DNA of 64,000 nucleotides from Candidatus Nealsonbacteria bacterium. GTDB taxonomy: Bacteria; Patescibacteriota; Minisyncoccia; Minisyncoccales; CAZKCU01. Below, piece by piece: positions 1 through 64,000 of this stretch. Both the position numbers and the translations under genes were made by a program. Position 1 is the first letter of the stretch. Every line of letters starts with the position of its first letter. The stretch spans positions 573,307-637,306 of the forward strand of contig CP179888.1 in NCBI GenBank assembly GCA_047456305.1. The letters run 5' to 3'. The notes under the pieces were generated by a model. That model was given only the letters and a program-made list of their open reading frames with translations. It did not search any database and was not told the origin of the DNA.

Positions 1-1
1 T

Positions 2-256
2 GAACTCTTTCTTCAAAAACTAAAGAAAAATCTTGAAGAAAAAAATATTGAATTTATTATTACCCAACCCCTGAAAAAGAAAATAATTGAATTGGGCTAT
101 AATCCAACTTTTGGAGCAAGAGAAATGAGAAGGGTTATTCAAGATAAAGTGGAGAACATTTTAGCCACTGCTCTTTTGTCAGGTCAATTAAAAAAAGGAG
201 ATAAAGTTGAAATTGTGCCAAAAGCTAAGCAATTTAAATTAATATTAAAATCTTAA
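2..256 (+). CDS. Clp/Hsp100-family AAA+ ATPase, C-terminal fragment (5' end outside window)
   Basis: Open frame from window edge to TAA at 254-256. Translation ...GYNPTFGAREMRRVIQDKVENILATALLSG... resembles the conserved ClpA/B/C C-terminal small domain. Confidence 0.7.
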   Translation, partial: ELFLQKLKKNLEEKNIEFIITQPLKKKIIELGYNPTFGAREMRRVIQDKVENILATALLSGQLKKGDKVEIVPKAKQFKLILKS

Positions 257-290
257 TATAGTCAACAATTCATTACCAAGGATAATTGAG

Positions 291-342
291 AGCAATTTGT
301 TCGCCTTTGGCGAAGAAATCTTCAGTAAAGCTGAACATTTTA
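291..342. repeat. Dispersed 52-nt repeat (AGCAATTTGTTCGCCYTTGGCGAAGAAATCT...AGCTGAACATTTTA), intergenic copy
   Basis: About 88% identical to 4688-4739 inside rsmH. Contains hairpin TTCGCC-ytt-GGCGAA. Confidence 0.8.
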
Positions 343-349
343 ATAAAAT

Positions 350-371
350 AGAGGTTTAAAAACCTCTTTTT
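350..371 (+). terminator. Rho-independent terminator after clp-like gene
   Basis: AGAGGTT-taaa-AACCTCT stem-loop followed by TTTT. Confidence 0.6.
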
Positions 372-472
372 AATTGTTGACTTTTTCTAAAAATTGTGAT
401 ATGGTCTAAAGAGGTAAGTCGATGAAAAAATTTCATCTCTATCTTCGTTTTTACTGTGTAAAAACTCGATAA

Positions 473-1471
473 ATGACTAAAAGAATAATGTTAAAACTTA
501 AATTAATATTTATTCCCTGTCTAGAGAATAGTTATAGACCGAAGTTTTTAGAAAGTAAATTTTTATTTTACTATCTCTTATTTTTACTTATTTTAAAGTT
601 CATTACTGTTTCTTATTTAATCTACCTTCCCAAAACCATTTTTTTTGCTGACCTCAGCAGCACTTCTTTGATTAAATTGACCAATCAAAAAAGAGAGGCA
701 TTAGGTTTTGGCCCTTTAACAGAAAATTCCCAATTAAATAACGCCGCTTTTCTAAAGGCTCAAGATATGATAGCTCAGGATTATTTTGCTCATCAAAGTC
801 CAGAGGGAAAGTCACCTTGGTATTGGATAAAATCAGCAAATTACGATTATCAATATGCCGGAGAGAATTTAGCTATAGGATTTTTAGACTCAGAAGAAGT
901 TTATCAGGCCTGGAATAATTCTCCTTCTCACAAAGCTAATCTTTTTAATCCAAATTATCAAGATACTGGAATTACAGTGCTTAAAGGAGATTTTCAGGGC
1001 AATGAAACCTATGTTGTGGTTCAATTGTTTGGTTCTCCTAAAATAAAACCGACCCCAAAAGAACAAGCGACTGAGATTGAGAAAAAAATAATTCAAGAAA
1101 AACCAACAATAGAGATTGAACAGGAAATTGCTTCTGAGGAGGCAGTTGATAAGTTAGAGGAGCCTTTAGCTGAAGGCTATGTTTCTTCCGCTGAAAACAT
1201 AGAAACAGAAAATGAATTTAAAAATAGTTTTAGGTTTAATTTTTTTCAATTCTTATCTTCAGATTATAACAATATAGTTCAAAAGATTATATTTTATTCA
1301 TTACTCTTCATTACCCTTTCTCTAATTTTGAATATTTTTGTTGAATTTAATATTCAACACAAAGACCTGATTCTAAAAACACTTTTCTTTGTTACTTTGT
1401 TAACTTTATTTATCATTTTTGATAAAGAATTAATAATTCGAATTTTGCCCCATAATTTCAATATTTATTGA
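473..1471 (+). CDS. CAP/SCP (YkwD-like) domain membrane-anchored protein
   Basis: ORF track. NNAAFLKAQDMIAQDYFAHQSPEG...YAGENLA...WNNSPSHKANL matches CAP-domain signatures. Hydrophobic N- and C-terminal segments. Confidence 0.7.
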   Translation: MTKRIMLKLKLIFIPCLENSYRPKFLESKFLFYYLLFLLILKFITVSYLIYLPKTIFFADLSSTSLIKLTNQKREALGFGPLTENSQLNNAAFLKAQDMIAQDYFAHQSPEGKSPWYWIKSANYDYQYAGENLAIGFLDSEEVYQAWNNSPSHKANLFNPNYQDTGITVLKGDFQGNETYVVVQLFGSPKIKPTPKEQATEIEKKIIQEKPTIEIEQEIASEEAVDKLEEPLAEGYVSSAENIETENEFKNSFRFNFFQFLSSDYNNIVQKIIFYSLLFITLSLILNIFVEFNIQHKDLILKTLFFVTLLTLFIIFDKELIIRILPHNFNIY

Positions 1472-2175
1472 GGCATTTTGATTTCCTTATGTTAGAAGTT
1501 AAAAACAAAAAATTAAAGATGTTTTTAAAAGAAATAAAGGAAAAAAGTAAGAAGCTTTGGAAGTTTTTTATTTTATTGTTTTTAGTGAACTTCATAATTA
1601 TAAATTGGTCAGATATTTCTTGGATTTTTAATTATAAGGTTGTTTATCGAGGATTATCTAATTTTTTTGAAACGGTAGAAACACGAAAGGAAACAAAAAA
1701 CTCTAATTATTTTGATAGAGAAGATAGTATTGAGATTCCCAAAATTGGAATAGAAGCTCCTATTATTTTTGCTAAAAATAATAGCGAAAAAGAATTTGAA
1801 AAAGCTTTAAAAAAAGGAGTTTTGCATTATCCCCAATCTGGTTTACCAGGAGAAGAAGGGACAACAATCATTCTGGGCCATAGCGCTCCTCCTAACTGGC
1901 CAAAAATAGATTATGATTGGATTTTTAATAATTTAAACGAATTAAATACTGGAGATGAGATTTATATCTATTTTAATCAAAGTCGATATATTTATAGGGT
2001 TACTGAAGAATTTTTTCTCAATCCCGGCCAAGATATTCCTTCCGTCCAAGGCGAGGCTCGCTTGGACGGACAGCAAGGTTTGACAAATTCTAAATACGTG
2101 TTAAACTTAGTAAGTTGTTGGCCTCCAGGGAAAGATCAAAAAAGAATTGCCGTGAGGGCAGAATTAGCGAACTAA
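1468..2175 (+). CDS. Sortase-family transpeptidase
   Basis: N-terminal TM, then TIILGHS (His), LVSCWPPG (Cys) and RIAVRAEL (Arg) in sortase order. Start uncertain (TTG 1468, ATG 1489 or 1516). Confidence 0.7.
   Translation: MRHFDFLMLEVKNKKLKMFLKEIKEKSKKLWKFFILLFLVNFIIINWSDISWIFNYKVVYRGLSNFFETVETRKETKNSNYFDREDSIEIPKIGIEAPIIFAKNNSEKEFEKALKKGVLHYPQSGLPGEEGTTIILGHSAPPNWPKIDYDWIFNNLNELNTGDEIYIYFNQSRYIYRVTEEFFLNPGQDIPSVQGEARLDGQQGLTNSKYVLNLVSCWPPGKDQKRIAVRAELAN
2041..2070. repeat. GC-rich palindromic insert, in-frame in sortase
   Basis: TCCGTCCAAG-gcgaggctcg-CTTGGACGGA, a 10-bp perfect stem. Encodes part of PSVQGEARLDGQ in an otherwise AT-rich gene. Confidence 0.7.
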
Positions 2176-2191
2176 CAATTTCTAAAAAACT

Positions 2192-3838
2192 ATGTTTTTA
2201 AGCTTACCTAAACTTAAGATCTTAAAAAAAACCAATATTTTTTGGATAATTTTTTTATCGATTATTTTTTTATTTGCTATTGGATATCAAATTAAAGCAG
2301 TTTCAGGAATGACTCATCTTCGTCATGATGGCAGAGAAGTTCATATTGGCGCAGGCGATAATATTCAAAGTTATAGCTGGACTCGGCCCTCTGACGCAAC
2401 CTATGTGGTTGTTAATGTCTACTGGAAATGGAAGGGCAGAAAATGTCAGTTTCAGAGCAATGAAACTCACAGAGTAGAAACTCCTCTTGGTTCAGTTGAC
2501 TGTCGTGATTTTGGTAATGAGGAACTGTTATTTGGCAGTATTTCTTGTCCGACAAGCGATAAAGCGATTTATAGTGGACCGGAAAGATTATGCGGTACTC
2601 TTCAGGGAAATTTCTCTGGCAGTAGTTTTAATGTAACCGTCAGGGCTGTCGGTGGTGGTTCTCATTTCTCGGTAGTTAGAGCCGATTGGTATAAACCTGC
2701 TCCTACAATTACCTGCTGGTCTTGTAATACAAGCAGCTATACCTGTTCTTTCCACACCTATACTGGCACCAGCTGTCCTTCAGGAACCTATTCAAGCCTT
2801 TCTTCTTGCCAGAATGTTTGCCAACAACCTACAATTACCTGCTGGTCTTGTAATACATATAATCATACCTGTTCTTCCCAGAGTTATACTGGCACTTACT
2901 GTCCTTCAGGAACCTATTCAAGCTCTTCTTCCTGCCAGAATGCCTGTCAACAATCTACAATTACCTGCTGGTCTTGTAATACATATAATCATACCTGTTC
3001 TTCCCAGAGTTATTCTGGCTATTACTGCCCTTCAGGAACCTATTCAAGCCGTTCCTCTTGCGAGGATGTCTGTGAAGAGCCTCAAATTAAATGTTGGTAT
3101 TGTAGCAACGATAACTGTTACTCCCGGACCTATTCTGGCTATTACTGCCCTTCAGGAACCTATTCAAGCCGTTCCTCTTGCGAGGATGTCTGTGAAATCC
3201 CGCCTTCTCCGGTATTAAATGTTTCAAAAACTGTCCGAAATATTACTGATAATACTACTTTTCAGAATTCAGTATCAGCTGATCCTTTAGAGAGATTAGA
3301 ATTTAAGATAAGAGTTAGCTCTACTGGAAGCACCAGGGTTCAAAGTGTAACAGTAAAAGACAGTTTGCCTTTACATATAACATATCAGAATAATTTAAAG
3401 ATTAATGGGATATCTTCTAGCGGCAATATTTTGACAGGATTAAATTTAGGAACAGTATATCCTGGTCAGTCAAAGATAATCATTTTTGAGGCCAAAGTTG
3501 CTTCAGAAAACCAATTTATTTATGGAACAACTACTTTAACAAATACAGCTATAGCTTATAGTGCAAATAGCGAGGATACCGATACAGCCAAAGTTATTGT
3601 TACTAGAAAAGCTGTAGCCGGGGCTGTTACCGAGGTAAAAACAGGTATTGTTAGTCGGGCTTTAGATTATGTTCTGTTTCCTTTGATAATGACTTTTATA
3701 ATAATCTTGGTTTTCAAAAATTACCTCATCTTTTTAAATGAATGGTTAGAAAAAGGAAAAAATAGAATGATTGAGCATCGAGCAAATAGAAGCTTAAGAA
3801 AAATTATTTCTCGTATTAAAACCAGAGAGAGATTTTAA
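2192..3838 (+). CDS. Secreted Cys-rich-repeat surface protein with C-terminal TM anchor (possible sortase substrate)
   Basis: N-terminal signal/TM, four CWSCN...CPSGTYSS...C repeats, a beta-rich DUF11-like region, then EVKTG + hydrophobic helix + basic tail. Confidence 0.75.
   Translation: MFLSLPKLKILKKTNIFWIIFLSIIFLFAIGYQIKAVSGMTHLRHDGREVHIGAGDNIQSYSWTRPSDATYVVVNVYWKWKGRKCQFQSNETHRVETPLGSVDCRDFGNEELLFGSISCPTSDKAIYSGPERLCGTLQGNFSGSSFNVTVRAVGGGSHFSVVRADWYKPAPTITCWSCNTSSYTCSFHTYTGTSCPSGTYSSLSSCQNVCQQPTITCWSCNTYNHTCSSQSYTGTYCPSGTYSSSSSCQNACQQSTITCWSCNTYNHTCSSQSYSGYYCPSGTYSSRSSCEDVCEEPQIKCWYCSNDNCYSRTYSGYYCPSGTYSSRSSCEDVCEIPPSPVLNVSKTVRNITDNTTFQNSVSADPLERLEFKIRVSSTGSTRVQSVTVKDSLPLHITYQNNLKINGISSSGNILTGLNLGTVYPGQSKIIIFEAKVASENQFIYGTTTLTNTAIAYSANSEDTDTAKVIVTRKAVAGAVTEVKTGIVSRALDYVLFPLIMTFIIILVFKNYLIFLNEWLEKGKNRMIEHRANRSLRKIISRIKTRERF
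2702..3199 (+). repeat. Tandem coding repeat, 4 units (126,126,126,120 nt)
   Basis: Units start at 2702, 2828, 2954 and 3080. 3010-3076 and 3130-3196 are an identical 67-nt stretch. Confidence 0.9.
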
Positions 3839-3872
3839 AAAGAGAGGGCTTTAAAAATTTAAGAAATTAAAA

Positions 3873-3915
3873 AACCTAAAATCGCCTTTTATAAGGCGAT
3901 TTTAGGTTTTCTTTT
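3873..3915 (+). terminator. Rho-independent terminator
   Basis: AACCTAAAATCGCC-ttttataa-GGCGATTTTAGGTT followed by T-rich tract. Confidence 0.8.
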
Positions 3916-3923
3916 AAGCTACC

Positions 3924-4105
3924 TGTGGACGTCACTCACCCGCTACCCTTCAATATTGTGGATATCCTGTGGAAAAAAATGGTTTTCTATCTTATTTTTA
4001 AGGTATTTTAATTTAGGTTGACTTAGGACTATGAAGTGGAATATAGTAAAGGTGAAAGGGTAGATTGTGGATAAAGGTGGGATAAAGGCCTGAATCTGTG
4101 GATAA
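3924..4105 (+). promoter_or_regulatory. Array of seven same-orientation TGTGGA(T/C)A-type boxes upstream of mraZ (MraZ operator or DnaA-box cluster)
   Basis: Boxes at 3924, 3957, 3968, 4035, 4066, 4077 and 4097. Those at 4066-4074 and 4097-4105 are exactly TGTGGATAA. Spacings are multiples of about 10.5-11 nt. Confidence 0.5.
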
Positions 4106-4144
4106 CTTTAAGTATTTAGAAAATAATACTTTTAATAAATTAGC

Positions 4145-4576
4145 ATGTTCATAGGAGAATATAGACATACCATTGATATTAAAAAAAGACTGGCTCTTCC
4201 TGCCAAATTCCGAAAGGAACTGGGCAAGACTATAATAATTACCCGCGGCTTGGATAATTGTTTAGTTGTTTATACTTTAAAAGAATGGAAGGTGATGTCT
4301 GATAAGTTAGGGAAGTTGCCAGCCAGTCAGCTTGAGGCTCGAGGTTTCGCTAGAATTATGTTGGCCGGAGCTATGGCAGTAGAACTCGATAGACTGGGCC
4401 GAATTCTTATTCCGGAGTATTTAAAAATTTATGCTAATTTAAAAAAGAATGTAGTAATTTGCGGTCTTTATAATCGATTGGAAATTTGGGATGGTCGAAA
4501 TTGGGAAATCTATAAGAAAAAGGTGGAAAAAGAAGTAGGTGATTTCGCAGCTAAATTGGGAGAGCTCGGAATCTAA
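4145..4576 (+). CDS. mraZ: Transcriptional regulator MraZ
   Basis: MFIGEYRHTIDIKKRLALPAKFR... and second half-repeat DRLGRILIP; first gene of the dcw order. Confidence 0.9.
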   Translation: MFIGEYRHTIDIKKRLALPAKFRKELGKTIIITRGLDNCLVVYTLKEWKVMSDKLGKLPASQLEARGFARIMLAGAMAVELDRLGRILIPEYLKIYANLKKNVVICGLYNRLEIWDGRNWEIYKKKVEKEVGDFAAKLGELGI

Positions 4577-4583
4577 TTTGAGA

Positions 4584-5603
4584 ATGATTCATATCCCGGT
4601 TTTACAAAAAGAAGTGCTCAAATATCTTGATCCTAAACCTAATCAGAATTTTATTGATTGTACAATTGGTGAAGCCGGCCATACTTTAGCAATTTGTTCG
4701 CCCTTGGCGAAGAAATCTCTAGCTGAGCTGAACATTTTAGAAAAAATACTGCCTCATGGAAAAGTACTTGGTATTGATTGGAGTTCCGAACTAATAAAAA
4801 GTTTAGAGTTTAAAGTTAAAAGTTTAAAGTTGAGTCGGAGACTCATCCTTGTTTGTGATAATTTTGCCAATTTAAAAGAGATTGTTGAAAGAGAGAAATT
4901 TAGGCCGATTCAAGGAATTCTATTTGACTTAGGAATGTCAAGCTGGCATTTAGAAAAGTCAGGCAGAGGATTCAGTTTTTTGAGAAAAGAGCCTCTAGAT
5001 ATGAGATACAATTCTCAGAATGCTTTAACGGCAGAAAAAATAGTGAATTATTGGTCAGAGTCAGAGATAGAAAAAATTCTAAGAGAATACGGAGAAGAGA
5101 GGTTTTCCGGGAAAATTGCCAAGGAAATTGTTAAGGAGAGAAAAGCAAAGCCAATCAAAAACACATCTCAGTTGATAGAACTTTTGAAAAGAGCAATTCC
5201 TTTCAGATATCAGCATCGGAAAATCCATTTTGCAACTAAAACCTTTCAGGCCCTAAGGATTGCCGTAAATGAAGAATTGAAAAATCTAAAAGAAGTTTTA
5301 CCTCAAGCTTTAGAGATTTTAAAGCCAGGGGGGAGAATAGTTGTAATCTCTTTCCATTCTTTAGAAGACAGAATCGTCAAAAATTTCTTTAGAAACCGAG
5401 CTTCCGGAGGAAGCGAATCGAAGAACATTCGTTCTTCTCTACCCTTCGCTGCGGCTCGGGTAGATGAAGAAGAGGACAAAGTCCTCTTCGCCAATCAAAG
5501 ATTTAAAATTTTAACTAAAAAACCAATCAGACCAAAAGAAGAAGAAATTAAAATTAATCCTCGTTCAAGGTCGGCAAAGTTAAGAGCAATATTAAAAACA
5601 TAG
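4584..5603 (+). CDS. rsmH: 16S rRNA (cytosine1402-N4)-methyltransferase RsmH, with in-frame repeat insertions
   Basis: MIHIPVLQKEVL, DCTIGEAGH, FDLGMSS, FHSLEDRIVK. ATG 4584 is preferred over the 4539 ORF-track start. Confidence 0.9.
   Translation: MIHIPVLQKEVLKYLDPKPNQNFIDCTIGEAGHTLAICSPLAKKSLAELNILEKILPHGKVLGIDWSSELIKSLEFKVKSLKLSRRLILVCDNFANLKEIVEREKFRPIQGILFDLGMSSWHLEKSGRGFSFLRKEPLDMRYNSQNALTAEKIVNYWSESEIEKILREYGEERFSGKIAKEIVKERKAKPIKNTSQLIELLKRAIPFRYQHRKIHFATKTFQALRIAVNEELKNLKEVLPQALEILKPGGRIVVISFHSLEDRIVKNFFRNRASGGSESKNIRSSLPFAAARVDEEEDKVLFANQRFKILTKKPIRPKEEEIKINPRSRSAKLRAILKT
4688..4739. repeat. Dispersed 52-nt repeat, in-frame copy inside rsmH
   Basis: Matches 291-342. Encodes ...AICSPLAKKSLAELNIL..., inserted after the GH motif. 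Confidence 0.8.
5396..5492 (-). repeat. Two tandem GC-rich palindromic elements (GGCGAAGAGGAC...CGGCTCGG family), in-frame in rsmH
   Basis: The reverse complement matches 55195-55243 and 56641-56690. Encodes RASGGSESKNIRSSLPFAAARVDEEEDKVLFA. Confidence 0.8.
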
Positions 5604-5608
5604 ATACA

Positions 5609-5956
5609 ATGAACAGTTATTCTTTAACTCAATCTATTTCACAAAGGTTAATAGTTTTACCAAAATTACCAAAAATTGGTTTAAAAGCTTTTTGGATTTT
5701 GAGTTTCATTTCAATAATATCGCTTTTAATATTTTATATTTTTCAGGTTAATGCGATGATTGGAGAGACTTATCTGATTCAAAATTATCAAAGAAAAATA
5801 AAGGAGTTGTCTCAAGAAAATAAAACCCTGGAGATTAATTTTTCTCAGGCAAATTCCTTATCTACTATTGAGACTTTAGTAAAAAATCTAAATTTTGAAA
5901 AAGTAGAACGAATTCATTATATTCAGGTTTTGGAAAGCCAGGTTGTTACAAAGTAG
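5609..5956 (+). CDS. FtsL/DivIC-like cell-division protein
   Basis: Single TM followed by a coiled-coil segment (QRKIKELSQENKTLE). Occupies the position between rsmH and ftsI. Confidence 0.5.
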   Translation: MNSYSLTQSISQRLIVLPKLPKIGLKAFWILSFISIISLLIFYIFQVNAMIGETYLIQNYQRKIKELSQENKTLEINFSQANSLSTIETLVKNLNFEKVERIHYIQVLESQVVTK

Positions 5957-5984
5957 ATAGAGAAACCTTAATCTCTTTTGTTTA

Positions 5985-7679
5985 ATGAAAAGGGGAAGGA
6001 TAAATCTAATTTTAATTTTAATAATATTATTTGGAGTAGCTATTATAGGGAGGCTTTTTTTTATTCAGATACTCCATTGTGAATATTGGAAGGCTTTAGC
6101 TCAAGGTCAGCAAAAATTTTTTGCCCAAATTCAAGGAAATAGAGGAGAAATTTTTTTACAGAATAAAGAAGGAAATTTATACACCTTAGCCTTAAATAAA
6201 AATTGGGAATTGGTTTATATTTCTCCAGAAGAAATTACTACCAAAGGAGAGGATTCAATAGAAACAGCCAAAGCCCTGAGCCGCATATTGAATTTAGATG
6301 AAGACTTAATTTTAGAAAAAATTAAAAAATCAGGCAGTCTCTATGAATTAATAAAAAATAAATTAACTCAGGAAGAGATAGACCTCTTAAAAAAATTAAA
6401 TTTACCAGGAGTTTATTTAGGCTCAGAGACCTTAAGATATTATCCTCAAGAAACTCTGGCTTCTCATTTAGTTGGATTTTTAGGGGGAGATAACATTGGA
6501 CAATACGGGGTAGAAGGGTATTACAATGATATTCTTAAGGGATCAGAAGGATTTCAAGAGGGAGAAAAGGGTGCTCAAGGGTATTTAGTCAAAATGACCT
6601 CAGGCGTTGTTAAAGGAGGTACTGACCTTATTTTAACTTTTGATTACAATATCCAATTTATGGCTGAAAAGCTATTAAGAGAAGCTAAAGAAAATTTAGA
6701 TATTGAGGGGGGTCAAATTATAGTCGGAGACCCTAATTCAGGAAAAATTTTGGCTCTGGCTAATTTTCCGAATTTTAATCCCAATCAGTATTGGAAAGAA
6801 TCTAATTTAGAAATTTTCCAAAATGGGGCAAGCCAAAAGCTTTTTGAACCGGGTTCGGTGTTTAAACCCATTACCATGGCTGCAGCTTTAGACCAGGGAG
6901 TAATAACTCCTCAGACTACCTATATTGATCCGGGGATAATCGAAATCGGAGGTTGGTCTATTTATAATTATGACGAAAGAGTCTGGGGCGAAAGAACTAT
7001 GACTGAAGTTTTGGAAAAATCAATTAACACCGGGGCAGTCTTTGCCGGGAGGCAAATTGCTCACCAGACTTTCTTAGATTATATTGAAAAATTCGGGTTT
7101 TTTGAGCCAACCGGAATTGATTTACAAGGGGAGGTCTTTTCTACGAATTCAAATTTAAAAAAGGGCTATGAAGTAAATTTCGCCACAGCTTCTTTTGGAC
7201 AAGGGATTGAGATGACTCCGCTACAATTATTCAGAGCAATTTGTGCTATTGCTAATGGAGGAAAATTAATTAAACCTTATGTCTTAGAAAATCCTGGTCC
7301 TAATTTAGATGAAATAAAAGGAAAGCAGATAATTTCGCAAAAAACAGCCACTCAATTAACAGCGATGTTGGTTTCAGTGATAGAGAATGGTTTTGGGAAA
7401 TCGGCTAAGATTCCCGGATATTATATTGCTGGTAAAACCGGAACTGCCCAGATATCTTTTTCAGCTTTAGAAATTGATAAATCGGGTTATTCTGAAAAAA
7501 CTATTCAAACTTTTGCTGGATTTGTTCCGGCTTTTAATCCCCGGTTTTTGATTTTGATAAAATTAGATAATCCAAAGGCCAGGACAGCTGAATATTCGGC
7601 TACCCCAATATTTCGAGAACTTGCTAAATACATTATAGATTACTATCAGATTCCCCCTGATTATGATTATGAAGAATAA
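5985..7679 (+). CDS. ftsI: Class B penicillin-binding protein (FtsI/PBP2-type transpeptidase)
   Basis: N-terminal TM; SVFKP (SxxK), SIN (SxN), KTGTA (KTG); dcw context. Confidence 0.85.
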   Translation: MKRGRINLILILIILFGVAIIGRLFFIQILHCEYWKALAQGQQKFFAQIQGNRGEIFLQNKEGNLYTLALNKNWELVYISPEEITTKGEDSIETAKALSRILNLDEDLILEKIKKSGSLYELIKNKLTQEEIDLLKKLNLPGVYLGSETLRYYPQETLASHLVGFLGGDNIGQYGVEGYYNDILKGSEGFQEGEKGAQGYLVKMTSGVVKGGTDLILTFDYNIQFMAEKLLREAKENLDIEGGQIIVGDPNSGKILALANFPNFNPNQYWKESNLEIFQNGASQKLFEPGSVFKPITMAAALDQGVITPQTTYIDPGIIEIGGWSIYNYDERVWGERTMTEVLEKSINTGAVFAGRQIAHQTFLDYIEKFGFFEPTGIDLQGEVFSTNSNLKKGYEVNFATASFGQGIEMTPLQLFRAICAIANGGKLIKPYVLENPGPNLDEIKGKQIISQKTATQLTAMLVSVIENGFGKSAKIPGYYIAGKTGTAQISFSALEIDKSGYSEKTIQTFAGFVPAFNPRFLILIKLDNPKARTAEYSATPIFRELAKYIIDYYQIPPDYDYEE

Positions 7680-7716
7680 ATTGTGAAAAGTTCAAAGATG
7701 GACTTTTAACTAAATT

Positions 7717-8436
7717 ATGTTTAATTTTTTATCTAAACTTATCTTTTTCTGGAAAAAGCCAAAAATTATAATTATTACTGGTCAAGGAAAAGATTGTGCC
7801 GCTAAAGCTATTTTTCAGGTTTTAAGACAGCATTTTAAAATCGGGAGATTAACGAATTTTCCCCATTCCTTGAATTTTGGGCAAATTTTAAGTAAAGAAA
7901 TTCTAATTTTTGAGCCAAAAATAGAAAAGGCAGAAAATTTTAAATTTTTGATTAAGACATCTCAGCTGCCAATTTTGCTTGTGACCCATATTGGAGATAT
8001 TCCTTTTGATAAAGATTTCTTTGCCGGTGATAAGGAAAAAACCAAAGAAATTCGAAAATTAGCAAGAATTTTACCTTCCCAAGGTTATTTAATTTTAAAT
8101 TTTGATGACGAAACAGTCAGAGAAATCAAAGACGAGACTAATTTAAAAGACTACAACCCGCCTACCATCCTCCCGCCAAGGCGGGCCCCTATAACCTTTG
8201 GCTTTCAAGAAAGAGCTGATTTTAGAGCCTCAGATATAAGGTTAAACAATGGAACGAATTTTAAAATAAACTATAAAGGAAATATTGTTCCAATTTGGCT
8301 AGAGAAACTTTTTGGCAAAGAGCAAATTTACGCCAGTCTATCTGCTATAAGTATAGGAGTAATATTCGATTTAAATTTGGTTGAAATTTCCCAGTTATTA
8401 AAAAATTATCAGGGAATTGCTGGCAATAAGGAATGA
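7717..8436 (+). CDS. Degenerate Mur-ligase-like protein (MurF-type central domain only)
   Basis: 239 aa. ITGQGKDCA replaces the TGxNGKT P-loop. LVTHIGD and LILNFDDE resemble MurF motifs. No N- or C-terminal domains. Confidence 0.5.
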   Translation: MFNFLSKLIFFWKKPKIIIITGQGKDCAAKAIFQVLRQHFKIGRLTNFPHSLNFGQILSKEILIFEPKIEKAENFKFLIKTSQLPILLVTHIGDIPFDKDFFAGDKEKTKEIRKLARILPSQGYLILNFDDETVREIKDETNLKDYNPPTILPPRRAPITFGFQERADFRASDIRLNNGTNFKINYKGNIVPIWLEKLFGKEQIYASLSAISIGVIFDLNLVEISQLLKNYQGIAGNKE

Positions 8437-8517
8437 TGCTTGCCCGCCCAAATTTTCGGAAGGAAAACTTAGGAGGGCTTGAAAATATTTTTCAATTTGA
8501 TACAATTAATAAAGCAG

Positions 8518-8542
8518 AGAAAGGAGGTAAATAGTTCTTTTT
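8518..8542 (+). repeat. 25-bp perfect direct repeat, copy 1 (AGAAAGGAGGTAAATAGTTCTTTTT)
   Basis: Identical to 8804-8828. Confidence 0.9.
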
Positions 8543-8593
8543 CAATTTCAATTCTTTGAATCTTTTTAGAATCAACGAAAGGAGAAAGGAGAA

Positions 8594-8836
8594 GTGGGTA
8601 AGAAAAGAAAGCGCAAGATTTCAAATTGTGGTGGATTGAATTATGTATCCAAACAACCAGAAAAATGTCCCTTTTGTGGCGAAGATTTACCACCAAGCTT
8701 AGGAAAAATTTGGGTGAAGTGTCGTTTCTGTAAGGGACTAGTTCACCGCAAGATTAACAAAACTGGCCGCTGTAAAAAAATTGTTCCCCACCGAAATGAT
8801 CCAAGAAAGGAGGTAAATAGTTCTTTTTTTCACTAA
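8594..8836 (+). CDS. Small zinc-ribbon protein
   Basis: GTG start after AAAGGAGAAAGGAG. CPFC...CRFC cysteine pairs. Higher GC than neighbours. Confidence 0.45.
   Translation: MGKKRKRKISNCGGLNYVSKQPEKCPFCGEDLPPSLGKIWVKCRFCKGLVHRKINKTGRCKKIVPHRNDPRKEVNSSFFH
8804..8828 (+). repeat. 25-bp perfect direct repeat, copy 2
   Basis: Identical to 8518-8542. Lies in the 3' end of the zinc-ribbon ORF. Confidence 0.9.
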
Positions 8837-8977
8837 AGATAGTTACTACCAAGCTTACTACCAAGTCGCCTCACAGCCAGTCGAGGCGACTCTTTATTTT
8901 ACAAAATTTAAATTCTGTGATAGATTTGATAATAGTTCTTACTAAAAAAAGGTGGTGATCCAGAAAGGAGGCGAAGA

Positions 8978-9370
8978 ATGGCAAAAAAGAAAAAGATAAC
9001 AAAGCTAATGCGAAGTGGTCGGAAACGCTTCCCGGCTAAATTTCGGGACGATTTTCCTCAGGAAACCGTTCAAAAAATGGATGAGATAATACAGGGAATA
9101 TTAACCAATAACCGAGTTTTAGATGAAAAGGAGTTATGGTTAATAAAGTATATTGAGACATTTCTTGAATTTCGGGCAGCTATTTGGGATAAAAAAGTGA
9201 AAGTTATTAGAAAGATTAACAAGGCTGTAGCTGTAGCTGTAGAAAAAAAATATCTCAACGACGAAGAAGACGAAGAAATTGGTGGAATTAACCGAGCATT
9301 GCTTAAGAAAGAAGAGGAGGCGAATTTTGAAACTTTCAAAAAAAGACTTAAAGAAAGAAGTAAAAAATAA
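8978..9370 (+). CDS. Hypothetical charged protein
   Basis: ORF with strong SD GAAAGGAGG 7 nt upstream. No recognisable motifs. Confidence 0.45.
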   Translation: MAKKKKITKLMRSGRKRFPAKFRDDFPQETVQKMDEIIQGILTNNRVLDEKELWLIKYIETFLEFRAAIWDKKVKVIRKINKAVAVAVEKKYLNDEEDEEIGGINRALLKKEEEANFETFKKRLKERSKK

Positions 9371-9395
9371 CGGATCATCACCTTCTCACTTCTTT

Positions 9396-9471
9396 GGCCC
9401 CATCGTCTAGTGGCTTAGGACGCATGGTTCTCATCCATGTAACTCGGGTTCAAATCCCGATGGGGCCGCCA
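9396..9471 (+). tRNA. tRNA-Glu (anticodon CTC), CCA encoded
   Basis: Manual cloverleaf: acceptor GGCCCCA/TGGGGCC, anticodon stem CATGG/CCATG with loop TTCTCAT, T-arm TCGGG-TTCAAAT-CCCGA. Confidence 0.85.
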
Positions 9472-9479
9472 ATTTTTTT

Positions 9480-9507
9480 GAGAGACTTTTAATCAGTCTC
9501 TTTTTTG
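9480..9507 (+). terminator. Terminator after tRNA-Glu
   Basis: AGAGACT-tttaatc-AGTCTCT followed by TTTTTT. Confidence 0.6.
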
Positions 9508-9521
9508 GATATAATAAGTTA

Positions 9522-12098
9522 ATGGGAAAAATCTCCTGGCATAATCTTACTTGGAAAGAAGTAACAAAATTATTATATTCTGACTCTAAAAAGGGTTTAT
9601 CTGAGAAAGAAGTAAAATTTCGACAAAGAAAATCAGGCAAAAACTTACTTCCAGAAGAGGAGCCTTTATCTCGATTAAGAATATTTTTAGAGCAATTTAG
9701 AAGCCCCCTAATTTATATTTTAGTAATAGCGGGAATTATTACTTTGATTTTGAGAGATTATAGCGACGCCATTGTTATTTTTGGCGCTGTTTTTTTAAAT
9801 ACAATTGTTGGATTTTTTCAGGAAAACAAAGCATCTCAAGCTTTAAGAGAGTTAAAAAAAGTGGTTAAACATACAGCTGAAGTTTTAAGAGAAGGAAATT
9901 TAAAAATTGTTGATTCAGAAGAACTTGTTCCCGGCGATATTATTATTTTGAATCCAGGAGATAAAGTCCCGGCTGATGGCAGAATCATTGAATGTCATGA
10001 TTTAAAAATTAATGAAATGGCTTTGACAGGGGAGTGGTTATCAGCAAAAAAATTGTCAGAGGTTTTACCAAAAGAGAAACCTTTAGCTGATAGAGATAAT
10101 ATGGTCTATATGGGTTGTGTAGTTGAAGATGGAACGGGAAAAGTGATAGTTTCTGAAACAGGGGTTCAAACTGAAATTGGAAAAGTAGCTAAAATAATTA
10201 AGGAGACTAAAGAAGAAAAAACTCCCTATCAAAAAAAATTAGCCAATTTTTCTAGAATTATTGGAATAGTTATTAGTATAATTTGTATTGGAATTTTTAT
10301 TGAAGGGATGATAACTGGCGGAAAGTTTATAGAGATGTTTACAACAGCCGTGGCAGTGGCAGTAGCAGCTATCCCTGAGGGATTACCAGTAGCAATGACA
10401 GTGATTTTAGCTCTTGGAATGCAAAGGATATTAAGAAAGAAGGGATTGGTGAGAAAATTAGCTTCAGCAGAGACACTGGGGAGCACTTCGGTGATTTGTA
10501 GCGATAAGACCGCCACCTTAACCGAGGGAAAAATGAAAGTTGGAGAAGTAATAGGGGATAAATTTTTAGCTCTAAAAGCGGCTACTTTAACTTCAGCGGC
10601 TTTTATTGAAAACCCTGCAGAGCCAAAAGAAAAATGGATTTTCAGAGGGAGACCAACTGATAGGGCTTTACTTGAAGCTGGAATTGAAGCTGGAATTGAT
10701 AGAAAAAAAGAATTCGAAAAAAAGAAAATAGCTGAAATTCCCTTTAACCCAATAAATAAATTTGCCGCCACTTTGTATAAGGAAAATGGCAAGAATTTCC
10801 TATATGTTTGCGGAGCTCCAGAAAAAATTTTAGACCTTTCAAACTTAAAAAAAGAAGCTAAAGAAAATTTGGAAAAAAAATTAGAAGAACTGGCTCAAAA
10901 AGGTTTAAGAGTCGTTGCCTCTGCTTACCGAAAAGTTGCGGAGAACCGTTCTCCGTCTATTGAGGAATTATGTAAGAATTTTACCTTTGTTGGTTTCATC
11001 ACCTTAAAGGACCCGGTTAGAAAAGAAGTAAAAGAAGCAATGAAAGTTTGTAGGCAGGCAGGAATGAGTCCAATTATTATTACCGGTGACCATAAATTAA
11101 CAGCTAAAGCTGTAGCTGAGGAGTTGGGTTTTAAAGTAAAAGAAGGAAATATTATGGAAGGAAGAGAGCTTGATCAACTTTCAGATGAAGAGTTTCTAAA
11201 AAAAGTAAAAGACATTCAAATTTATGCCAGGGTTGAACCAAAACATAAAATGCGAATTATTGAAGCATGGCAAGGAAAAGGAAAAGTGGTGGCAATGACT
11301 GGCGATGGAATTAATGACGCTCCGGCGCTCAAGAAAGCCGACATTGGAGTAGCTTTGGGTTCTGGAACCGAAGTGGCAAAAGAAACTTCAGATTTGATTT
11401 TATTAAATGATAGTTTTTCTATTATTGTGGCGGCAGTTGAAGAAGGGAGGGCAATTATTGATAATATTAGAAAGGTTATTACTTATTTATTATCTGATAG
11501 TTTTACCGAAATAATTTTAATTGGAGTTAGTCTTCTTTTAGGCTGGCCTCTTCCAGTTTTAGCTGCTCAAATTTTGTGGGTGAATCTTATTGAAGATGGG
11601 CCCCTCGGCCTCTGTTTGGCTTTTGAACCAAAAGCAAAAGACCTAATGAAACAGAAACCCCGAGGCCATGATATTCCTCTTTTAACCCGGGAGATGAAGG
11701 CCTTAATTTTTATTATCGGATTAGTGACCGATCTTTTACTTTTAGGGCTTCTTTTCTGGCTAATAAAATATTCTGGTTATGAAATTCCTCATATTAGATC
11801 AATAATCTTTGCCGGACTTACCGTTGATTCGATTTTTTATGTTTTCTCTTGTAAAAGCTTAAGAAAAAATCTCTGGCAGATAAATCCTTTCTCCAATAAA
11901 TTTTTAGTTTTTGCCTGGATTCTCGGTGTTATAATGTTGATATCCGCTCTTTATCTTTCTCCATTACAAACACTTTTAAAAACAGTTCCCCTAAATCTTT
12001 TTGACTGGCAAGTAATTTTAGGTTTAGGATTAATAAATATAATTTTAATTGAAACAACTAAATGGTATTTTATTGCCAGACACCAAACTGAAAGTTAA
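9522..12098 (+). CDS. P2-type cation (Ca2+-like) transporting P-type ATPase
   Basis: TGEW, CSDKTATLT phosphorylation loop, PEGLPVA, TGDGINDAPALKKADIG; about 10 TM. TATAAT lies 6 nt before the ATG. Confidence 0.9.
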   Translation: MGKISWHNLTWKEVTKLLYSDSKKGLSEKEVKFRQRKSGKNLLPEEEPLSRLRIFLEQFRSPLIYILVIAGIITLILRDYSDAIVIFGAVFLNTIVGFFQENKASQALRELKKVVKHTAEVLREGNLKIVDSEELVPGDIIILNPGDKVPADGRIIECHDLKINEMALTGEWLSAKKLSEVLPKEKPLADRDNMVYMGCVVEDGTGKVIVSETGVQTEIGKVAKIIKETKEEKTPYQKKLANFSRIIGIVISIICIGIFIEGMITGGKFIEMFTTAVAVAVAAIPEGLPVAMTVILALGMQRILRKKGLVRKLASAETLGSTSVICSDKTATLTEGKMKVGEVIGDKFLALKAATLTSAAFIENPAEPKEKWIFRGRPTDRALLEAGIEAGIDRKKEFEKKKIAEIPFNPINKFAATLYKENGKNFLYVCGAPEKILDLSNLKKEAKENLEKKLEELAQKGLRVVASAYRKVAENRSPSIEELCKNFTFVGFITLKDPVRKEVKEAMKVCRQAGMSPIIITGDHKLTAKAVAEELGFKVKEGNIMEGRELDQLSDEEFLKKVKDIQIYARVEPKHKMRIIEAWQGKGKVVAMTGDGINDAPALKKADIGVALGSGTEVAKETSDLILLNDSFSIIVAAVEEGRAIIDNIRKVITYLLSDSFTEIILIGVSLLLGWPLPVLAAQILWVNLIEDGPLGLCLAFEPKAKDLMKQKPRGHDIPLLTREMKALIFIIGLVTDLLLLGLLFWLIKYSGYEIPHIRSIIFAGLTVDSIFYVFSCKSLRKNLWQINPFSNKFLVFAWILGVIMLISALYLSPLQTLLKTVPLNLFDWQVILGLGLINIILIETTKWYFIARHQTES

Positions 12099-12104
12099 AG
12101 TTTT

Positions 12105-13217
12105 ATGTCTCAGACCAAAAAAATCATTTATGCAATAGCTATTCTTTCTGGAACCATTATTGGCGTTGGGCTTTTTTCTTTGCCTTATATTACCTCAAAG
12201 GTTGGCTTTTGGGTAATAACAGGTTTCTTTTTAGTTTTGGGAAGTTTAGTGATTTTAATTCATCTGTTTTTTGGAGAATTATCTTTGCGAACCCCTGATT
12301 TTAAGAGATTGCCTGGGTTTGCCAAATTTCATTTGGGAAACTGGGCCGAAAAAATAGCTTATTTTTCAACAACTTTGGGATTATTTGGAGCGATTTTAGC
12401 ATACTTAATTGTCGGCGGTGAATTTTTAACAGAATTATTTTCACCAATTTTCGGCGGCAATTATTTAATTTATACACTTTTTTATTTTGCGATGGGTGCT
12501 ATTTTAATTTTCTTTGGAATGAAAGCCATTGCTAAAGTTGAATTTTGGGGATTAATTTTATTTTTTATAATTTTGTTTGCCATATTTTTTCGGGGAGAAT
12601 CATTTATAGCAATTGAATCCCTTTTTCCTTCTCCAGATATTTCTTATTTTTTCTTACCTTACGGCATTATTCTTTTTTCTTTGTGGGGAGCAGCTTTAAT
12701 TCCGGAAGTTGAAGAAATATTAGGAAGGCAAAAAAAATTAATTTCAAAAATTATTCCCATTGCCATTTTAATTCCGATAGTTGTTTATCTCTTTTTTATC
12801 TATCTAATTTTAGGGATTACGGGGACCGAAACCACAGAATCGGCCTTAACCGGATTGAAAGATGTTTTGGGCGACGGAATAGTTTCTTTGGCTCTCATTT
12901 TCGGGGTTTTAACAACTTTTACATCTTTTATTGCCTTAGGGCTAACTTTAAAGAAAGTTTTTTGGTATGATTTAAAAATTGGAAAAAATTTGGCCTGGGT
13001 AATTACTTGTTTTTTACCCCTAATTCTTTTTTTGATCGGTATTAAAAGTTTTATTCCGGTGATAGCCCTTGTTGGGGGAATAATGCTGGGAATTGATGGA
13101 ATTTTGATTTTGCTAATGTACCAGAAAATCAGACCTAAAAGAAAATTCTTAATCTATCCTTTAGTTTTAATATTTTTAGGAGGGATTATTTATGAAATAA
13201 TATACTTTGTAAAATAA
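12105..13217 (+). CDS. Amino-acid permease-like transporter (Aa_trans / Trp-Tyr permease-like)
   Basis: Polytopic. N-terminal GTIIGVGLFSLPY signature typical of this family. Confidence 0.6.
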   Translation: MSQTKKIIYAIAILSGTIIGVGLFSLPYITSKVGFWVITGFFLVLGSLVILIHLFFGELSLRTPDFKRLPGFAKFHLGNWAEKIAYFSTTLGLFGAILAYLIVGGEFLTELFSPIFGGNYLIYTLFYFAMGAILIFFGMKAIAKVEFWGLILFFIILFAIFFRGESFIAIESLFPSPDISYFFLPYGIILFSLWGAALIPEVEEILGRQKKLISKIIPIAILIPIVVYLFFIYLILGITGTETTESALTGLKDVLGDGIVSLALIFGVLTTFTSFIALGLTLKKVFWYDLKIGKNLAWVITCFLPLILFLIGIKSFIPVIALVGGIMLGIDGILILLMYQKIRPKRKFLIYPLVLIFLGGIIYEIIYFVK

Positions 13218-13218
13218 T

Positions 13219-14175
13219 ATGATTTTATTTTATATTTTCATTTTTTTAGCTTCTTTTGCCCTACTTTTTTGGTCGGGGAAATGGTTAGTTGATACCTTAA
13301 CTAGAGTGGCTCGATTTTTGGAATGGAGGGAATTTGTGGTAGCTTTTTTTGTTATGGCAATAGCGGGCTCTTTACCTAATCTTTTTGTTGGCATTTCTTC
13401 AGCCCTTCATAAAATTCCTCAACTTTCTTTTGGTGATGTAGTTGGTGGAAACCTCGTTGACCTAACAATAGTTGTAGCTTTGGCGGCTTTAATCGCTAAA
13501 GGGCTTCCAGCTAAAAGCAGGATGGTTCAAACTTCTTCAATTTTTACTATCTGCATTGCCATTTTACCCTTACTTTTAATTTTAGATGGGGTTCTGGGCA
13601 GGGGAGACGGAATTTTCTTAATTTTAGTTTTCGCTTTTTACGTCTTTTGGCTTTTTTCCAGAGAAGAAAGATTTAAAAAAGTTTATGAAGAAAACAAAAT
13701 TTCTATCACTAAAGAATTTAAAGTTTTTATAAAAGACCTCGGAAAAGTAATTTTTGGAATAATTTTTTTATTAGCAGCTGCCGAAGGAATTGTTAAATCA
13801 GTTCAGTTTTTTGCCGGAAGCTTTAATTTACCAATAGCCCTAATTGGAATTTTAATTGTTGGCTTAGGAAATGCTCTACCTGAAGCCTATTTTGCAATTG
13901 CCTCTGCCAGAAAGGGTCAAACCTGGATGATTCTCGGCAATTTGATGGGTGCAATTATGATTCCAGCCACTCTGGTACTCGGGATTGTCGCTCTAATTTG
14001 CCCAATTGAGATTGTTGATTTTTCACCATTTGCCATAGGCCGGCTCTTTCTGGTAATTTCAGCTATATTTTTCCTATGGGTAGTCCGAAGCGGTCAAAAA
14101 ATTACCAAAAAAGAAGCTTTATTTTTATTAGGAATTTATGTTCTCTTTGTCATAATTGAAATTTTAATGAAGTAA
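13219..14175 (+). CDS. Ca2+/cation antiporter (CaCA / YrbG-like)
   Basis: Two alpha-repeat-like signatures (AGSLPNL, GNALPEAY) in a roughly 10-TM protein. Confidence 0.7.
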   Translation: MILFYIFIFLASFALLFWSGKWLVDTLTRVARFLEWREFVVAFFVMAIAGSLPNLFVGISSALHKIPQLSFGDVVGGNLVDLTIVVALAALIAKGLPAKSRMVQTSSIFTICIAILPLLLILDGVLGRGDGIFLILVFAFYVFWLFSREERFKKVYEENKISITKEFKVFIKDLGKVIFGIIFLLAAAEGIVKSVQFFAGSFNLPIALIGILIVGLGNALPEAYFAIASARKGQTWMILGNLMGAIMIPATLVLGIVALICPIEIVDFSPFAIGRLFLVISAIFFLWVVRSGQKITKKEALFLLGIYVLFVIIEILMK

Positions 14176-14186
14176 TTCTTTATTAA

Positions 14187-14220
14187 TAGAACGAGAAATA
14201 TTCTCGTTCTATTTGTTTTT
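14187..14220 (+). terminator. Rho-independent terminator
   Basis: TAGAACGAGAA-ata-TTCTCGTTCTA followed by TTTGTTTTT. Confidence 0.75.
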
Positions 14221-14309
14221 GACGAGATTTATGAAAAATGCTAATATATTTTAATATTCAATGAATCTTCGATTTATTTCAATCTTCAATAAATTTTCAA
14301 TTTATTTCG

Positions 14310-15314
14310 ATGAATAATTTTCTTTTTATTTTAATCATATTTTTAGTTGTGGCAGGGGGGGTGGTAATCTTGATTTTTGGGCAGAGAAAATCAAAAACTG
14401 ATGAGAAACAATCAGAAGCTATAAGGGATTTGGAAAGACGGCTCACTGATTTAATGATAAATCAATTAAAAGAAATTAGGGGAAGCGTGGATGGTACCTC
14501 TAAAGCAATGCATGAACAAATTTCTTCTTTTACAAAAGAAACAGTTCAAATTCGTCAAGAATTAAAACAAGTTCAGGAGACAATGAAAAATATATCTTCT
14601 TTTCAAGAAATTTTTAAATCCCCGAAACTTAGAGGGCAATGGGGCGAAGCTTCTTTAGAGCATATCTTGAGCCAGCATTTTCCCAAAGAACTTTATCAAA
14701 CTCAGCATCTTTTTTCTTCTGGAGAACAAGTTGATGCAGTATTAAAACTTCCTGATGGCAAATTGTTGCCAATTGATGCTAAATTTTCCTCTGTCAATTT
14801 TGAAAAAATGAAAGAAGCTGAATCTGATAAAGAAATAGCTCTTTTCCGCAAAAAATTTATCGGAGACGTGAAATTTAATATAGATAAAATTGCTTCAAAA
14901 TATATTTTACCCTCAGAAGGTACTCTTGATTACGCTTTAATGTATATTCCGGCGGAAGCTATTTATTATGAAATAATGGCAAAAGAAATAGATTTAGTAA
15001 AATATGCTCAAGAAAAAAAGGTTACTTTAGCTTCACCTAATACTTTTTATTCAGCTTTGCGAACAATCGAACATTGGTTTCGAAGTATGCAGATTTCTCG
15101 TCAAACTCAGCAAATTCTAAAAAGACTTGACCGTGTTTATCAAGATGCTCAAAAATTAAAGAACGATTTTAGAAAACTGGGAAACCATTTAAGAGATGCC
15201 ACTTCTGCTTATGATACCTCAGGAAAACGACTTTCTTTACTTGGAGAAAGAGTAGAAAGATTAGCCGAGGTTGACGAAACTAAAAAATTAAAAAAAGCAA
15301 AACAAAACTCCTAG
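14310..15314 (+). CDS. rmuC: DNA recombination protein RmuC
   Basis: N-terminal TM and coiled coil, then RGQWGEASLEHIL...YALMYIPAEAIYYE typical of RmuC. Confidence 0.8.
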   Translation: MNNFLFILIIFLVVAGGVVILIFGQRKSKTDEKQSEAIRDLERRLTDLMINQLKEIRGSVDGTSKAMHEQISSFTKETVQIRQELKQVQETMKNISSFQEIFKSPKLRGQWGEASLEHILSQHFPKELYQTQHLFSSGEQVDAVLKLPDGKLLPIDAKFSSVNFEKMKEAESDKEIALFRKKFIGDVKFNIDKIASKYILPSEGTLDYALMYIPAEAIYYEIMAKEIDLVKYAQEKKVTLASPNTFYSALRTIEHWFRSMQISRQTQQILKRLDRVYQDAQKLKNDFRKLGNHLRDATSAYDTSGKRLSLLGERVERLAEVDETKKLKKAKQNS

Positions 15315-15317
15315 AAT

Positions 15318-15626
15318 ATGTTAGCTGTAATTAAAACTGGAGGTAAGCAATATATTGTGACTCCAGGAGATAAAATAAAGATTGAAAAGTTGGATACTAA
15401 AGAAGGAAAAGAAGTTACCTTCAAAGAAGTTTTATTGTTGGAAAAAAACAAAAAATTAGAAATTGGAAACCCGTTAGTTAAAGGGGCCAAGGTTATTGGT
15501 AAAGTATTATCTCAAGGTAAAGGTAAAAAAATAATCATTTTTAAATACAAACCAAAAACCCGCTACAAAGTAAAAAAGGGCCATCGTCAGCCCTTTACAG
15601 AAGTAGAGATTAAAACTATAGTTTGA
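15318..15626 (+). CDS. rplU: 50S ribosomal protein L21
   Basis: MLAVIKTGGKQYIV...KKGHRQPFTEV. Confidence 0.9.
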   Translation: MLAVIKTGGKQYIVTPGDKIKIEKLDTKEGKEVTFKEVLLLEKNKKLEIGNPLVKGAKVIGKVLSQGKGKKIIIFKYKPKTRYKVKKGHRQPFTEVEIKTIV

Positions 15627-15628
15627 AG

Positions 15629-15658
15629 TTATCTTCGGCTCTCGAGAGCCGAAGATAA
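15629..15658. terminator. 30-nt perfect palindrome between convergent rplU and recR (bidirectional terminator candidate)
   Basis: TTATCTTCGGCTCTCGAGAGCCGAAGATAA. Also encodes the last 9 codons plus stop of recR. Confidence 0.6.
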
Positions 15659-16315
15659 AGTTTCTTCGTCAGCGTATTCTAATTCCCCGCCAACTGGCAA
15701 GCCCCGGCCAAGCCGGGTAATTTTTTTATTTAAGGGCTTTAAAAAACGTTCAAGATATAAAGCCGTGGCCTCGCCCTCTTCAGTAGGATTGATGGCAATA
15801 ATGATTTCTTTAAAATCAGTTTTTGGAAGCCCAAAAGTTCTAGGATTTTTTATTCTTTCTTCTAATTCTTTTATTCTTCTGTATGGAACGAAGTGAGAGA
15901 CTCCTTGAAGGGTTGCTTTTTTAATATCTTCCTTCCTAAGTTTTGAAACCATCCCTCCCAAAATAAAATAAAGACCTTTATATTTTTTTATTTTTTCAAT
16001 TGAAATTAAATCAGTTTCTTTCTCAATCACACAAACCAGCGTTCTATCTCTTGAGGCATCTTGGCAGATGGGGCAGAGGACTGTTGCAGCTTCAGCTGGC
16101 GGTGAAATTTCTCTAGTGCCTATCTCGAAAGAATTAAAACAAAAAGAGCAAATCTTTACTGATTCTTTGAGGTTAGAAATTGATTTTATTAAATCATTAA
16201 TTTCTTTTTCTGGTTTTTTAATTAAATAAAAAACAAAACGGGCAGCAGTTCGCGGCCCAACCGTTGGAAATTTGGAGAAGATATCAATGAGTTTTTGGAT
16301 AGATTTAGGATACAT
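15629..16315 (-). CDS. recR: Recombination protein RecR
   Basis: HhH (GPRTAARFVFYL), C4 zinc finger CSFC...CPIC with an unusually long spacer, Toprim VCVIEKETD. Confidence 0.9.
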   Translation of the reverse strand: MYPKSIQKLIDIFSKFPTVGPRTAARFVFYLIKKPEKEINDLIKSISNLKESVKICSFCFNSFEIGTREISPPAEAATVLCPICQDASRDRTLVCVIEKETDLISIEKIKKYKGLYFILGGMVSKLRKEDIKKATLQGVSHFVPYRRIKELEERIKNPRTFGLPKTDFKEIIIAINPTEEGEATALYLERFLKPLNKKITRLGRGLPVGGELEYADEETLSSALESRR

Positions 16316-17678
16316 CGTATTCTTTTTCTAAATTTCTAAAACTGACTCGTCTTTCATCGAAATATAATTCAATTTTTCCCACCGGACCATTGCGATGCTT
16401 AGCGATTATAATATCTGCAATATTTTTTCTTGAAGTATCCGGGCGATAACGATCCTCCCTATGAATAAATAAAACCACATCGCTATCCTGTTCCAGCGCG
16501 CCAGTTTCTCTCAAGTCAGATAATCTCGGAATTTGGGGAGAACGCTGCTCTACTGCCCTTGATAATTGCGATAAAGCCAAAACTGGAACATTAATTTCTC
16601 TGGCTAAAGCTTTTAAAGAACGAGAAATCTCAGTCATTTGTTGAACCATATTGACTGCAGGATTTCTCGGTTCCATCAATTGTAAATAATCAACAATAAT
16701 TAGCCCTAGTCCTTTTTCTGCCTGCAATCTACGGGCCATTGCCCTCATTTGTAAAATGTTTGAAATAGCGGCATCATCAATATAAATTGGGGCCTCAGAT
16801 AAAATACCCAGAGCCTGTTGAATTCTTGAAAAATCATTATCTTCGCCCTCATCAGAAAGTCTGCCCGTCCTCAGTCTCCATAAGTCAACATTAGCCAGCC
16901 CGGCAATTAATCTATCTACCACCTGGTCTTTTGACATTTCAAGCGAAAATATACCGACCGGCACCTTATCGTTCGTAGTAACATTGGCTGCGATATTTAA
17001 AGCCATGGCGCTCTTTCCCAAACTTGGTCGCGAAGCCAAAATAATAAGGTCAGATTTTTGAAGACCAGCCAGAATGTTATCTAAATTAACAAAACCAGTA
17101 GGAAGGCCCCGGGGAGCTCCCTGGTGCTTGGATAATCTGTCAATCCTTTCAAAGGCTTCTTCCAAGGCCGCTTTAACGGGTAAAAAATTTTGAGTTAAAC
17201 TTCCTTGAGCAATGCTGAAAATTCTTTTTTCAGCTTTATCTAATAAAATATCAACATCTTCTGACTCATTATAACCCATAGTCCCGATTTCTTGACTGGC
17301 TTCAATCAAATCTCGGAGGATTCTTTTTCTCTGAACAATCTTGGCGTAGTTTAGAACATGGCTGGCAGTGGGAACGCAATTTATGAGCTCTGTCAAATAA
17401 CTTGCTTCACCAATTTCTTCAAGGAGATTTTTTTCTTTTAAGCGGGTGGAAGTTGATAGCAGATCAATGGGCTCTCCTTTTTCAAAAAGTTCAATTATTG
17501 CTTGATAAATTTGCTGATGAATTTTTTTATAAAAATCTCGAGTTTGCAAAAAATCAGCCACTCGAATTATGGCATTTTTATCAAGAAGTAAGCAGCCGAG
17601 TAGCGATTTCTCAGCCTCAATACTTTGAGGAGGAAGTTTTTCTGGTAAAGCATTTTGAGGAAAGTCGTTAACCATCAT
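16305..17678 (-). CDS. dnaB: Replicative DNA helicase DnaB
   Basis: PPQSIEAEKSLLGCLL N-domain; Walker A SRPSLGKSAMAL. Confidence 0.9.
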   Translation of the reverse strand: MMVNDFPQNALPEKLPPQSIEAEKSLLGCLLLDKNAIIRVADFLQTRDFYKKIHQQIYQAIIELFEKGEPIDLLSTSTRLKEKNLLEEIGEASYLTELINCVPTASHVLNYAKIVQRKRILRDLIEASQEIGTMGYNESEDVDILLDKAEKRIFSIAQGSLTQNFLPVKAALEEAFERIDRLSKHQGAPRGLPTGFVNLDNILAGLQKSDLIILASRPSLGKSAMALNIAANVTTNDKVPVGIFSLEMSKDQVVDRLIAGLANVDLWRLRTGRLSDEGEDNDFSRIQQALGILSEAPIYIDDAAISNILQMRAMARRLQAEKGLGLIIVDYLQLMEPRNPAVNMVQQMTEISRSLKALAREINVPVLALSQLSRAVEQRSPQIPRLSDLRETGALEQDSDVVLFIHREDRYRPDTSRKNIADIIIAKHRNGPVGKIELYFDERRVSFRNLEKEYDVS

Positions 17679-17786
17679 TTTTATATTACACTATCTAAAA
17701 ACTCTTGGCAAGGATTGGACAATTTTCGAATATATGTCAAACTTAAATAACTGATCTTTACCAACATTATAGGAAGGAGGTAATAG

Positions 17787-18377
17787 GTGCGAGTTTTAAA
17801 AGGTTTTTTGAAAGTTTTATGGTATAAAATAAAAAGTATGGCTTATCCTTACACGCCAAAATTAGAGTTTCCTCTAGAAAAATGGAGGCTGAATAATTGC
17901 CGATTTAAACAAAGAAATGAGTATGATGGAAAGGACTGGGGTTTGCATTTAGGAGAGGACTGTAATATTAAAGCAGGAACCTTAGTTAGAGCTATCGGCA
18001 GAGGAAAAGTGGTTTATTCTGCTCTTCATGCCACAAAAAAAAGCCCAAAGCGCGGCGGCTATCGGAATTGGGGGAATATTATCATTATTGCCCATAAAAA
18101 TCCTGAGACCAAAAGAGTATTCTTTTCTCTTTATGGACATATCGGAAAAAGGTTAGTAGAAAAAGGAGATAAAGTAGAGAGAGGTCAAAAAATAGGAACG
18201 GTGGCTTTAGCTTGGTCCCAGGCAAATGGCTGGTGGGAAGAAAGTCATCTTCATTTGGCTATCTATGTTGGTCTTTGGAGAGGAGTAGTCCTTCCCGGCT
18301 ATTTCAGCAAAAAAACAGAAAAAAGGACAAAATTAAAATACTGGAGGGGACCAACAAAATTTATTAAGAATTACTAG
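17787..18377 (+). CDS. M23/LytM-family peptidase
   Basis: HLGEDC (HxxxD), GDKVERGQKIG, HLHLAIY (HxH). GTG start after AGGAAGGAGG. Confidence 0.7.
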   Translation: MRVLKGFLKVLWYKIKSMAYPYTPKLEFPLEKWRLNNCRFKQRNEYDGKDWGLHLGEDCNIKAGTLVRAIGRGKVVYSALHATKKSPKRGGYRNWGNIIIIAHKNPETKRVFFSLYGHIGKRLVEKGDKVERGQKIGTVALAWSQANGWWEESHLHLAIYVGLWRGVVLPGYFSKKTEKRTKLKYWRGPTKFIKNY

Positions 18378-18438
18378 ATTTAAGAAAAAGTACAATAAAA
18401 GCCTGTTGCTCGGTCAAGTAATGGGCTTTTTTATTTTA

Positions 18439-19848
18439 TCAAATTTTTTTGATTTTTGGTTTCCCTTTAGTATCTTCAACCCAATAGCCCATCTGCTTTA
18501 TTTTTTTCCTTATTTGATCAGCTTTTTGCCACTGTTTTTTTTGGCGGTATTCCTTTCTTATTTTTACTAATCTTAAAATATTTTCAGGGATTTTCTTTTT
18601 TTTCGGTCTTCCCCAAAAAATAAAATTCAAAACTTTATCAAATTTTCTTAAAAGGTTTAATATATCTCTAGCCTCAATTGAAGTCAGCTTACCTCTATCA
18701 AAAAGATAATTTCCCTTGTTAATTAAATGAAAAACTGAAGCTAAGGCTTTTGAAGTATTGAAATCATTATCCATGGCTTTTTCAAATTCCTTTTCGGTTC
18801 TCGAAATTAAATTTTTAACTATTTTTGATTTTTGATATTTGTTTTTACCTCTTGCCTTTTGGCTTTTAGCTTTATCTATGAATTCATCAATTTTTTCTAA
18901 TTCTCTTTTAGTTTGTAAAATTGCTCTTTCTTGATAATCAATAGGGGATTGATAAAGAGTTTTAATTACAAAAAATCTTAAGATTCGAGGAGAATTCTTC
19001 TTTAAAAAGTCTCTTATGGTAATAAAATTACCTAAAGATTTTGCCATCTTTTGACCGCTCACAGTTAAAAAACCTGAATGAATCCAATATCTAACCATAG
19101 GTTTTCTTCCAGATATAGCTTCCATCTGAGCTATTTCAGCTTCGTGGTGAGGGAAAATTAAATCTTTGGCTCCACCGTGAATATCGTATTGAAAACCGAA
19201 ATATTTTTCAGTAATGGCAGTATCCTCAATGTGCCAGCCGGGTCGGCCAAAAAACCAATGGCTTTTCCATTTCGGTTCCCCGGGTTTAGACCTTTTCCAT
19301 AAACAAAAGTCACCCCGGTTCCTTTTCTCTTTTGCCTCATCAATCCTCGATACAGCGTCTTCGGCCTGCAAAACCGTCCTTCTTGACAACTTTCCGTAAT
19401 CTTTGAATTTCGAAATGTCATAGTAAATTCCATCTTTTGTTTGATAGGCGTAACCTTTTTTCAAAAGTCTTTCAACCTGGCTTATAATTTCTTTAATGTG
19501 TTCAGTGGCTCTGGCATATTTTGTTACACTGTCAATTTTTAGACTTTTCATATCCTTCAAATATTCCTTCTCAAAGTCTCGAGCTAATTTCTGAGGAGAA
19601 ATTTTTTTCTCTTTTGCTCTTTTTATAATCTTATCATCAATATCAGTAATATTTTGAAGATAAAAAACATCAAACTTTTTCTCTCTCAGATATTTTGCAA
19701 TCACGTCAAAAACAATATAGGTCCTGGCATGTCCAATATGGGAAAGAGCGTAAACCGTCGGTCCACAGACAAACATATTTATCTTTTTTGCTCTTTTTGG
19801 TCTGAAATTTTCTTTTTTTCTGGTTAAGGTATTGTATAATTTAAGCAT
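18439..19848 (-). CDS. cysS: Cysteine--tRNA ligase
   Basis: MLKLYNTLTRKKE start, HIGHARTY (HIGH), KMAKSLGN (KMSKS). ATG 19848 is preferred to the TTG at 19893. Confidence 0.9.
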   Translation of the reverse strand: MLKLYNTLTRKKENFRPKRAKKINMFVCGPTVYALSHIGHARTYIVFDVIAKYLREKKFDVFYLQNITDIDDKIIKRAKEKKISPQKLARDFEKEYLKDMKSLKIDSVTKYARATEHIKEIISQVERLLKKGYAYQTKDGIYYDISKFKDYGKLSRRTVLQAEDAVSRIDEAKEKRNRGDFCLWKRSKPGEPKWKSHWFFGRPGWHIEDTAITEKYFGFQYDIHGGAKDLIFPHHEAEIAQMEAISGRKPMVRYWIHSGFLTVSGQKMAKSLGNFITIRDFLKKNSPRILRFFVIKTLYQSPIDYQERAILQTKRELEKIDEFIDKAKSQKARGKNKYQKSKIVKNLISRTEKEFEKAMDNDFNTSKALASVFHLINKGNYLFDRGKLTSIEARDILNLLRKFDKVLNFIFWGRPKKKKIPENILRLVKIRKEYRQKKQWQKADQIRKKIKQMGYWVEDTKGKPKIKKI

Positions 19849-19896
19849 ATTGTTTGATTTTAGCATAAAATTTACACTTTTCAAAAACTCCAATTT

Positions 19897-20508
19897 ATGT
19901 TAATCTTAAAGAAGATGAAAAAAGTAGACGCGATAATCAGTATTATAATTGGTTTTTTAATAGGAGTTTTTTTCTTTATTGGGTTGAAAAACATCGGGAA
20001 AAGCTTTCCTTATAGCTGGTTGCTTTTGATTATTTTCCCTCCTCTTGCCTTGCTTGGAATGTTTATTGCTTCCTACATTGGTAAAAAGCTTTTAATTATT
20101 TACCAGGCAGCAAAATGGGTTTTGGTAGGAGCTCTTAATACTTTTATTGATTTGGGACTACTAAATGGATTAATCTGGATTTCAGGTATTGCCACCGGGC
20201 TCTTCTTTTCGGTCTTTAAAGGAATCTCTTTTTTAGTTGCAACCCTAAATAGTTATTTTTGGAATAAACACTGGACTTTTCGCAAAAGAGAGAAAGTTTT
20301 TGCTCCCAGGGAATTTTCTAAGTTTTTGGTAGTAACTACCATTGGTCTTTTTATTAACGTGGGGATTGCTTCTTTTGTGGTGAATATTATTGGACCTCAA
20401 TATGGCATAGCAGAGAAAATGTGGGCAAATGTTGGAGCGTTGGCTGCCGTTTTAGTTGCCTGGGTCTGGAATTTTTTAGCATCCAAATTTATTGTATTTA
20501 AAAAGTGA
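19897..20508 (+). CDS. GtrA-family membrane protein
   Basis: Four TM helices with GALNTFIDLGLLNGL and a C-terminal WNFLASKFIVF pattern. Confidence 0.65.
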   Translation: MLILKKMKKVDAIISIIIGFLIGVFFFIGLKNIGKSFPYSWLLLIIFPPLALLGMFIASYIGKKLLIIYQAAKWVLVGALNTFIDLGLLNGLIWISGIATGLFFSVFKGISFLVATLNSYFWNKHWTFRKREKVFAPREFSKFLVVTTIGLFINVGIASFVVNIIGPQYGIAEKMWANVGALAAVLVAWVWNFLASKFIVFKK

Positions 20509-21629
20509 TGACAAATTTGGTCCTTTATCGCAAATACAGACCGCAAACTTTTGCTGAAATTATCGGTCAAGAACATATTGTTCAGACTTTAACCAATGCC
20601 ATCTCAACAGGGATGACTTCCCATGCCTATTTGTTTTCCGGGCCTAAAGGATCAGGAAAAACGACAATTGCCAGGCTTTTAGCAAAAGCAGTTAATTGCG
20701 AAAATCGAAAAGATGACCAATATGAGCCCTGTAATAAATGCTCGTCATGCCTTGAGATTATGGAAGGAAGGTCTATGGATTTAATTGAAATTGATGCTGC
20801 TTCCCATCGGGGAATTGATGAAATGAGAGAATTAAAAGATGGAATTCGATTCGTACCTACAAAGTCAAAATATAAGGTATTTATAATTGATGAAAGTCAT
20901 CAGCTTACGAAAGAAGCTGCCAATGCCCTCTTAAAAACTTTAGAAGAACCGCCTTCTCATGCTATTTTTGTTTTAGCCACCACTGAAATCCATAAAATGA
21001 TTCCAACCATTATCTCTCGCTGCCAAAGATTTGATTTCAGAAAACTAACTTTGCCAGAAATCATCAAAAGATTAGAAATTATTTCCCAGAAAGAAAAAGC
21101 TAAAATCGAAAAAGCGGCCTTAGAATTAATTGCCTTGAATTCTGGAGGTTCAATCAGAGATGGTGAGAGCTTATTAGACCAGATTCTAACTTTCGCCGGA
21201 ACTTCTGGGGAAGGGAAAGAAATAAAAGCTGAAGACATTAAAGATTTACTGGGATTGGTTGAAATAAATTTAGTGAGCAATTTTTGTGATTTTATTGCCG
21301 AAAAAAAAGTTTCAAAAGCTATTAATTTTTTAAACGATATAATCGATAAAGGATTAGACCTTCAAAACTTTACCAAAGCTCTGATTAATTATTTAAGACA
21401 AACTTTAATTTTAAAAATGACCGGCGGAGGAGAAGGAAATTCAATAATTACTGGATTAACCAAAGAGGAATTTCAAAAACTTGAAAAGCAAGCAACTTTC
21501 TTTAAAGAAGATGAGCTTCGAAATATTTTGGAGCTCTTCCTCGAAGCCGAAAATAAAATGAAATATTCCTCAATACCCCAATTACCCTTGGAATTAGCAA
21601 TAATTGAAGCAATCGGAGCAGGGGAGTAA
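20505..21629 (+). CDS. dnaX: DNA polymerase III gamma/tau subunit (short form)
   Basis: RPQTFAEIIGQEH, GPKGSGKTT, CNKCSSC, IIDESHQL, ISRCQRF. Confidence 0.85.
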   Translation: MMTNLVLYRKYRPQTFAEIIGQEHIVQTLTNAISTGMTSHAYLFSGPKGSGKTTIARLLAKAVNCENRKDDQYEPCNKCSSCLEIMEGRSMDLIEIDAASHRGIDEMRELKDGIRFVPTKSKYKVFIIDESHQLTKEAANALLKTLEEPPSHAIFVLATTEIHKMIPTIISRCQRFDFRKLTLPEIIKRLEIISQKEKAKIEKAALELIALNSGGSIRDGESLLDQILTFAGTSGEGKEIKAEDIKDLLGLVEINLVSNFCDFIAEKKVSKAINFLNDIIDKGLDLQNFTKALINYLRQTLILKMTGGGEGNSIITGLTKEEFQKLEKQATFFKEDELRNILELFLEAENKMKYSSIPQLPLELAIIEAIGAGE

Positions 21630-21633
21630 TTAT

Positions 21634-21704
21634 TCCGGGGTCGTCTAATGGTAGGACAGTTGGTTTTGGTCCAACCAATCTTGGTTCGAATCCAAGCCCC
21701 GGAG
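21634..21704 (+). tRNA. tRNA-Gln (anticodon TTG)
   Basis: Manual cloverleaf: acceptor TCCGGGG/CCCCGGA (U1-A72), anticodon stem GTTGG/CCAAC with loop TTTTGGT, T-arm CTTGG-TTCGAAT-CCAAG. Confidence 0.8.
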
Positions 21705-21877
21705 CCCACATTTTCATTGTTGTTTCTATTCTCTCTTTAATTGGCTCGGTCGCTCGCTACGGCTCGCTCCCTCGCCCTTATTTTATATTCAAAAATGGGT
21801 TTAAAAAAGTCAAAAAAAATTCTACTAAGCAAAACCTTTCGGTTTCGCTTTTTTATTTTCGCCAAAATTAGACAAAA

Positions 21878-21906
21878 TTGACAAAGAGAAAATAAAAATA
21901 TAAGAT
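21878..21906 (+). promoter_or_regulatory. Sigma70-type promoter of the helicase/nuclease operon
   Basis: TTGACA, 17 nt, TAAGAT. ATG of the HTH gene lies 10 nt downstream. Confidence 0.5.
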
Positions 21907-21916
21907 AAAGAATAAT

Positions 21917-22096
21917 ATGGACAAACTTTTAACTATTAAAGAAATAGCAAAAATTCTCCGTGTCAGTGAACGGTCAGTAAACCGCTATATTGAATCTGGG
22001 AAGCTCAAAGCTTCCAAAATCGGCCAATGGCGAATATCCCAAAAAGATTTAGAAGGGTTTTTGCAAAAAACTAAAAATATTAAAAAGAGAAAGTGA
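21917..22096 (+). CDS. Excisionase/MerR-type helix-turn-helix DNA-binding protein (59 aa, below ORF-track cutoff)
   Basis: Own translation: MDKLLTIKEIAKILRVSERSVNRYIESGKLKASKIGQWRISQKDLEGFL... matches the excisionase-family HTH pattern. Confidence 0.6.
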   Translation: MDKLLTIKEIAKILRVSERSVNRYIESGKLKASKIGQWRISQKDLEGFLQKTKNIKKRK

Positions 22097-22100
22097 GATC

Positions 22101-25100
22101 ATGGATCAAGTTTCATTATTAAATTTCATAAAGTATTGTTTTGGGTATATAAAATTGACTCGACAACGTTCCTTTATGCTCCAAAGTAAGCTCGCAATTA
22201 AATTGCCCGAGCATTTTTTTAATCTTGCAGAACTACTAGAAAGTGATATAGATGACAATACCGGCAAGCTGATAAATTTGGAAACTTTTTATTCTCTTGA
22301 CCCGAAAAGGATAACAAAAGAGACCCAAAAACAATATAACGAAGAGCAGTCTGTAGCAAAAAAGATAGAAGAAATTTATAACAAAGGTAGGAACGATCCT
22401 TATACTAAGCAGATTGTCTTTAGTTTCGGGTATTACGAAATTGAAATTCCTTTGGAAGAAGAAGAAATTGAATTAAGATCAGATTATTTGAGAGAGGAAG
22501 ATGAGAGTGAAAAGCCAGCGACGAAGATTGACCGTTATCCTTTATTTTCTCTTCCAATTAGTATCGAAAAAGTATTTGAAAAGGGAGCCGGTAAATATTT
22601 CATTAAGCCAATCGATACCGGGGTTCAAGTAAATATTGGTGTTCTCGCAGATATTTTAGGTGAAGATCTTTACTATAAACTGATAGAAGAATTTGGCAGA
22701 TACGAGGTGAAGGGCGATTTATCTTTGCCAATAACAAACTCGGTAATTTTTAACGAAATATGGGACAAGATCAGAGCTCAATTGAAATTAACGGATGTTA
22801 AATTTGGTGAAGACTCTTTTGTCTTTAATGAAATACGAGTAGGTATTAGTCCAAGGGCAAATTATTTTATAGCAGATGATTTACAAAAACTTTCTAAATA
22901 CGAAGAAGATGATTTTAAAAATACATCACTAATCAGTTGGATCGAGAATGAAGACCTTTCCTCAAAAGATGAGATACCAGAAGAAGGAGAACTATATTTT
23001 CCGTTCCTTTACGATGAATATCAATTAAGGGTTCTCTCAAATATCAATAATAATGCAAGCATTGTTCAGGGTCCTCCCGGAACAGGAAAATCCCAAACTA
23101 TCGCAAATCTTCTTTGTCATCTTGCCGCAAAAGGGAAAAAGATTCTCTTTGTGAGCCAGAAAGAGCAAGCTTTAAAAGTGGTAAAAGATATGTTGAAAAA
23201 ATTAGACACCCGGTATTTATTTGGATATATGCCAGATGTTGGCTCCATCCAATTAAATGAAGAAGATAGGTTAGATGGAATTGCTCCCCAGCTAGCTGCC
23301 TTAGAGTCTCACATAGATGAATTAGGTTATAAAATTTATCCGAGAAGAAAATATCCTCTTATTGTATATAAAGAGAAAAAAGGAGACACAATAACAACTC
23401 AAAGTATTAAAAATATTACCGAAAAGAAGACAGAATTAAAACAATTGTTTAGTCAATCAATCGAAGCACAAAGATTATTCTATAAGCTTTACCAAGAATT
23501 AGAGGATTTAAAGGAATATGATTTTGAGATTTCTAATTTGAGACGGTTTCAAAAAACATTTTCTGATGAGTTGCAGAAAAAAATTATAGAACTAAAGGAT
23601 GCTATAGAAAAGTTAGTTAAAGAAATTAAAAACTATGGAAGAAATAAAAAGAAGACCGGGTTTGATAAACTATTTTCTATTCTTGATCTAAAAAATAATC
23701 ACTACTCAGAGCTTATCCGAGAAATTGTTAACGATATCACTCAAGCTGGTTACGATGGGCATAATAAACTTTTGCGTAGTTTAAAAAATACTTTACAAAG
23801 GTGGCGCTTAAAGAATATTCGTTCTGCTTTACCCAGAGAATTACTTGATTATATCGATGAGCAAATTGGACAAGATATTTCAAGAACTCAAGCCATTAAG
23901 ACAATGGAAGAATTATTGAATTATTGTCGTTACCACGAACAACAAAAAGAGTTAAAAGAAATGGAAAAGGATTTAGAAGATTCGTTAAATAGTTGTGGGT
24001 CATCTAATAAAGAATTTCTTCGGATAGAAAAACTTATATCTAAGGCTAACTTCAATGAAGTTAAAGAAAAAATTCTCAGAACCTCGGAAATCCATAGACA
24101 ATTAGATGAGATTGAAACTAAAAACCCAAATGATATTAGTTTGTCTCTTGAGAAGACAGAAAAAACTCGACAGCAACGTATAGCAAAATATCTTCAAAAC
24201 ATTATTAATAAAAAAATCTTAGATAAATATAAAGAAGGAGCTTCGGTGAGAGCGATAATTAGAAAACTTGCCAAGGCCTTTGGTAAATCTAAAAAAGCAT
24301 ACAAGACTTTTGATCGGCTTAGAGATGACCCTAACAATTTTCTGGCTATTATGGATTTCATTCCAGTTTGGATAATGGAACTTGACGATGCGAGTCGGGT
24401 TATTCCTCTAGGGCCCGGAATTTTCGATTATGTTATTTTTGACGAATCTTCTCAATGCAATATCGCCTATGGAATTCCAGCAATGTACCGGGCTAAAAAA
24501 GCTCTTTTCGTAGGAGATAGTGAACAGATGCGAGATAATACGATTATCTTTAAATCAAATCGCTCTTTCGATGAATTGGCTAAAAAATATCAAATTTCTG
24601 AAGATCTTCAAATCAAGGCTACTGGAGAGGCAGTGCAGTCAATTTTAGACATAGCTCGATTAACAGGTTTTGAAGAAGTGCCGTTAAGGAATCATTATCG
24701 TTCACCGAGAGAATTAATTGGTTTTAGTAATAAATACTTCTATAAACCAAAAGGCAAAGAATTGATAATCCAAAATACTAACTATTTATCGTATAAAAAC
24801 ACTGATCAGATAATGGTCATTCATCCGATTGAAGTTGATTGGAATAAAGAAATTTCAGAAAGGATAAATGTCTCCGAGGCGGAAAAAATATTAAAGTTTT
24901 TCCGTGAACTAAAATCTGATAAACGCTACCAAGACAAATCTATTGGAATTCTTTCGTTTTTTAACGCTCAAGCAGCTTATCTCCGTGAGCTATTTGAAAA
25001 AGAAGGATATAAAGAAGAAGTTGATAATTACAAAATCGGGATTATTGAAGGAATTCAGGGCGATGAAAAAGATATTATTATCTATTCCTTTGTTATTCGG

Positions 25101-25676
25101 ACTCCAGATCAAAAAAATAAATATATTCCTCTTACAGGTGAAGGTGGAGACATTAGAGCCGGCATAAACAAAGGCAGAGTAAATGTTGCTTTCTCCCGAG
25201 CGCGATTACAAACTCACTGTTTTGTAAGTATGCCTATTGAAGAAATCCCGGACGGAATTTGGATTAAGAAATATCTTGAGTATGTAAAGGATAATTGCAA
25301 AATTGATTTTTTCTCAGTAGAGTTAAAACCTTTTGATTCTGAATTTGAAAAGAAGTTTTATAATTTTGTCTATTCAAACTTACCTAAAAAAGGGTATCGC
25401 ATCCAGAACCAAGTTAGGAGTTGCGGATTTAAAATTGACTTTGTTATCACTAATACTAAGACTGGAGAGAAGGTTGCCATTGAGTGTGATGGCCCAACTC
25501 ATTTTCAAAATGAAGCTGATGAAGAAATTGGAATCTATGCTGAAGATGATGAAGAAAGACGACAAATATTAGAAGCTGCCGGCTGGGAGTTTTGTAGAAT
25601 AAAATACTCTGATTGGATTGATGAAAAATTCGATCGTAAACTAATATTAAATGACATTATAAAGATACTCTCATAG
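22101..25676 (+). CDS. Upf1-like SF1B helicase fused to C-terminal DUF559/Vsr-fold endonuclease (DUF4011-type architecture)
   Basis: GPPGTGKSQT, FDESSQC, VGDSEQM, HYRSPRELI, IQGDEKDIIIYSFV, NVAFSRAR. C-terminus FKIDFVI...VAIECDGPTHF...AGWEFCRIKYSDW. Confidence 0.8.
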   Translation: MDQVSLLNFIKYCFGYIKLTRQRSFMLQSKLAIKLPEHFFNLAELLESDIDDNTGKLINLETFYSLDPKRITKETQKQYNEEQSVAKKIEEIYNKGRNDPYTKQIVFSFGYYEIEIPLEEEEIELRSDYLREEDESEKPATKIDRYPLFSLPISIEKVFEKGAGKYFIKPIDTGVQVNIGVLADILGEDLYYKLIEEFGRYEVKGDLSLPITNSVIFNEIWDKIRAQLKLTDVKFGEDSFVFNEIRVGISPRANYFIADDLQKLSKYEEDDFKNTSLISWIENEDLSSKDEIPEEGELYFPFLYDEYQLRVLSNINNNASIVQGPPGTGKSQTIANLLCHLAAKGKKILFVSQKEQALKVVKDMLKKLDTRYLFGYMPDVGSIQLNEEDRLDGIAPQLAALESHIDELGYKIYPRRKYPLIVYKEKKGDTITTQSIKNITEKKTELKQLFSQSIEAQRLFYKLYQELEDLKEYDFEISNLRRFQKTFSDELQKKIIELKDAIEKLVKEIKNYGRNKKKTGFDKLFSILDLKNNHYSELIREIVNDITQAGYDGHNKLLRSLKNTLQRWRLKNIRSALPRELLDYIDEQIGQDISRTQAIKTMEELLNYCRYHEQQKELKEMEKDLEDSLNSCGSSNKEFLRIEKLISKANFNEVKEKILRTSEIHRQLDEIETKNPNDISLSLEKTEKTRQQRIAKYLQNIINKKILDKYKEGASVRAIIRKLAKAFGKSKKAYKTFDRLRDDPNNFLAIMDFIPVWIMELDDASRVIPLGPGIFDYVIFDESSQCNIAYGIPAMYRAKKALFVGDSEQMRDNTIIFKSNRSFDELAKKYQISEDLQIKATGEAVQSILDIARLTGFEEVPLRNHYRSPRELIGFSNKYFYKPKGKELIIQNTNYLSYKNTDQIMVIHPIEVDWNKEISERINVSEAEKILKFFRELKSDKRYQDKSIGILSFFNAQAAYLRELFEKEGYKEEVDNYKIGIIEGIQGDEKDIIIYSFVIRTPDQKNKYIPLTGEGGDIRAGINKGRVNVAFSRARLQTHCFVSMPIEEIPDGIWIKKYLEYVKDNCKIDFFSVELKPFDSEFEKKFYNFVYSNLPKKGYRIQNQVRSCGFKIDFVITNTKTGEKVAIECDGPTHFQNEADEEIGIYAEDDEERRQILEAAGWEFCRIKYSDWIDEKFDRKLILNDIIKILS

Positions 25677-25700
25677 AAAATTAAATGAAAAATTAATTAT

Positions 25701-27188
25701 ATGAAAAAAATTACAGCTACTAATTTTTACGATTATACTAAATGCAAATATTGTGTATATTTAGAAAAAAACGGAGACCCAAAATTAAAAGATAAGATCT
25801 CCAATTTTGTGAAATTATTATGGTATAGAGGTATCCAGCATGAAGAGGCGGTTATTAAAGATTTTATTAAAAGCAAAAATAAATCTTTTGCAGAGGTTGC
25901 AAGAGATAAGCCAGCTGGTAAAGCAACTTTTATAGAAACAATTAACCTTATGAAAAGAGGAGTTGACTATATATATCAAGGAGTATTGATGGCTGATAAC
26001 TTTGTGGGCAGACCTGATTTACTTGAAAAAATAAAAGGTAATTCATCTTTTGGAGAGTACTGTTATATACCTGTTGATATTAAATCAGGAAGGGGTTATG
26101 AAGGAGAGGATTTTGATAATGGGAAAGTTAAAGAATCATATTGGCTCCAAATTAATTTCTACAGTCTTTTATTGGGCAAGATTCAAGGGTACCTTCCTAA
26201 ATTCGGTAAAATTATCAATATAGATTATCAAGAATTAGAATATAAGATCGATTTAGACAACAAAAATTTTATTAAGATTAAAGAAGATATATCATTGATG
26301 GCAAAAGGCCGTGAGTTATATCAGCCGACAATTAGTAGCAAGTGCGATTTATGTAGATGGAAAACTTATTGTAAAAAATGGGCAAACAAAAGAAAGGATT
26401 TATCTTTATTGTTTTATGTTGGTGAGATTAAATATGGATTACAGGATTGTGGAATTAATAAAATTGAGGAAATACTTAAATTGCCGTTAGAAGAATGGCT
26501 TAAAAAACTACCGGAAATAAAAAAAGAAGGACACTTTAAGGGTATTGCAGAAAAAACTTTTACCAACCTTTATAGAAGAGCGGAGGTTTACAAACAAGGC
26601 AAAGAAGTCTTTTATTCTCGGATAGAGTTTCCTGATTCAGATATAGAAATACATTTTGACATAGAAGATGACCCGACACAGGATATTACTTATTTATTTG
26701 GTTTCTGGATAAGAGAATTTTCAAAAAACAAAAGCTATTATAAATACTTCATGGCACAAGATATTAATGAAGAAGAAAAAACCGTAAAGGAGTTGTGGAG
26801 ATTTTTGCAAGAATGCTACGGAATACCAATATACCATTATTCTATGCATGAAATATCTACATTAAGAAGATTACAGCAAAAATATAAATTGACTCCAAGC
26901 CCCTTGGAACAACTTGAAGAGAAATCTATCGACTTATACAAAATAATACAAAAGTATTCTGATTGGCCTTTGACTAGTTATGGTTTGAAACCAATTTGCA
27001 AATTTATAGGTTTTCAGTGGTCTTCTGATGATGCTGGTGGAGCGAATTCAATTGAATGGTTCTCTAAATTTCTTTCTGGCGATAAGGAAATGAGAGAGAA
27101 GATATTAGAATATAATAAAGAAGACTGCGAAGCGACAGCCCACTTAAAAGATTATATACAAAAAAATGATAAATTTATCTCCAAGTAA
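25701..27188 (+). CDS. TM0106-type RecB/Cas4-like Fe-S nuclease fused to RNase-H-like (DEDD) exonuclease
   Basis: CKYC, GRPDLL, PVDIKSG, QINFYSLLL, CDLCRWKTYC; then IHFDIEDDP and YNKEDCEAT. Confidence 0.75.
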   Translation: MKKITATNFYDYTKCKYCVYLEKNGDPKLKDKISNFVKLLWYRGIQHEEAVIKDFIKSKNKSFAEVARDKPAGKATFIETINLMKRGVDYIYQGVLMADNFVGRPDLLEKIKGNSSFGEYCYIPVDIKSGRGYEGEDFDNGKVKESYWLQINFYSLLLGKIQGYLPKFGKIINIDYQELEYKIDLDNKNFIKIKEDISLMAKGRELYQPTISSKCDLCRWKTYCKKWANKRKDLSLLFYVGEIKYGLQDCGINKIEEILKLPLEEWLKKLPEIKKEGHFKGIAEKTFTNLYRRAEVYKQGKEVFYSRIEFPDSDIEIHFDIEDDPTQDITYLFGFWIREFSKNKSYYKYFMAQDINEEEKTVKELWRFLQECYGIPIYHYSMHEISTLRRLQQKYKLTPSPLEQLEEKSIDLYKIIQKYSDWPLTSYGLKPICKFIGFQWSSDDAGGANSIEWFSKFLSGDKEMREKILEYNKEDCEATAHLKDYIQKNDKFISK

Positions 27189-27903
27189 AATCAATATCTA
27201 CAAGCAGTGTCCGTTTAAATATAAATGCGAGATAGATACCGAATTAAGAAAAAAATATAAGAGAGAAACTCCTCCGCTTGTTTTCGGTAATTTGGTACAT
27301 ACTTGTTTAAATGACCTGTATAAGAGAACTCAAAAAGAAGATAGAAGTTTACAGAGACTCAGAGATTTGTTTGAACAAAAATTTAAAGCCAATCTGGCAA
27401 AACATATCAATATTTTTGGTTCGCAAGAGAATATAATAAGTTATGTAGAAAAGGCAAAGAAGATGTTTAAAAATTATACAGAAAGCGAATTTTTTGAACC
27501 GGAGCCAATGCTTACAGAAGAATTCCCTAAGTCTTTAATAAATGAAAATATTGAACTTAGAGGAAAGTTTGATAGGGTCGATCTTAATAAGAATAAATTG
27601 ACCTTAATAGATTATAAGACAGGAAAATTTAAAGAGGATGAAGCAGATAAATTTCAAGTAAGCCTTTACGAGCTTCTTTTATCAAGATACTTACCCGAAT
27701 ATACCGTAGAGGAAAAGATACTATATTATCTTGATGATAATAAAACAATCAGATTTCCATCTGAGAAAGATAGTCTTTCTGAAATAGAGAAAAAATTAAT
27801 GTCTATTGCTAATAAAATAGATAATGACAAAGAACTACTTCCGACACAAAATAATCTATGCAGATATTGCGATTATAAAGTTATATGTCCTGTTTTTAAA
27901 TAA
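27166..27903 (+). CDS. Cas4/AddB-type PD-(D/E)xK nuclease with Fe-S cysteines
   Basis: QCPFKYKC, GKFDRVD, LIDYKTGK, QVSLYELLL, CRYCDYKVIC. Overlaps the upstream gene by 23 nt. Confidence 0.75.
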   Translation: MINLSPSKINIYKQCPFKYKCEIDTELRKKYKRETPPLVFGNLVHTCLNDLYKRTQKEDRSLQRLRDLFEQKFKANLAKHINIFGSQENIISYVEKAKKMFKNYTESEFFEPEPMLTEEFPKSLINENIELRGKFDRVDLNKNKLTLIDYKTGKFKEDEADKFQVSLYELLLSRYLPEYTVEEKILYYLDDNKTIRFPSEKDSLSEIEKKLMSIANKIDNDKELLPTQNNLCRYCDYKVICPVFK

Positions 27904-27918
27904 AAGAATTACAATTTG

Positions 27919-29322
27919 ATGACCCAGCGAGAAGCATTAGATATATTGAAGCTTGGCCACAATGTTTTTTTGACTGGCCCTGCCGGAAGCGGTAAGACTT
28001 TTTTGTTAAACAAGTATATAGAGTATTTAAAAGACAAAAAAGTTAAAGTTGGAATTACTGCTTCTACAGGAATTGCGGCTACCCATATTAACGGAAGAAC
28101 AATTCATTCTTGGTCCGGTTTTGGTATTAAAGACAAGTTGATAGAAAAAGAAATGAGAAAATTGTTAAATAGCAGGCATCTTAATTTAAGAATTTCAGCA
28201 ACAAAAGTTCTTATTATAGACGAGATTTCAATGCTTCATGCTCATCAATTAGATTTGGTAAATAGAATCTGCAAAAAAATTAGAAATAACTATTTGCCAT
28301 TTGGGGGATTACAGGTTGTATTGTGTGGAGATTTTTTCCAACTGTCTCCTGTAGAAAGAAGCGGTAAAAAACCTCACTTTGTTAATGAATCCAAGGCTTG
28401 GCTTGAAATGGGTATTAAGGTTTGTTATTTGGATAAATGTCAGCATAGGCACAAAGATGAGAATTTCATTAAGCTTTTAAACGAAATAAGAAAAAATAAT
28501 GTCAGTGTTTCAAGTAAAAAATTATTACTTGAAAGGTTATATAAATCAGTAAATACCCCTATTAAACCTGTGAAGCTTCATACTCATAATGCTAATGTAG
28601 ATGCTATTAATAGTTTTGAGTTAAAAAAGATAAAAACTAAAGAAAGGGTTTATGAAATGACTTCTGATGGTCCTAAGAATTTAGTCGATTCTTTGAAAAA
28701 ATGGTGTTTAGCTCCAGAAGGACTAACTGTGAAAAAAGGAGCTGCTGTAATATTTGTTAAGAATAATTTTGATAGAGGATATATAAATGGAACCCTTGGA
28801 AAGATTGTAGGATTTAATAAAGAAGATGGTTATCCGGTAGTAAAAGTTGTTTCTGGTAAAAGAATTCCAGCATATCCTGAATCATGGAAAATAGAGGAAG
28901 ATGATGAAGTTAAAGCCCAGATTAGTCAAATTCCACTCCGTTTGGCTTGGGCTATTACAGTTCATAAAAGTCAAGGTATGACTTTAGATATAGCGGAAAT
29001 GGATTTAAGTAAGTCATTTGATTATGGTATGGGTTATGTAGCTCTTTCTAGGGTAAGGTCTTTTAATGGAATAAAGTTAATAGGGGTAAATCGTTTAGCC
29101 CTTCAGGTTAGCAAGGAAGTCATAGAATTAGACAAATACCTGCAAAAAATGTCAGAGAAAGTAGAAAAGAGTTTAGGAGATATAAGTGTCAAAGAAATTA
29201 GGAAAAGGCAAAAGAGCTTTGTAGAATTGAATACAGATGAAGATGAGAGCGAAGAAGACGAAGCAATACCAACAGTAGATATTGCTGAAGATGAAATACC
29301 AATAGTAGATATTCCTTTTTAA
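27919..29322 (+). CDS. Pif1/RecD-type SF1B helicase with acidic C-terminal tail
   Basis: GPAGSGKTF, IIDEISML, LCGDFFQLSPV, ITVHKSQGMT, YVALSRVRS. Confidence 0.8.
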   Translation: MTQREALDILKLGHNVFLTGPAGSGKTFLLNKYIEYLKDKKVKVGITASTGIAATHINGRTIHSWSGFGIKDKLIEKEMRKLLNSRHLNLRISATKVLIIDEISMLHAHQLDLVNRICKKIRNNYLPFGGLQVVLCGDFFQLSPVERSGKKPHFVNESKAWLEMGIKVCYLDKCQHRHKDENFIKLLNEIRKNNVSVSSKKLLLERLYKSVNTPIKPVKLHTHNANVDAINSFELKKIKTKERVYEMTSDGPKNLVDSLKKWCLAPEGLTVKKGAAVIFVKNNFDRGYINGTLGKIVGFNKEDGYPVVKVVSGKRIPAYPESWKIEEDDEVKAQISQIPLRLAWAITVHKSQGMTLDIAEMDLSKSFDYGMGYVALSRVRSFNGIKLIGVNRLALQVSKEVIELDKYLQKMSEKVEKSLGDISVKEIRKRQKSFVELNTDEDESEEDEAIPTVDIAEDEIPIVDIPF

Positions 29323-29457
29323 TTTTTATTTGACTGGTGATTATCGGCAGTGCTTTTTTGCGATGGTAGGGTAGAGGAGAAGAAAAAGAAATAAATTTAT
29401 GAAGGCAAAAATATAATAATCATTTTGGCGTTGATAGTTATTATTTTATAATTACTT

Positions 29458-30225
29458 ATGAAAATATATTCTGATTTTGAACTTAGAACAGAAATAAAAA
29501 AACTCAAAAAAGAAAAAAAATACACAGAGGCTAAGAAGTTACTATTATCAAGAATAGATGAGAAATTTTTTAAAAAATCCGGTGCTTATAAGGATTATTG
29601 TTCGCAAACATTTACTACTTACTTTATCGAAGAACTTATAAAATTGTTAATTCAACTAGGCGAAAAAGAAAAGGCTCTCCATGTCTTTAAGAAAGGGCTA
29701 AAATTACCACATTTAAAAAGAGAAAATGAAATTGCCTTTTCTCTATCAATACAAAGTATCTATCCTCAAATAGCAAAACAGTATATTCCAAGATATAAAA
29801 TAAAAACAATCGAAAGAAGGGTAGTTTTCAAGAAAGGCAAACAAAAATTTTTAGAAAAAAATAGAAAGGAATTATTTGTTGAAGAGATAGCTTTGGAATA
29901 TTACCGTTATAATGGTAATTGGCGCGGTGTATGGCTCACTCCCACAACAGAAGTTTTATATTTTAAACGCTTAAGACAAACAATTGGTTTAAGTAATTAC
30001 AAAAAATTAACAAGCAATGCAATGGATAGCATGGGGCATATTTGCAATTTGTGCTATGGAGCACCAGATTTAATTTTGTATAAAGGGTTTATCAAGAAGA
30101 TTGGGAAGTCTGTTGAAGTAAAAGGCTTAAAAGACAAACTCTCTACAGCACAGTTAGTATGGATTGAACAATTTAATAAACTACATTTAGATTTTGAGGT
30201 GTTACAAGTTAAAGAAAAAAAATAA
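29458..30225 (+). CDS. FAN1-like nuclease (helical/TPR-like N-domain + VRR-NUC)
   Basis: VEEIALEYYRYNGNWRGVW and GAPDLILYK...SVEVKGLKDKLSTAQLVWIEQF (PD...ExK VRR-NUC pattern). Confidence 0.6.
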   Translation: MKIYSDFELRTEIKKLKKEKKYTEAKKLLLSRIDEKFFKKSGAYKDYCSQTFTTYFIEELIKLLIQLGEKEKALHVFKKGLKLPHLKRENEIAFSLSIQSIYPQIAKQYIPRYKIKTIERRVVFKKGKQKFLEKNRKELFVEEIALEYYRYNGNWRGVWLTPTTEVLYFKRLRQTIGLSNYKKLTSNAMDSMGHICNLCYGAPDLILYKGFIKKIGKSVEVKGLKDKLSTAQLVWIEQFNKLHLDFEVLQVKEKK

Positions 30226-30436
30226 TATTTTTGTGAGAGGTTAACTCTAACTCGAAAAAATTAAAGAAATTAGAATTTGGAGAGTGAATAAAATTTTTAA
30301 ATAAAAATGTGAATTTTTTAGTAGAAAATCTTTTAAAAGTTAGGGCAACTGACCATCGAAAAATTCAAGAGGAAATTAGAAGAATTATTAAAAGAAGCCA
30401 AACAAAAAGTCGAGGAATTAATTGAGAAATAAAATT

Positions 30437-30730
30437 ATGGATTATATAAAAACGTATATATTTAAAGATAAAGATGGTAAATTTTGGCCAAAAGTAAAAT
30501 TTAATACTGAGAAAGGAGATTGGCAACCTAAGGCGGAACAAATTAAAGATATTGTTAGGGTATATTCTTATTGTCTAGAAAAATCTCGTTATTCTGAAGC
30601 TTTTGGTGGTGCAGAAAAATTTGCAGAACAAATCAACCTCGCCATTTTATACAATAAAGATGGTTCCCCTAGGTCGTATGAATACGGAGATGAAATATAT
30701 GATATAGAAGAGGAAGTAAAAGAACATTGA
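30437..30730 (+). CDS. Hypothetical protein
   Basis: ORF track; ATG 30437 preferred. No recognisable motifs. Confidence 0.4.
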   Translation: MDYIKTYIFKDKDGKFWPKVKFNTEKGDWQPKAEQIKDIVRVYSYCLEKSRYSEAFGGAEKFAEQINLAILYNKDGSPRSYEYGDEIYDIEEEVKEH

Positions 30731-30751
30731 GAGAAAAATAAAAGATCAATC

Positions 30752-30770
30752 AAAATTTAGCCCGAAATTA
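30752..30770 (+). repeat. Junction repeat family 1 (AAAATTTAGGCYGAARTTGAG), short copy
   Basis: AAAATTTAGCCCGAAATTA immediately before ATG 30773. Confidence 0.6.
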
Positions 30771-30772
30771 AT

Positions 30773-31477
30773 ATGAAACAATGGGATAAAATATTTAAAA
30801 AATATGGTAAAGTTTTTACAAAAATCGAAAGGGATTTGCCAAAAATTGTAAAAATATTTAAAAAACATAATGTTAAAAAAGTCCTTGATTTAGGTTCAGG
30901 CACGGGACGACATGTAATTTATTTAGCTAAAAATGGATTTGAAGTATATGGAATTGATATTTCCGAGGAAGGAATAAAAATTACCAAAAATTGGTTAAGA
31001 GAGAACGAATTAAAGGCGGGCCTTAAAGTTGGCTCCATCTACAAAAAGTTGCAATACAAAGATAACTTTTTTGATGCGGTTATATCTACAAGCACGATTC
31101 ATCATGCCAGAATTAAAACCATCAGAAAAGCAATCAAAGAAATAGAAAGGATATTAAAGCCAGGCGGATTAATTTTTATAACTGTCCGTAAAAGAAAGCT
31201 TAAGAAGTTCTGGCCAAAATCTACAATAATTGAGAAATACGGAAAACAAAAATCAAGCTATAAAGTAATTGGACCAAGGACTTATATACCGATAGAAGGA
31301 GGCGAAAAAGGATTAATACATTATCTTTTTAATAAAGAATTGATAAAAAAAGAATTTAAGAACTTTAAAATTAATAATATTTGGATTGATTCTAAAAGAA
31401 GGCATTATTGTTTCTTAGGGGAATTAAAAAACTTACCAAAATTTAGGCCGAAGTTGAGGGAAATCAATAAAATATGA
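30773..31477 (+). CDS. Class I SAM-dependent methyltransferase
   Basis: [11 protein letters not shown] motif I, GIDIS acidic loop, [10 protein letters not shown]. Confidence 0.75.
31438..31465 (+). repeat. Junction repeat family 1, copy inside 3' end of methyltransferase ORF
   Basis: AAAATTTAGGCCGAAGTTGAGGGAAATC, 9 nt before ATG 31474. Confidence 0.7.
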
Positions 31478-32016
31478 AATATCCTGATTTGAAGATAAAA
31501 TTTCAAAATAAAACATTAACTTTTCAATTTTTGGGGCAATTTGAGATCGAGCGAGACGAAAAAGGAACCCCAATTACTTATGAGAGGAAAAATCAAGAAG
31601 AAACGAGTTATTTATTAAGTGTTCGGACAGAACTAACAAAAAGTGGTAAACCTGAGGTAATTACAATTCTTCCAAATCATTTACGTACAAAATTAAAACG
31701 AAAATATTACGATACAAAAAATCTTGGTGATATCTGGCGATTACCCGGAATTTATGCATTTATATTGACAAAAGATAATAACGTAAAATACAAATATATA
31801 GGTCGAGCAAGTATCAGAATTGCAAACCGTTTACGACAATACCTTGCACCGAGCTCTAAAAGAATGACGACTTTTTATGTAAATCGATTGTTGTTTAAAA
31901 CACTTAAAGAGGGAGACACAGTGCTAATCTATTTTTATCCCGAGCCTGACACAGAAAAGGAATTGCAAATTCTTCTTCGTCCAGATTGGAACCGTGAGAT
32001 TCCTAGAAATAATTAA
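31474..32016 (+). CDS. GIY-YIG-like nuclease-domain protein (tentative)
   Basis: [22 protein letters not shown]...ANRLRQY resembles GIY-(x13)-YIG plus a conserved Arg. ATGA overlap with the upstream gene. Confidence 0.4.
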
Positions 32017-32042
32017 AATTTAGGCCAAAGTTGAGAGAAATT
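32015..32042 (+). repeat. Junction repeat family 1, intergenic copy
   Basis: AAAATTTAGGCCAAAGTTGAGAGAAATT, 10 nt before ATG 32053. Confidence 0.7.
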
Positions 32043-32052
32043 CAAAAAGAAT

Positions 32053-32628
32053 ATGAATGATATTGAAATCGAGATTCAAGTTAATATTGAAGATAATAAG
32101 CCGCTAATAGATTTTTTAGAAAAGAGCGGTCAGTTTATGTCAGAGAACCATCAGATAGACGAGTATTTTTCTCCGGTTCACCGAAATTTTATTGGAGTTC
32201 GTCCAGTTAAAGAATGGTTAAGGTTACGAAACTCAGACGGGAAATTCTCTATAAATTATAAAAACTGGTATTTTGATGAAAAAGGAAAAAGCCACCATTG
32301 TGATGAATACGAAACTAAAATAGAAGATTTAACCCAAATTAAAAAGATATTAGATGTCCTTAATTTTAAATCTATTATTAAGGTTGATAAACTAAGAAAA
32401 ACCTGGATATACAAAGATTATGAAATTGATGTAGATTCAGTAAAAGGGCTGAGAGATTTTGTGGAGATTGAATACATCGGAAAAGAAGAAAAAATAGACC
32501 CAAAAAAGATTACAGAAGAAATGATGAGCTTTCTTAAAAGTCTTGGGTGCGGAAAAATAAAAAGGAATTATGTAGGTTATCCGTTTCAATTACTATTTCC
32601 AGATGAAGTAAAATATGAAGAGCAATAA
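32053..32628 (+). CDS. CYTH-domain protein (CyaB-like class IV adenylyl cyclase / triphosphatase fold)
   Basis: N-terminal IEIEIQ (ExExK-like), WLRLR, DEYETKI, LRKTW, DFVEIEY in CyaB-like order. Confidence 0.7.
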   Translation: MNDIEIEIQVNIEDNKPLIDFLEKSGQFMSENHQIDEYFSPVHRNFIGVRPVKEWLRLRNSDGKFSINYKNWYFDEKGKSHHCDEYETKIEDLTQIKKILDVLNFKSIIKVDKLRKTWIYKDYEIDVDSVKGLRDFVEIEYIGKEEKIDPKKITEEMMSFLKSLGCGKIKRNYVGYPFQLLFPDEVKYEEQ

Positions 32629-32629
32629 A

Positions 32630-32658
32630 TCGCCAAGATGGCGGTTTTTTGATAGAAT
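32630..32658 (+). promoter_or_regulatory. Junction element family 2: hairpin + T-run + TGnTAGAAT (-10) cassette
   Basis: TCGCCAAGATGGCGGTTTTTTGATAGAAT; ATG 32666 lies 7 nt after the -10. Confidence 0.6.
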
Positions 32659-32665
32659 AAATAAA

Positions 32666-32956
32666 ATGAAATATAGTAAAAAACCAATTGATAATAATTT
32701 AGAGAAATATTACAAAAAATGGATTTCAGCAATTGCTAATGACGAAACCGGCCGAACAATCAAACGGCATATCATTAGACATGCCAAAGAAATTTATTCA
32801 AAAGAATCAAAAGTATGGTCGGCGAGCATGAGAAATTTGATAGAAGTTTTTGATGAGGTCTATAAATCGACTCCGTCAATAAAATTAAAAATAAAAAGAC
32901 TCCAACATAAGTACAAACTGAATCCAAAAAGATATACCCCTCCACCGTCCAAGTAA
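32666..32956 (+). CDS. Hypothetical basic protein
   Basis: ORF-track frame trimmed to the ATG that follows the junction element (MKYSKKPID...). Confidence 0.4.
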   Translation: MKYSKKPIDNNLEKYYKKWISAIANDETGRTIKRHIIRHAKEIYSKESKVWSASMRNLIEVFDEVYKSTPSIKLKIKRLQHKYKLNPKRYTPPPSK

Positions 32957-32973
32957 GGTTTAAATTTTCGTAA

Positions 32974-33002
32974 TCGCCAAGATAGCGGTTTTTTGGTAGA
33001 AT
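32974..33002 (+). promoter_or_regulatory. Junction element family 2
   Basis: TCGCCAAGATAGCGGTTTTTTGGTAGAAT; ATG 33010 lies 7 nt after the -10. Confidence 0.6.
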
Positions 33003-33009
33003 AGAAAAT

Positions 33010-33552
33010 ATGAAGAAAGAGGAATATTTAGATATAGTTGACGAAAATGACAAGGTAATTGATAGAGATACTAGAAAAAATATATATAGAAAAAGAATAG
33101 ATTCCCAAGTTAGAGTTGTAAATGTTTTTATTTTAAACTCGGAAGGAAAATTACTCCTACCTAAAAGGTCGATGAATAGACAGATTTTTCCTGGATGCTA
33201 TGATTTTTCTTGTGGAGAACATGTTTTATCTGGAGAAAAGTATTATGAAACAGCCTTGAGAGGCGTGAGAGAAGAATTGGGCCTTGAAGGAGTAGAATTA
33301 ATTGAGTTAGGGAAACTTACTCCTCGGGATGGTGTTAGTTGTTTTATGAAAATCTATAAAGTGATCTATGATGCAGAAATAAATAATTATGACACGGATG
33401 GAATTGATAGATTGTTTTGGTATAGCTTGGATAAAGTGAGAAAAATGATCATGGAGGACAAGAAAAAATTTAAGGATGATTTTTCAATTGTACTAGAAAA
33501 ATTTGCTAATCAACTTGAAAACATAAGTAGCAAAAAACAGAATTTAGGCTGA
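33010..33552 (+). CDS. Nudix hydrolase (IDI/YfcD-like)
   Basis: Nudix box GEHVLSGEKYYETALRGVREELGL, with RG in place of the canonical RE. Confidence 0.8.
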   Translation: MKKEEYLDIVDENDKVIDRDTRKNIYRKRIDSQVRVVNVFILNSEGKLLLPKRSMNRQIFPGCYDFSCGEHVLSGEKYYETALRGVREELGLEGVELIELGKLTPRDGVSCFMKIYKVIYDAEINNYDTDGIDRLFWYSLDKVRKMIMEDKKKFKDDFSIVLEKFANQLENISSKKQNLG

Positions 33553-33559
33553 AATTGAG
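33541..33559 (+). repeat. Junction repeat family 1, copy at 3' end of Nudix ORF
   Basis: AATTTAGGCTGAAATTGAG. Confidence 0.6.
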
Positions 33560-33582
33560 CCCTTCGCCAAGCTCAGGGTAAA
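33560..33582. repeat. 23-nt GC-rich motif CCCTTCGCCAAGCTCAGGGTAAA
   Basis: One mismatch to 54426-54448 inside murC. Confidence 0.7.
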
Positions 33583-33609
33583 GGAAAATTTAATAACTAT
33601 ATAAAGATT

Positions 33610-34173
33610 ATGGCATTAAAAGTAGGTATAATTGGACCCGCTAATATTCCGAAAATAAGTAAAATTGTTGGGAAACCAGCAGGTTTTTTTCTTGAGAGGG
33701 GTGATAAGATTGGAGAAATTTTAGTCGAAACTGGTTGTGAATTGTGGGTAAATAGTGATAAAGGTATGCTGGCTAAAATTGCCAGAGCTTATAAGAAAAA
33801 TAATGGTAAAAAATTAGTTATTCTATACCCTGGTAAAGGCGAGCCATGGCCTAAAGATCATGCCGAATTATACAGAAAATACGGAGATGAAATTAGAAAA
33901 GAACCTAACTGGTTTTGGTCAAATTATAATGTAGTTTCATTACCAGATGTTTGTATTTGTGTAGGATTAAGCGCTGGTGGTTTGAGTGAGTTGGCATATA
34001 TTAAATGGAATTATTCATTGAAATGTGGGAATTTAAAAAAATTAATTGCAATAAAAGAATTGTTAAGAGGTGGTAAGTTGCCACCAGAAATTGAATTTGA
34101 TATCCAAAAAATATTAATATACATCAATAAAACTGAGGAATTAAAGGAACTTTTAGAAAAACTTTCTAAATAA
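33610..34173 (+). CDS. LOG/SLOG-like Rossmann-fold protein (TIGR00725-like, tentative)
   Basis: VGIIGPAN N-terminal strand, GCELWVNSDKGMLAKIARAY, CVGLSAGGLSELAY resembling the LOG GGxGTxxE region. Confidence 0.45.
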   Translation: MALKVGIIGPANIPKISKIVGKPAGFFLERGDKIGEILVETGCELWVNSDKGMLAKIARAYKKNNGKKLVILYPGKGEPWPKDHAELYRKYGDEIRKEPNWFWSNYNVVSLPDVCICVGLSAGGLSELAYIKWNYSLKCGNLKKLIAIKELLRGGKLPPEIEFDIQKILIYINKTEELKELLEKLSK

Positions 34174-34231
34174 ATCTTTTTAGTTAAAAAAAGCCTATTG
34201 CTGGGCAATTTTTATTTATACTCTCTCGGCC

Positions 34232-34261
34232 TTGACTTTTTTATTTATAAATGCTAAAAAT
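34232..34261 (+). promoter_or_regulatory. Sigma70-type promoter of SD-led small-gene operon
   Basis: TTGACT, 17 nt, TGCTAAAAAT. Confidence 0.5.
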
Positions 34262-34323
34262 AAAATGTCCTAAAATATAACTTTAGGATATTGTTCATTA
34301 TCATTCAGGAAAGGAGGGGAAGA

Positions 34324-34506
34324 GTGAAAGTAACCAATATAAAATTAAAGCGACCCGGTGAATATCTAATCGTAGAGGTAAGGTGTCCTGACTGCAACCA
34401 CCTCAACATAGTAAGGATAAAACACCAAGGCCAAAAGAGGGGAGCAGATGCAGAGGTGGAGTGTAAAGCTTGTGGAGCAACTATAAGATACGACTGGGAG
34501 AGGTAG
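34324..34506 (+). CDS. Small zinc-ribbon protein
   Basis: GTG start after AAAGGAGGGG. CPDC...CKAC pairs. Confidence 0.45.
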   Translation: MKVTNIKLKRPGEYLIVEVRCPDCNHLNIVRIKHQGQKRGADAEVECKACGATIRYDWER

Positions 34507-34522
34507 AACAAAGGAGGGCGTT

Positions 34523-34864
34523 ATGCTTAATAGAACAGAATTGGAAGTACCAAAAGAAGTGAGGACGAAGGTAAGGGCTTTAAGAAAAGGATTTAATAAG
34601 CTGATGACTGAACAACGAAAGATGGATCAGGTTGCGAGAGATAGGTATTTTCCTCAGGAAGAGTCTTGCAAAATAGCAAGAGCGACCAGAGAAAAGGCTA
34701 AATCCCTTTTAAAAAAGTCAGGAATTGATTCTGAGACATTCCGTAAGGCTTTGCTTCTATATGAGTCCATTGAGCAGGAGAAAACAGGTAAGGACTATAC
34801 TTCCAGCACCTGGGTACTATTTTGGGCAGGTGGTCTTGAACTCTTTGGTTATTCAGGCGAGTAA
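34523..34864 (+). CDS. Hypothetical protein
   Basis: ORF with SD AAAGGAGGG 6 nt upstream. Confidence 0.45.
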   Translation: MLNRTELEVPKEVRTKVRALRKGFNKLMTEQRKMDQVARDRYFPQEESCKIARATREKAKSLLKKSGIDSETFRKALLLYESIEQEKTGKDYTSSTWVLFWAGGLELFGYSGE

Positions 34865-34881
34865 AAAAAAGGAGTTAGAAA

Positions 34882-35100
34882 ATGATTGAGGAAATAGAGA
34901 GTGCAATAAAAGAAGGGAAGATAGTTGCTCTGGAAGAAGACAGAAGAACTGGCGAATTAAGTATACACACATTTGACGATGATCGTTCATTGCTGTTAGC
35001 TTATTTTGCTGGCGCTGATACATCAGAAAAATTTGAGTATACACCAAGAGTCCTGTTCATTAAGGAGATTTATGAGCCAGAGCCTATTCATCAAATATGA
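34882..35100 (+). CDS. Hypothetical acidic protein
   Basis: ORF with SD AAGGAG upstream. Confidence 0.45.
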   Translation: MIEEIESAIKEGKIVALEEDRRTGELSIHTFDDDRSLLLAYFAGADTSEKFEYTPRVLFIKEIYEPEPIHQI

Positions 35101-35120
35101 CGATAATTGGTCGTCATATT

Positions 35121-35163
35121 AAAGAGGTACGTCCTGTTCAGGAAACGGCCTCTTTCTATTTTG
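35121..35163 (+). terminator. Terminator of small-gene operon
   Basis: AAAGAGG...(inner CCTG-tt-CAGG)...CCTCTTT followed by CTATTTTG. Confidence 0.45.
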
Positions 35164-35297
35164 TAAAACTCACAAAATCGATAGCTCAAAATACTTTTTA
35201 GACAACTGCCAGTAGGTTCTAATAGTGTTCAATCCTTGCAGTTAATGAATTTCAAAAAAAGTTGCCGAGAAGAAATTTTTTTGGTAAGATAGAATAT

Positions 35298-36011
35298 ATG
35301 AAATTAGTCAATAAAACAGCTTTAATAACTGGTGGCTCAAAAGGAATTGGAAGGGCTATTGCTCAAATGTTTATTAAAGAAGGAGCAAAAGTTATAGTTT
35401 TTGACATTGAAAAACCAGATTACGAAGTGGAATTTTATCAAGTTGATACAGGCAAAGAAGAACAAATAGGAAAGGCGTTTGGTCAGATTAAACAATTAGA
35501 TATCCTTGTAAATAATGCTGGAGTATATTTTCAGGCATCTGTAGAAGAAACCTCAAAAGAGCAATTGGATAAAATTGTGGATATAAATTTAAAAGGAACA
35601 TATCTAATGTCAAAATACGCAATTCCCATAATCAGGAAAACCAAGGGCAATATTATCAATATTTCATCAGGATTAGGGGTTGTTCCTGAGCCAGAATCTC
35701 CTGCCTATTGTTCAACAAAAGCAGCGATAATAATGCTTACAAAATGTATGGCTCAAGAATACGCGTCAGAGGGATTAAGGATAAATGCGATATTACCAGG
35801 ACCAATAGATACTCCATTATTAAGAAATGCTTTTTCTTCAGAAAAGGAAATTGAAGAATATGCAAAATTAAATCCTATGAAGAGGATTGGGAGACCGGAA
35901 GATGTTGCAAGTATAGCAGTTTTTTTAGCTTCAGATGAAGCAAGCTACGTCACTGGTGGACTATATTCAGTCGATGGTGGAGAGTCTACTTCCAGTGTTT
36001 ATTCAAAATAA
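35298..36011 (+). CDS. Short-chain dehydrogenase/reductase (FabG-like)
   Basis: TGGSKGIGRAIA, NNAG, YCSTKAA. ATG 35298 follows a TGGTAAGAT box. Confidence 0.85.
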   Translation: MKLVNKTALITGGSKGIGRAIAQMFIKEGAKVIVFDIEKPDYEVEFYQVDTGKEEQIGKAFGQIKQLDILVNNAGVYFQASVEETSKEQLDKIVDINLKGTYLMSKYAIPIIRKTKGNIINISSGLGVVPEPESPAYCSTKAAIIMLTKCMAQEYASEGLRINAILPGPIDTPLLRNAFSSEKEIEEYAKLNPMKRIGRPEDVASIAVFLASDEASYVTGGLYSVDGGESTSSVYSK

Positions 36012-36027
36012 GTCGCCGTAAGGAAAA

Positions 36028-36056
36028 TCGCCAATCAGGCGTTTTTTTGGTAGAAT
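36028..36056 (+). promoter_or_regulatory. Junction element family 2
   Basis: TCGCCAATCAGGCGTTTTTTTGGTAGAAT; ATG 36063 lies 6 nt after the -10. Confidence 0.6.
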
Positions 36057-36062
36057 AGGAAT

Positions 36063-36704
36063 ATGAATAATAATTTTAACTCAGAAAATTTAGGTAAAAT
36101 TTTTGATTTTTTACATAAAGTAGGAAAGTTAAAATTAACTTTCAGATTTAGTGAGGTAAAAAACATGCCTAAAGATTTAAAAGACTCAAGTGCTGCGCAT
36201 TCGTGGAGATTGGTCTTAATGGTATTTATAATAGCTGATGAATTAAATTTGGATATAAATATAGAGCACGCCTTAGAGATTGCTATTATTCACGATATTG
36301 TAGAAGCAATTACAGGAGATATAGACCAAGTTTTAATTTTTGATGGTAAGGTATCAAAAGAAGAAAAACAAAGAAATGAAAAAGAAGCGATGAAAAAACT
36401 TAAAGAAAGCCTACCTTTAAAACTCGGAAATAAAGTATCTAATTTATGGAATGAATATGAGGGAAGCTCTACAAAAGAAGCGAAATTTGTAAAAGCGCTT
36501 GATAAATTAGAAACATTAACTCATTTAATTGAAACTGGTTATAAAACCTATGATAGACCAGAATTTATAGTCAAATATGCCGATAAAACAGTTAAAAATT
36601 TCCCCGAATTAACGGGTGTGTTAAAAATAATCAAAAAGAAGCTAAAAGCAGAATTTGATAAGGGCAATATTCCATGGAAAGAAGAATATGATTGTTTAGA
36701 TTAA
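36063..36704 (+). CDS. HD-domain phosphohydrolase (YfbR-like 5'-nucleotidase type)
   Basis: AAHSWRL...AIIHDIVEAITGDI (H...HD...D). Confidence 0.75.
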   Translation: MNNNFNSENLGKIFDFLHKVGKLKLTFRFSEVKNMPKDLKDSSAAHSWRLVLMVFIIADELNLDINIEHALEIAIIHDIVEAITGDIDQVLIFDGKVSKEEKQRNEKEAMKKLKESLPLKLGNKVSNLWNEYEGSSTKEAKFVKALDKLETLTHLIETGYKTYDRPEFIVKYADKTVKNFPELTGVLKIIKKKLKAEFDKGNIPWKEEYDCLD

Positions 36705-36718
36705 TAAACTGCCAAAAA

Positions 36719-36747
36719 TCGCCAAAAAGGCGGTTTTTTGATAGAAT
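36719..36747 (+). promoter_or_regulatory. Junction element family 2
   Basis: TCGCCAAAAAGGCGGTTTTTTGATAGAAT; ATG 36754 lies 6 nt after the -10. Confidence 0.6.
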
Positions 36748-36753
36748 AGAATA

Positions 36754-38931
36754 ATGAATCTAAAAGACCAACGAACTAATTGGAAATATATTTTAATTGT
36801 AGTTATTTTAACTTTTCTTGGAATAACAGTTTTAGCTCAAGAAGCCGAACTTCCATCACCAGGACTTACCCCCGATAGTCCATTTTATTTCTTAGATACT
36901 TTAGCAGAGAAAATAGGGATGTTCTTTACTTTGGGTGCTGAGAAGAAAGCCGAGAAAGCTGTACGATATGCCGAAGAGAAATTAGCTGAGCTTAAGGCAA
37001 TGGCGGAGAAGAATAAAATTCAAGCCCTAGAGAGAGCTAACCAGAAATATCAAGAATTTCTGAGATTGGCTAATATGAAAACCCAGGAAGCCAAAGAGAA
37101 AGGAAAAGACGTAGAAGAGTTAGCAGTTTTAATTACTGAAAAAACTCTAAAACATCAAGAAGTATTAATAGAAATATTTGAGAAGGTTCCAGAAGAAGCT
37201 AAAGAGGGAATCCAAAAAGCAATTGAAGTTTCAAGAAGTGGTTCAGAAGAAGCTGTCCAGGCAGTAACTGGAGTAAAGAAAGAAGAATTACTACAAAAAA
37301 TAGAAGAAGTAAAAATAAAGGCAGAGGAAAGGATAAAGCTCGAACAATTACTTGCAGAAACTGCTGATTGGAATATATACAATAACCATATTTTTGGATA
37401 TAAAATTAAATATCCAGACGATATATTTGCTATAATTCCGACCTCATTTTCAGATAATAAAAACACCCTCTTTGAAATCGTTCCTCAAGCAGCCGTGACT
37501 ATCCAGATTGGTCAAAATCCGGAAAGATTATCTGTAATAGATTGGATTGAACAAACCCCCGATGATATTTCATTTTTTATCAGAAAATATAAGGATACCA
37601 TAGAAACGATAAACATTAATGAGAAAGAGTGTGCCCGGGTCATTTCTGTTACTCAATCACAAGGACGCCCAATGGAGCAATGGGTACACACTGTAATACC
37701 GTTTGAAACAAGAATGGTTGTTATTTCAAAAGTTGAGGAAGATAAAAGCTATAACCTTGAACAAGTTTACCAGAAGATGTTGCCTACCTTTGAATTTGTA
37801 GAATTAGAAGAAGCTGAGGAAGCTCCAAAGGTTGAAGAGAAGCCATATATTAAGGTAATTTCTCCCAATGGAGGCGAAGAATGGAAAGTAGGGAGTACTT
37901 ACAATATCACTTGGGCATCAGAAGACGTAGAAAAAGTTAATATTTTTCTTCTGGGATGCAAAACAAAAGAGTGCCCTGTGGAGTCAGGAATTTCTTCGTA
38001 TAAAATTTATCCTCATTCGCTAGACGCTGAAGCAGGAAAACATTCTTGGACTATTTATTCAAAAGACATTGGATTTGGATTCGGGTTTGGTATTTCTGAA
38101 TATGTCTGCTTTAAAATAAAAATCGAAGAAGCTTCCTCGGAGTCAGTAGGAATTTTAGACAATTTTCTTTCAATGTTAGCTTATATTGCTAATAAGCTGG
38201 GAATTCAAACTTCTGATTTAGTTAAAGATGTAAGCGACGAGTGTTTTAGAATTATTGAAGTAGCATTACCCGAGGAAGAGAAGGAAAAAGAAGAAGCTTG
38301 TCCTTTGCCTGAGACTCCTGTTTTAACAGGTCCGGGAATTTCTGTTAATAATAATGAACCTTATACCTTGAATTGGACAAGTGTTGAGGGTGCAACGGGG
38401 TATTGGTATCAAAGTGGATATGGTGCTCCAGTTTTCGACGCGCCTGCTGTGTATACTAACTTAAATAGTATTACACACACTCAACACCTCGGGACTTCTG
38501 TTACTTTTTATTATCGAGTAAAAGCCTGTAATGATTGTGGATGTAGTGTTTGGAGTAATATAGTAGATATCCAAGTTATTGTTGCTCCATTCATTAGGAT
38601 TACTTCTCCTAACGGAGGTGAGAGGTGGGTAGTGGGTCAGACTTACAATATCGAGTGGCAATCTTACAGGCTTGAAAAAGTTACCATTGACTTATTTGCT
38701 TATAACGCCGAGGGTCAGGTAATAAAAGGATTCCAGTATTTTATTGCTGAGTCTATTGATGCAACAAGGGGTTATTACAATTGGACTATTCCAGAAATTG
38801 CAGATTACCCTAATTATAAATTAAGGATATACAATAAGTTATGCATAGGAGGAGATGCAGATTTATTAGCAGAATGTTTGAAAGATCGATATTTCGATGA
38901 AAGCGATGGTTATTTTAGTATTGTAGAATAA
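36754..38931 (+). CDS. Large secreted/surface protein (DUF5667-like N-domain, repeated beta-domains)
   Basis: Signal/TM, PGLTPDSPFYFLDTLAEKI, ETADWNIYNN..GYKIKYP, two ISPNGGE.W.VG.TYNI.W modules, FN3-like segment. Confidence 0.7.
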   Translation: MNLKDQRTNWKYILIVVILTFLGITVLAQEAELPSPGLTPDSPFYFLDTLAEKIGMFFTLGAEKKAEKAVRYAEEKLAELKAMAEKNKIQALERANQKYQEFLRLANMKTQEAKEKGKDVEELAVLITEKTLKHQEVLIEIFEKVPEEAKEGIQKAIEVSRSGSEEAVQAVTGVKKEELLQKIEEVKIKAEERIKLEQLLAETADWNIYNNHIFGYKIKYPDDIFAIIPTSFSDNKNTLFEIVPQAAVTIQIGQNPERLSVIDWIEQTPDDISFFIRKYKDTIETININEKECARVISVTQSQGRPMEQWVHTVIPFETRMVVISKVEEDKSYNLEQVYQKMLPTFEFVELEEAEEAPKVEEKPYIKVISPNGGEEWKVGSTYNITWASEDVEKVNIFLLGCKTKECPVESGISSYKIYPHSLDAEAGKHSWTIYSKDIGFGFGFGISEYVCFKIKIEEASSESVGILDNFLSMLAYIANKLGIQTSDLVKDVSDECFRIIEVALPEEEKEKEEACPLPETPVLTGPGISVNNNEPYTLNWTSVEGATGYWYQSGYGAPVFDAPAVYTNLNSITHTQHLGTSVTFYYRVKACNDCGCSVWSNIVDIQVIVAPFIRITSPNGGERWVVGQTYNIEWQSYRLEKVTIDLFAYNAEGQVIKGFQYFIAESIDATRGYYNWTIPEIADYPNYKLRIYNKLCIGGDADLLAECLKDRYFDESDGYFSIVE

Positions 38932-38945
38932 AAGGGATTAAAAAA

Positions 38946-40532
38946 ATGATTATATCCAAAAAACCCCGAACAATCCTACGGATTTTACGGGGCAAGCAAT
39001 TAGGCTTTGCTTTACCTCTGGTTATTTTAATAGTGGTAATTTTAATCGCTGCTGGGGGAGGGGGGTATTATTTTTACAAAACTTTGCAGGAACAGAAAGA
39101 AGCTGAAATAGTTGAGCCCGAGCAAGTAATTGATGAAACTGCGGATTGGCAGATTTATAAGAATGAAAAATATGGGTTTATTTTGAAGTTCCCTGAATCT
39201 TGGACAGATTTTGAGGTACATGAATGGAGGGTGGACCAAGATCCGGGGAGGATGCCGCCATATTTTGATACGATAGAATTTAAGATAGATCGAATCCAAG
39301 ACAACGGCAAAGAATATTATTTTTCGGTCCGGATTTATCCTTATTCTCATGATAACTGGGCAGTAAGACGATTAGGTCAACAAACGAAAAAATATTTTTT
39401 CATCAGCGCCTCACACCTCCTTTATCCTTATCTTGGAGAAAATAAGGATTATGTTTTTTCTTGGGATACGAGTAGAGGCATTCTTTCTCCGGAAGTGCTC
39501 GGAGAAGATTTAACCGAAGATGTTCTTCAATTAAGAACCCAGGAAGCAGAAAGTATTATTTCTACTTTTAAAATAATTAATCCTCTTGAAAAAACTGCTG
39601 AATGGGAAAATTATTTTAATCCCGAGAGATGCAAAGATATCGAAGAAAATGATTACACTAATGAATGCTATTTAGAATCTCTTAGAGATCTCAGAGAAGT
39701 GGAAATGTGCAAGAAAGCGAGGCCGGATTACCAAGATTTTTGTTATTTTCAAGTTGCCCAAAATTTGAAAAATTCTTTTATTTGTGAAAATCTTTCGACT
39801 TTGATTAATCAAGAATCGTGTTACTTAAATATTGCTATATCTTTAAAAAAAGCTTCAATATGCCAGAGTATCCAAACCGAAGAGCGAAGAAATATTTGCT
39901 ATATGGATGTTGCCGAGCTCTTAAAAGACCCTTCAATATGTGAAGAAATTGAGAACCAAAAAGCAAAAGGATATTGTCTTAGGGGTAGCAGCCCAGAACA
40001 GCCAGAACTGCCAATCCCTCCAATTTCTGAATGGAAAACCTATACCAATGAAAAACATAAATATTCTTTCAAGCATCCGCCGAAATGGAATTTTCAAGTG
40101 GAGTTGACTAACCCGGAAATTAGTGAACTTTATGTAATCAGAGAAAAAATTAGCAATGAAACTAGAACAGCTGAATGGCTCTGGTTTGTCACAATAGATG
40201 TCTGGGATAACCCTTCAGAATTATCTCTTATTGATTGGCTTAAATTTCGAAGAGAGCCCGGCGTACTTATTCCCAAAGATATGCCTTTTGTGGCTAATAC
40301 TTCTGTCGGAGAAGAAAAAATAGAAGCACTTCGGCTATGGAAGGATGGTACCAGCACCTGGGACAAACCCGGTAAATGTTTCCAAGCCTGTCCATCCTTA
40401 GCCGTTTATTTTGTTTATAAAGGCAAGGCCTATCTAGCTGGATTGGAATATCGAGGAGAAGTTGATGATGTTGACCAAGGAAGCCAGGAAGTTTTTGAAC
40501 AAATCCTTTCTACTTTTCGCTTTTTAGAGTAA
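38946..40532 (+). CDS. Membrane-anchored secreted protein
   Basis: N-terminal TM; two copies of the (ETAD)W.IY.NEK.G/K..K.P module; Cys-rich helical-repeat middle region. Confidence 0.65.
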   Translation: MIISKKPRTILRILRGKQLGFALPLVILIVVILIAAGGGGYYFYKTLQEQKEAEIVEPEQVIDETADWQIYKNEKYGFILKFPESWTDFEVHEWRVDQDPGRMPPYFDTIEFKIDRIQDNGKEYYFSVRIYPYSHDNWAVRRLGQQTKKYFFISASHLLYPYLGENKDYVFSWDTSRGILSPEVLGEDLTEDVLQLRTQEAESIISTFKIINPLEKTAEWENYFNPERCKDIEENDYTNECYLESLRDLREVEMCKKARPDYQDFCYFQVAQNLKNSFICENLSTLINQESCYLNIAISLKKASICQSIQTEERRNICYMDVAELLKDPSICEEIENQKAKGYCLRGSSPEQPELPIPPISEWKTYTNEKHKYSFKHPPKWNFQVELTNPEISELYVIREKISNETRTAEWLWFVTIDVWDNPSELSLIDWLKFRREPGVLIPKDMPFVANTSVGEEKIEALRLWKDGTSTWDKPGKCFQACPSLAVYFVYKGKAYLAGLEYRGEVDDVDQGSQEVFEQILSTFRFLE

Positions 40533-40606
40533 AGTATCCTGCCAGACAGGTTCTAACATCCCTCCTTCGCCGAAGCTACGGAGGGCGCAGCCGAAGTTTA
40601 AGAATT

Positions 40607-41890
40607 ATGGAAGAAGAAAACCAACAAAAAGATGAGAAAATTTTTTCAATTTCGGATTATATTAAAATTGTAAATCAGGGATTAAAAGCTTTTAGATCAA
40701 AAATCATAGGAGAAGTCAGCGAGGTTAGTTTTGGGCCCACTGGTCATGTCTATTTTACTCTGAAAGATGAAAAAGATGAGAGTATAATAAAGTGTGTAAT
40801 CTGGAAATCCAGATACGATATTTATGGCATTGAGTTAAAAGAAGGGATTAAAATTATTGCCACTGGATATCCTGAAATATACGCGCCGTGGGGAAAGCTA
40901 TCTTTTAAATCTGAAGTTATTGAACATGCCGGAGAGGGAACCTTGAAAAAAGAGTATGAAAAATTAAAAGAGAAATTAACCAAAGAGGGGCTTTTTGAGG
41001 AAGTTAGAAAACGACCAATCCCAAAATATCCGCAGAAAGTCGGAATAATTACCTCAAAACAGGGCGCGGTTCTCGCCGATTTTTTAAATAACCTGGGAAG
41101 GTTTGGACTCAAAATTAAAATGATTGATTCTCGCGTAGAGGGACAGGCCGCTATTGCCGATTTATTGCTTTCGATTAAAACGCTGAAGAAAGAAAATATA
41201 GAAGTGCTGGTAATTATGCGTGGGGGAGGTTCTTTGGAATCAATGTTGGCTTTTAATAATGAATCGCTGGTTAGAGAAATAACCAATTTTTCGGTTCCGG
41301 TAATTGCGGCAATCGGTCATCATAAAGATGTTCCTCTTGTAGCGTTAGCAGCCGATCGTTCGGTTTCAACGCCAAGCATTGCTGCAACCGTTCTTAGCGA
41401 ATCTTGGGAGCAAGCCACCTCATTATTAGAAGAATACGAAAGAGACACTATTAGTTCTTATGAGAATCTATTAGAAAATGCCAATTTATTAATAAACCAG
41501 TCAGTAGATACAATTTGCGGGATAAAGGACTTAATTTTTGATAAATATAAAGAAGTTGAAACTGCGCTAAAAATTTCTTTCCAGGCATTCAAGAATACTC
41601 TCCAAAACAGTAAAAATAACCTAAAGAATTCGTGGAAGAAATCCATATTTGGCTTTAATTCATTATTATCAATAATCAAGCAACAATTAGAGCATTCAGA
41701 AAAAATCGTTTATCTTCGCAATCCGGAAACCCAACTTAAGCTTGGTTATAGTATCGCACGATGCGGTGGCAGATTGATTAGAAGTATAAGAGATACTAAA
41801 ATAGGAGAAGATGTGGATATTCGGGTGGTAGATGGAACAATTATTTCTAAAGTAAAAAACATAAATAAAATTAACAAAAAACATGCCTAA
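40607..41890 (+). CDS. xseA: Exodeoxyribonuclease VII large subunit
   Basis: N-terminal OB region, VGIITSKQGAVLADF, IMRGGGSLES, long helical C-terminus. Confidence 0.85.
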   Translation: MEEENQQKDEKIFSISDYIKIVNQGLKAFRSKIIGEVSEVSFGPTGHVYFTLKDEKDESIIKCVIWKSRYDIYGIELKEGIKIIATGYPEIYAPWGKLSFKSEVIEHAGEGTLKKEYEKLKEKLTKEGLFEEVRKRPIPKYPQKVGIITSKQGAVLADFLNNLGRFGLKIKMIDSRVEGQAAIADLLLSIKTLKKENIEVLVIMRGGGSLESMLAFNNESLVREITNFSVPVIAAIGHHKDVPLVALAADRSVSTPSIAATVLSESWEQATSLLEEYERDTISSYENLLENANLLINQSVDTICGIKDLIFDKYKEVETALKISFQAFKNTLQNSKNNLKNSWKKSIFGFNSLLSIIKQQLEHSEKIVYLRNPETQLKLGYSIARCGGRLIRSIRDTKIGEDVDIRVVDGTIISKVKNINKINKKHA

Positions 41891-42161
41891 AGAAAAACCA
41901 GATGTTAAAAATTTAAGCGACAATCTTAAGAAGCTTTCTGAAATTACCGAATGGTTTGAGAGTCAAAAAGAGGTTGATATTGAGGAGGGTTTGAAAAAAG
42001 TAAAAGAGGCGGTAGCTCTTATTAAGGCTAGCAAAGAACGACTCAAGGCGGTGGAAAATGAGTTTGAAGAAATTAAGAAAGAGGTAGATATTGAGGGGGA
42101 TAACGATGACGAAGAAGGGCCAGAAGGGGACGAAGAAGATGCCAAAGATATACCACTTTGA
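41883..42161 (+). CDS. xseB: Exodeoxyribonuclease VII small subunit with acidic tail
   Basis: 8-nt overlap with xseA. LKKLSEITEWFESQ..DIEEGLKKVKEAVALIK helical-hairpin pattern. Confidence 0.7.
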   Translation: MPKEKPDVKNLSDNLKKLSEITEWFESQKEVDIEEGLKKVKEAVALIKASKERLKAVENEFEEIKKEVDIEGDNDDEEGPEGDEEDAKDIPL

Positions 42162-42191
42162 GACACCCCTTAAGGTCCCCAAATTTGTTCC

Positions 42192-42237
42192 TAAAATCCA
42201 GGTTCGAGACCAGGGATGCCAGCACCAGTCAGCGCAG
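42192..42237 (+). repeat. Direct repeat with tRNA T-arm-like core (left copy)
   Basis: TAAAATCCAGGTTCGAGACCAGGGATGCCAGCACC...AGCGCAG, about 85-90% identical to 42796-42841. Confidence 0.75.
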
Positions 42238-42387
42238 TATCGAGGCCGACCGAGACGTCCTCTTTTGACCAGGGAGCGTTTTTCGATAGAATAAAAACAT
42301 GAACGACAATAAACTAGTTCGGTTTTCACCATCGGATTTATTGGAGCATAACGATGCGCTTGAGATTCTAATAATGTTTTGAAAAAT

Positions 42388-42711
42388 ATGAGCCTTATAC
42401 CAAAAACTATTTTAGGTAAGTGGTCTATTGTATTAATTGTTGCGATACCGGTATTTTTTTATATCGGTATGTCATTTGTAGGTTTTTATGAATCTGTTCC
42501 AGCTGGAAAAACAATACCACATGATATTGTTGTGAGGCCTAGAGTAGCGTTACCGATGTTAGCCGGATTTATTTCCGGAATTGCGGCTTTTTTCGTCGGC
42601 ATCATTAGTATTACAAGGAAAAAAGATCATTCTGTTTTTGTATTTTTATCTACGGCGATTGGGTTTTTGGTGCTGCTTTGGTGTTTGGCTGAAATTTTAT
42701 TTCCGCATTAA
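42388..42711 (+). CDS. Small membrane protein (4 TM)
   Basis: ORF track; hydrophobic segments. ATG 42388 preferred. Confidence 0.5.
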   Translation: MSLIPKTILGKWSIVLIVAIPVFFYIGMSFVGFYESVPAGKTIPHDIVVRPRVALPMLAGFISGIAAFFVGIISITRKKDHSVFVFLSTAIGFLVLLWCLAEILFPH

Positions 42712-42795
42712 TTAAAATTTTATCTCATTTTAGCTTAAAAATGCCCCGACCGAGGCGGGTCGATGGAATACTGCCAAAAGCCCCGAAATCCCTCT

Positions 42796-42841
42796 TAAAA
42801 TCCAGGTTCGAGACCGGGGATGCCAGCAACCCTGAGCGCAG
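42796..42841 (+). repeat. Direct repeat with tRNA T-arm-like core (right copy)
   Basis: TAAAATCCAGGTTCGAGACCGGGGATGCCAGCAACC...AGCGCAG. Confidence 0.75.
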
Positions 42842-42887
42842 CTCCAAGTAAACAGGTTCTAACAGCGTCCAGTTAGCGGAGCAAGGC

Positions 42888-42936
42888 TTGACAAAGATGT
42901 ATGGCATGCTAATGTGATGTAATACAAATTATTACA
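42888..42936 (+). promoter_or_regulatory. Promoter plus palindromic operator of the TA module
   Basis: TTGACA, 16 nt, TGCTAATGT; then TGTAATA-caaat-TATTACA (42918-42936) 5 nt before the ATG. Confidence 0.5.
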
Positions 42937-42941
42937 ATTTT

Positions 42942-43157
42942 ATGCGTGAAATAATTAATATTTCATTACCAAAAGAGTTAAATAAGAAAGTCGAAGAGTT
43001 AATGAAAAAGGGTAGATATGCCACCAAGAGCGAATTTTTTCGTGATTTAATTAGAATGTGTATAGAAGGAAGAATTGTCCGAGAATTAGCTGAGAGTCGA
43101 AAAGAATTATCCTCTAGTAAAGGAAAACTTCTAAAATCATTAAAGGATTTAAAATAA
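42942..43157 (+). CDS. Ribbon-helix-helix (CopG/RelB-like) antitoxin
   Basis: MREIINISLPKELNKKVEELMKKGRYATKSEFFRDLIR, a typical RHH N-terminus. Confidence 0.7.
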   Translation: MREIINISLPKELNKKVEELMKKGRYATKSEFFRDLIRMCIEGRIVRELAESRKELSSSKGKLLKSLKDLK

Positions 43158-43167
43158 ATCCTTGTGT

Positions 43168-43434
43168 ATGAAGATTTACTATTCGAGTAAGTTTGCTCGA
43201 GAGTATCGAAAATTACCTTTAAAAGTGAAGAAGTGTGCCGAGAGGAAAGAACAAATCTTCCGGAAAAATCCTTTCGATCCAAAACTTAAAACTCATAAAT
43301 TAAAAGGGAGTCTTAAAGGATTTCTTTCTTTCTCTATAAGTCAAAAATATCGAATTATTTTTGAATTTGTTAATTCTCACACAGTTTGGTTCCACTCTGT
43401 CGGGGAACATTCCATTTATAAATTGTGGGACTGA
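43168..43434 (+). CDS. RelE/ParE-superfamily type II toxin
   Basis: FAREYRKL, KTHKLKGSLKGFLSFSIS.KYRIIFEF...HSVGEHSIY pattern; 10 nt after the antitoxin. Confidence 0.7.
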   Translation: MKIYYSSKFAREYRKLPLKVKKCAERKEQIFRKNPFDPKLKTHKLKGSLKGFLSFSISQKYRIIFEFVNSHTVWFHSVGEHSIYKLWD

Positions 43435-43460
43435 GAATTGCTGAATTGCTGTTACCGGAA

Positions 43461-43489
43461 TCGCCAAGATGGCGGTTTTTTGATAGAAT
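43461..43489 (+). promoter_or_regulatory. Junction element family 2
   Basis: TCGCCAAGATGGCGGTTTTTTGATAGAAT, identical to the 32630 copy. ATG 43496 lies 6 nt after the -10. Confidence 0.6.
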
Positions 43490-43495
43490 GAAATA

Positions 43496-43636
43496 ATGAA
43501 AGAAGAAATTATGAAAAAAAAGCCGCCGAGAAAAATTAAAAATATAAAATCAACGAAAAAGTCAAAATCTATTTGTCGGTTTTGGAATTTGGCAGCTCGG
43601 TTGGAACACAGAAGAATTAAGAGTAAGAAAAGATAA
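43496..43636 (+). CDS. Possible 46-aa highly basic peptide
   Basis: Own translation MKEEIMKKKPPRKIKNIKSTKKSKSICRFWNLAARLEHRRIKSKKR. Supported only by its position after the junction promoter. Confidence 0.25.
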   Translation: MKEEIMKKKPPRKIKNIKSTKKSKSICRFWNLAARLEHRRIKSKKR

Positions 43637-43696
43637 AAATTAGTATCTTGATATACTCTAAATTAGAGACGAAGTAGGTTTTAACATCAAAATAGG

Positions 43697-43756
43697 CAAA
43701 AAAATAACCCCTTGGTTTGTTTTAGACAGAGTTTCTGCTAAAACGTCCAAGGGGTT
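43697..43756 (-). terminator. Terminator of cassette A
   Basis: AACCCCTTGG / CCAAGGGGTT 10-bp stem with inner GTTTTAG/CTAAAAC stem, followed by a T-run on the minus strand. Confidence 0.65.
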
Positions 43757-43789
43757 CTGCTTTAAATACAGCAACTAGTCCTCTTTTTT

Positions 43790-44008
43790 CTAATCTTTCC
43801 TTTTCCTTTCCCTGATATCTCTTATCAATAGAATTACACACGCGATAAAACCCACTCCACCAACCAGCAAACAAAGAGAAGAAGGTATAAGGTTATTATA
43901 AATATCAACACTTGTTCCTTTTATAAGTGAATAGGTTGAGAAACCTATCATTAAAGGAAAGACTGTAAATGCAGAAATCAACCAAAAAATAAATACTGAC
44001 CTTTTCAT
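43790..44008 (-). CDS. Small 2-TM protein with RERKRKD tail (cassette A, gene 2)
   Basis: ORF track; ATGA overlap with the upstream gene. Confidence 0.55.
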   Translation of the reverse strand: MKRSVFIFWLISAFTVFPLMIGFSTYSLIKGTSVDIYNNLIPSSLCLLVGGVGFIACVILLIRDIRERKRKD

Positions 44009-44229
44009 CTTTCCCTATCCTTTCCTTTCTTATTTTTACTACACTCAAAAAGGAAGACAATTCTTTCCTTTATCAGCCCCATTTTCTTTAGATGCTTTAA
44101 CAGTTCTTCTACTACTTTTTCATATGTGTCGTAACCTATATTACACGCCTCATTTATTAAACCCTGAATATCTTTTGCTATTGTTTGAGCACTTCTAATT
44201 TTGTAGGATTTAAGTTCTTTCCCACTCAT
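44005..44229 (-). CDS. Small soluble protein (cassette A, gene 1)
   Basis: ORF track; SD GGAGG 7 nt upstream. Confidence 0.5.
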   Translation of the reverse strand: MSGKELKSYKIRSAQTIAKDIQGLINEACNIGYDTYEKVVEELLKHLKKMGLIKERIVFLFECSKNKKGKDRER

Positions 44230-44318
44230 TACATACCTCCATCTTTCATTATATTAAAATTTATATTAAAAATTGTCTTAAAGAGCAATTAGTTTTTTTA
44301 AAAGAGCAATTATTCTGA

Positions 44319-44347
44319 ATCATAGCATAACAAGGAAGTAAAGTCAA
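44319..44347 (-). promoter_or_regulatory. Cassette A promoter
   Basis: Minus strand TTGACT, 17 nt, TGCTATGAT. Confidence 0.6.
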
Positions 44348-44563
44348 ATTATAAGGCAATTCGCGCCTTAAAACCTTTGCCTTTACTAACATCGGGTGTT
44401 GGTGAAAAATAAAGACCGAAAAATCGGCAAAAAAAGACCTTGGTTAGAAGAGTTAAGAATTTAAAAAAGAAAATTTTCACTAAAGAAACTTGATAAATTC
44501 TTAACTTAACAAAATAACCTTGGTCTCTTTTTGCACTTTAAAATTTTTTGCCTTTTTGCCCTT

Positions 44564-44818
44564 TTAATGATTTTTATCTTCATTTTTCGATTCCTTCTCC
44601 TTATCGGTAATTTTTCTTTTATAAAAGTAACAACCTGTTAGAATTTCAACGCCTAAAGCGATAATAGCAAAAATTCCTCCAGTCCATATATATTCACGAG
44701 ATTCCTTGGCGATGCCGTAAAAAATTCCACCGATACTACAAAATAAAATTAGAGCAAAAAAAACAATAAAGAAGATACATGCATCAGAATATAATGATTT
44801 ATCATCCATTGAAACCAC
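44564..44818 (-). CDS. Small 2-TM protein with Lys/Glu-rich tail (cassette B, gene 2)
   Basis: ORF track; SD GAGGTGG upstream. Confidence 0.55.
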   Translation of the reverse strand: MVSMDDKSLYSDACIFFIVFFALILFCSIGGIFYGIAKESREYIWTGGIFAIIALGVEILTGCYFYKRKITDKEKESKNEDKNH

Positions 44819-44917
44819 CTCTTTTCATTGAAAATTCTTAGGCAATTGGCCAAATTTCAAAGCGCTTTTATATTTAAGAAGATAAGATAGGAAACCGCTT
44901 CGTTAATAAAAATTTTC

Positions 44918-45331
44918 CTATAAGAAAAAGGCTTTAACTTTACGGTAAAACTCTTCTTCAGAAAAATTTTGCAGAGACATAAACTCTACTTTTGGTTCTT
45001 CTCTGTTTACTCCTTCAGTGTAAATTATATATGGGGGGATATCTTTACTTCCCTTACAAAGCTCTAATGATATTATTTTCACTTTAACCCCACCATCTTT
45101 TTTAATAAGAAAAGAGACACCATTTTTAGACTGATTAAGCCCTTTTGGTTTAATTAAATTCTCGCCCTCGTTTTTTAAGCGACTATAAACCGAAAGAATT
45201 ATTTCATTAATCTCACCGAATTTTTTATTTAATTTATTCTCTTCCAAGCCCTTTTTTCTCGTCTTAGTCTTATTAGTTTTTTTCTTTTTCTTTTCCTTGC
45301 ACTTATTTCTAATATAGTTAAGTCCCCTCAT
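44918..45331 (-). CDS. Hypothetical protein with poly-Lys N-terminus (cassette B, gene 1)
   Basis: ORF track; SD GAGGAGG 6 nt upstream. Confidence 0.5.
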   Translation of the reverse strand: MRGLNYIRNKCKEKKKKKTNKTKTRKKGLEENKLNKKFGEINEIILSVYSRLKNEGENLIKPKGLNQSKNGVSFLIKKDGGVKVKIISLELCKGSKDIPPYIIYTEGVNREEPKVEFMSLQNFSEEEFYRKVKAFFL

Positions 45332-45361
45332 TATACCTCCTCTTTTTAGAATAAAGCGGTT

Positions 45362-45405
45362 CTTGCCTATCTTATCTTTTAAACTTGCCTATCTTATCTT
45401 TTAAA
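45362..45405. repeat. Tandem 22-nt repeat x2 in the cassette B leader
   Basis: CTTGCCTATCTTATCTTTTAAA twice. An inverted partial copy GATAAGATAGG lies at 44881-44891. Confidence 0.85.
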
Positions 45406-45444
45406 ATTTTAAAAGAACAGCAACAACAATAGTAGGTAGTCTAA

Positions 45445-45473
45445 ATAATAGCAAAAGAGGGTAGAGAAGTCAA
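45445..45473 (-). promoter_or_regulatory. Cassette B promoter
   Basis: Minus strand TTGACT, 17 nt, TGCTATTAT. Confidence 0.6.
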
Positions 45474-45490
45474 ATTATGCATTAATAGGT

Positions 45491-45541
45491 AAAAAAGAAC
45501 CCTGTCGGTTAATAAACTTTTGGTTTACCACCAACAGGGTA
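45491..45541 (-). terminator. Terminator of cassette C
   Basis: ACCCTGT...ACAGGGT stem followed by a T-run on the minus strand. Confidence 0.55.
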
Positions 45542-45570
45542 AGGCTTTTGGCTTAAAGTTTGTATTCCTT

Positions 45571-45723
45571 TCAAGATAACTTCTCCGATCTTTCTCGTTT
45601 ATCCTTTCTTTTTTTATTATCACGCTTACTACGAAAATAGACGATTAGAATAGATATTATGGCTATCACATAAACTATTCCTCCTAACAACCATGTTCCT
45701 AAAAGAGATTCATCAGGCAACAT
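45571..45723 (-). CDS. 50-aa single-TM peptide with RSKRDNKKRKDKRERSEKLS tail (cassette C, gene 2)
   Basis: Own translation MLPDESLLGTWLLGGIVYVIAIISILIVYF... Below the ORF-track cutoff. Confidence 0.4.
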   Translation of the reverse strand: MLPDESLLGTWLLGGIVYVIAIISILIVYFRSKRDNKKRKDKRERSEKLS

Positions 45724-45727
45724 TTTT

Positions 45728-46045
45728 TTACTCACCCCTCTTAATCATTTTCATTCTCGACTCATAACAAATAGAATCTCCCAAGGCAAAAATTATCGCA
45801 TAAATCCCCGACAGAACTACAAAGGGACCTATGCCCAGAAGTATTTTTAGATGTCCCTGACCAATAACTCCCTTCCAAATAAGCGCTGCACCAAAAACAA
45901 TAAAAGTCAAAGCAACAAACCATGATATAAAGACACCTACTAATCTCTCCTTCATATTATTCAAAAACACTAAACCAACAAGATACATAAGACCCCATAA
46001 GACAACAAGGCCAATAACGCAACCAATAAGAATATCCCAAACCAT
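45728..46045 (-). CDS. Small polytopic membrane protein (cassette C, gene 1)
   Basis: ORF track; 3-4 hydrophobic helices; SD AAGGAAG upstream. Confidence 0.55.
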   Translation of the reverse strand: MVWDILIGCVIGLVVLWGLMYLVGLVFLNNMKERLVGVFISWFVALTFIVFGAALIWKGVIGQGHLKILLGIGPFVVLSGIYAIIFALGDSICYESRMKMIKRGE

Positions 46046-46155
46046 CTTACTTCCTTTCTCTCAAAGTTTTTAATAAAAATTTATATTAAAAATTGTCTCT
46101 TCAAAGTCTTTTTAAAGAGCAATTAGTTTTTAAAGAACAACACCACCTAATTTGA

Positions 46156-46184
46156 ATAATAGCATAATAGGGGAGAGAAGTCAA
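46156..46184 (-). promoter_or_regulatory. Cassette C promoter
   Basis: Minus strand TTGACT, 17 nt, TGCTATTAT. Confidence 0.6.
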
Positions 46185-46196
46185 ATAAAAGCTTTT

Positions 46197-46760
46197 TCAC
46201 TCAATTCTTCTTACATATTCGCCACTCTGGGTATTTACCTCAATAATATCTCCTTCTTTAATGAATATGGGAACGCTTATTTTGACTCCGGTTTCCAGGG
46301 TTACTTGTTTGGTGCCAGCTTCTGCCCTGCCAGCCCTGACTCCTGGTGGAGCTTCAACAACTTTTAAATGAACCTTAATTGGCAAAGAAATATTAACAAT
46401 TTTCTCTTTGTAAATCAGAGTTTCAACGATTTGCCTTGGCTTCAAAAATTGAGCCTGATACCCAATTTGCTCTTGGGTCAAATTAAATCTCTTAGCTGGC
46501 TGGTCAATTTCTGAGAAGAAATATTGACTGCGATGAGCATACAAAAACTTTGTTTGAAGCTTCTTTAGTTCTGCCTCTTCAAAAACATCTGAGGGGTGAA
46601 AGGTCTGGGAAATTATATTTCCAGTAATCAAGTTTTTAATTTTTGCTTGTAAAACTGAATGACCCCTTCCTTTGAAGAGAGGCCGAGCTTCCAAAATTTC
46701 GTGGGGTTCTTTATTTAAAATAATCCTTAATCCTTTTTTGAGTTCGCTGTAAGAAATCAT
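46197..46760 (-). CDS. efp: Elongation factor P
   Basis: MISYSELKKGLRI...FKGRGHSVLQAKIKNLITG and three-domain length. Confidence 0.9.
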   Translation of the reverse strand: MISYSELKKGLRIILNKEPHEILEARPLFKGRGHSVLQAKIKNLITGNIISQTFHPSDVFEEAELKKLQTKFLYAHRSQYFFSEIDQPAKRFNLTQEQIGYQAQFLKPRQIVETLIYKEKIVNISLPIKVHLKVVEAPPGVRAGRAEAGTKQVTLETGVKISVPIFIKEGDIIEVNTQSGEYVRRIE

Positions 46761-46766
46761 TATGAG

Positions 46767-47717
46767 TTATTTGAGCACTAAACCGATGAATTTTAAGTGG
46801 CCCCTTAAAAATTCTTCAGAACTCATTGTTTTTTTCCCCTCGAGTTGGAGTTTTTCAATTACAAGAAAATCTTTTCCAGTCTGAACAGCAATTTTATCAT
46901 TGGGAGCTAAAAAAGTCTTTCCAGGAACACCGAAAGGACCATTTTTTGTTTGTTTTAAAATATCAGCTTTTAATATCTTTAATTTTTGAGACTTTTGATT
47001 CGAAATTTGGAACTCAGAGAAACTTCCCGGCCAGGGCTGAAAAGCTCTAATTTGCCGCTCAATAGATTCTGCTGGTTTTTTCCAATCAATTTTCCCATCT
47101 TCTTTCTTAAGAATTTTTGTATAGGTTGCCCTTGAGTCATCTTGGGGTTTTGGCTCAATTTCACCATTTATCCATTTTGGAATAGTTTCTAGAAGGAGTT
47201 TAGCTCCTAACTCTGCTAATTTTTGAGAAAGTTCTGGATAAGTAATTTTCTCATTGGAAATTGGAAATTGGAAATTGGAAATTACCTTACCCTGGTCCAG
47301 TTTCTCTGTCATTAAAATTATCGTTACTCCGGTTTCTTTATCACCATTTAAAATAGTATATTGGATTGGAGAGCTGCCGCGATATTCTGGCAATAATGAA
47401 GGATGAATATTCAAGCAACCGTACTGAGGAATATCTAATATATCATTAGGTATTATTTGACCATAGGCGCATACAATTATTAAGTCAGGTTTTAGATTTA
47501 AGATTTCAGATTTAAGATTAAAGATTGCTTCTGGTTGTAGCACGGGAATATTATATTTTTTAGCTGAATTTTTGACGGGTGGGGGAGTGATAATTTGTTT
47601 ACGACCAACCGGTTTGTCAGGCACAGTTACAATTAAAACTGGCTTAAAATTTGCTTTAATAAGCTCTTCTAAAATAATTACTCCAAATTCTGGAGTACCA
47701 ATAAATATTATCTTCAT
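46767..47717 (-). CDS. fmt: Methionyl-tRNA formyltransferase
   Basis: MKIIFIGTPEF, NIHPSLLPEYRGSSPIQ. Contains a heptamer repeat and AAGATT-type low-complexity inserts. Confidence 0.9.
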   Translation of the reverse strand: MKIIFIGTPEFGVIILEELIKANFKPVLIVTVPDKPVGRKQIITPPPVKNSAKKYNIPVLQPEAIFNLKSEILNLKPDLIIVCAYGQIIPNDILDIPQYGCLNIHPSLLPEYRGSSPIQYTILNGDKETGVTIILMTEKLDQGKVISNFQFPISNEKITYPELSQKLAELGAKLLLETIPKWINGEIEPKPQDDSRATYTKILKKEDGKIDWKKPAESIERQIRAFQPWPGSFSEFQISNQKSQKLKILKADILKQTKNGPFGVPGKTFLAPNDKIAVQTGKDFLVIEKLQLEGKKTMSSEEFLRGHLKFIGLVLK

Positions 47718-47729
47718 AAGAAATTTAAT

Positions 47730-48407
47730 CTATTTAATAGTTCTCCATTCTATTTCTTCTTTTTTTCCTGCAAACTCCAACCAATCGCCTTCTGGGCTAA
47801 TTACATACCATTTTCTCTTAGTTTCTGACCAGACCATTAGATTATTTTGATAGTAAGGTTTCTTAACAATTTCTTTTGGCTTTAATCTATCTAACTCTAA
47901 CCATTTTTTAAAGACGGTCTCAATGGCATAGTCTAAGTCTCTTGATTTTGCCCATTCAGCCACTTTATCTATTGCTTTTTTGGCTTTTTTTATCGAACCA
48001 GCCAGTTCGAGCAGCTGTTTTGCCGGCCTGGTAAATCTCGAATAAATTATTCTTCTTTTTTTAGCGTTTCTTTTTAATTCATATAAGCTCAACCCTTTAG
48101 TTTTAAAATAATGAGTAATAATTTGACGGATGGCTGTTTCTTTTTTTAGCTCTTCGTAATACTTAATTTTTCCTTTTTTTAAATACTCCTCAATTTTCTT
48201 GGCAATACTTTTGCCTATTCCTGGGATTTTTTCAATTCCCTTAATACCTTCTTCTTTATAAATTAAAGAAGCATCTTTTTTTAAACTTTCCAAAGCTCCA
48301 GCTGCCCTTCGGTAAGCTCTGGGTTTAAAAGCCACCCCTTTTATTTCCAGAAGTTCGGCTATTTTATAAAATATCTTTGCAATTTTTTTATTATTCATAT
48401 TTTTCAA
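47730..48407 (-). CDS. Helix-hairpin-helix protein (Pol X N-terminal-like domain + unknown C-domain)
   Basis: IAKIFYKIAELLEIKGVAFKPRAYRRAAGALE...IPGIGKSIAKKIEEYL. Confidence 0.5.
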   Translation of the reverse strand: MKNMNNKKIAKIFYKIAELLEIKGVAFKPRAYRRAAGALESLKKDASLIYKEEGIKGIEKIPGIGKSIAKKIEEYLKKGKIKYYEELKKETAIRQIITHYFKTKGLSLYELKRNAKKRRIIYSRFTRPAKQLLELAGSIKKAKKAIDKVAEWAKSRDLDYAIETVFKKWLELDRLKPKEIVKKPYYQNNLMVWSETKRKWYVISPEGDWLEFAGKKEEIEWRTIK

Positions 48408-48969
48408 CTGTAAATTTATAAATAATAATTTTTTCTTTTTTAGGGTCTATTCCTCCTTTCTGACAGGCAATAGAAATTTGTTTCTCAATTGTATCTATTC
48501 CTTCCAAATCCGGCAGCAAGAGAGCGGATTTTGCTACAGCGTGACCGTTAAAGACCACGTCTGTCCTATTGGGTGAGAGAATAGGGGTTGTTTTGACAAT
48601 AATACCATATTTTTTAGGATTTAATTCTTTGATATCCTGTACTAACTCTGGCTCACTTAAAATATAAACAGTATAAGAAAGATAGGGGAGCTCAGTTTTT
48701 TGAATTGGCCCGAAACGGTAATCCTCGGTGGCAGCGGCAATGGCATTGAAAACAATTTCTTTGGCAATATTTTCTTTTGTCGGCAGGTAAGTCCCAATAC
48801 ACCCCCGCAATTGGCCATTTTTCTCAATAGTAACAAAAGTGCCGGCTTTTCGGTCTTGTATCTCTTTTACTAAATCATTTGGTACCTCAATAATTTCTCC
48901 TTTTTCAACATAACTTTCTACTACCCTTTTGGCTAACCCAACATAAGGGTTCATTATTTTATTTATCAT
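48391..48969 (-). CDS. AMMECR1-domain protein
   Basis: LRGCIGTY motif and family-typical length. Confidence 0.8.
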   Translation of the reverse strand: MINKIMNPYVGLAKRVVESYVEKGEIIEVPNDLVKEIQDRKAGTFVTIEKNGQLRGCIGTYLPTKENIAKEIVFNAIAAATEDYRFGPIQKTELPYLSYTVYILSEPELVQDIKELNPKKYGIIVKTTPILSPNRTDVVFNGHAVAKSALLLPDLEGIDTIEKQISIACQKGGIDPKKEKIIIYKFTVEKYE

Positions 48970-48974
48970 TTACT

Positions 48975-49274
48975 TTATGCATTTTTAATTCTTTCTGCTT
49001 CGGTTTCGACTATTTTACCATCATATTCGCCGCTATGAGCTGGAGCCCCTTTATAAATGGGCTTTTTCTGGTCAAGGTGCAAGTTAATAAATATCTCTCC
49101 GGTCTTTTTATTTTCTTTGAGATAAATATGGAATCGGGGATAGTTATTTGGCCCAAGGGAGTGGGTGAAAGCTAATTCCTCTTTTTCCTTGTCTGTTCCT
49201 TGGAAATGATAGCCAATTTCTCTCATTAAATTTACAACATTCTTCCCCGATACATTTTTGACAACAAATTTCAT
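48975..49274 (-). CDS. Hypothetical protein
   Basis: ORF track only. Confidence 0.4.
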   Translation of the reverse strand: MKFVVKNVSGKNVVNLMREIGYHFQGTDKEKEELAFTHSLGPNNYPRFHIYLKENKKTGEIFINLHLDQKKPIYKGAPAHSGEYDGKIVETEAERIKNA

Positions 49275-50251
49275 AATCTAATTTCTTTTTCGAGCCAGGG
49301 GATTTTTTGGGTTTTTCTTTTCCAAAAAATATCTTCCCAAATGTAATGTACTGCAAGCTGTTTATATTTTCCATATCTTTCAAAATACTTCAATAATTTT
49401 TTAACCGGCACAGGATTTTTAGGGTTTCTGTTAAAGAAAAGTTTTGAATAAATTTTTTGCTCCCAAGGTGAAATATGGTTGAAAAAATTCCAATGATGGA
49501 AAACATCAAAAAGCAGATACCAAACGGTTGCAGGACCGACACCATACATTTTCAACAATTCTTTCATCTGTGTTTCTCTGTCTTTCTTTCTTAATTCCTG
49601 TTCATTAATTATTTCTTGAACAAAATAATCATCAATTTTTTTAATTGATTTTGCCCGGTAACCAATTTTTAGTACCCGTAACTCTCTCTCACTAATTTTT
49701 TGAAGTTTTCCCGGTATCCAAAAATTCCATAGTTTTTTGTTATCAAATTCAAGTAATGTTCCATAGTTCTCTAAAAGTACTTTAAACATTTGAACCGACC
49801 GCTTCACCGAAGCATTTTGTAAAACTATCCCGATTATCAAATACTCATACAAAGAGCTTGGGTGTCCTGGACGCATGCCGCGCCATTTTTTCAGAATAGG
49901 ATAGAGAAAATTATCTTTCTTAAAAATTTTATAAAAATCATTTAATTTAAGATTAAAATTGTAACGATATTTAATTTCCTCAATCAAAGAATTAAGAAAA
50001 TCATCTGAAAGTTTATCTTTCGCGTAAATCTTTATTGCGACTAAAGGATTATTAATTGTTCCTTTATCGGAAAATTTAATGCCCAACGGTTTATTTTTCC
50101 AATTCCAAGTTTGCCAACGAACGCCTTTTTTCCAATAATTATCTCCCGAGGTGAAGTGGTCTGGTTTATGAAAGGTTGGGTCAAAGGCAAATGGTTTTAT
50201 TGGTTTAACTCTAATTGTCTTTTGTAGTTTCAACTTAATAGGTTTCTTCAT
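49271..50251 (-). CDS. HhH-GPD-like DNA glycosylase (AlkA/Ogg-like, tentative)
   Basis: LLKMYGVGPATVWYLLF helix-hairpin-helix element in a helical protein. Catalytic residues not verified. Confidence 0.45.
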   Translation of the reverse strand: MKKPIKLKLQKTIRVKPIKPFAFDPTFHKPDHFTSGDNYWKKGVRWQTWNWKNKPLGIKFSDKGTINNPLVAIKIYAKDKLSDDFLNSLIEEIKYRYNFNLKLNDFYKIFKKDNFLYPILKKWRGMRPGHPSSLYEYLIIGIVLQNASVKRSVQMFKVLLENYGTLLEFDNKKLWNFWIPGKLQKISERELRVLKIGYRAKSIKKIDDYFVQEIINEQELRKKDRETQMKELLKMYGVGPATVWYLLFDVFHHWNFFNHISPWEQKIYSKLFFNRNPKNPVPVKKLLKYFERYGKYKQLAVHYIWEDIFWKRKTQKIPWLEKEIRL

Positions 50252-50322
50252 ATATCAGCTTTATTTTTTTGCTTTAATTTCCCTTTTAAGTATAAATAAT
50301 TTCCAATATTTTTTATTATTTT

Positions 50323-50937
50323 TCATTTTAAATTAATAATTCCGTATATTGCAACTTTTCTTTTTTTTCGTCTTGCCCACCAATAATCACCGTATGACCA
50401 ATGCCAAAATTCTTTCGGATAATTAGAGAAGCCAGCTTTTGCCATTGCCTTAATTAAAATTTCCCGATTTTTCCTCAAATAGTTAGGTAATCTCTTGCTA
50501 TAGGTTCTTGCTGATTCTTGATAAGATAATTTTTTACTAACCATTGGTAATTTTTTTCCATTCTTACCTATAATTCGGATATCTACTGCCGCTCCTGTCA
50601 TATGCCCCGAGGCATATTTTCCTTTCCAAGGGGCAACATATTTATTGACTTCTCTAATGATTCTCTTTTCATTCCATTTTGGATATTGTGTAGATAGTTT
50701 CTTAATAAGACTATGATAAATTTGTTTCTGATACCAGGCTGGCCTCCAACCCTCTCCTATTAAAATTCTCATTCCTTTTGGAAGACTCCTTTGAGCTTGA
50801 TTTAACATTTTGGCAATTGTTTTTCTAATATAAGGGCCGTGTCTTTTTAATATTTTTTTAGGAATTTCAATTGAAACCTTAGGACAGGTCTTCCGAAGAT
50901 TAACTAATGGTTCTTGATTATCTTTGATAATAATCAT
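50323..50937 (-). CDS. M15-family D-Ala-D-Ala peptidase (VanX/VanY-like)
   Basis: SGHMTGAAVDI (HxxGxAxD) and EFWHWSY. Confidence 0.65.
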   Translation of the reverse strand: MIIIKDNQEPLVNLRKTCPKVSIEIPKKILKRHGPYIRKTIAKMLNQAQRSLPKGMRILIGEGWRPAWYQKQIYHSLIKKLSTQYPKWNEKRIIREVNKYVAPWKGKYASGHMTGAAVDIRIIGKNGKKLPMVSKKLSYQESARTYSKRLPNYLRKNREILIKAMAKAGFSNYPKEFWHWSYGDYWWARRKKRKVAIYGIINLK

Positions 50938-50948
50938 AATTTTTAATT

Positions 50949-51557
50949 TTAAAGTTTAAAATTTGCTACTAAATATCCCACCCCAAAAGGGCCTTCGTAA
51001 GATAAAATTTCTGGCTGATAATTTATTCCTGAGGCTTCTAAAATTCCCAAAAGAAAACAAAATGACCTCAAGCCACATTCACCAGCTTCTGGAAACATCT
51101 CATCTAATTTTAAAATTGTTTCAATGTCTTTTTTCTTTAATGCTTCAATTAATGCTTTATCAAATTTTGGGCCATCGGGATGAAATCCGTAGGGTCCATC
51201 TTCTTTTAAGCAGTGGGACATATCGCCGGAGGCAATTAAAGCATATTTTTTATTTTTGTCTAATTCTTGATAAACTTTTTTTCCTTTTTCAAAATAAAAT
51301 TCAGGCGTTTCCAATCCCATTAAATAAGTTTCAATTCCTCCTTTAAAATCTTTTGCTAGAAAATATAAAGGGACATTAAAGCCCCAATCAGGATGGGGAG
51401 AAGAAATAATTATTGAATCCGGATTTGATTCTTTTAATTTCTCGCCCAAACTATTTAAACTTTCAATAGTTTTTTTAACCTGCTTTCTGTCTTTTTCAGA
51501 ACCAACCGAAGGAAATAATATGGGTGGATGGGGAGAAATGGCTGCAAAATTTAACAT
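50949..51557 (-). CDS. LigB/Memo-superfamily (class III extradiol dioxygenase-like) protein
   Basis: MLNFAAISPHPPILFP N-terminus and SGDMSH. Shorter than typical Memo. Confidence 0.5.
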   Translation of the reverse strand: MLNFAAISPHPPILFPSVGSEKDRKQVKKTIESLNSLGEKLKESNPDSIIISSPHPDWGFNVPLYFLAKDFKGGIETYLMGLETPEFYFEKGKKVYQELDKNKKYALIASGDMSHCLKEDGPYGFHPDGPKFDKALIEALKKKDIETILKLDEMFPEAGECGLRSFCFLLGILEASGINYQPEILSYEGPFGVGYLVANFKL

Positions 51558-51603
51558 ATTATCTCAAGGCGATGAAAACATTGTTTTCATCTTCACGCTT
51601 CGC

Positions 51604-52623
51604 TTACGCTCGCGTAATTAAATTTAAATCTTCCCCGCATTTGGGGCATAGACCCTGTTTATCGTAGCGCGAAATTGTATAGCCAGTTCTGTCAATTACC
51701 AAAGCATTACATTTGGGACAGAAAGTGTCTTCAGACGGTAATCCTGGAATATTACCTGTATAAACATATTTTAAGCCAGCTTTTTTTCCAATATTATAAG
51801 CTTTTTCTAAAGTTTCAACTGACGTATCAGAGAGATATTGGAGCTTCCAGGAAATTGCTCCACAAAATTGACTGATATGCCAAGGAGTTTCGGGGCCCAA
51901 TTCTTCTTTTATAAACTTGGCGATTTTTTTAAAGTTTTCTTCGGAATCATTTAAGGTTGGGATAATTAAAGTTGTTATTTCCAACCAAATTTTTTTCTGC
52001 TTTACTCTTTTCAAGGTATCTAAAACAGGTTGGAGCCGACCGCCAGAATATTTAATATAAAATTCATCAGTAAAACCTTTTAAATCAATATTAGCTGCAT
52101 CCAAATAAGAAGAAATTAAATCGAAAAGTTCTTTTGACCAAAACCCGTTGCTCACCCAGTTATTTTTTAAGCCTGCTTTTTTGGCTAATTTCATAGTATC
52201 AAAAGCATATTCGGAAAAGACACCAGGTTCGGTATAGGTATAAGAAATACTAGGTAATTTGTTTTTCAAAGCCATTTGGACAATTTCTCTTGGTGGCAAA
52301 TCTTCACCTAAAACTGGTCTGTCTGGCTTTGGCGCTTGAGAGATATCCCAATTTTGGCATGACTTGCAAGTGAAATTACAGCCGACAGTGGCAATAGAAA
52401 GAGATTGGCTTCCGGGTAAAAAATGGAAAAATGGCTTCTTTTCAATCGGATCAATATTTAAAGCAACAGCTTTACCATAGACTAAAGAATAAAGTTTACC
52501 TGCTTTGTTTCCCCTTACTCCGCAAATCCCTCTTTTACCATTTTCAATAATACAGAAATGAGCACAATTTCGGCACTGGACTTTTTTCTCAGAAAGTTTT
52601 TTATATAAATAAGCTTCTTTCAT
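51604..52623 (-). CDS. AmmeMemoRadiSam-type radical SAM enzyme
   Basis: GCNFTCKSCQNW (CxxxCxxC), N-terminal CRNCAHFC cluster, C-terminal CPKC...CPKC. Confidence 0.8.
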   Translation of the reverse strand: MKEAYLYKKLSEKKVQCRNCAHFCIIENGKRGICGVRGNKAGKLYSLVYGKAVALNIDPIEKKPFFHFLPGSQSLSIATVGCNFTCKSCQNWDISQAPKPDRPVLGEDLPPREIVQMALKNKLPSISYTYTEPGVFSEYAFDTMKLAKKAGLKNNWVSNGFWSKELFDLISSYLDAANIDLKGFTDEFYIKYSGGRLQPVLDTLKRVKQKKIWLEITTLIIPTLNDSEENFKKIAKFIKEELGPETPWHISQFCGAISWKLQYLSDTSVETLEKAYNIGKKAGLKYVYTGNIPGLPSEDTFCPKCNALVIDRTGYTISRYDKQGLCPKCGEDLNLITRA

Positions 52624-52663
52624 ACTTCAATTTTAAATCTTTTTATGATAAAATTCAATTGAT

Positions 52664-53341
52664 ATGAGACATCGGACTTTTATTGCCATAAATCTGCCGG
52701 AAGAAATAAAAAAGAAACTTTCAGAATATGAGGGAAAATGGCCAGAGCTTCCTATAAGATGGACAAAGGAAGAGAATCTCCATATTACTTTAATTTTTCT
52801 TGGTTATCTTTCAGACGAAGAACTTTTGGAAATTTGTAAAATTACCAAAGAAGTGGCCTCAAGAAATCAATCTTTTTCAATAAATTTAAATAAAATTTGT
52901 TATGGCCCTAGGACGGGGCCTCCCGCTACGCGGGAAGGCCTCGCGTCCCGACCCAAAAAGATGTTGCCACGGTCAATGAGCCCTTCGGGCTCATTTCCCC
53001 GTTCGTCCCACTTCTCAATTGAGAGTAGGACTCCGAGGATGATTTGGGTTAATGGAGAAAAATCTCGAGAATTTACTGCTTTAAAAGATGATATAGAAAA
53101 ATCTTTAGGTACTTCAGAAAGAGTAAGTTTTTCTCCGGAAAAGCGAGTTTTCTCGCCTCATATCACTCTGGGGAGAATCAGAGCCTGGGAATTTCGCCAA
53201 ATTGAACCTGAAGAAAGGCCAGAAGTTGATGAAGATATTGACTTAAGTTTTGAAGTAAGTTCAATTGAAGCTATGGAAAGCCAACTAAAAAGAGGAGGAC
53301 CTAATTACACGGTGCTGGAATCAGCACCGTTAAAATCCTAG
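52664..53341 (+). CDS. thpR: RNA 2',3'-cyclic phosphodiesterase / 2'-5' RNA ligase family (2H), carrying a ~45-aa insert
   Basis: Two HxT motifs: HITLIFLG and HITLGRI. Confidence 0.75.
   Translation: MRHRTFIAINLPEEIKKKLSEYEGKWPELPIRWTKEENLHITLIFLGYLSDEELLEICKITKEVASRNQSFSINLNKICYGPRTGPPATREGLASRPKKMLPRSMSPSGSFPRSSHFSIESRTPRMIWVNGEKSREFTALKDDIEKSLGTSERVSFSPEKRVFSPHITLGRIRAWEFRQIEPEERPEVDEDIDLSFEVSSIEAMESQLKRGGPNYTVLESAPLKS
52906..53036. repeat. ~131-nt GC-rich composite palindromic element, in-frame in thpR
   Basis: GGACGGGGCCTCCCGC-tac-GCGGGAAGGCCTCGCGTCC and GAGCCC-ttc-GGGCTC hairpins. Encodes RTGPPATREGLASRPKKMLPRSMSPSGSFPRSSHFSIESRTPR. Confidence 0.75.
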
Positions 53342-53353
53342 TTTCTAAACAAA

Positions 53354-54766
53354 ATGAAGATACATTTTATTGGCATTGGGGGAATTGGTGTTTCCGCCCT
53401 TGCCAAATATTACCTAGAAAAGGGGCACAAAATTAGTGGTTCTGATTTAGTTTCTTCTGAAATTACTGAAGCCCTTAAAAAATTAGGAGCTAAAATTTAT
53501 ATTGGCAAACATAAAGCCAAAAATTTACCAAAAGATACTGATTTGGTAATTCATAGTCTGGCAGTACAACCAAACAACCCCGAACTTATTGGTGGACATC
53601 GGATGTCCACCATATTGAGTTATCCTCAGGCTTTGGGAGAACTGACAAAACAATACTTTACTATCGCTGTTTCTGGAACTCATGGGAAAAGCACAACGAC
53701 AGCGATGATTGGTTTAATTTTAATTAAAGCCGGATTAGACCCTACGGTAATTGTTGGAACAAAACTTAAGGAATTCGGGAATTCCAATTGCAGAGTAGGG
53801 AAGGGTAAATATTTAGTGATTGAGGCTGATGAGTGGCAAGCCTCCTTTTTAAATTATTGGCCCAAAATTATTGTCTTAACTAATATTGAAAAAGAACACT
53901 TAGATTTTTATAAAAATCTAAATCATATTTTAAAAACTTATAAAAAATACATTGGACATTTGCCCAAAGACGGAGTAGTGGTGGCAAATAGTGACGACTT
54001 CAACACCCGAAAAATTATTAAAGATCGCATCTCCAAAGGAGATCCAATTTCCTTATATTGGTTAAATCAAAGAGGAACAAAAAAACTCAAGAAAATTTTG
54101 AAAATTCTTGGAGAGTATAATGTTTATAATGCTTTGGCAGCCTTGACTATTGCTAGAGTTTTAAAAATTCCAGATAAAATCTCTCTCAATGCCCTTTCAA
54201 AATATAAGGGTTCCTGGCGTCGCTTCGAAGAAAAAACTATTAAGCTAAAAGCTAAAAGCTGTAAGCTGATAAGCGATTATGCTCATCACCCGACCGAGAT
54301 AAAAAAGACATTAGAAGCAGCCCGGGAGAAATTCCCGCGAAAAAAAATCTGGTGCATTTTTCAGCCCCATCAATATCAAAGAACTTTTTATTTATTTGAT
54401 GATTTCGTTAAAGTATTCTCAAAAACCCTTCGACAAGCTCAGGGTAAACCTCTTATTGACAAACTAATAATCACTGATATTTATGATGTAGTTGGTAGAG
54501 AAAATAAAAAAATAAAGAAAAAAATAAGCGCAAGAAAACTAATTAAAGCAATTAACAAACCTCAGGCAATTTATGTTTCCACAATTAAAAAAGCAGCTGA
54601 TTATTTAAAGAAAAATCTTCAGGGTAGGGAAGTGGTAATAATTATGGGAGCAGGAGATATTTATAAATTGGGTGAACAATTGAACAATTTTAAATACCCG
54701 AGCCGCAGGCGAAGGGTGAAGAAGAGGACGAAGTCCTCTTCGCCTAGCTTTTATCTATCCACTTGA
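53354..54766 (+). CDS. murC: UDP-N-acetylmuramate--L-alanine ligase
   Basis: IGIGGIGVSALA, GTHGKSTT P-loop. The C-terminal ~25 aa are read from a repeat element. Confidence 0.85.
   Translation: MKIHFIGIGGIGVSALAKYYLEKGHKISGSDLVSSEITEALKKLGAKIYIGKHKAKNLPKDTDLVIHSLAVQPNNPELIGGHRMSTILSYPQALGELTKQYFTIAVSGTHGKSTTTAMIGLILIKAGLDPTVIVGTKLKEFGNSNCRVGKGKYLVIEADEWQASFLNYWPKIIVLTNIEKEHLDFYKNLNHILKTYKKYIGHLPKDGVVVANSDDFNTRKIIKDRISKGDPISLYWLNQRGTKKLKKILKILGEYNVYNALAALTIARVLKIPDKISLNALSKYKGSWRRFEEKTIKLKAKSCKLISDYAHHPTEIKKTLEAAREKFPRKKIWCIFQPHQYQRTFYLFDDFVKVFSKTLRQAQGKPLIDKLIITDIYDVVGRENKKIKKKISARKLIKAINKPQAIYVSTIKKAADYLKKNLQGREVVIIMGAGDIYKLGEQLNNFKYPSRRRRVKKRTKSSSPSFYLST
54697..54744 (-). repeat. GGCGAAGAGGAC...CGGCTCGG palindromic element forming the murC 3' end
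   Basis: The reverse complement GGCGAAGAGGACTTCGTCCTCTTCTTCACCCTTCGCCTGCGGCTCGGG matches 55195-55243. Confidence 0.8.
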
Positions 54767-54936
54767 CAAAGGAAAGGTAAAAAGAGAAAATAAAATAAGA
54801 AGTTTTCTTCTTTAAAAGGTCGCAACAATTAAGACCAAATAGCCAATTCCCAATAACCAATAAAAATAGTACTTAGAGTTTAGAGAATTGGGATTCGATT
54901 AAAAATTGGTGCTTGGGATTGGAATTTTTAACTATT

Positions 54937-55056
54937 ATGACTCTTTTTTGGATAATCGTAGCTATCGTGGTAGTAGGATTAATAATCTGGTTTTTAAAAG
55001 GGAAAAAGAAAAAAGGACCCGGAATTTCAGCACCATCGGGAGGCCCGACAGTTTAA
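54937..55056 (+). CDS. Possible 39-aa single-TM peptide
   Basis: Own translation MTLFWIIVAIVVVGLIIWFLKGKKKKGPGISAPSGGPTV, followed by a terminator. Confidence 0.3.
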   Translation: MTLFWIIVAIVVVGLIIWFLKGKKKKGPGISAPSGGPTV

Positions 55057-55091
55057 ATTCTCAATTCAGAAAGAAAAATTAAAATAAAAAG

Positions 55092-55126
55092 CAGGGGCTG
55101 TTTTAATAGTCCCTGTTTTATTTTTG
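55092..55126 (+). terminator. Rho-independent terminator
   Basis: CAGGGG-ctgttttaatag-TCCCTG followed by TTTTATTTTT. Confidence 0.5.
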
Positions 55127-55194
55127 TAACCAATTGATTCCGGGCGTCTTTTCAAATAATAGAAAATTTACTATAATTAATATAACATAACTTA

Positions 55195-55243
55195 GGCGAA
55201 GAGAACTTTGTTCTCTTCTTCACCCTTCACCTGCGGCTCGGGT
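55195..55243 (+). repeat. GGCGAAGAG...CGGCTCGGG palindromic element abutting the aspS start
   Basis: GAAGAGAAC-ttt-GTTCTCTTC hairpin then TTCACCCTTCACCTGCGGCTCGGGT; the ATG follows immediately. Confidence 0.8.
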
Positions 55244-56644
55244 ATGAAAAGAATTTTAAACAAGCAAACACCTAATTATCTCGGGAAATCAGTCAAGGTC
55301 TGCGGTTGGGTTAAAACTATAAGGTCTCATGGTAAGATTATTTTTATTGATCTTCGCGACAGAAGCGGGATTTTGCAATTAGTCTTTACTCCAGGGACTT
55401 CTTCTTTGTATGCAAGGGCTCAACAATTGAGGCCAGAGTGGGTGATTGCCGCTGTTGGTAAAATCAAAGAAAGACCAAAAGAAATGATAAATCCTAAATT
55501 GGAAACTGGCAAAATAGAACTTCAGCCAGAAAAATTAGAAATTTTTTCTGAGGCAAAAACTCTGCCTTTTTCTATTGATACTCCAGGCTATGAAATAACA
55601 GAAGAAAAGAGGCTAAAATACAGGTATCTTGATTTGAGAAGAGAAAGGATGAGAAAAAATTTACAATGGCGCCAGAAAGTTATTCAGTTTATGAGAGATT
55701 TTCTCCAGAAAGAAGGATTTATAGAAGTGGAAACGCCAATTTTAACCAAATCAACGCCAGAGGGAGCCAGGGATTTCTTGGTTCCATCAAGATTGCAACC
55801 TGGTAAATTTTACGCTCTTCCCCAATCGCCCCAGCAATATAAACAATTATTAATGGTTGCTGGAATAGAAAAATACTTTCAAATAGCCAGATGTTTAAGA
55901 GACGAGGACCCGAGGGCAGATAGACAGGCAGAGCATACCCAATTAGATATTGAAATGGCATTTACTTACCAGGAAGAGATTTTAGATTTAGTTGAGAGAT
56001 TATATGTAGCTTTAACTAAGAAATTATTTCCCGAAAAGAAAATTACTAAAATTCCCTTCCCCAGAATTTCTTATAAAGAGGCGATTAAAAAATACAATTC
56101 TGATAAACCCGATCTACGAAAAAATAAAAAAATTTCAGATGAACTTGCCTTTTGCTTTATTGTTGATTTCCCAATGTTTGAATGGCATAAAAAGGAAAAA
56201 AGGTGGGGAGCAATGCATCATCCTTTTACCAAACCCCAAACCGAGAATATCTCTGAGATTAAAAAGCATCCAGAAAGAATTTTGGCCTACCAATATGACT
56301 TTGTTTTAAACGGCTGTGAAATTGGCGGCGGCAGTCTAAGAACCACTAATTTAGATGTATTAACCGCCGTCTTTGAGGTTTTGGGTCATAAAAAGCAGGA
56401 GATTAGAAAACTGTTTAGTAATTATTTTGAAGCATTTAGTTATGGAGTTCCGCCTCATGGCGGGATTGCTCCAGGTATTGATAGATTTTTGGCCGTTCTC
56501 TTGAAAGAACCCAATATTCGAGAAGTAATGGCTTTCCCTAAAACCGGAGACAACCGAGACCTAATGATGGGTGTTCCGGCCAAAGTAACTGAGAAACAAC
56601 TAAAAGAATTGCATATTAAGATAATAAAACCTAAAGGGCGATGA
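55244..56644 (+). CDS. aspS: Aspartate--tRNA ligase, bacterial-type core lacking the GAD insertion domain
   Basis: OB N-domain; motif 2 CLRDEDPRADRQAEHTQLD; SDKPDLR directly followed by VDFPMFEW...AMHHPFT; motif 3 GGIAPGIDRF. Confidence 0.9.
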   Translation: MKRILNKQTPNYLGKSVKVCGWVKTIRSHGKIIFIDLRDRSGILQLVFTPGTSSLYARAQQLRPEWVIAAVGKIKERPKEMINPKLETGKIELQPEKLEIFSEAKTLPFSIDTPGYEITEEKRLKYRYLDLRRERMRKNLQWRQKVIQFMRDFLQKEGFIEVETPILTKSTPEGARDFLVPSRLQPGKFYALPQSPQQYKQLLMVAGIEKYFQIARCLRDEDPRADRQAEHTQLDIEMAFTYQEEILDLVERLYVALTKKLFPEKKITKIPFPRISYKEAIKKYNSDKPDLRKNKKISDELAFCFIVDFPMFEWHKKEKRWGAMHHPFTKPQTENISEIKKHPERILAYQYDFVLNGCEIGGGSLRTTNLDVLTAVFEVLGHKKQEIRKLFSNYFEAFSYGVPPHGGIAPGIDRFLAVLLKEPNIREVMAFPKTGDNRDLMMGVPAKVTEKQLKELHIKIIKPKGR

Positions 56645-56690
56645 GGACTTTATCCTCATCTTCACCTTCGCTTCCTTCGGAAGCTCGGTA
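56641..56690 (+). repeat. Palindromic element (TTCGCTTCCTTCGGAAGCTCGG subfamily) between aspS and the carboxypeptidase gene
   Basis: ATGAGGAC-ttt-ATCCTCAT hairpin overlaps the aspS stop. Matches the reverse complement of 5396-5440. Confidence 0.75.
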
Positions 56691-56691
56691 A

Positions 56692-57657
56692 ATGAGTAGG
56701 AATCTTAAATTTTTTTTAGTAACTCTTATTTTAAGCTTGCCTTTTTGGTGGGGGATAAATGTTTTAGAAGAAAGATTGGAAAATTTTTTTTATTGGCGAG
56801 AATTAAGTCAAAATGCTCAAATTTTCACTGCTCAAATAAGACTTGAAGAGAAATTAAACGAATTAAAACCTATTCGTCATAGAAATGTGAAAGATTTAGA
56901 GTTAAAAGCAACATCAGTAATTTCAGTTTTCTTAGATAATAAGGGTAAAGAAAAAATTCTTTTTGAAAAAGAAAGTGACAAAATTTTACCGATTGCAAGT
57001 TTAACTAAATTGATGACAGCAAATGTTGTTTTAGAAAACTACGACCTTTCAAAAAAAATTAAAATTTCTGAAAAAGCAGTGGAACAACCAGAAGATCTCG
57101 GAAAATTAGTAGCTGAAAGAATCTTCCCGGTGGAATATCTTCTTTATCCATTACTAATGGAATCAAGTAATGATGCGGCTTTTTCCCTGGCTAATGATTA
57201 TGATGGCATGACAATAGAAAAATTCGTTGCATTGATGAATTCCACGGCTCAAAAGTTAAATCTTAACGATACTTTTTTTGTAAATTCTAGCGGCCTCGAC
57301 CCGGAAGAAAATAAACCTAAAACTAAGATAAATTATTCAACTACAAGCGACTTAGCAAAACTCACTAAAGAATTATTAAAAAAACCCTTAATTTGGGAAA
57401 TTCTCTCTACTCCAAAATATGACTCCTATGGCCCAAAGCTTGTAAATACTAATGAACTTTTAGGAGAAATTCCGGGAATAGTTGGAGGGAAAACCGGCTA
57501 TACCTATGCGGCCGAGGGCTGCATAATTTTGGTGACAATCGCTCCAAAAGACAGTGGTTATTTAGTAAATGTAATTTTAGGAGCAGACGGACAAAACGGC
57601 AGATTTGGCGAAATGGAAAAATTAGTAAATTGGGTTAATATAGCTTATAAGTGGTAA
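56692..57657 (+). CDS. D-alanyl-D-alanine carboxypeptidase (S11, PBP5/6-like)
   Basis: SLTK (SxxK), SSN (SxN), KTGYT (KTG); N-terminal TM. Confidence 0.75.
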   Translation: MSRNLKFFLVTLILSLPFWWGINVLEERLENFFYWRELSQNAQIFTAQIRLEEKLNELKPIRHRNVKDLELKATSVISVFLDNKGKEKILFEKESDKILPIASLTKLMTANVVLENYDLSKKIKISEKAVEQPEDLGKLVAERIFPVEYLLYPLLMESSNDAAFSLANDYDGMTIEKFVALMNSTAQKLNLNDTFFVNSSGLDPEENKPKTKINYSTTSDLAKLTKELLKKPLIWEILSTPKYDSYGPKLVNTNELLGEIPGIVGGKTGYTYAAEGCIILVTIAPKDSGYLVNVILGADGQNGRFGEMEKLVNWVNIAYKW

Positions 57658-57669
57658 TTAAAAAGTGGT

Positions 57670-57695
57670 CTCCAAATTGCTATCGCAATTTGGAG
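57670..57695 (+). promoter_or_regulatory. 11-bp hairpin whose 3' arm contains the mraY Shine-Dalgarno
   Basis: CTCCAAATTGC-tatc-GCAATTTGGAG. GGAG sits 9 nt before ATG 57705; no T-run follows. Confidence 0.4.
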
Positions 57696-57704
57696 TAAGA
57701 AATT

Positions 57705-58778
57705 ATGTCTTTTTACGAAAATCCAGATTTGGCAATAAGCGTTATTAAAATTTTTACCTTAGGTTTTCTGGGATTCATCGTGGCCTTTTTATTGACCCCT
57801 TCCTTAACCCATTTTTTGTACAAACATAAGCTCTGGCGAAAAAAAGTAAGGGATAAATCCTTAGACGGAAGAAAACTTCCTTTTTTTCAAAAATTTCATA
57901 CCGAAGGCGAAACCCAAACTCCCAGATTCGGGGGAATATTAATTTGGGTAACGACCTTAATACTGGCAATTCTATTTTTTGTTCTTTCTAAAACTGACAT
58001 CTGGTGGTTTGAAAAATTAAACTTTTTAAGCCGTTCTCAAACCTGGCTACCTCTTTTGACTTTAGTTGTCGCTTCTTTGTTGGGATTGGCCGATGATATT
58101 TTACAAGTTTTTAGCAAAGGTAAACATATTGATGGAGGCTTATCTCTCAGGTACCGCCTAATTTTAGTCGGATTTATTGGTCTTATTGGCGCCTGGTGGT
58201 TTTTCGCAAAATTGGGCTGGCAAACTATTCATATTCCAGGAATAGGAGATTTTCTAATTGGAGCTTGGTATATTCCTTTTTTTGTCTTCTGTATGATGGC
58301 AACTTACAGTGGGGGAGTAATTGATGGCCTTGATGGCCTATCTGGGGGAACTTTTGCCACAATTTTTGGGGCTTTTGCCATAATTTCACTTTGGCGAGGG
58401 CAAATTGATTTGGCTGCTTTTTGTGCTGTAATTTCAGGAACAATTTTAGCCTTTTTATGGTTTAACATTCCTCCAGCCAGATTTTATATGGGAGAAACTG
58501 GGATGTTGGGTCTTTGCACCTCTTTAACTGTTGTCGCCTTTTTAACTGATTCAGTTTTAGTTTTGCCAATAATTGGATTTTTATTAGTGATTGAATCGGG
58601 ATCAGTGATTTTGCAACTTCTTTCCAAAAAATTTCGCCATAAAAAACTGTTTTTAGCTGCTCCCCTTCATCACCATTTCGAAGCAAAAGGCTGGCCTTCT
58701 TATAAAGTAACAATGAGATTTTGGGTAATTGGAGTGGTTATGGCATTTATCGGGGTAGCTATTCGCCTGTTAGGGTAA
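57705..58778 (+). CDS. mraY: Phospho-N-acetylmuramoyl-pentapeptide transferase
   Basis: Polytopic; GLADDILQV, NIPPARFYMGETG, APLHHHFE. Confidence 0.9.
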   Translation: MSFYENPDLAISVIKIFTLGFLGFIVAFLLTPSLTHFLYKHKLWRKKVRDKSLDGRKLPFFQKFHTEGETQTPRFGGILIWVTTLILAILFFVLSKTDIWWFEKLNFLSRSQTWLPLLTLVVASLLGLADDILQVFSKGKHIDGGLSLRYRLILVGFIGLIGAWWFFAKLGWQTIHIPGIGDFLIGAWYIPFFVFCMMATYSGGVIDGLDGLSGGTFATIFGAFAIISLWRGQIDLAAFCAVISGTILAFLWFNIPPARFYMGETGMLGLCTSLTVVAFLTDSVLVLPIIGFLLVIESGSVILQLLSKKFRHKKLFLAAPLHHHFEAKGWPSYKVTMRFWVIGVVMAFIGVAIRLLG

Positions 58779-58784
58779 AAAAAT

Positions 58785-59651
58785 ATGACAAATCAACGCC
58801 TACCCGGTAAGACAACCGAAGTTGCTCTACCGGGCATAGGTATTTTTGATTCCGGTTTTGGGGGTTTGGATATTCTTAGAGAAATAGTCAGGGTTCTGCC
58901 GGAATATGACTATATTTATCTGGGAGATACAGCCAGAGCGCCTTATGGCAGCCGCTCGCAAGAATTGATTTACAAATTCACCGAGCAAGCGGTTAATTTT
59001 TTATTCAAGCAAAATTGTGGATTGATAGTTTTGGCTTGTAATACTGCTTCAAGCGAGGCGCTGCGGAGAATTCAACAAGAATACCTGCCAAATCATTATC
59101 CGAAAAGAAAAGTTTTAGGTGTTATTATCCCAACAGCCGAGACGGCGGTTAAGCTAACGAAAAACAACCGCATTGGCGTCATTGCCACCGAAGGAACAGT
59201 TGCCTCAGGTGTATTTGAACAAGAACTCAAGAAACTAAATCCAACTATAACTGTTTTTCAAAAGAGCTGTCCTTTGTTGGTGCCGATTGTTGAGACAGGG
59301 CAATATAACTCTGAAATAGCGAAGAACGTCATTAAAAATTATCTCAATCCTTTAATTAAACAAGGCATTGATACTTTAATTTTAGGCTGCACTCACTATG
59401 GTTTACTGGAGGATAAAATTAGAGCAGTTGCCGGAAAGAACATAAATCTTATTTCCGAGGGCAGGATAGTTGCCGATAAATTAAAAGATTATTTAGCGAG
59501 ACATCCCGAGATAGAGAATAAATTTCATAAAAGTTCGGGAATTAAATTTTTAACAACGGATTTAACCAATAAGTTCCAAATTTTAGGCAGCCAGTTCTTC
59601 AGCAAACCAATTAACCCAGAAAAAGTAATTATCGAGGTCAAACCTCAATAA
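58785..59651 (+). CDS. murI: Glutamate racemase
   Basis: GIFDSGFGGL, LACNTAS, LGCTHY. N-terminal 14 aa overlap a GC-rich hairpin (58803-58834). Confidence 0.9.
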   Translation: MTNQRLPGKTTEVALPGIGIFDSGFGGLDILREIVRVLPEYDYIYLGDTARAPYGSRSQELIYKFTEQAVNFLFKQNCGLIVLACNTASSEALRRIQQEYLPNHYPKRKVLGVIIPTAETAVKLTKNNRIGVIATEGTVASGVFEQELKKLNPTITVFQKSCPLLVPIVETGQYNSEIAKNVIKNYLNPLIKQGIDTLILGCTHYGLLEDKIRAVAGKNINLISEGRIVADKLKDYLARHPEIENKFHKSSGIKFLTTDLTNKFQILGSQFFSKPINPEKVIIEVKPQ

Positions 59652-59697
59652 TCCTCTTAGGAAGAGTTCTTACTAAGGAGAGTTGAGAGGAAAAAAT

Positions 59698-59731
59698 AAG
59701 GTCTAACGTCGGGTTTTAGACCTTTACTTTT
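59698..59731 (+). terminator. Terminator after murI
   Basis: AAGGTCTAA-cgtcgggtt-TTAGACCTT followed by a T-rich tract. Confidence 0.5.
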
Positions 59732-59861
59732 GAGATATTTTGAAAAGAAAATATTACCAAGGCATCCTAATTTAGAAAAAGAATCCATTAAAATTTTAAA
59801 TTCCTGGAATAAACAGAATAATTTACCAAAAGAGTTTGAAAAAATATTAAAAGCCTTACTA

Positions 59862-59890
59862 TTGACAAAAATAGAATAATGTGCTATTGT
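59862..59890 (+). promoter_or_regulatory. Sigma70-type promoter of the small gene / RNA unit
   Basis: TTGACA, 17 nt, TGCTATTGT. Confidence 0.45.
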
Positions 59891-59922
59891 TATAGTATAA
59901 GGAATGAAAGGAGGTAAGAAGA

Positions 59923-60135
59923 ATGGACGAGAAAAGGAAAGGCGAGATTGCATACCAGGTTATGAAACTCAATCTCCGAAAAAACGCTTCTTTCAAAGAC
60001 ATTGTCAATGCAACAAGAAATATTGGCAATATAATGAAAGAGCCGGAAATGAAAGGTTTCTCGAAAGATGAGCTTCTGCAGTTCGGGAAGCACATCACAC
60101 AAGAAGTCTTTAAAGAGCTAATGGCGAGGGTATAA
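59923..60135 (+). CDS. Hypothetical 70-aa protein
   Basis: Strong SD AAAGGAGG 8 nt upstream; plausible helical sequence. Confidence 0.4.
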   Translation: MDEKRKGEIAYQVMKLNLRKNASFKDIVNATRNIGNIMKEPEMKGFSKDELLQFGKHITQEVFKELMARV

Positions 60136-60139
60136 TCTC

Positions 60140-60410
60140 ACATCAGGGAGAAGGCAAGGTTGAACCGTAAGGTTCCTAAAAGGGTAATTATACTTCTTTT
60201 GTGGAGTACCACAAAACAAAGACAGAACAAGAACCTTTCCTCCCTTCTTCCCACATTCAAATTAAATCGTAGCTTTATCGAGCTTCGGCTCGAGACAGCT
60301 CGATCCGCTTGGAGAGGTAAGGAAGAATCTTTCCAGATGACGTGAACCATTTTAAAAGTTCACTCTCTGAAATCGAAAGATTTTCTCCTTCCTCTCCCCT
60401 TTTTTTTGGT
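60140..60410 (+). ncRNA. Candidate structured RNA / structured 3' UTR ending in a long terminator helix
   Basis: Hairpins GAACC-GTAA-GGTTC, GTGG-agta-CCAC, CGAGC-TTCG-GCTCG, GTGAAC-cattttaaaa-GTTCAC. Outer helix GGAGAGGTAAGGAAGAATCTTTC / GAAAGATTTTCTCCTTCCTCTCC then T8. Confidence 0.35.
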
Positions 60411-60437
60411 TTAAATTTGTGATATCCTATAATTAGA

Positions 60438-61763
60438 ATGATTTTAGAAGACCTTAAAAACAAAAATTTTTTAGTTTTAGGAATAGGCAGAGAAGGGATA
60501 AACAGTCTTAAATTTTTGAGAAAACTTTTTCCGAAAAAGATTTTAGGGATAGCAGACAGATTAAAGATTAAAGATTTAAGATTAAGGATAAAAGATAAAA
60601 GGACAAGGTTACATTTGGGTAAGAATTACCTTAAGGCGTTAAAAGATTATGATGTTATAATAAAGTCGCCGGGGATTCCGATTCATCTTCCAGAAATCGA
60701 AAAGGCGTTCAAGGAAGGAAAGGTAACTTCCCAAACCGAAATTTTCTTTGAAAATTGTCCTGGAAAAATTATCGGCGTCACCGGTACCAAGGGAAAAGGC
60801 ACCACTGCCTCTTTAATCTACAGAATTTTAAAGGAAGGGGGATTCAAGGTTCATTTAATTGGAAATATTGGGAAACCGGTTTTATCGACGCTCTTTTTTA
60901 AGGTAAAAGCTAATGATATTTTTGTCTATGAACTATCCAGTCATCAACTATACAATCTCAAAAAGAGTCCCCAGGTTGCTGTTTTTTTAAACCTTTTTGC
61001 AGCTCATTTAGATTATTACAAAAATTTTAGAGAATATGTTAATGCCAAGGCAAATATAACCCGCTATCAGACAAATCGAGACTATTTAATTTTTAATTCT
61101 CAAGATAAGCTTGTTAAAGAAATTGCCAAAAGTTCCCGAGCTAAAAAAATTCCTATCCCTACGAATTTGGGGGTTATTAAGAATATACGAACTCCTCTGA
61201 TAGGTAAATTTAACTTAAAAAATGTAATGGCGGCAGTGGTGGTGGGAAAGTTGTTTAATATTCCCAAGAAAAAAATAAGAGAGGCAATAAAATCTTTCAA
61301 ACCTTTGTCTCATCGCTTAGAATTTGTTGGAAAATACAAGGGAATAGAATTTTATAATGATTCTTTAGCAACCGTTCCTCAGGCAGTTGAGGCAGCATTG
61401 GAGGCCTTAGAAAATAATAAAGTAAAAACCCTGATTTTGGGCGGCTGTGACCAGGAAAGTATTGATTTTACTTCTTTGGCAAAAAAGATTTTAGAAAGCA
61501 GAATAAGGACTCTTATTTTTCTCTCGCCCGGCACTGCTGAAATAATCTGGCAGAAAATTTTATCTTTAAAAACAAAAAGGAGAAGTTCGCCTGAAGCATT
61601 TTTTGTCTCCTCAATGAAAGAAGCAGTTAAGATAGCTTATCAAAAAACAAAAAAGGGAGAGATTTGTCTGCTTTCACCGGCCAGCCCGAGTTTTAATCTT
61701 TTCCGAGATTATAAAGAAAGGGGTAATTTATTTAAAAAATACGTAAAAAAGTATGCCCGGTAG
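60438..61763 (+). CDS. murD: UDP-N-acetylmuramoylalanine--D-glutamate ligase
   Basis: LGIGREG, GTKGKGTT P-loop, dcw context. Carries a low-complexity LKIKDLRLRIKDK insert. Confidence 0.9.
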   Translation: MILEDLKNKNFLVLGIGREGINSLKFLRKLFPKKILGIADRLKIKDLRLRIKDKRTRLHLGKNYLKALKDYDVIIKSPGIPIHLPEIEKAFKEGKVTSQTEIFFENCPGKIIGVTGTKGKGTTASLIYRILKEGGFKVHLIGNIGKPVLSTLFFKVKANDIFVYELSSHQLYNLKKSPQVAVFLNLFAAHLDYYKNFREYVNAKANITRYQTNRDYLIFNSQDKLVKEIAKSSRAKKIPIPTNLGVIKNIRTPLIGKFNLKNVMAAVVVGKLFNIPKKKIREAIKSFKPLSHRLEFVGKYKGIEFYNDSLATVPQAVEAALEALENNKVKTLILGGCDQESIDFTSLAKKILESRIRTLIFLSPGTAEIIWQKILSLKTKRRSSPEAFFVSSMKEAVKIAYQKTKKGEICLLSPASPSFNLFRDYKERGNLFKKYVKKYAR

Positions 61764-62874
61764 AAATCCTCATCGTCCTGATTATATTTTAGCTGGAGTT
61801 ATAATGATTTTGTTGATTTTGGGAATTTTAATCCTATCCAGTGTTTCAGCTACCCTTTCTCAGGAAAGATTTGGCACTACTTTTTACTTTCTAAATCACC
61901 AAATCTTTTTCGGATTAATTCCGGGGATAATCTTAGCTTTTCTATTTTTTAAGATTAAATTGGATTTTTTAAAAAAATGGTCTCCGGTCTTACTTTTAAT
62001 AAATTTAGGGCTGGTAGGAATGGTTTTTTTACCTAAGATTGGAACTGGAGCTGGAGGGGCAGTGAGATGGATTTCAGTAGGTCCAATTTCTTTTCAGCCT
62101 TCAGAATTTTTAAAACTTACCTTTATCTTATATTTAGCAAGTTGGTTAACCAGCAAGGCTAAAAAAGCTATACCAAGTAAAAAACAAAAGATATTCAGTG
62201 AAGCCTTAATTGCTTTCTTAATAATAATCGGAGTAATAAGTTTGTTTTTAATTTTTCAGCCAGATATTAGCACCCTGGGAATAATTGTTTTAGTGGCAGC
62301 TTTAATGTATTTCATATCTAATACTCCTTTGTGGCACAGTATCTTAATATTTTTAGTTACTTCAGGAAGTCTATTGGCTCTAATAAGAATTGCTCCTTAT
62401 AGAGCCAACCGTCTTTTAGTTTTTTTAAACCCTTTGCTCGATCCAATGGGAAAAGGTTATCAGATAAAACAGGCTCTGATTACTGTGGGGTCGGGAGGAA
62501 TATCTGGTTTAGGTCTTGGAATGAGTCTCCAAAAATTTGGGTTTTTACCCCAATCAATGTCAGATACAATTTTTGCCATATTTGCTGAAGAAACAGGATT
62601 TATTGGATGTTTAATTTTAATTTTTCTATTTTTAATTTTTTTCTGGCGGGGATTTAAAATTGGAAAATCCACTCAAGATAAATTTTCTCAATTAACCGCC
62701 CTGGGAATTAGCTCCTGGATTGTTCTTCAAGGATTTATTAATATCGGAGCTATGATTGGAATTTTACCTCTAACTGGCGTTCCCTTGCCTTTTATCAGCT
62801 ATGGGGGGTCACATTTAATTGTTGAACTTATTGGAATTGGAATTTTACTTAATATTTCAAAATACAAAGCATGA
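61753..62874 (+). CDS. ftsW: SEDS-family peptidoglycan glycosyltransferase/lipid II flippase FtsW
   Basis: Polytopic; FQPSEFLKL, QPDISTL, PFISYGGS. Confidence 0.85.
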   Translation: MPGRNPHRPDYILAGVIMILLILGILILSSVSATLSQERFGTTFYFLNHQIFFGLIPGIILAFLFFKIKLDFLKKWSPVLLLINLGLVGMVFLPKIGTGAGGAVRWISVGPISFQPSEFLKLTFILYLASWLTSKAKKAIPSKKQKIFSEALIAFLIIIGVISLFLIFQPDISTLGIIVLVAALMYFISNTPLWHSILIFLVTSGSLLALIRIAPYRANRLLVFLNPLLDPMGKGYQIKQALITVGSGGISGLGLGMSLQKFGFLPQSMSDTIFAIFAEETGFIGCLILIFLFLIFFWRGFKIGKSTQDKFSQLTALGISSWIVLQGFINIGAMIGILPLTGVPLPFISYGGSHLIVELIGIGILLNISKYKA

Positions 62875-64000
62875 AGATTTTATTTACCGGTGGAGGCACC
62901 GGAGGCCATATTTTTCCAATAATTGCCATTGTGAGAGAGATAAGAAGAGTTTTTCCTTTAATTGCGAAGCAATTACAGGAAGCGGAGCGACTGGTTCGCA
63001 ACTCAGAAAAACTGGAGTTTTACTATATGGGCCCGAAAGATGAAATTTCCTCGATTTTACTTTCTCAGGAGGAAATTAAGGTTAAAAGAGTTTTAACCGG
63101 AAAAATTCGGCGGTATTTCGGATTTCTTGCCATCTTGCAAAACTTTATAGATGTTTTATTTAAAATCCCAATAGGTATAATTCAAGCTCTCCTTTATATT
63201 TTCTTTTTGGCTCCTGACCTTATTTTTAGCAAAGGAGGATATGGTTCAATTCCAGCCGTAATCTCTGGCCGGCTTTTGGCAGTCCCGATTTTTTTACATG
63301 AATCAGATATTGCTCCAGGTCTTGCTAATAGATTTTTAAGTCGATTTTCTTTGGAAATTTTTGTTTCCTTTCCAGTTCGAAAAACTGAATTTTTTTCACC
63401 AAAAAAAATGATTTCAGTTGGCAACCCAATTAGGAGAGAAGTATTGGAGGGTTCAAAAGAAGAAGCTAAAGGAACATTTAAATTGACAGGAGAAAAACCG
63501 ATAATTTTAATTTTAGGTGGTTCTCAGGGAGCCCAAAGAATTAATGATATGTTGCTTCAGGTTTTACCTCAAATTTTGCTAAATTTTGAAATAATTCATC
63601 AAACAGGTCTAAAAAATTTTAAAGAGGTAAAAGCCGAAGCGGGAATTGTAATAACCAGAGAATTAAAAAAGTATTATCATCCTTTTCCATTTTTAGAGGA
63701 AACAAATCTCAGCCAGGCCTACCAGGCTGCAGATTTAGTTGTAGCAAGAGCGGGATCGGGAACTATTTTTGAGATTTCAGCTCTAGGAATACCAAGTATT
63801 TTAATTCCCTTACCTGAATCTGCCCAAAACCATCAAGTAAAAAATGCCTATTTATATGCTGAAGCGGGAGCTGCTTTAGTACTTGAGGAGGAAAATTTAA
63901 CTCCCCATTTTTTCTTTGAAAGACTAAAATATTTATTTTCTCATCCAGAAGAGCTGGAAAAAATGAGAAGAGAAGCCAAAGAATTTTCCAAACCCCGAGC
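62871..64000 (+). CDS. murG: UDP-GlcNAc:lipid I N-acetylglucosaminyltransferase MurG (3' end outside window)
   Basis: Own translation: MKILFTGGGTGGHIFP..., GGSQGAQ, ARAGSGTIFE. ATGA overlap with ftsW; open to the window end. Confidence 0.85.
   Translation, partial: MKILFTGGGTGGHIFPIIAIVREIRRVFPLIAKQLQEAERLVRNSEKLEFYYMGPKDEISSILLSQEEIKVKRVLTGKIRRYFGFLAILQNFIDVLFKIPIGIIQALLYIFFLAPDLIFSKGGYGSIPAVISGRLLAVPIFLHESDIAPGLANRFLSRFSLEIFVSFPVRKTEFFSPKKMISVGNPIRREVLEGSKEEAKGTFKLTGEKPIILILGGSQGAQRINDMLLQVLPQILLNFEIIHQTGLKNFKEVKAEAGIVITRELKKYYHPFPFLEETNLSQAYQAADLVVARAGSGTIFEISALGIPSILIPLPESAQNHQVKNAYLYAEAGAALVLEEENLTPHFFFERLKYLFSHPEELEKMRREAKEFSKPR

What the first reader, a model, noticed from the sequence alone, without database searches (positions are those of the whole stretch)
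52906..53036. ~131-nt GC-rich composite hairpin element inserted in-frame between the two HxT motifs of the 2H phosphoesterase ThpR
A sharply GC-rich block interrupts an AT-rich gene and adds ~45 Pro/Arg/Ser-rich residues without a stop. It contains two strong hairpins: an imperfect ~16-bp stem at 52911-52948 and GAGCCC-ttc-GGGCTC at 52978-52992. It is too short for an intein and has no recognisable intron core. It could be a large member of the palindromic element class, or an RNA-level element such as a protein-binding or excised segment.
Basis: seen in the sequence. Interest (0 to 1): 0.55.

Follow-up and report, generated by a model that had tools for sequence, protein, structure and literature searches.

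The report
Two mobile hairpin repeats inside thpR
The GC-rich block inside this RNA-repair gene is two small, unrelated palindromic repeat elements that landed side by side in a loop-coding stretch and are most likely translated as a floppy 36-residue surface loop, much like the palindromic elements known from Rickettsia genes.

Summary
A 63-70% GC block sits in-frame in a 2H phosphoesterase (ThpR/LigT) gene of a 34% GC Patescibacteria-like genome, and it contains the most stable hairpin in the 64 kb window.

It is not one 131-nt element. It is two independent insertions separated by 15 native bases:
- **Element A:** 42 nt, 52910-52951, one 16-bp hairpin.
- **Element B:** 66 nt plus a 6-nt flanking repeat, 52967-53038, three helices.

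A strain 92-97% identical lacks exactly these 108 nt. Two independent assemblies carry both elements.

A is a dispersed repeat. The same 42-mer lies in-frame in DinB and RpoA, in inverted orientation in SecA, and in an intergenic spacer, all in related metagenome contigs.

B is a divergent member of a bipartite hairpin family. That family has about 7 further copies in this window and about 20 in related loci, mostly intergenic. The B stems keep pairing through compensatory changes while the encoded amino acids change.

AlphaFold gives a disordered loop that replaces a 5-residue turn. At least six different hairpin inserts occupy the same ~10 codons in other ThpR orthologues.

Verdict: selfish hairpin repeats inserted in-frame, which work like Rickettsia palindromic elements or REPs. 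They are new families in a new phylum. The mobilising enzyme is unknown, and excision at the RNA level is unlikely but untested.

The parts
52664..53341 (+). thpR/ligT-like 2H phosphoesterase gene (225 aa), host of both insertions; HxT motifs at 52781-52789 and 53159-53167
   Evidence: ORF. Pfam LigT_PEase 73 bits over residues 10-85, and 2_5_RNA_ligase2 over 120-205. 1732 homologues, typically 187-192 aa. H40, T42, H166 and T168 are invariant.
52910..52951 (+). Element A: 42-nt GC-rich (76%) imperfect palindrome AGGACGGGGCCTCCCGCTACGCGGGAAGGCCTCGCGTCCCGA. It has a 16-bp stem with three 3'-arm bulges (52911-52948) and a TAC loop. It is inserted between the two Pro codons of YGP|PKKM and read as RTGPPATREGLASR.
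   Evidence: Absent from the 97%-identical allele P0002/L008. Covariance model R1 scores it 73.5 bits. The same 42-mer is found in DinB, RpoA, SecA (inverted) and an intergenic spacer. Most stable hairpin in the window.
52952..52966 (+). Native spacer between the two elements: CCCAAAAAGATGTTG = P K K M L. The empty allele has CCTAAAAAGATGCCA.
   Evidence: Alignment of filled and empty alleles.
52967..53038 (-). Element B: a 66-nt insertion (52973-53038, SMSPSGSFPRSSHFSIESRTPR) plus the 6-nt flanking repeat CCACGG...CCGAGG. Three helices: a 9-bp hairpin at 52975-52995, an 11-bp bulged hairpin at 53005-53031, and a 5-bp closing helix pairing 52997-53001 with 53034-53038. The pairing fits the strand antisense to thpR better.
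   Evidence: Absent from P0002 and P0003. Present at the same site in P0001, P0006, P0024, P0053 and P0078. Covariation: 6 pairs with double changes, 0/500 shuffles; 89.3% of cells paired on +, 97.3% on -. Models R2 and R3 score it 98.8 and 89.4 bits on the - strand.
53039..53041 (+). Invariant Met126 codon (ATG), directly abutted by element B in the same way that B-family copies elsewhere abut start codons.
   Evidence: M126 is invariant in alignment A1. ATG adjacency is seen in 12 of 30 family copies against 1.1% of random positions.
56632..56691 (-). B-family copy filling the aspS / next-gene spacer. It overlaps the aspS stop codon and abuts the ATG at 56692.
   Evidence: R2 34.6 bits, R3 59.2 bits. 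Sequence and fold. A copy sits at the same place in L004 17101-17160.
55190..55244 (-). B-family copy directly upstream of the aspS start codon (ATG 55244-55246, sharing base 55244 with the element). It is the inverted partner of 54695-54749.
   Evidence: R3 47.4 bits. 58-nt arms, 90% complementary (I1). Sequence.
54695..54749 (+). B-family copy at the 3' end of murC; with the bases that follow it, it accounts for the 24-codon C-terminal extension and stop codon that orthologous MurC proteins lack.
   Evidence: R3 46.8 bits. MurC alignment shows a 24-residue C-terminal extension absent from orthologues.
51563..51616 (-). B-family copy in the spacer between two minus-strand genes, about 1 kb upstream of thpR. 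It overlaps the stop codon of the radical-SAM gene.
   Evidence: R3 36.8 bits. Sequence.
5412..5497 (.). Overlapping inverted doublet of B-family copies (5412-5462 on -, 5435-5497 on +), in-frame inside rsmH/mraW.
   Evidence: R3 23.9 and 26.3 bits. Translation. Pfam MraW 336 bits.
413..472 (-). B-family copy abutting the ATG of ORF 473-1471.
   Evidence: R3 38.6 bits. Flank.
8169..8190 (+). Copy of a third hairpin module, CCTCCC-stem-loop-GGGCCCCT, which directly follows element A in L016 and L019 (a close variant follows it in L017). Here it lies inside ORF 7717-8436.
   Evidence: Pattern search: 1 match against 0 in 100 shuffles. Further copies in L016, L017, L019 and L021.

Best explanation
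**What it is.** The block is the product of two separate DNA-level insertions of small, non-autonomous, structure-defined repeat elements. They landed in the stretch of thpR that encodes a short surface turn (YGP-PKKM-PPRM).

- **Element A** (42 nt) is one long imperfect hairpin.
- **Element B** (66 nt plus a 6-nt flanking repeat) is a three-helix member of a bipartite hairpin family. That family otherwise sits mainly in intergenic spacers.

**Why the gene survives.** Both lengths are multiples of three and both are open in the frame used. The gene therefore stays intact, and the insert is simply translated as a 36-residue disordered Pro/Arg/Ser-rich loop, far from the two HxT catalytic motifs in the sequence.

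**Why the stems are conserved (inferred).** The stems, not the encoded peptide, are what stays constant. I infer that the hairpin on one single strand is what the mobilising machinery recognises. That machinery would most plausibly be an HUH/Y1 transposase of the IS200/IS605-RAYT type supplied in trans.

**Shown:**
- insertion and presence/absence polymorphism;
- dispersal of both families;
- structure conservation through compensatory changes;
- a disordered loop in the predicted structure.

**Inferred:**
- that the elements are selfish or neutral here;
- that the insert is translated;
- the type of enzyme that moves them.
For: **Insertion.**
- The allele of a 92-97% identical strain (P0002/L008) lacks exactly 108 nt, equivalent to 52910-53032. 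P0003 (92% amino-acid identity) lacks them too. P0001/L009 and L013 carry both elements.
- Each element occurs alone in other orthologues.

**A is dispersed.** A metagenome scan found the 42-mer in five contexts:
- ThpR of two lineages that are 69% identical;
- a Y-family polymerase, as an exact 14-residue gap against PDB 7yll, between KP and the N/D-G-L that follows (NGL here, DGL in 7yll);
- the RpoA C-terminal tail;
- SecA, in inverted orientation and read as SGREAFPQSGRPRP;
- an intergenic spacer.

These are documented. The inner stem varies in a compensatory way: CCCGC/GCGGG becomes CCCTC/GAGGG, and there is one G.U pair.

**B belongs to a dispersed family.**
- A model built only from the ThpR copies found full-length matches elsewhere: L014 (40 bits, E 2e-7), window 56632-56691 (35 bits) and others.
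- The rebuilt model R3 finds 8 credible copies in the window and 30 matches at E<=0.1 in related loci, four of them the ThpR copies themselves.
- It finds none in 128 kb of viral loci that share part of the motif, and none in three unrelated control loci.

**Structure is conserved, not the peptide.**
- Among 5 ThpR lineages, 6 pairs carry double changes (0/500 shuffles), and sliding the partner drops pairing from 89-97% to 29-51%.
- Family-wide, 19 of 25 pairs carry double changes (that alignment is fitted to the model).

**Loop.** AlphaFold gives pLDDT <50 for residues 83-123, between strands 71-80 and 126-131, and the rest of the fold is confident. Against PDB homologues, 42 residues replace a 5-residue turn.

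**Same behaviour elsewhere in this genome.** There are in-frame B-family copies in rsmH and at the murC 3' end.

**No sign of another function.** There is no Rfam family, terminator or promoter in the insert.
Against: - No transposase was seen. None turned up among the 28 window ORFs I scanned, nor among the called genes of L002, L004 and L021. The mobilising enzyme is therefore pure inference.
- The B subfamily as such was found only in ThpR. An exact-pattern scan of 185,579 species genomes found no true copy.
- The invariance of A's outer stem is partly an ascertainment effect, because the pattern scan required it.
- The patchy distribution on a rough ThpR tree (B: 6 carriers, 6 changes) does not say whether gains, precise losses or allele exchange dominate.
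- Compensatory changes in palindromes can arise by template-switch repair without any selection.
- Translation of the insert is not shown. No transcript or peptide data are available.
Confidence: 0.8

Rival explanations
1. A selected RNA-level element specific to thpR. This could be a cis-regulatory or protective structure in the mRNA, or an antisense small RNA made from the minus strand. The stems would then be kept by selection on RNA function.
For: There is strong covariation in both B hairpins. The minus strand folds better (-75.6 kcal/mol, z -6.1, against -61.5, z -3.7). Twelve cells are G.U on the minus strand but A.C on the plus strand, against two the other way. B is more conserved (72-89%) than the host gene's third codon positions (46-75%).
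Against: The same elements sit in unrelated genes, in both orientations, and in spacers. Strains 92-97% identical do without them. There is no Rfam hit and no promoter-like or terminator-like site in or next to the insert. At least six unrelated hairpins occupy the same loop in other orthologues, which points to tolerance or targeting rather than one function.
Confidence: 0.1
2. The segment is removed or skipped during expression, as an unconventional intron, an intein-like element, or programmed translational bypassing between matched codons (CGG/AGG ... AGG flanking B). The mature protein would then equal the insert-free form.
For: B is flanked by near-identical hexamers (CCGAGG...CCGAGG in P0006), so a hop from the first Arg codon to the second would restore PPRM exactly. 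A stable hairpin starts 3-5 nt after the would-be take-off codon. GC-rich bypass elements in AT-rich yeast mitochondrial genes are a precedent (own knowledge).
Against: The insert is a multiple of three with no stop codon, so nothing forces removal. There is no stop or frame break after the take-off codon. A has no matched flanking codons. It is far too short for an intein, and there is no intron family match. A lies inverted yet still open in SecA, which a strand-specific mechanism would not need.
Confidence: 0.04
3. A genuine protein-level acquisition: a new functional loop in ThpR, such as a binding site or a localisation signal, selected as a peptide.
For: Similar inserts recur at the same site in several lineages, and the reading frame is always kept.
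Against: AlphaFold gives pLDDT 32-42 across the insert. The amino acids change wherever the stems co-vary. Element A is read in another frame and orientation in SecA, and is non-coding in L019. Most B-family copies are intergenic. Six unrelated peptides occupy the same loop.
Confidence: 0.03
4. Hairpins generated in place by replication or repair errors (template switching, or inverted duplication at the small CCGCGG palindrome), rather than by mobile elements.
For: The loop-coding stretch contains a 6-bp palindrome (CCGCGG). Many different hairpins arose there in different lineages. Template switching also produces apparent compensatory changes.
Against: An identical 42-mer A sits in DinB of another organism, and near-identical copies sit in RpoA, SecA and a spacer. 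B matches a family with shared non-stem sequence (…GAAGGKTGAAG-ATGAR…YTCAT-CGCC) at many loci.
Confidence: 0.03

Closest known systems
Rickettsia palindromic elements (RPE-1 to RPE-10)
   Same: Both are interspersed palindromic repeats found in intergenic and protein-coding regions. Both insert in-frame into unrelated housekeeping genes of a reduced, AT-rich genome and leave the protein functional (PMC1779305, PMC10969869). Here the hosts are ThpR, DinB, RpoA, SecA, RsmH and MurC.
   Different: RPEs are 100-150 bp and each family encodes a conserved peptide. A is 42 nt and B is 66-72 nt. They are GC-rich islands, and what they conserve is stem pairing rather than a peptide. The host phylum is Patescibacteria. 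No sequence relationship was tested or is expected.
REP / REPIN elements mobilised by RAYT (IS200/IS605-like HUH tyrosine transposases)
   Same: [quoted passage not shown] Inverted doublets occur here too (window 5412-5497; 54695-54749 with 55190-55244). The spacer sequence is free as long as it pairs (PMC3337134). Like IS200/IS605 elements, A has no target duplication and always follows CCT or CCA. There is also a strand asymmetry in G.T pairs.
   Different: REPs are by definition extragenic and number in the hundreds per genome. No RAYT or other transposase was seen in the DNA available. The conserved GTAG head of REPs (own knowledge) is absent.
Bacterial MITEs (Correia/NEMIS, ERIC, RUP, Chunjie and others)
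   Same: B is within the small end of the size range. It has a 6-nt flanking repeat that can be read as a target duplication, it is non-autonomous, and it is mostly intergenic with occasional in-frame fusions (PMC10969869).
   Different: There are no clear terminal inverted repeats matching a known IS. A is shorter than any MITE and has no duplication. No parent IS was identified.
GC clusters of yeast mitochondrial genomes
   Same: Both are 30-60 nt GC-rich palindromic mobile clusters in a very AT-rich genome, with occasional in-frame insertion in coding genes (review PMC8811140 listed but not read; details from own knowledge).
   Different: These are a different genetic system with different families. 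The resemblance is analogy only.
Translational bypass elements (T4 gene 60; 'byp' elements of Magnusiomyces mitochondria)
   Same: Both are GC-rich hairpin inserts inside AT-rich coding sequence, flanked by matched codons (own knowledge).
   Different: Bypass elements break the frame or carry stop codons and must be skipped. A and B are open and a multiple of three.

Membership tests
Rickettsia palindromic elements (RPE) | Interspersed repeat with several copies per genome, in both intergenic and coding DNA | tested here: met
   A occurs in five different contexts in metagenome contigs. The B family has 8 copies in 64 kb, 4 of them touching coding sequence.
Rickettsia palindromic elements (RPE) | In-frame insertion that leaves the host protein intact, at a surface position | tested here: met
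   The ORF is open and the HxT motifs are intact. The loop is predicted disordered, between two strands. There is an exact 14-residue gap against PDB Pol IV.
Rickettsia palindromic elements (RPE) | Length 100-150 bp with a family-specific conserved peptide | tested here: not met
   The elements are 42 and 66-72 nt. The peptide varies while the stems co-vary. A is read in two frames or orientations.
Rickettsia palindromic elements (RPE) | Sequence homology to RPE families; Rickettsiales host | not tested
   No RPE models were available. The host is Patescibacteria, judged by the source names of the homologues.
REP/REPIN-RAYT | Short (20-40 nt) imperfect palindrome able to form a hairpin in single-stranded nucleic acid | tested here: met
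   A has 16 bp with 3 bulges, -28 kcal/mol. B hairpins have 9 and 11 bp.
REP/REPIN-RAYT | Extragenic location | tested here: not met
   A lies inside ThpR, DinB, RpoA and SecA. B lies inside ThpR. Family copies lie inside rsmH and murC.
REP/REPIN-RAYT | Cognate RAYT gene flanked by the repeats | not testable with these tools
   Only 64 kb of the genome is available. There was no transposase Pfam hit among 28 window ORFs, or in the gene tables of L002, L004 and L021.
REP/REPIN-RAYT | Inverted doublets (REPINs) | tested here: met
   Window 5412-5462(-) with 5435-5497(+), and 54695-54749(+) with 55190-55244(-), the latter with 58-nt arms 90% complementary. The ThpR copy itself is single.
MITE | Terminal inverted repeats and target-site duplication | tested here: inconclusive
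   B is flanked by CCNNGG...CCGAGG. This is a perfect direct repeat in P0006 and an inverted repeat in P0078. The target itself is the palindrome CCGCGG, so the two readings cannot be separated. A has neither feature.
MITE | Related autonomous insertion sequence | not testable with these tools
   No IS was seen in any locus held.
Group I/II intron or intein | Catalytic RNA core or Hint/splicing motifs; size over 200 nt or over 130 aa | tested here: not met
   Rfam shows nothing but noise at E<=10. The elements are 42 and 66 nt. Pfam finds only LigT on the protein.
Translational bypass element | Frame break or stop right after a take-off codon that matches a landing codon | tested here: not met
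   Matched Arg codons flank B, but the frame is open with no stop.

The most novel reading that the evidence does not exclude
Patescibacteria may carry a diverse, active population of very small GC-rich hairpin elements that home to specific short motifs. A inserts after CCT or CCA. The B family sits directly against an ATG, antisense to the abutted gene.

These elements would move by a single-strand, structure-reading mechanism. That could be a RAYT or IS200-like enzyme, or something not yet described. They would be a general engine of the lineage-specific loop insertions seen in proteins of this phylum.

On this reading, the ThpR turn is a natural landing pad on which at least six element families have converged. 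The ATG adjacency could reflect either a targeting rule or a function at translation starts.
Probability: 0.25. Interest if true: 0.65.

Novelty: new member of a known kind. Interest (0 to 1): 0.42.

Why it matters
In-frame colonisation of housekeeping genes by palindromic repeats has been treated as a curiosity of Rickettsia. Finding the same behaviour in an unrelated, reduced, AT-rich lineage suggests a general route by which small genomes gain protein loops. Here the elements are much smaller, and their stems are conserved through compensatory changes.

There are practical consequences:
- Such inserts inflate apparent protein novelty in metagenome-assembled genomes.
- They create strain-level presence/absence markers.
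- They can be mistaken for introns, inteins or assembly errors.

The recurrent use of one 10-codon turn by six different hairpins, and the tendency of the B family to sit exactly against ATG codons, offer a handle on the unknown insertion mechanism.

Tried and rejected
- **Copies in the window.** blastn-short found no second copy of A or B in the window. Only the covariance models revealed the B-family relatives.
- **Exact-pattern scan for B.** The pattern AAYGAGC-N9-CTCATTTCNCCGTT gave one hit in viral contigs (L010, a DnaB-like gene with no hairpin) and one in 185,579 species genomes (L011, Bacteroidales, no hairpin). Both are chance hits.
- **Scans for A.** The strict A pattern gave 0 hits in viral contigs. 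One of the 8 metagenome hits (L012, GC-rich) is chance.
- **Peptide searches with the 43-aa insert.** The word-index search found no candidates (one search was a parameter error). Exhaustive phmmer against 1.84 billion representatives gave 0 hits. Both are uninformative for a short, low-complexity query.
- **B-family motif in viral contigs.** There were 14 pattern hits, and none was confirmed by model R3. No phage link was found, but this is a useful negative control.
- **Rfam.** The whole window at gathering thresholds, the region at E<=10, and four A-bearing loci gave only two tRNAs and noise. ARAGORN found the same two tRNAs.
- **Promoter and terminator scan of 52500-53500.** Nothing in the insert.
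- **Literature.** I found no paper linking CPR or Patescibacteria with REP, MITE, or in-frame palindromic elements.
- **Rejected readings.** Intron or intein (size, no motifs); assembly chimera (three independent assemblies); a single 131-nt element (each half occurs alone elsewhere).
Full report
**1. The observation**

The window is 34.0% GC. ORF 52664-53341 (+, 225 aa) matches Pfam LigT_PEase at 73 bits and 2_5_RNA_ligase2. It keeps both HxT motifs: H40/T42 and H166/T168 are invariant in alignment A1.

Between the motifs, 100-nt windows reach 63% GC and 60-nt windows reach 70%. The 151 nt around the block fold better than all 200 dinucleotide shuffles on either strand: -61.5 kcal/mol (z -3.7) on the plus strand and -75.6 kcal/mol (z -6.1) on the minus strand.

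In a sliding 44-nt fold of the whole window, 52907-52950 is the most stable stretch of all at -28.0 kcal/mol. 52961-53004 is also on the list. A third hairpin (53005-53031) was missed.

The block is not an assembly artefact. L009 (98.9% identical, 11 mismatches) and L013 (99.6% and 94.7% in two segments) are independent assemblies that carry it.

**2. It is an insertion, and it is two insertions**

Of 1732 homologues, the typical length is 187-192 aa. Alignment A1 and the DNA of eight alleles give the following:

- Empty site (P0002, 97% amino-acid and 97% nucleotide identity): GGCCCT|CCTAAAAAGATG|CCACCGCGGATG.
- The window has 42 nt (element A, 52910-52951) after GGCCCT.
- Then come 15 native bases (PKKML).
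- Then come 66 nt (element B), preceded and ended by CCACGG...CCGAGG.

The net gain is 108 nt, or 36 residues. BLASTN of the empty contig L008 against the window breaks exactly at 52909 and resumes at 53033. A occurs alone in P0016. B occurs alone in P0006, P0024, P0053 and P0078.

**3. Element A is a dispersed repeat**

A metagenome scan with GACGGGGCCT-N(10-18)-AGGCCTCGCGTC returned eight loci. One (L012) is a chance hit in GC-rich DNA. Three are the two ThpR lineages. The other four are new contexts:

- **L015:** the identical 42-mer in a Y-family polymerase. phmmer against PDB 7yll shows an exact 14-residue gap between KP and the N/D-G-L that follows (NGL here, DGL in 7yll).
- **L016:** in the C-terminal tail of RpoA.
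- **L017:** in inverted orientation inside the C-terminal linker of SecA, read as SGREAFPQSGRPRP.
- **L019:** in a spacer between two genes.

In five of six contexts the left flank is CCT, and in the sixth it is CCA. There is no target duplication.

The inner stem and loop vary: CCCGC-TAC-GCGGG, CCCTC-TTC-GAGGG, CCCGT-TAT-GCGGG, and CCCGC-TTT or TTC-GCGGG. That is one fully compensatory change and one wobble. The outer stem was fixed by my search pattern, so its invariance carries no weight.

A is open in five of six frames. In L016 and L019 it is followed by a second module, CCTCCC-hairpin-GGGCCCCT, and in L017 by a close variant of it. A copy of that module lies in the window at 8169-8190, and exact copies occur elsewhere in L017 and in L021.

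**4. Element B is a diverged member of a second family**

*Pairing within the ThpR lineages.* Among the five ThpR lineages that carry it, both hairpins keep pairing through double substitutions. GAGCCC/GGGCTC becomes GAGCGT/ACGCTC, and GTCCCACT/AGTAGGAC becomes GCCCCGCT/AGCGGGGC. In total 6 pairs have changes on both sides, and 0 of 500 shuffles reach this. Sliding the partner by 1-3 columns drops pairing to 29-51%.

*Strand.* Pairing is 89.3% of cells on the thpR-sense strand and 97.3% on the antisense strand. Twelve cells are G.U on the antisense strand and A.C on the sense strand, against two the other way. This amounts to roughly 8 independent events against 2. It is a modest hint that the structure is read on the antisense strand.

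*Family search.* A covariance model built only from these copies (R2) found full-length matches outside ThpR. After rebuilding it with those matches (R3), I ran an unfiltered search of the window. It gave eight credible copies:

| Coordinates | Strand | R3 score (bits) |
|---|---|---|
| 52967-53038 | - | 89 |
| 56632-56691 | - | 59 |
| 55190-55244 | - | 47 |
| 54695-54749 | + | 47 |
| 413-472 | - | 39 |
| 51563-51616 | - | 37 |
| 5435-5497 | + | 26 |
| 5412-5462 | - | 24 |

The related loci gave 30 matches at E<=0.1, four of which are the ThpR copies themselves.

*Controls.* The model found nothing in three unrelated loci that were included in the search. It also found nothing in 128 kb of viral DNA chosen because it contains part of the motif.

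*Family layout.* On the canonical strand the layout is: YACCCGAGC, then a variable hairpin, then GCGAAGGGTGAAG, then ATGARNNN-loop-NNNYTCAT, then CGCC. Family-wide, 19 of 25 pairs show double changes (that alignment is fitted to the model, so this is supportive only).

*Location.* Most copies fill short spacers and overlap stop codons. Some are in coding sequence: a doublet in rsmH, and the copy at the murC 3' end, which with the bases after it accounts for murC's 24-codon C-terminal extension and stop codon.

*Frames and limits.* B is open only in the frame used in thpR and in two antisense frames. An exact-pattern scan for the B subfamily in 185,579 species genomes found no true copy. The ThpR subfamily itself is therefore rare.

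**5. Effect on the protein**

AlphaFold2, run with alignment A1, gives a confident 2H fold (pLDDT 80-96 in most blocks). Residues 83-123, which are essentially the whole insert, score below 50. They lie between strands 71-80 and 126-131.

Against PDB 2fyh and 1vdx, query residues 4-82 align to chain residues 2-82, and query 125-219 align to chain 88-178. So 42 residues replace a 5-residue turn. This fits a tolerated, disordered surface loop. Translation itself is inferred, not shown.

**6. A hot spot**

Among the 120 best homologues, 25 carry an insert in the same ~10 codons (GPPKKMPPRM):

| Insert type | Carriers |
|---|---|
| A | 2 |
| B | 5 |
| C (PYSETSSLTGRLAKGENRP) | 12 |
| D (PPSSRSQTGSK) | 2 |
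| Other (P0041, P0106, P0111) | 3 |
| Other (not classified by the motif search) | 1 |

P0001 carries both A and B, so the A and B rows share one protein. The counts exclude the window itself.

The DNA of types C and D and of the P0106 and P0041 inserts folds into long GC-rich hairpins as well. That makes at least six distinct hairpin inserts on this one turn.

On a rough NJ tree every type is scattered. Counts there include the window: A has 3 carriers and 3 changes, B 6 and 6, C 12 and 10. B's divergence (72-89% identity) does not follow that of the host gene (Spearman 0.18).

I cannot tell repeated site-specific gain from repeated precise loss or from exchange of alleles. Precise loss is plausible given the flanking direct repeat.

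**7. How it most likely works**

*Shown:*
- two DNA insertions;
- both elements belong to dispersed families;
- the stems are conserved through compensatory change;
- the reading frame is open;
- the predicted loop is disordered.

*Inferred:*
- The elements are selfish or neutral passengers. They survive here because their length and composition keep the frame open in a permissive turn.
- A structure-reading single-strand transposase supplied in trans moves them.

The features pointing to a RAYT or IS200/IS605-type enzyme are:
- a hairpin with bulges;
- free spacer sequence;
- inverted doublets;
- insertion next to a fixed short motif without duplication (for A);
- strand asymmetry.

These features match published accounts of REPINs (PMC3337134). 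But no such gene is present in the DNA I could examine.

**8. Rivals**

- **A thpR-specific functional RNA.** Covariation and the antisense-strand bias favour this. It is hard to reconcile with copies in unrelated genes, in both orientations and in spacers, and with near-identical strains that lack the insert.
- **Removal from the mRNA, or ribosomal bypass.** This is not needed, because the frame is open. An orientation-specific mechanism also does not fit the inverted copy in SecA. It stays formally untested.
- **A protein-level domain.** The disordered prediction, the changing residues and the multiple reading frames argue against it.
- **In-place generation by template switching.** The dispersed identical copies refute this for A and B.
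- **Assembly chimera.** Three independent assemblies refute this.

**9. Comparison and novelty**

Functionally the closest analogue is the Rickettsia palindromic element. These are interspersed palindromic repeats of 100-150 bp found in intergenic and coding DNA, often fused in-frame to unrelated genes (PMC1779305, PMC10969869). A and B fail the RPE size and conserved-peptide criteria, and they come from another phylum. So they work like RPEs but are not RPEs.

They also resemble REP/REPIN elements, except that they sit inside genes. By analogy they resemble yeast mitochondrial GC clusters.

I found no paper describing such elements in CPR/Patescibacteria in the library searched. I rate this as a new member of a known kind.

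**10. Unexplained**

B-family copies abut, within 0-1 nt and in antisense orientation, an ATG that opens a long ORF. This holds for 12 of 30 hits (7 of 25 outside ThpR), against 1.1% of random positions.

In thpR the abutted ATG is the invariant internal Met126 codon. At 56632-56696 the element is bracketed by ATGAG...ATGAG. The first copy supplies the stop codon of aspS and the second supplies the start codon of the next gene.

I could not resolve whether this reflects a targeting rule, a duplication, or simply what survives in very short spacers.

Noticed in passing
window 54695-54749 (+) and 55190-55244 (-), with spacer 54750-55189: An inverted pair of B-family elements (58-nt arms, 90% complementary) brackets about 440 nt. 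The spacer holds a 47-aa hydrophobic ORF (54913-55056) and a terminator-like hairpin (55090-55120). This looks like a REPIN- or MITE-like composite between murC and aspS.
   Followed up: partly
window 53590-53612 and about 54420-54445 (murC): A perfect palindrome GGTGGACATCGGATGTCCACC replaces about 8 conserved MurC residues (ELIGGHRMS). There is also an 8-residue RQAQGKPL insert, shared with L004 but absent from L002 and L021.
   Followed up: partly
window 5412-5497 (rsmH/mraW, ORF 4539-5603): An overlapping inverted doublet of B-family elements lies in-frame inside the RsmH methyltransferase gene, read as ...SGGSESKNIRSSLPFAAARVDEEEDKVLFANQR...
   Followed up: partly
window 8169-8190; L016 1509-1528; L017 4670-4692; L019 6346-6368; L021 5266-5293: A third dispersed hairpin module, CCTCCC-stem-loop-GGGCCCCT. 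In the window it sits inside ORF 7717-8436. In L016 and L019 it directly follows element A (a close variant does so in L017). The exact-pattern copy in L017 (4670-4692) is a separate one, inserted in another ORF (4390-5001; the Nudix assignment is my reading by eye and was not checked against Pfam).
   Followed up: partly
window 413-472, 55190-55244, 56632-56691, 52967-53038, and related loci: B-family copies in antisense orientation abut an ATG start codon at 0-1 nt far more often than chance (12 of 30 against 1.1%). In thpR they abut the internal Met126 codon.
   Followed up: partly
ThpR orthologues P0010/L021 10229-10330, P0004/L022 3229-3297, P0106/L037 304-405, P0041/L038 1238-1333: Four further, mutually unrelated GC-rich hairpin inserts occupy the same ThpR turn in other Patescibacteria. 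Type C occurs in 12 of the 120 best homologues.
   Followed up: partly
window 2037-2080 (ORF 1468-2175, sortase-like): A GC-rich 13-bp hairpin (-20.7 kcal/mol) lies in-frame in a sortase-domain gene, read as IPSVQGEARLDGQ. It may be another in-frame hairpin insert.
   Followed up: no
window 32625-32673, 32969-33017, 35257-35305, 36023-36071, 36714-36762, 43456-43504: Six copies of a 49-nt intergenic module: a hairpin, a T-run, then GATAGAATA. It looks like a terminator followed by a -10-like box, reused between genes.
   Followed up: no
window 2703-3196 (ORF 2192-3838): Three to four tandem 126-nt repeats (79-93% identical) inside a 548-aa ORF, giving a repeated 42-residue unit.
   Followed up: no
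window 42177-42237 and 42781-42841: Two 61-nt GC-rich direct repeats (82% identical) contain GGTTCGAGACC, which resembles a tRNA T-arm. They lie in a 4-kb stretch of small ORFs with no Pfam match (41.9-46 kb). This could be a remnant of an integrated element.
   Followed up: no
L013 versus window 51767-51945: The independent assembly L013 is 99.65% identical up to 51767. It then lacks about 177 nt inside the radical-SAM gene region and drops to 94.7% identity. This suggests a recombination breakpoint or strain mosaic just upstream of thpR.
   Followed up: no
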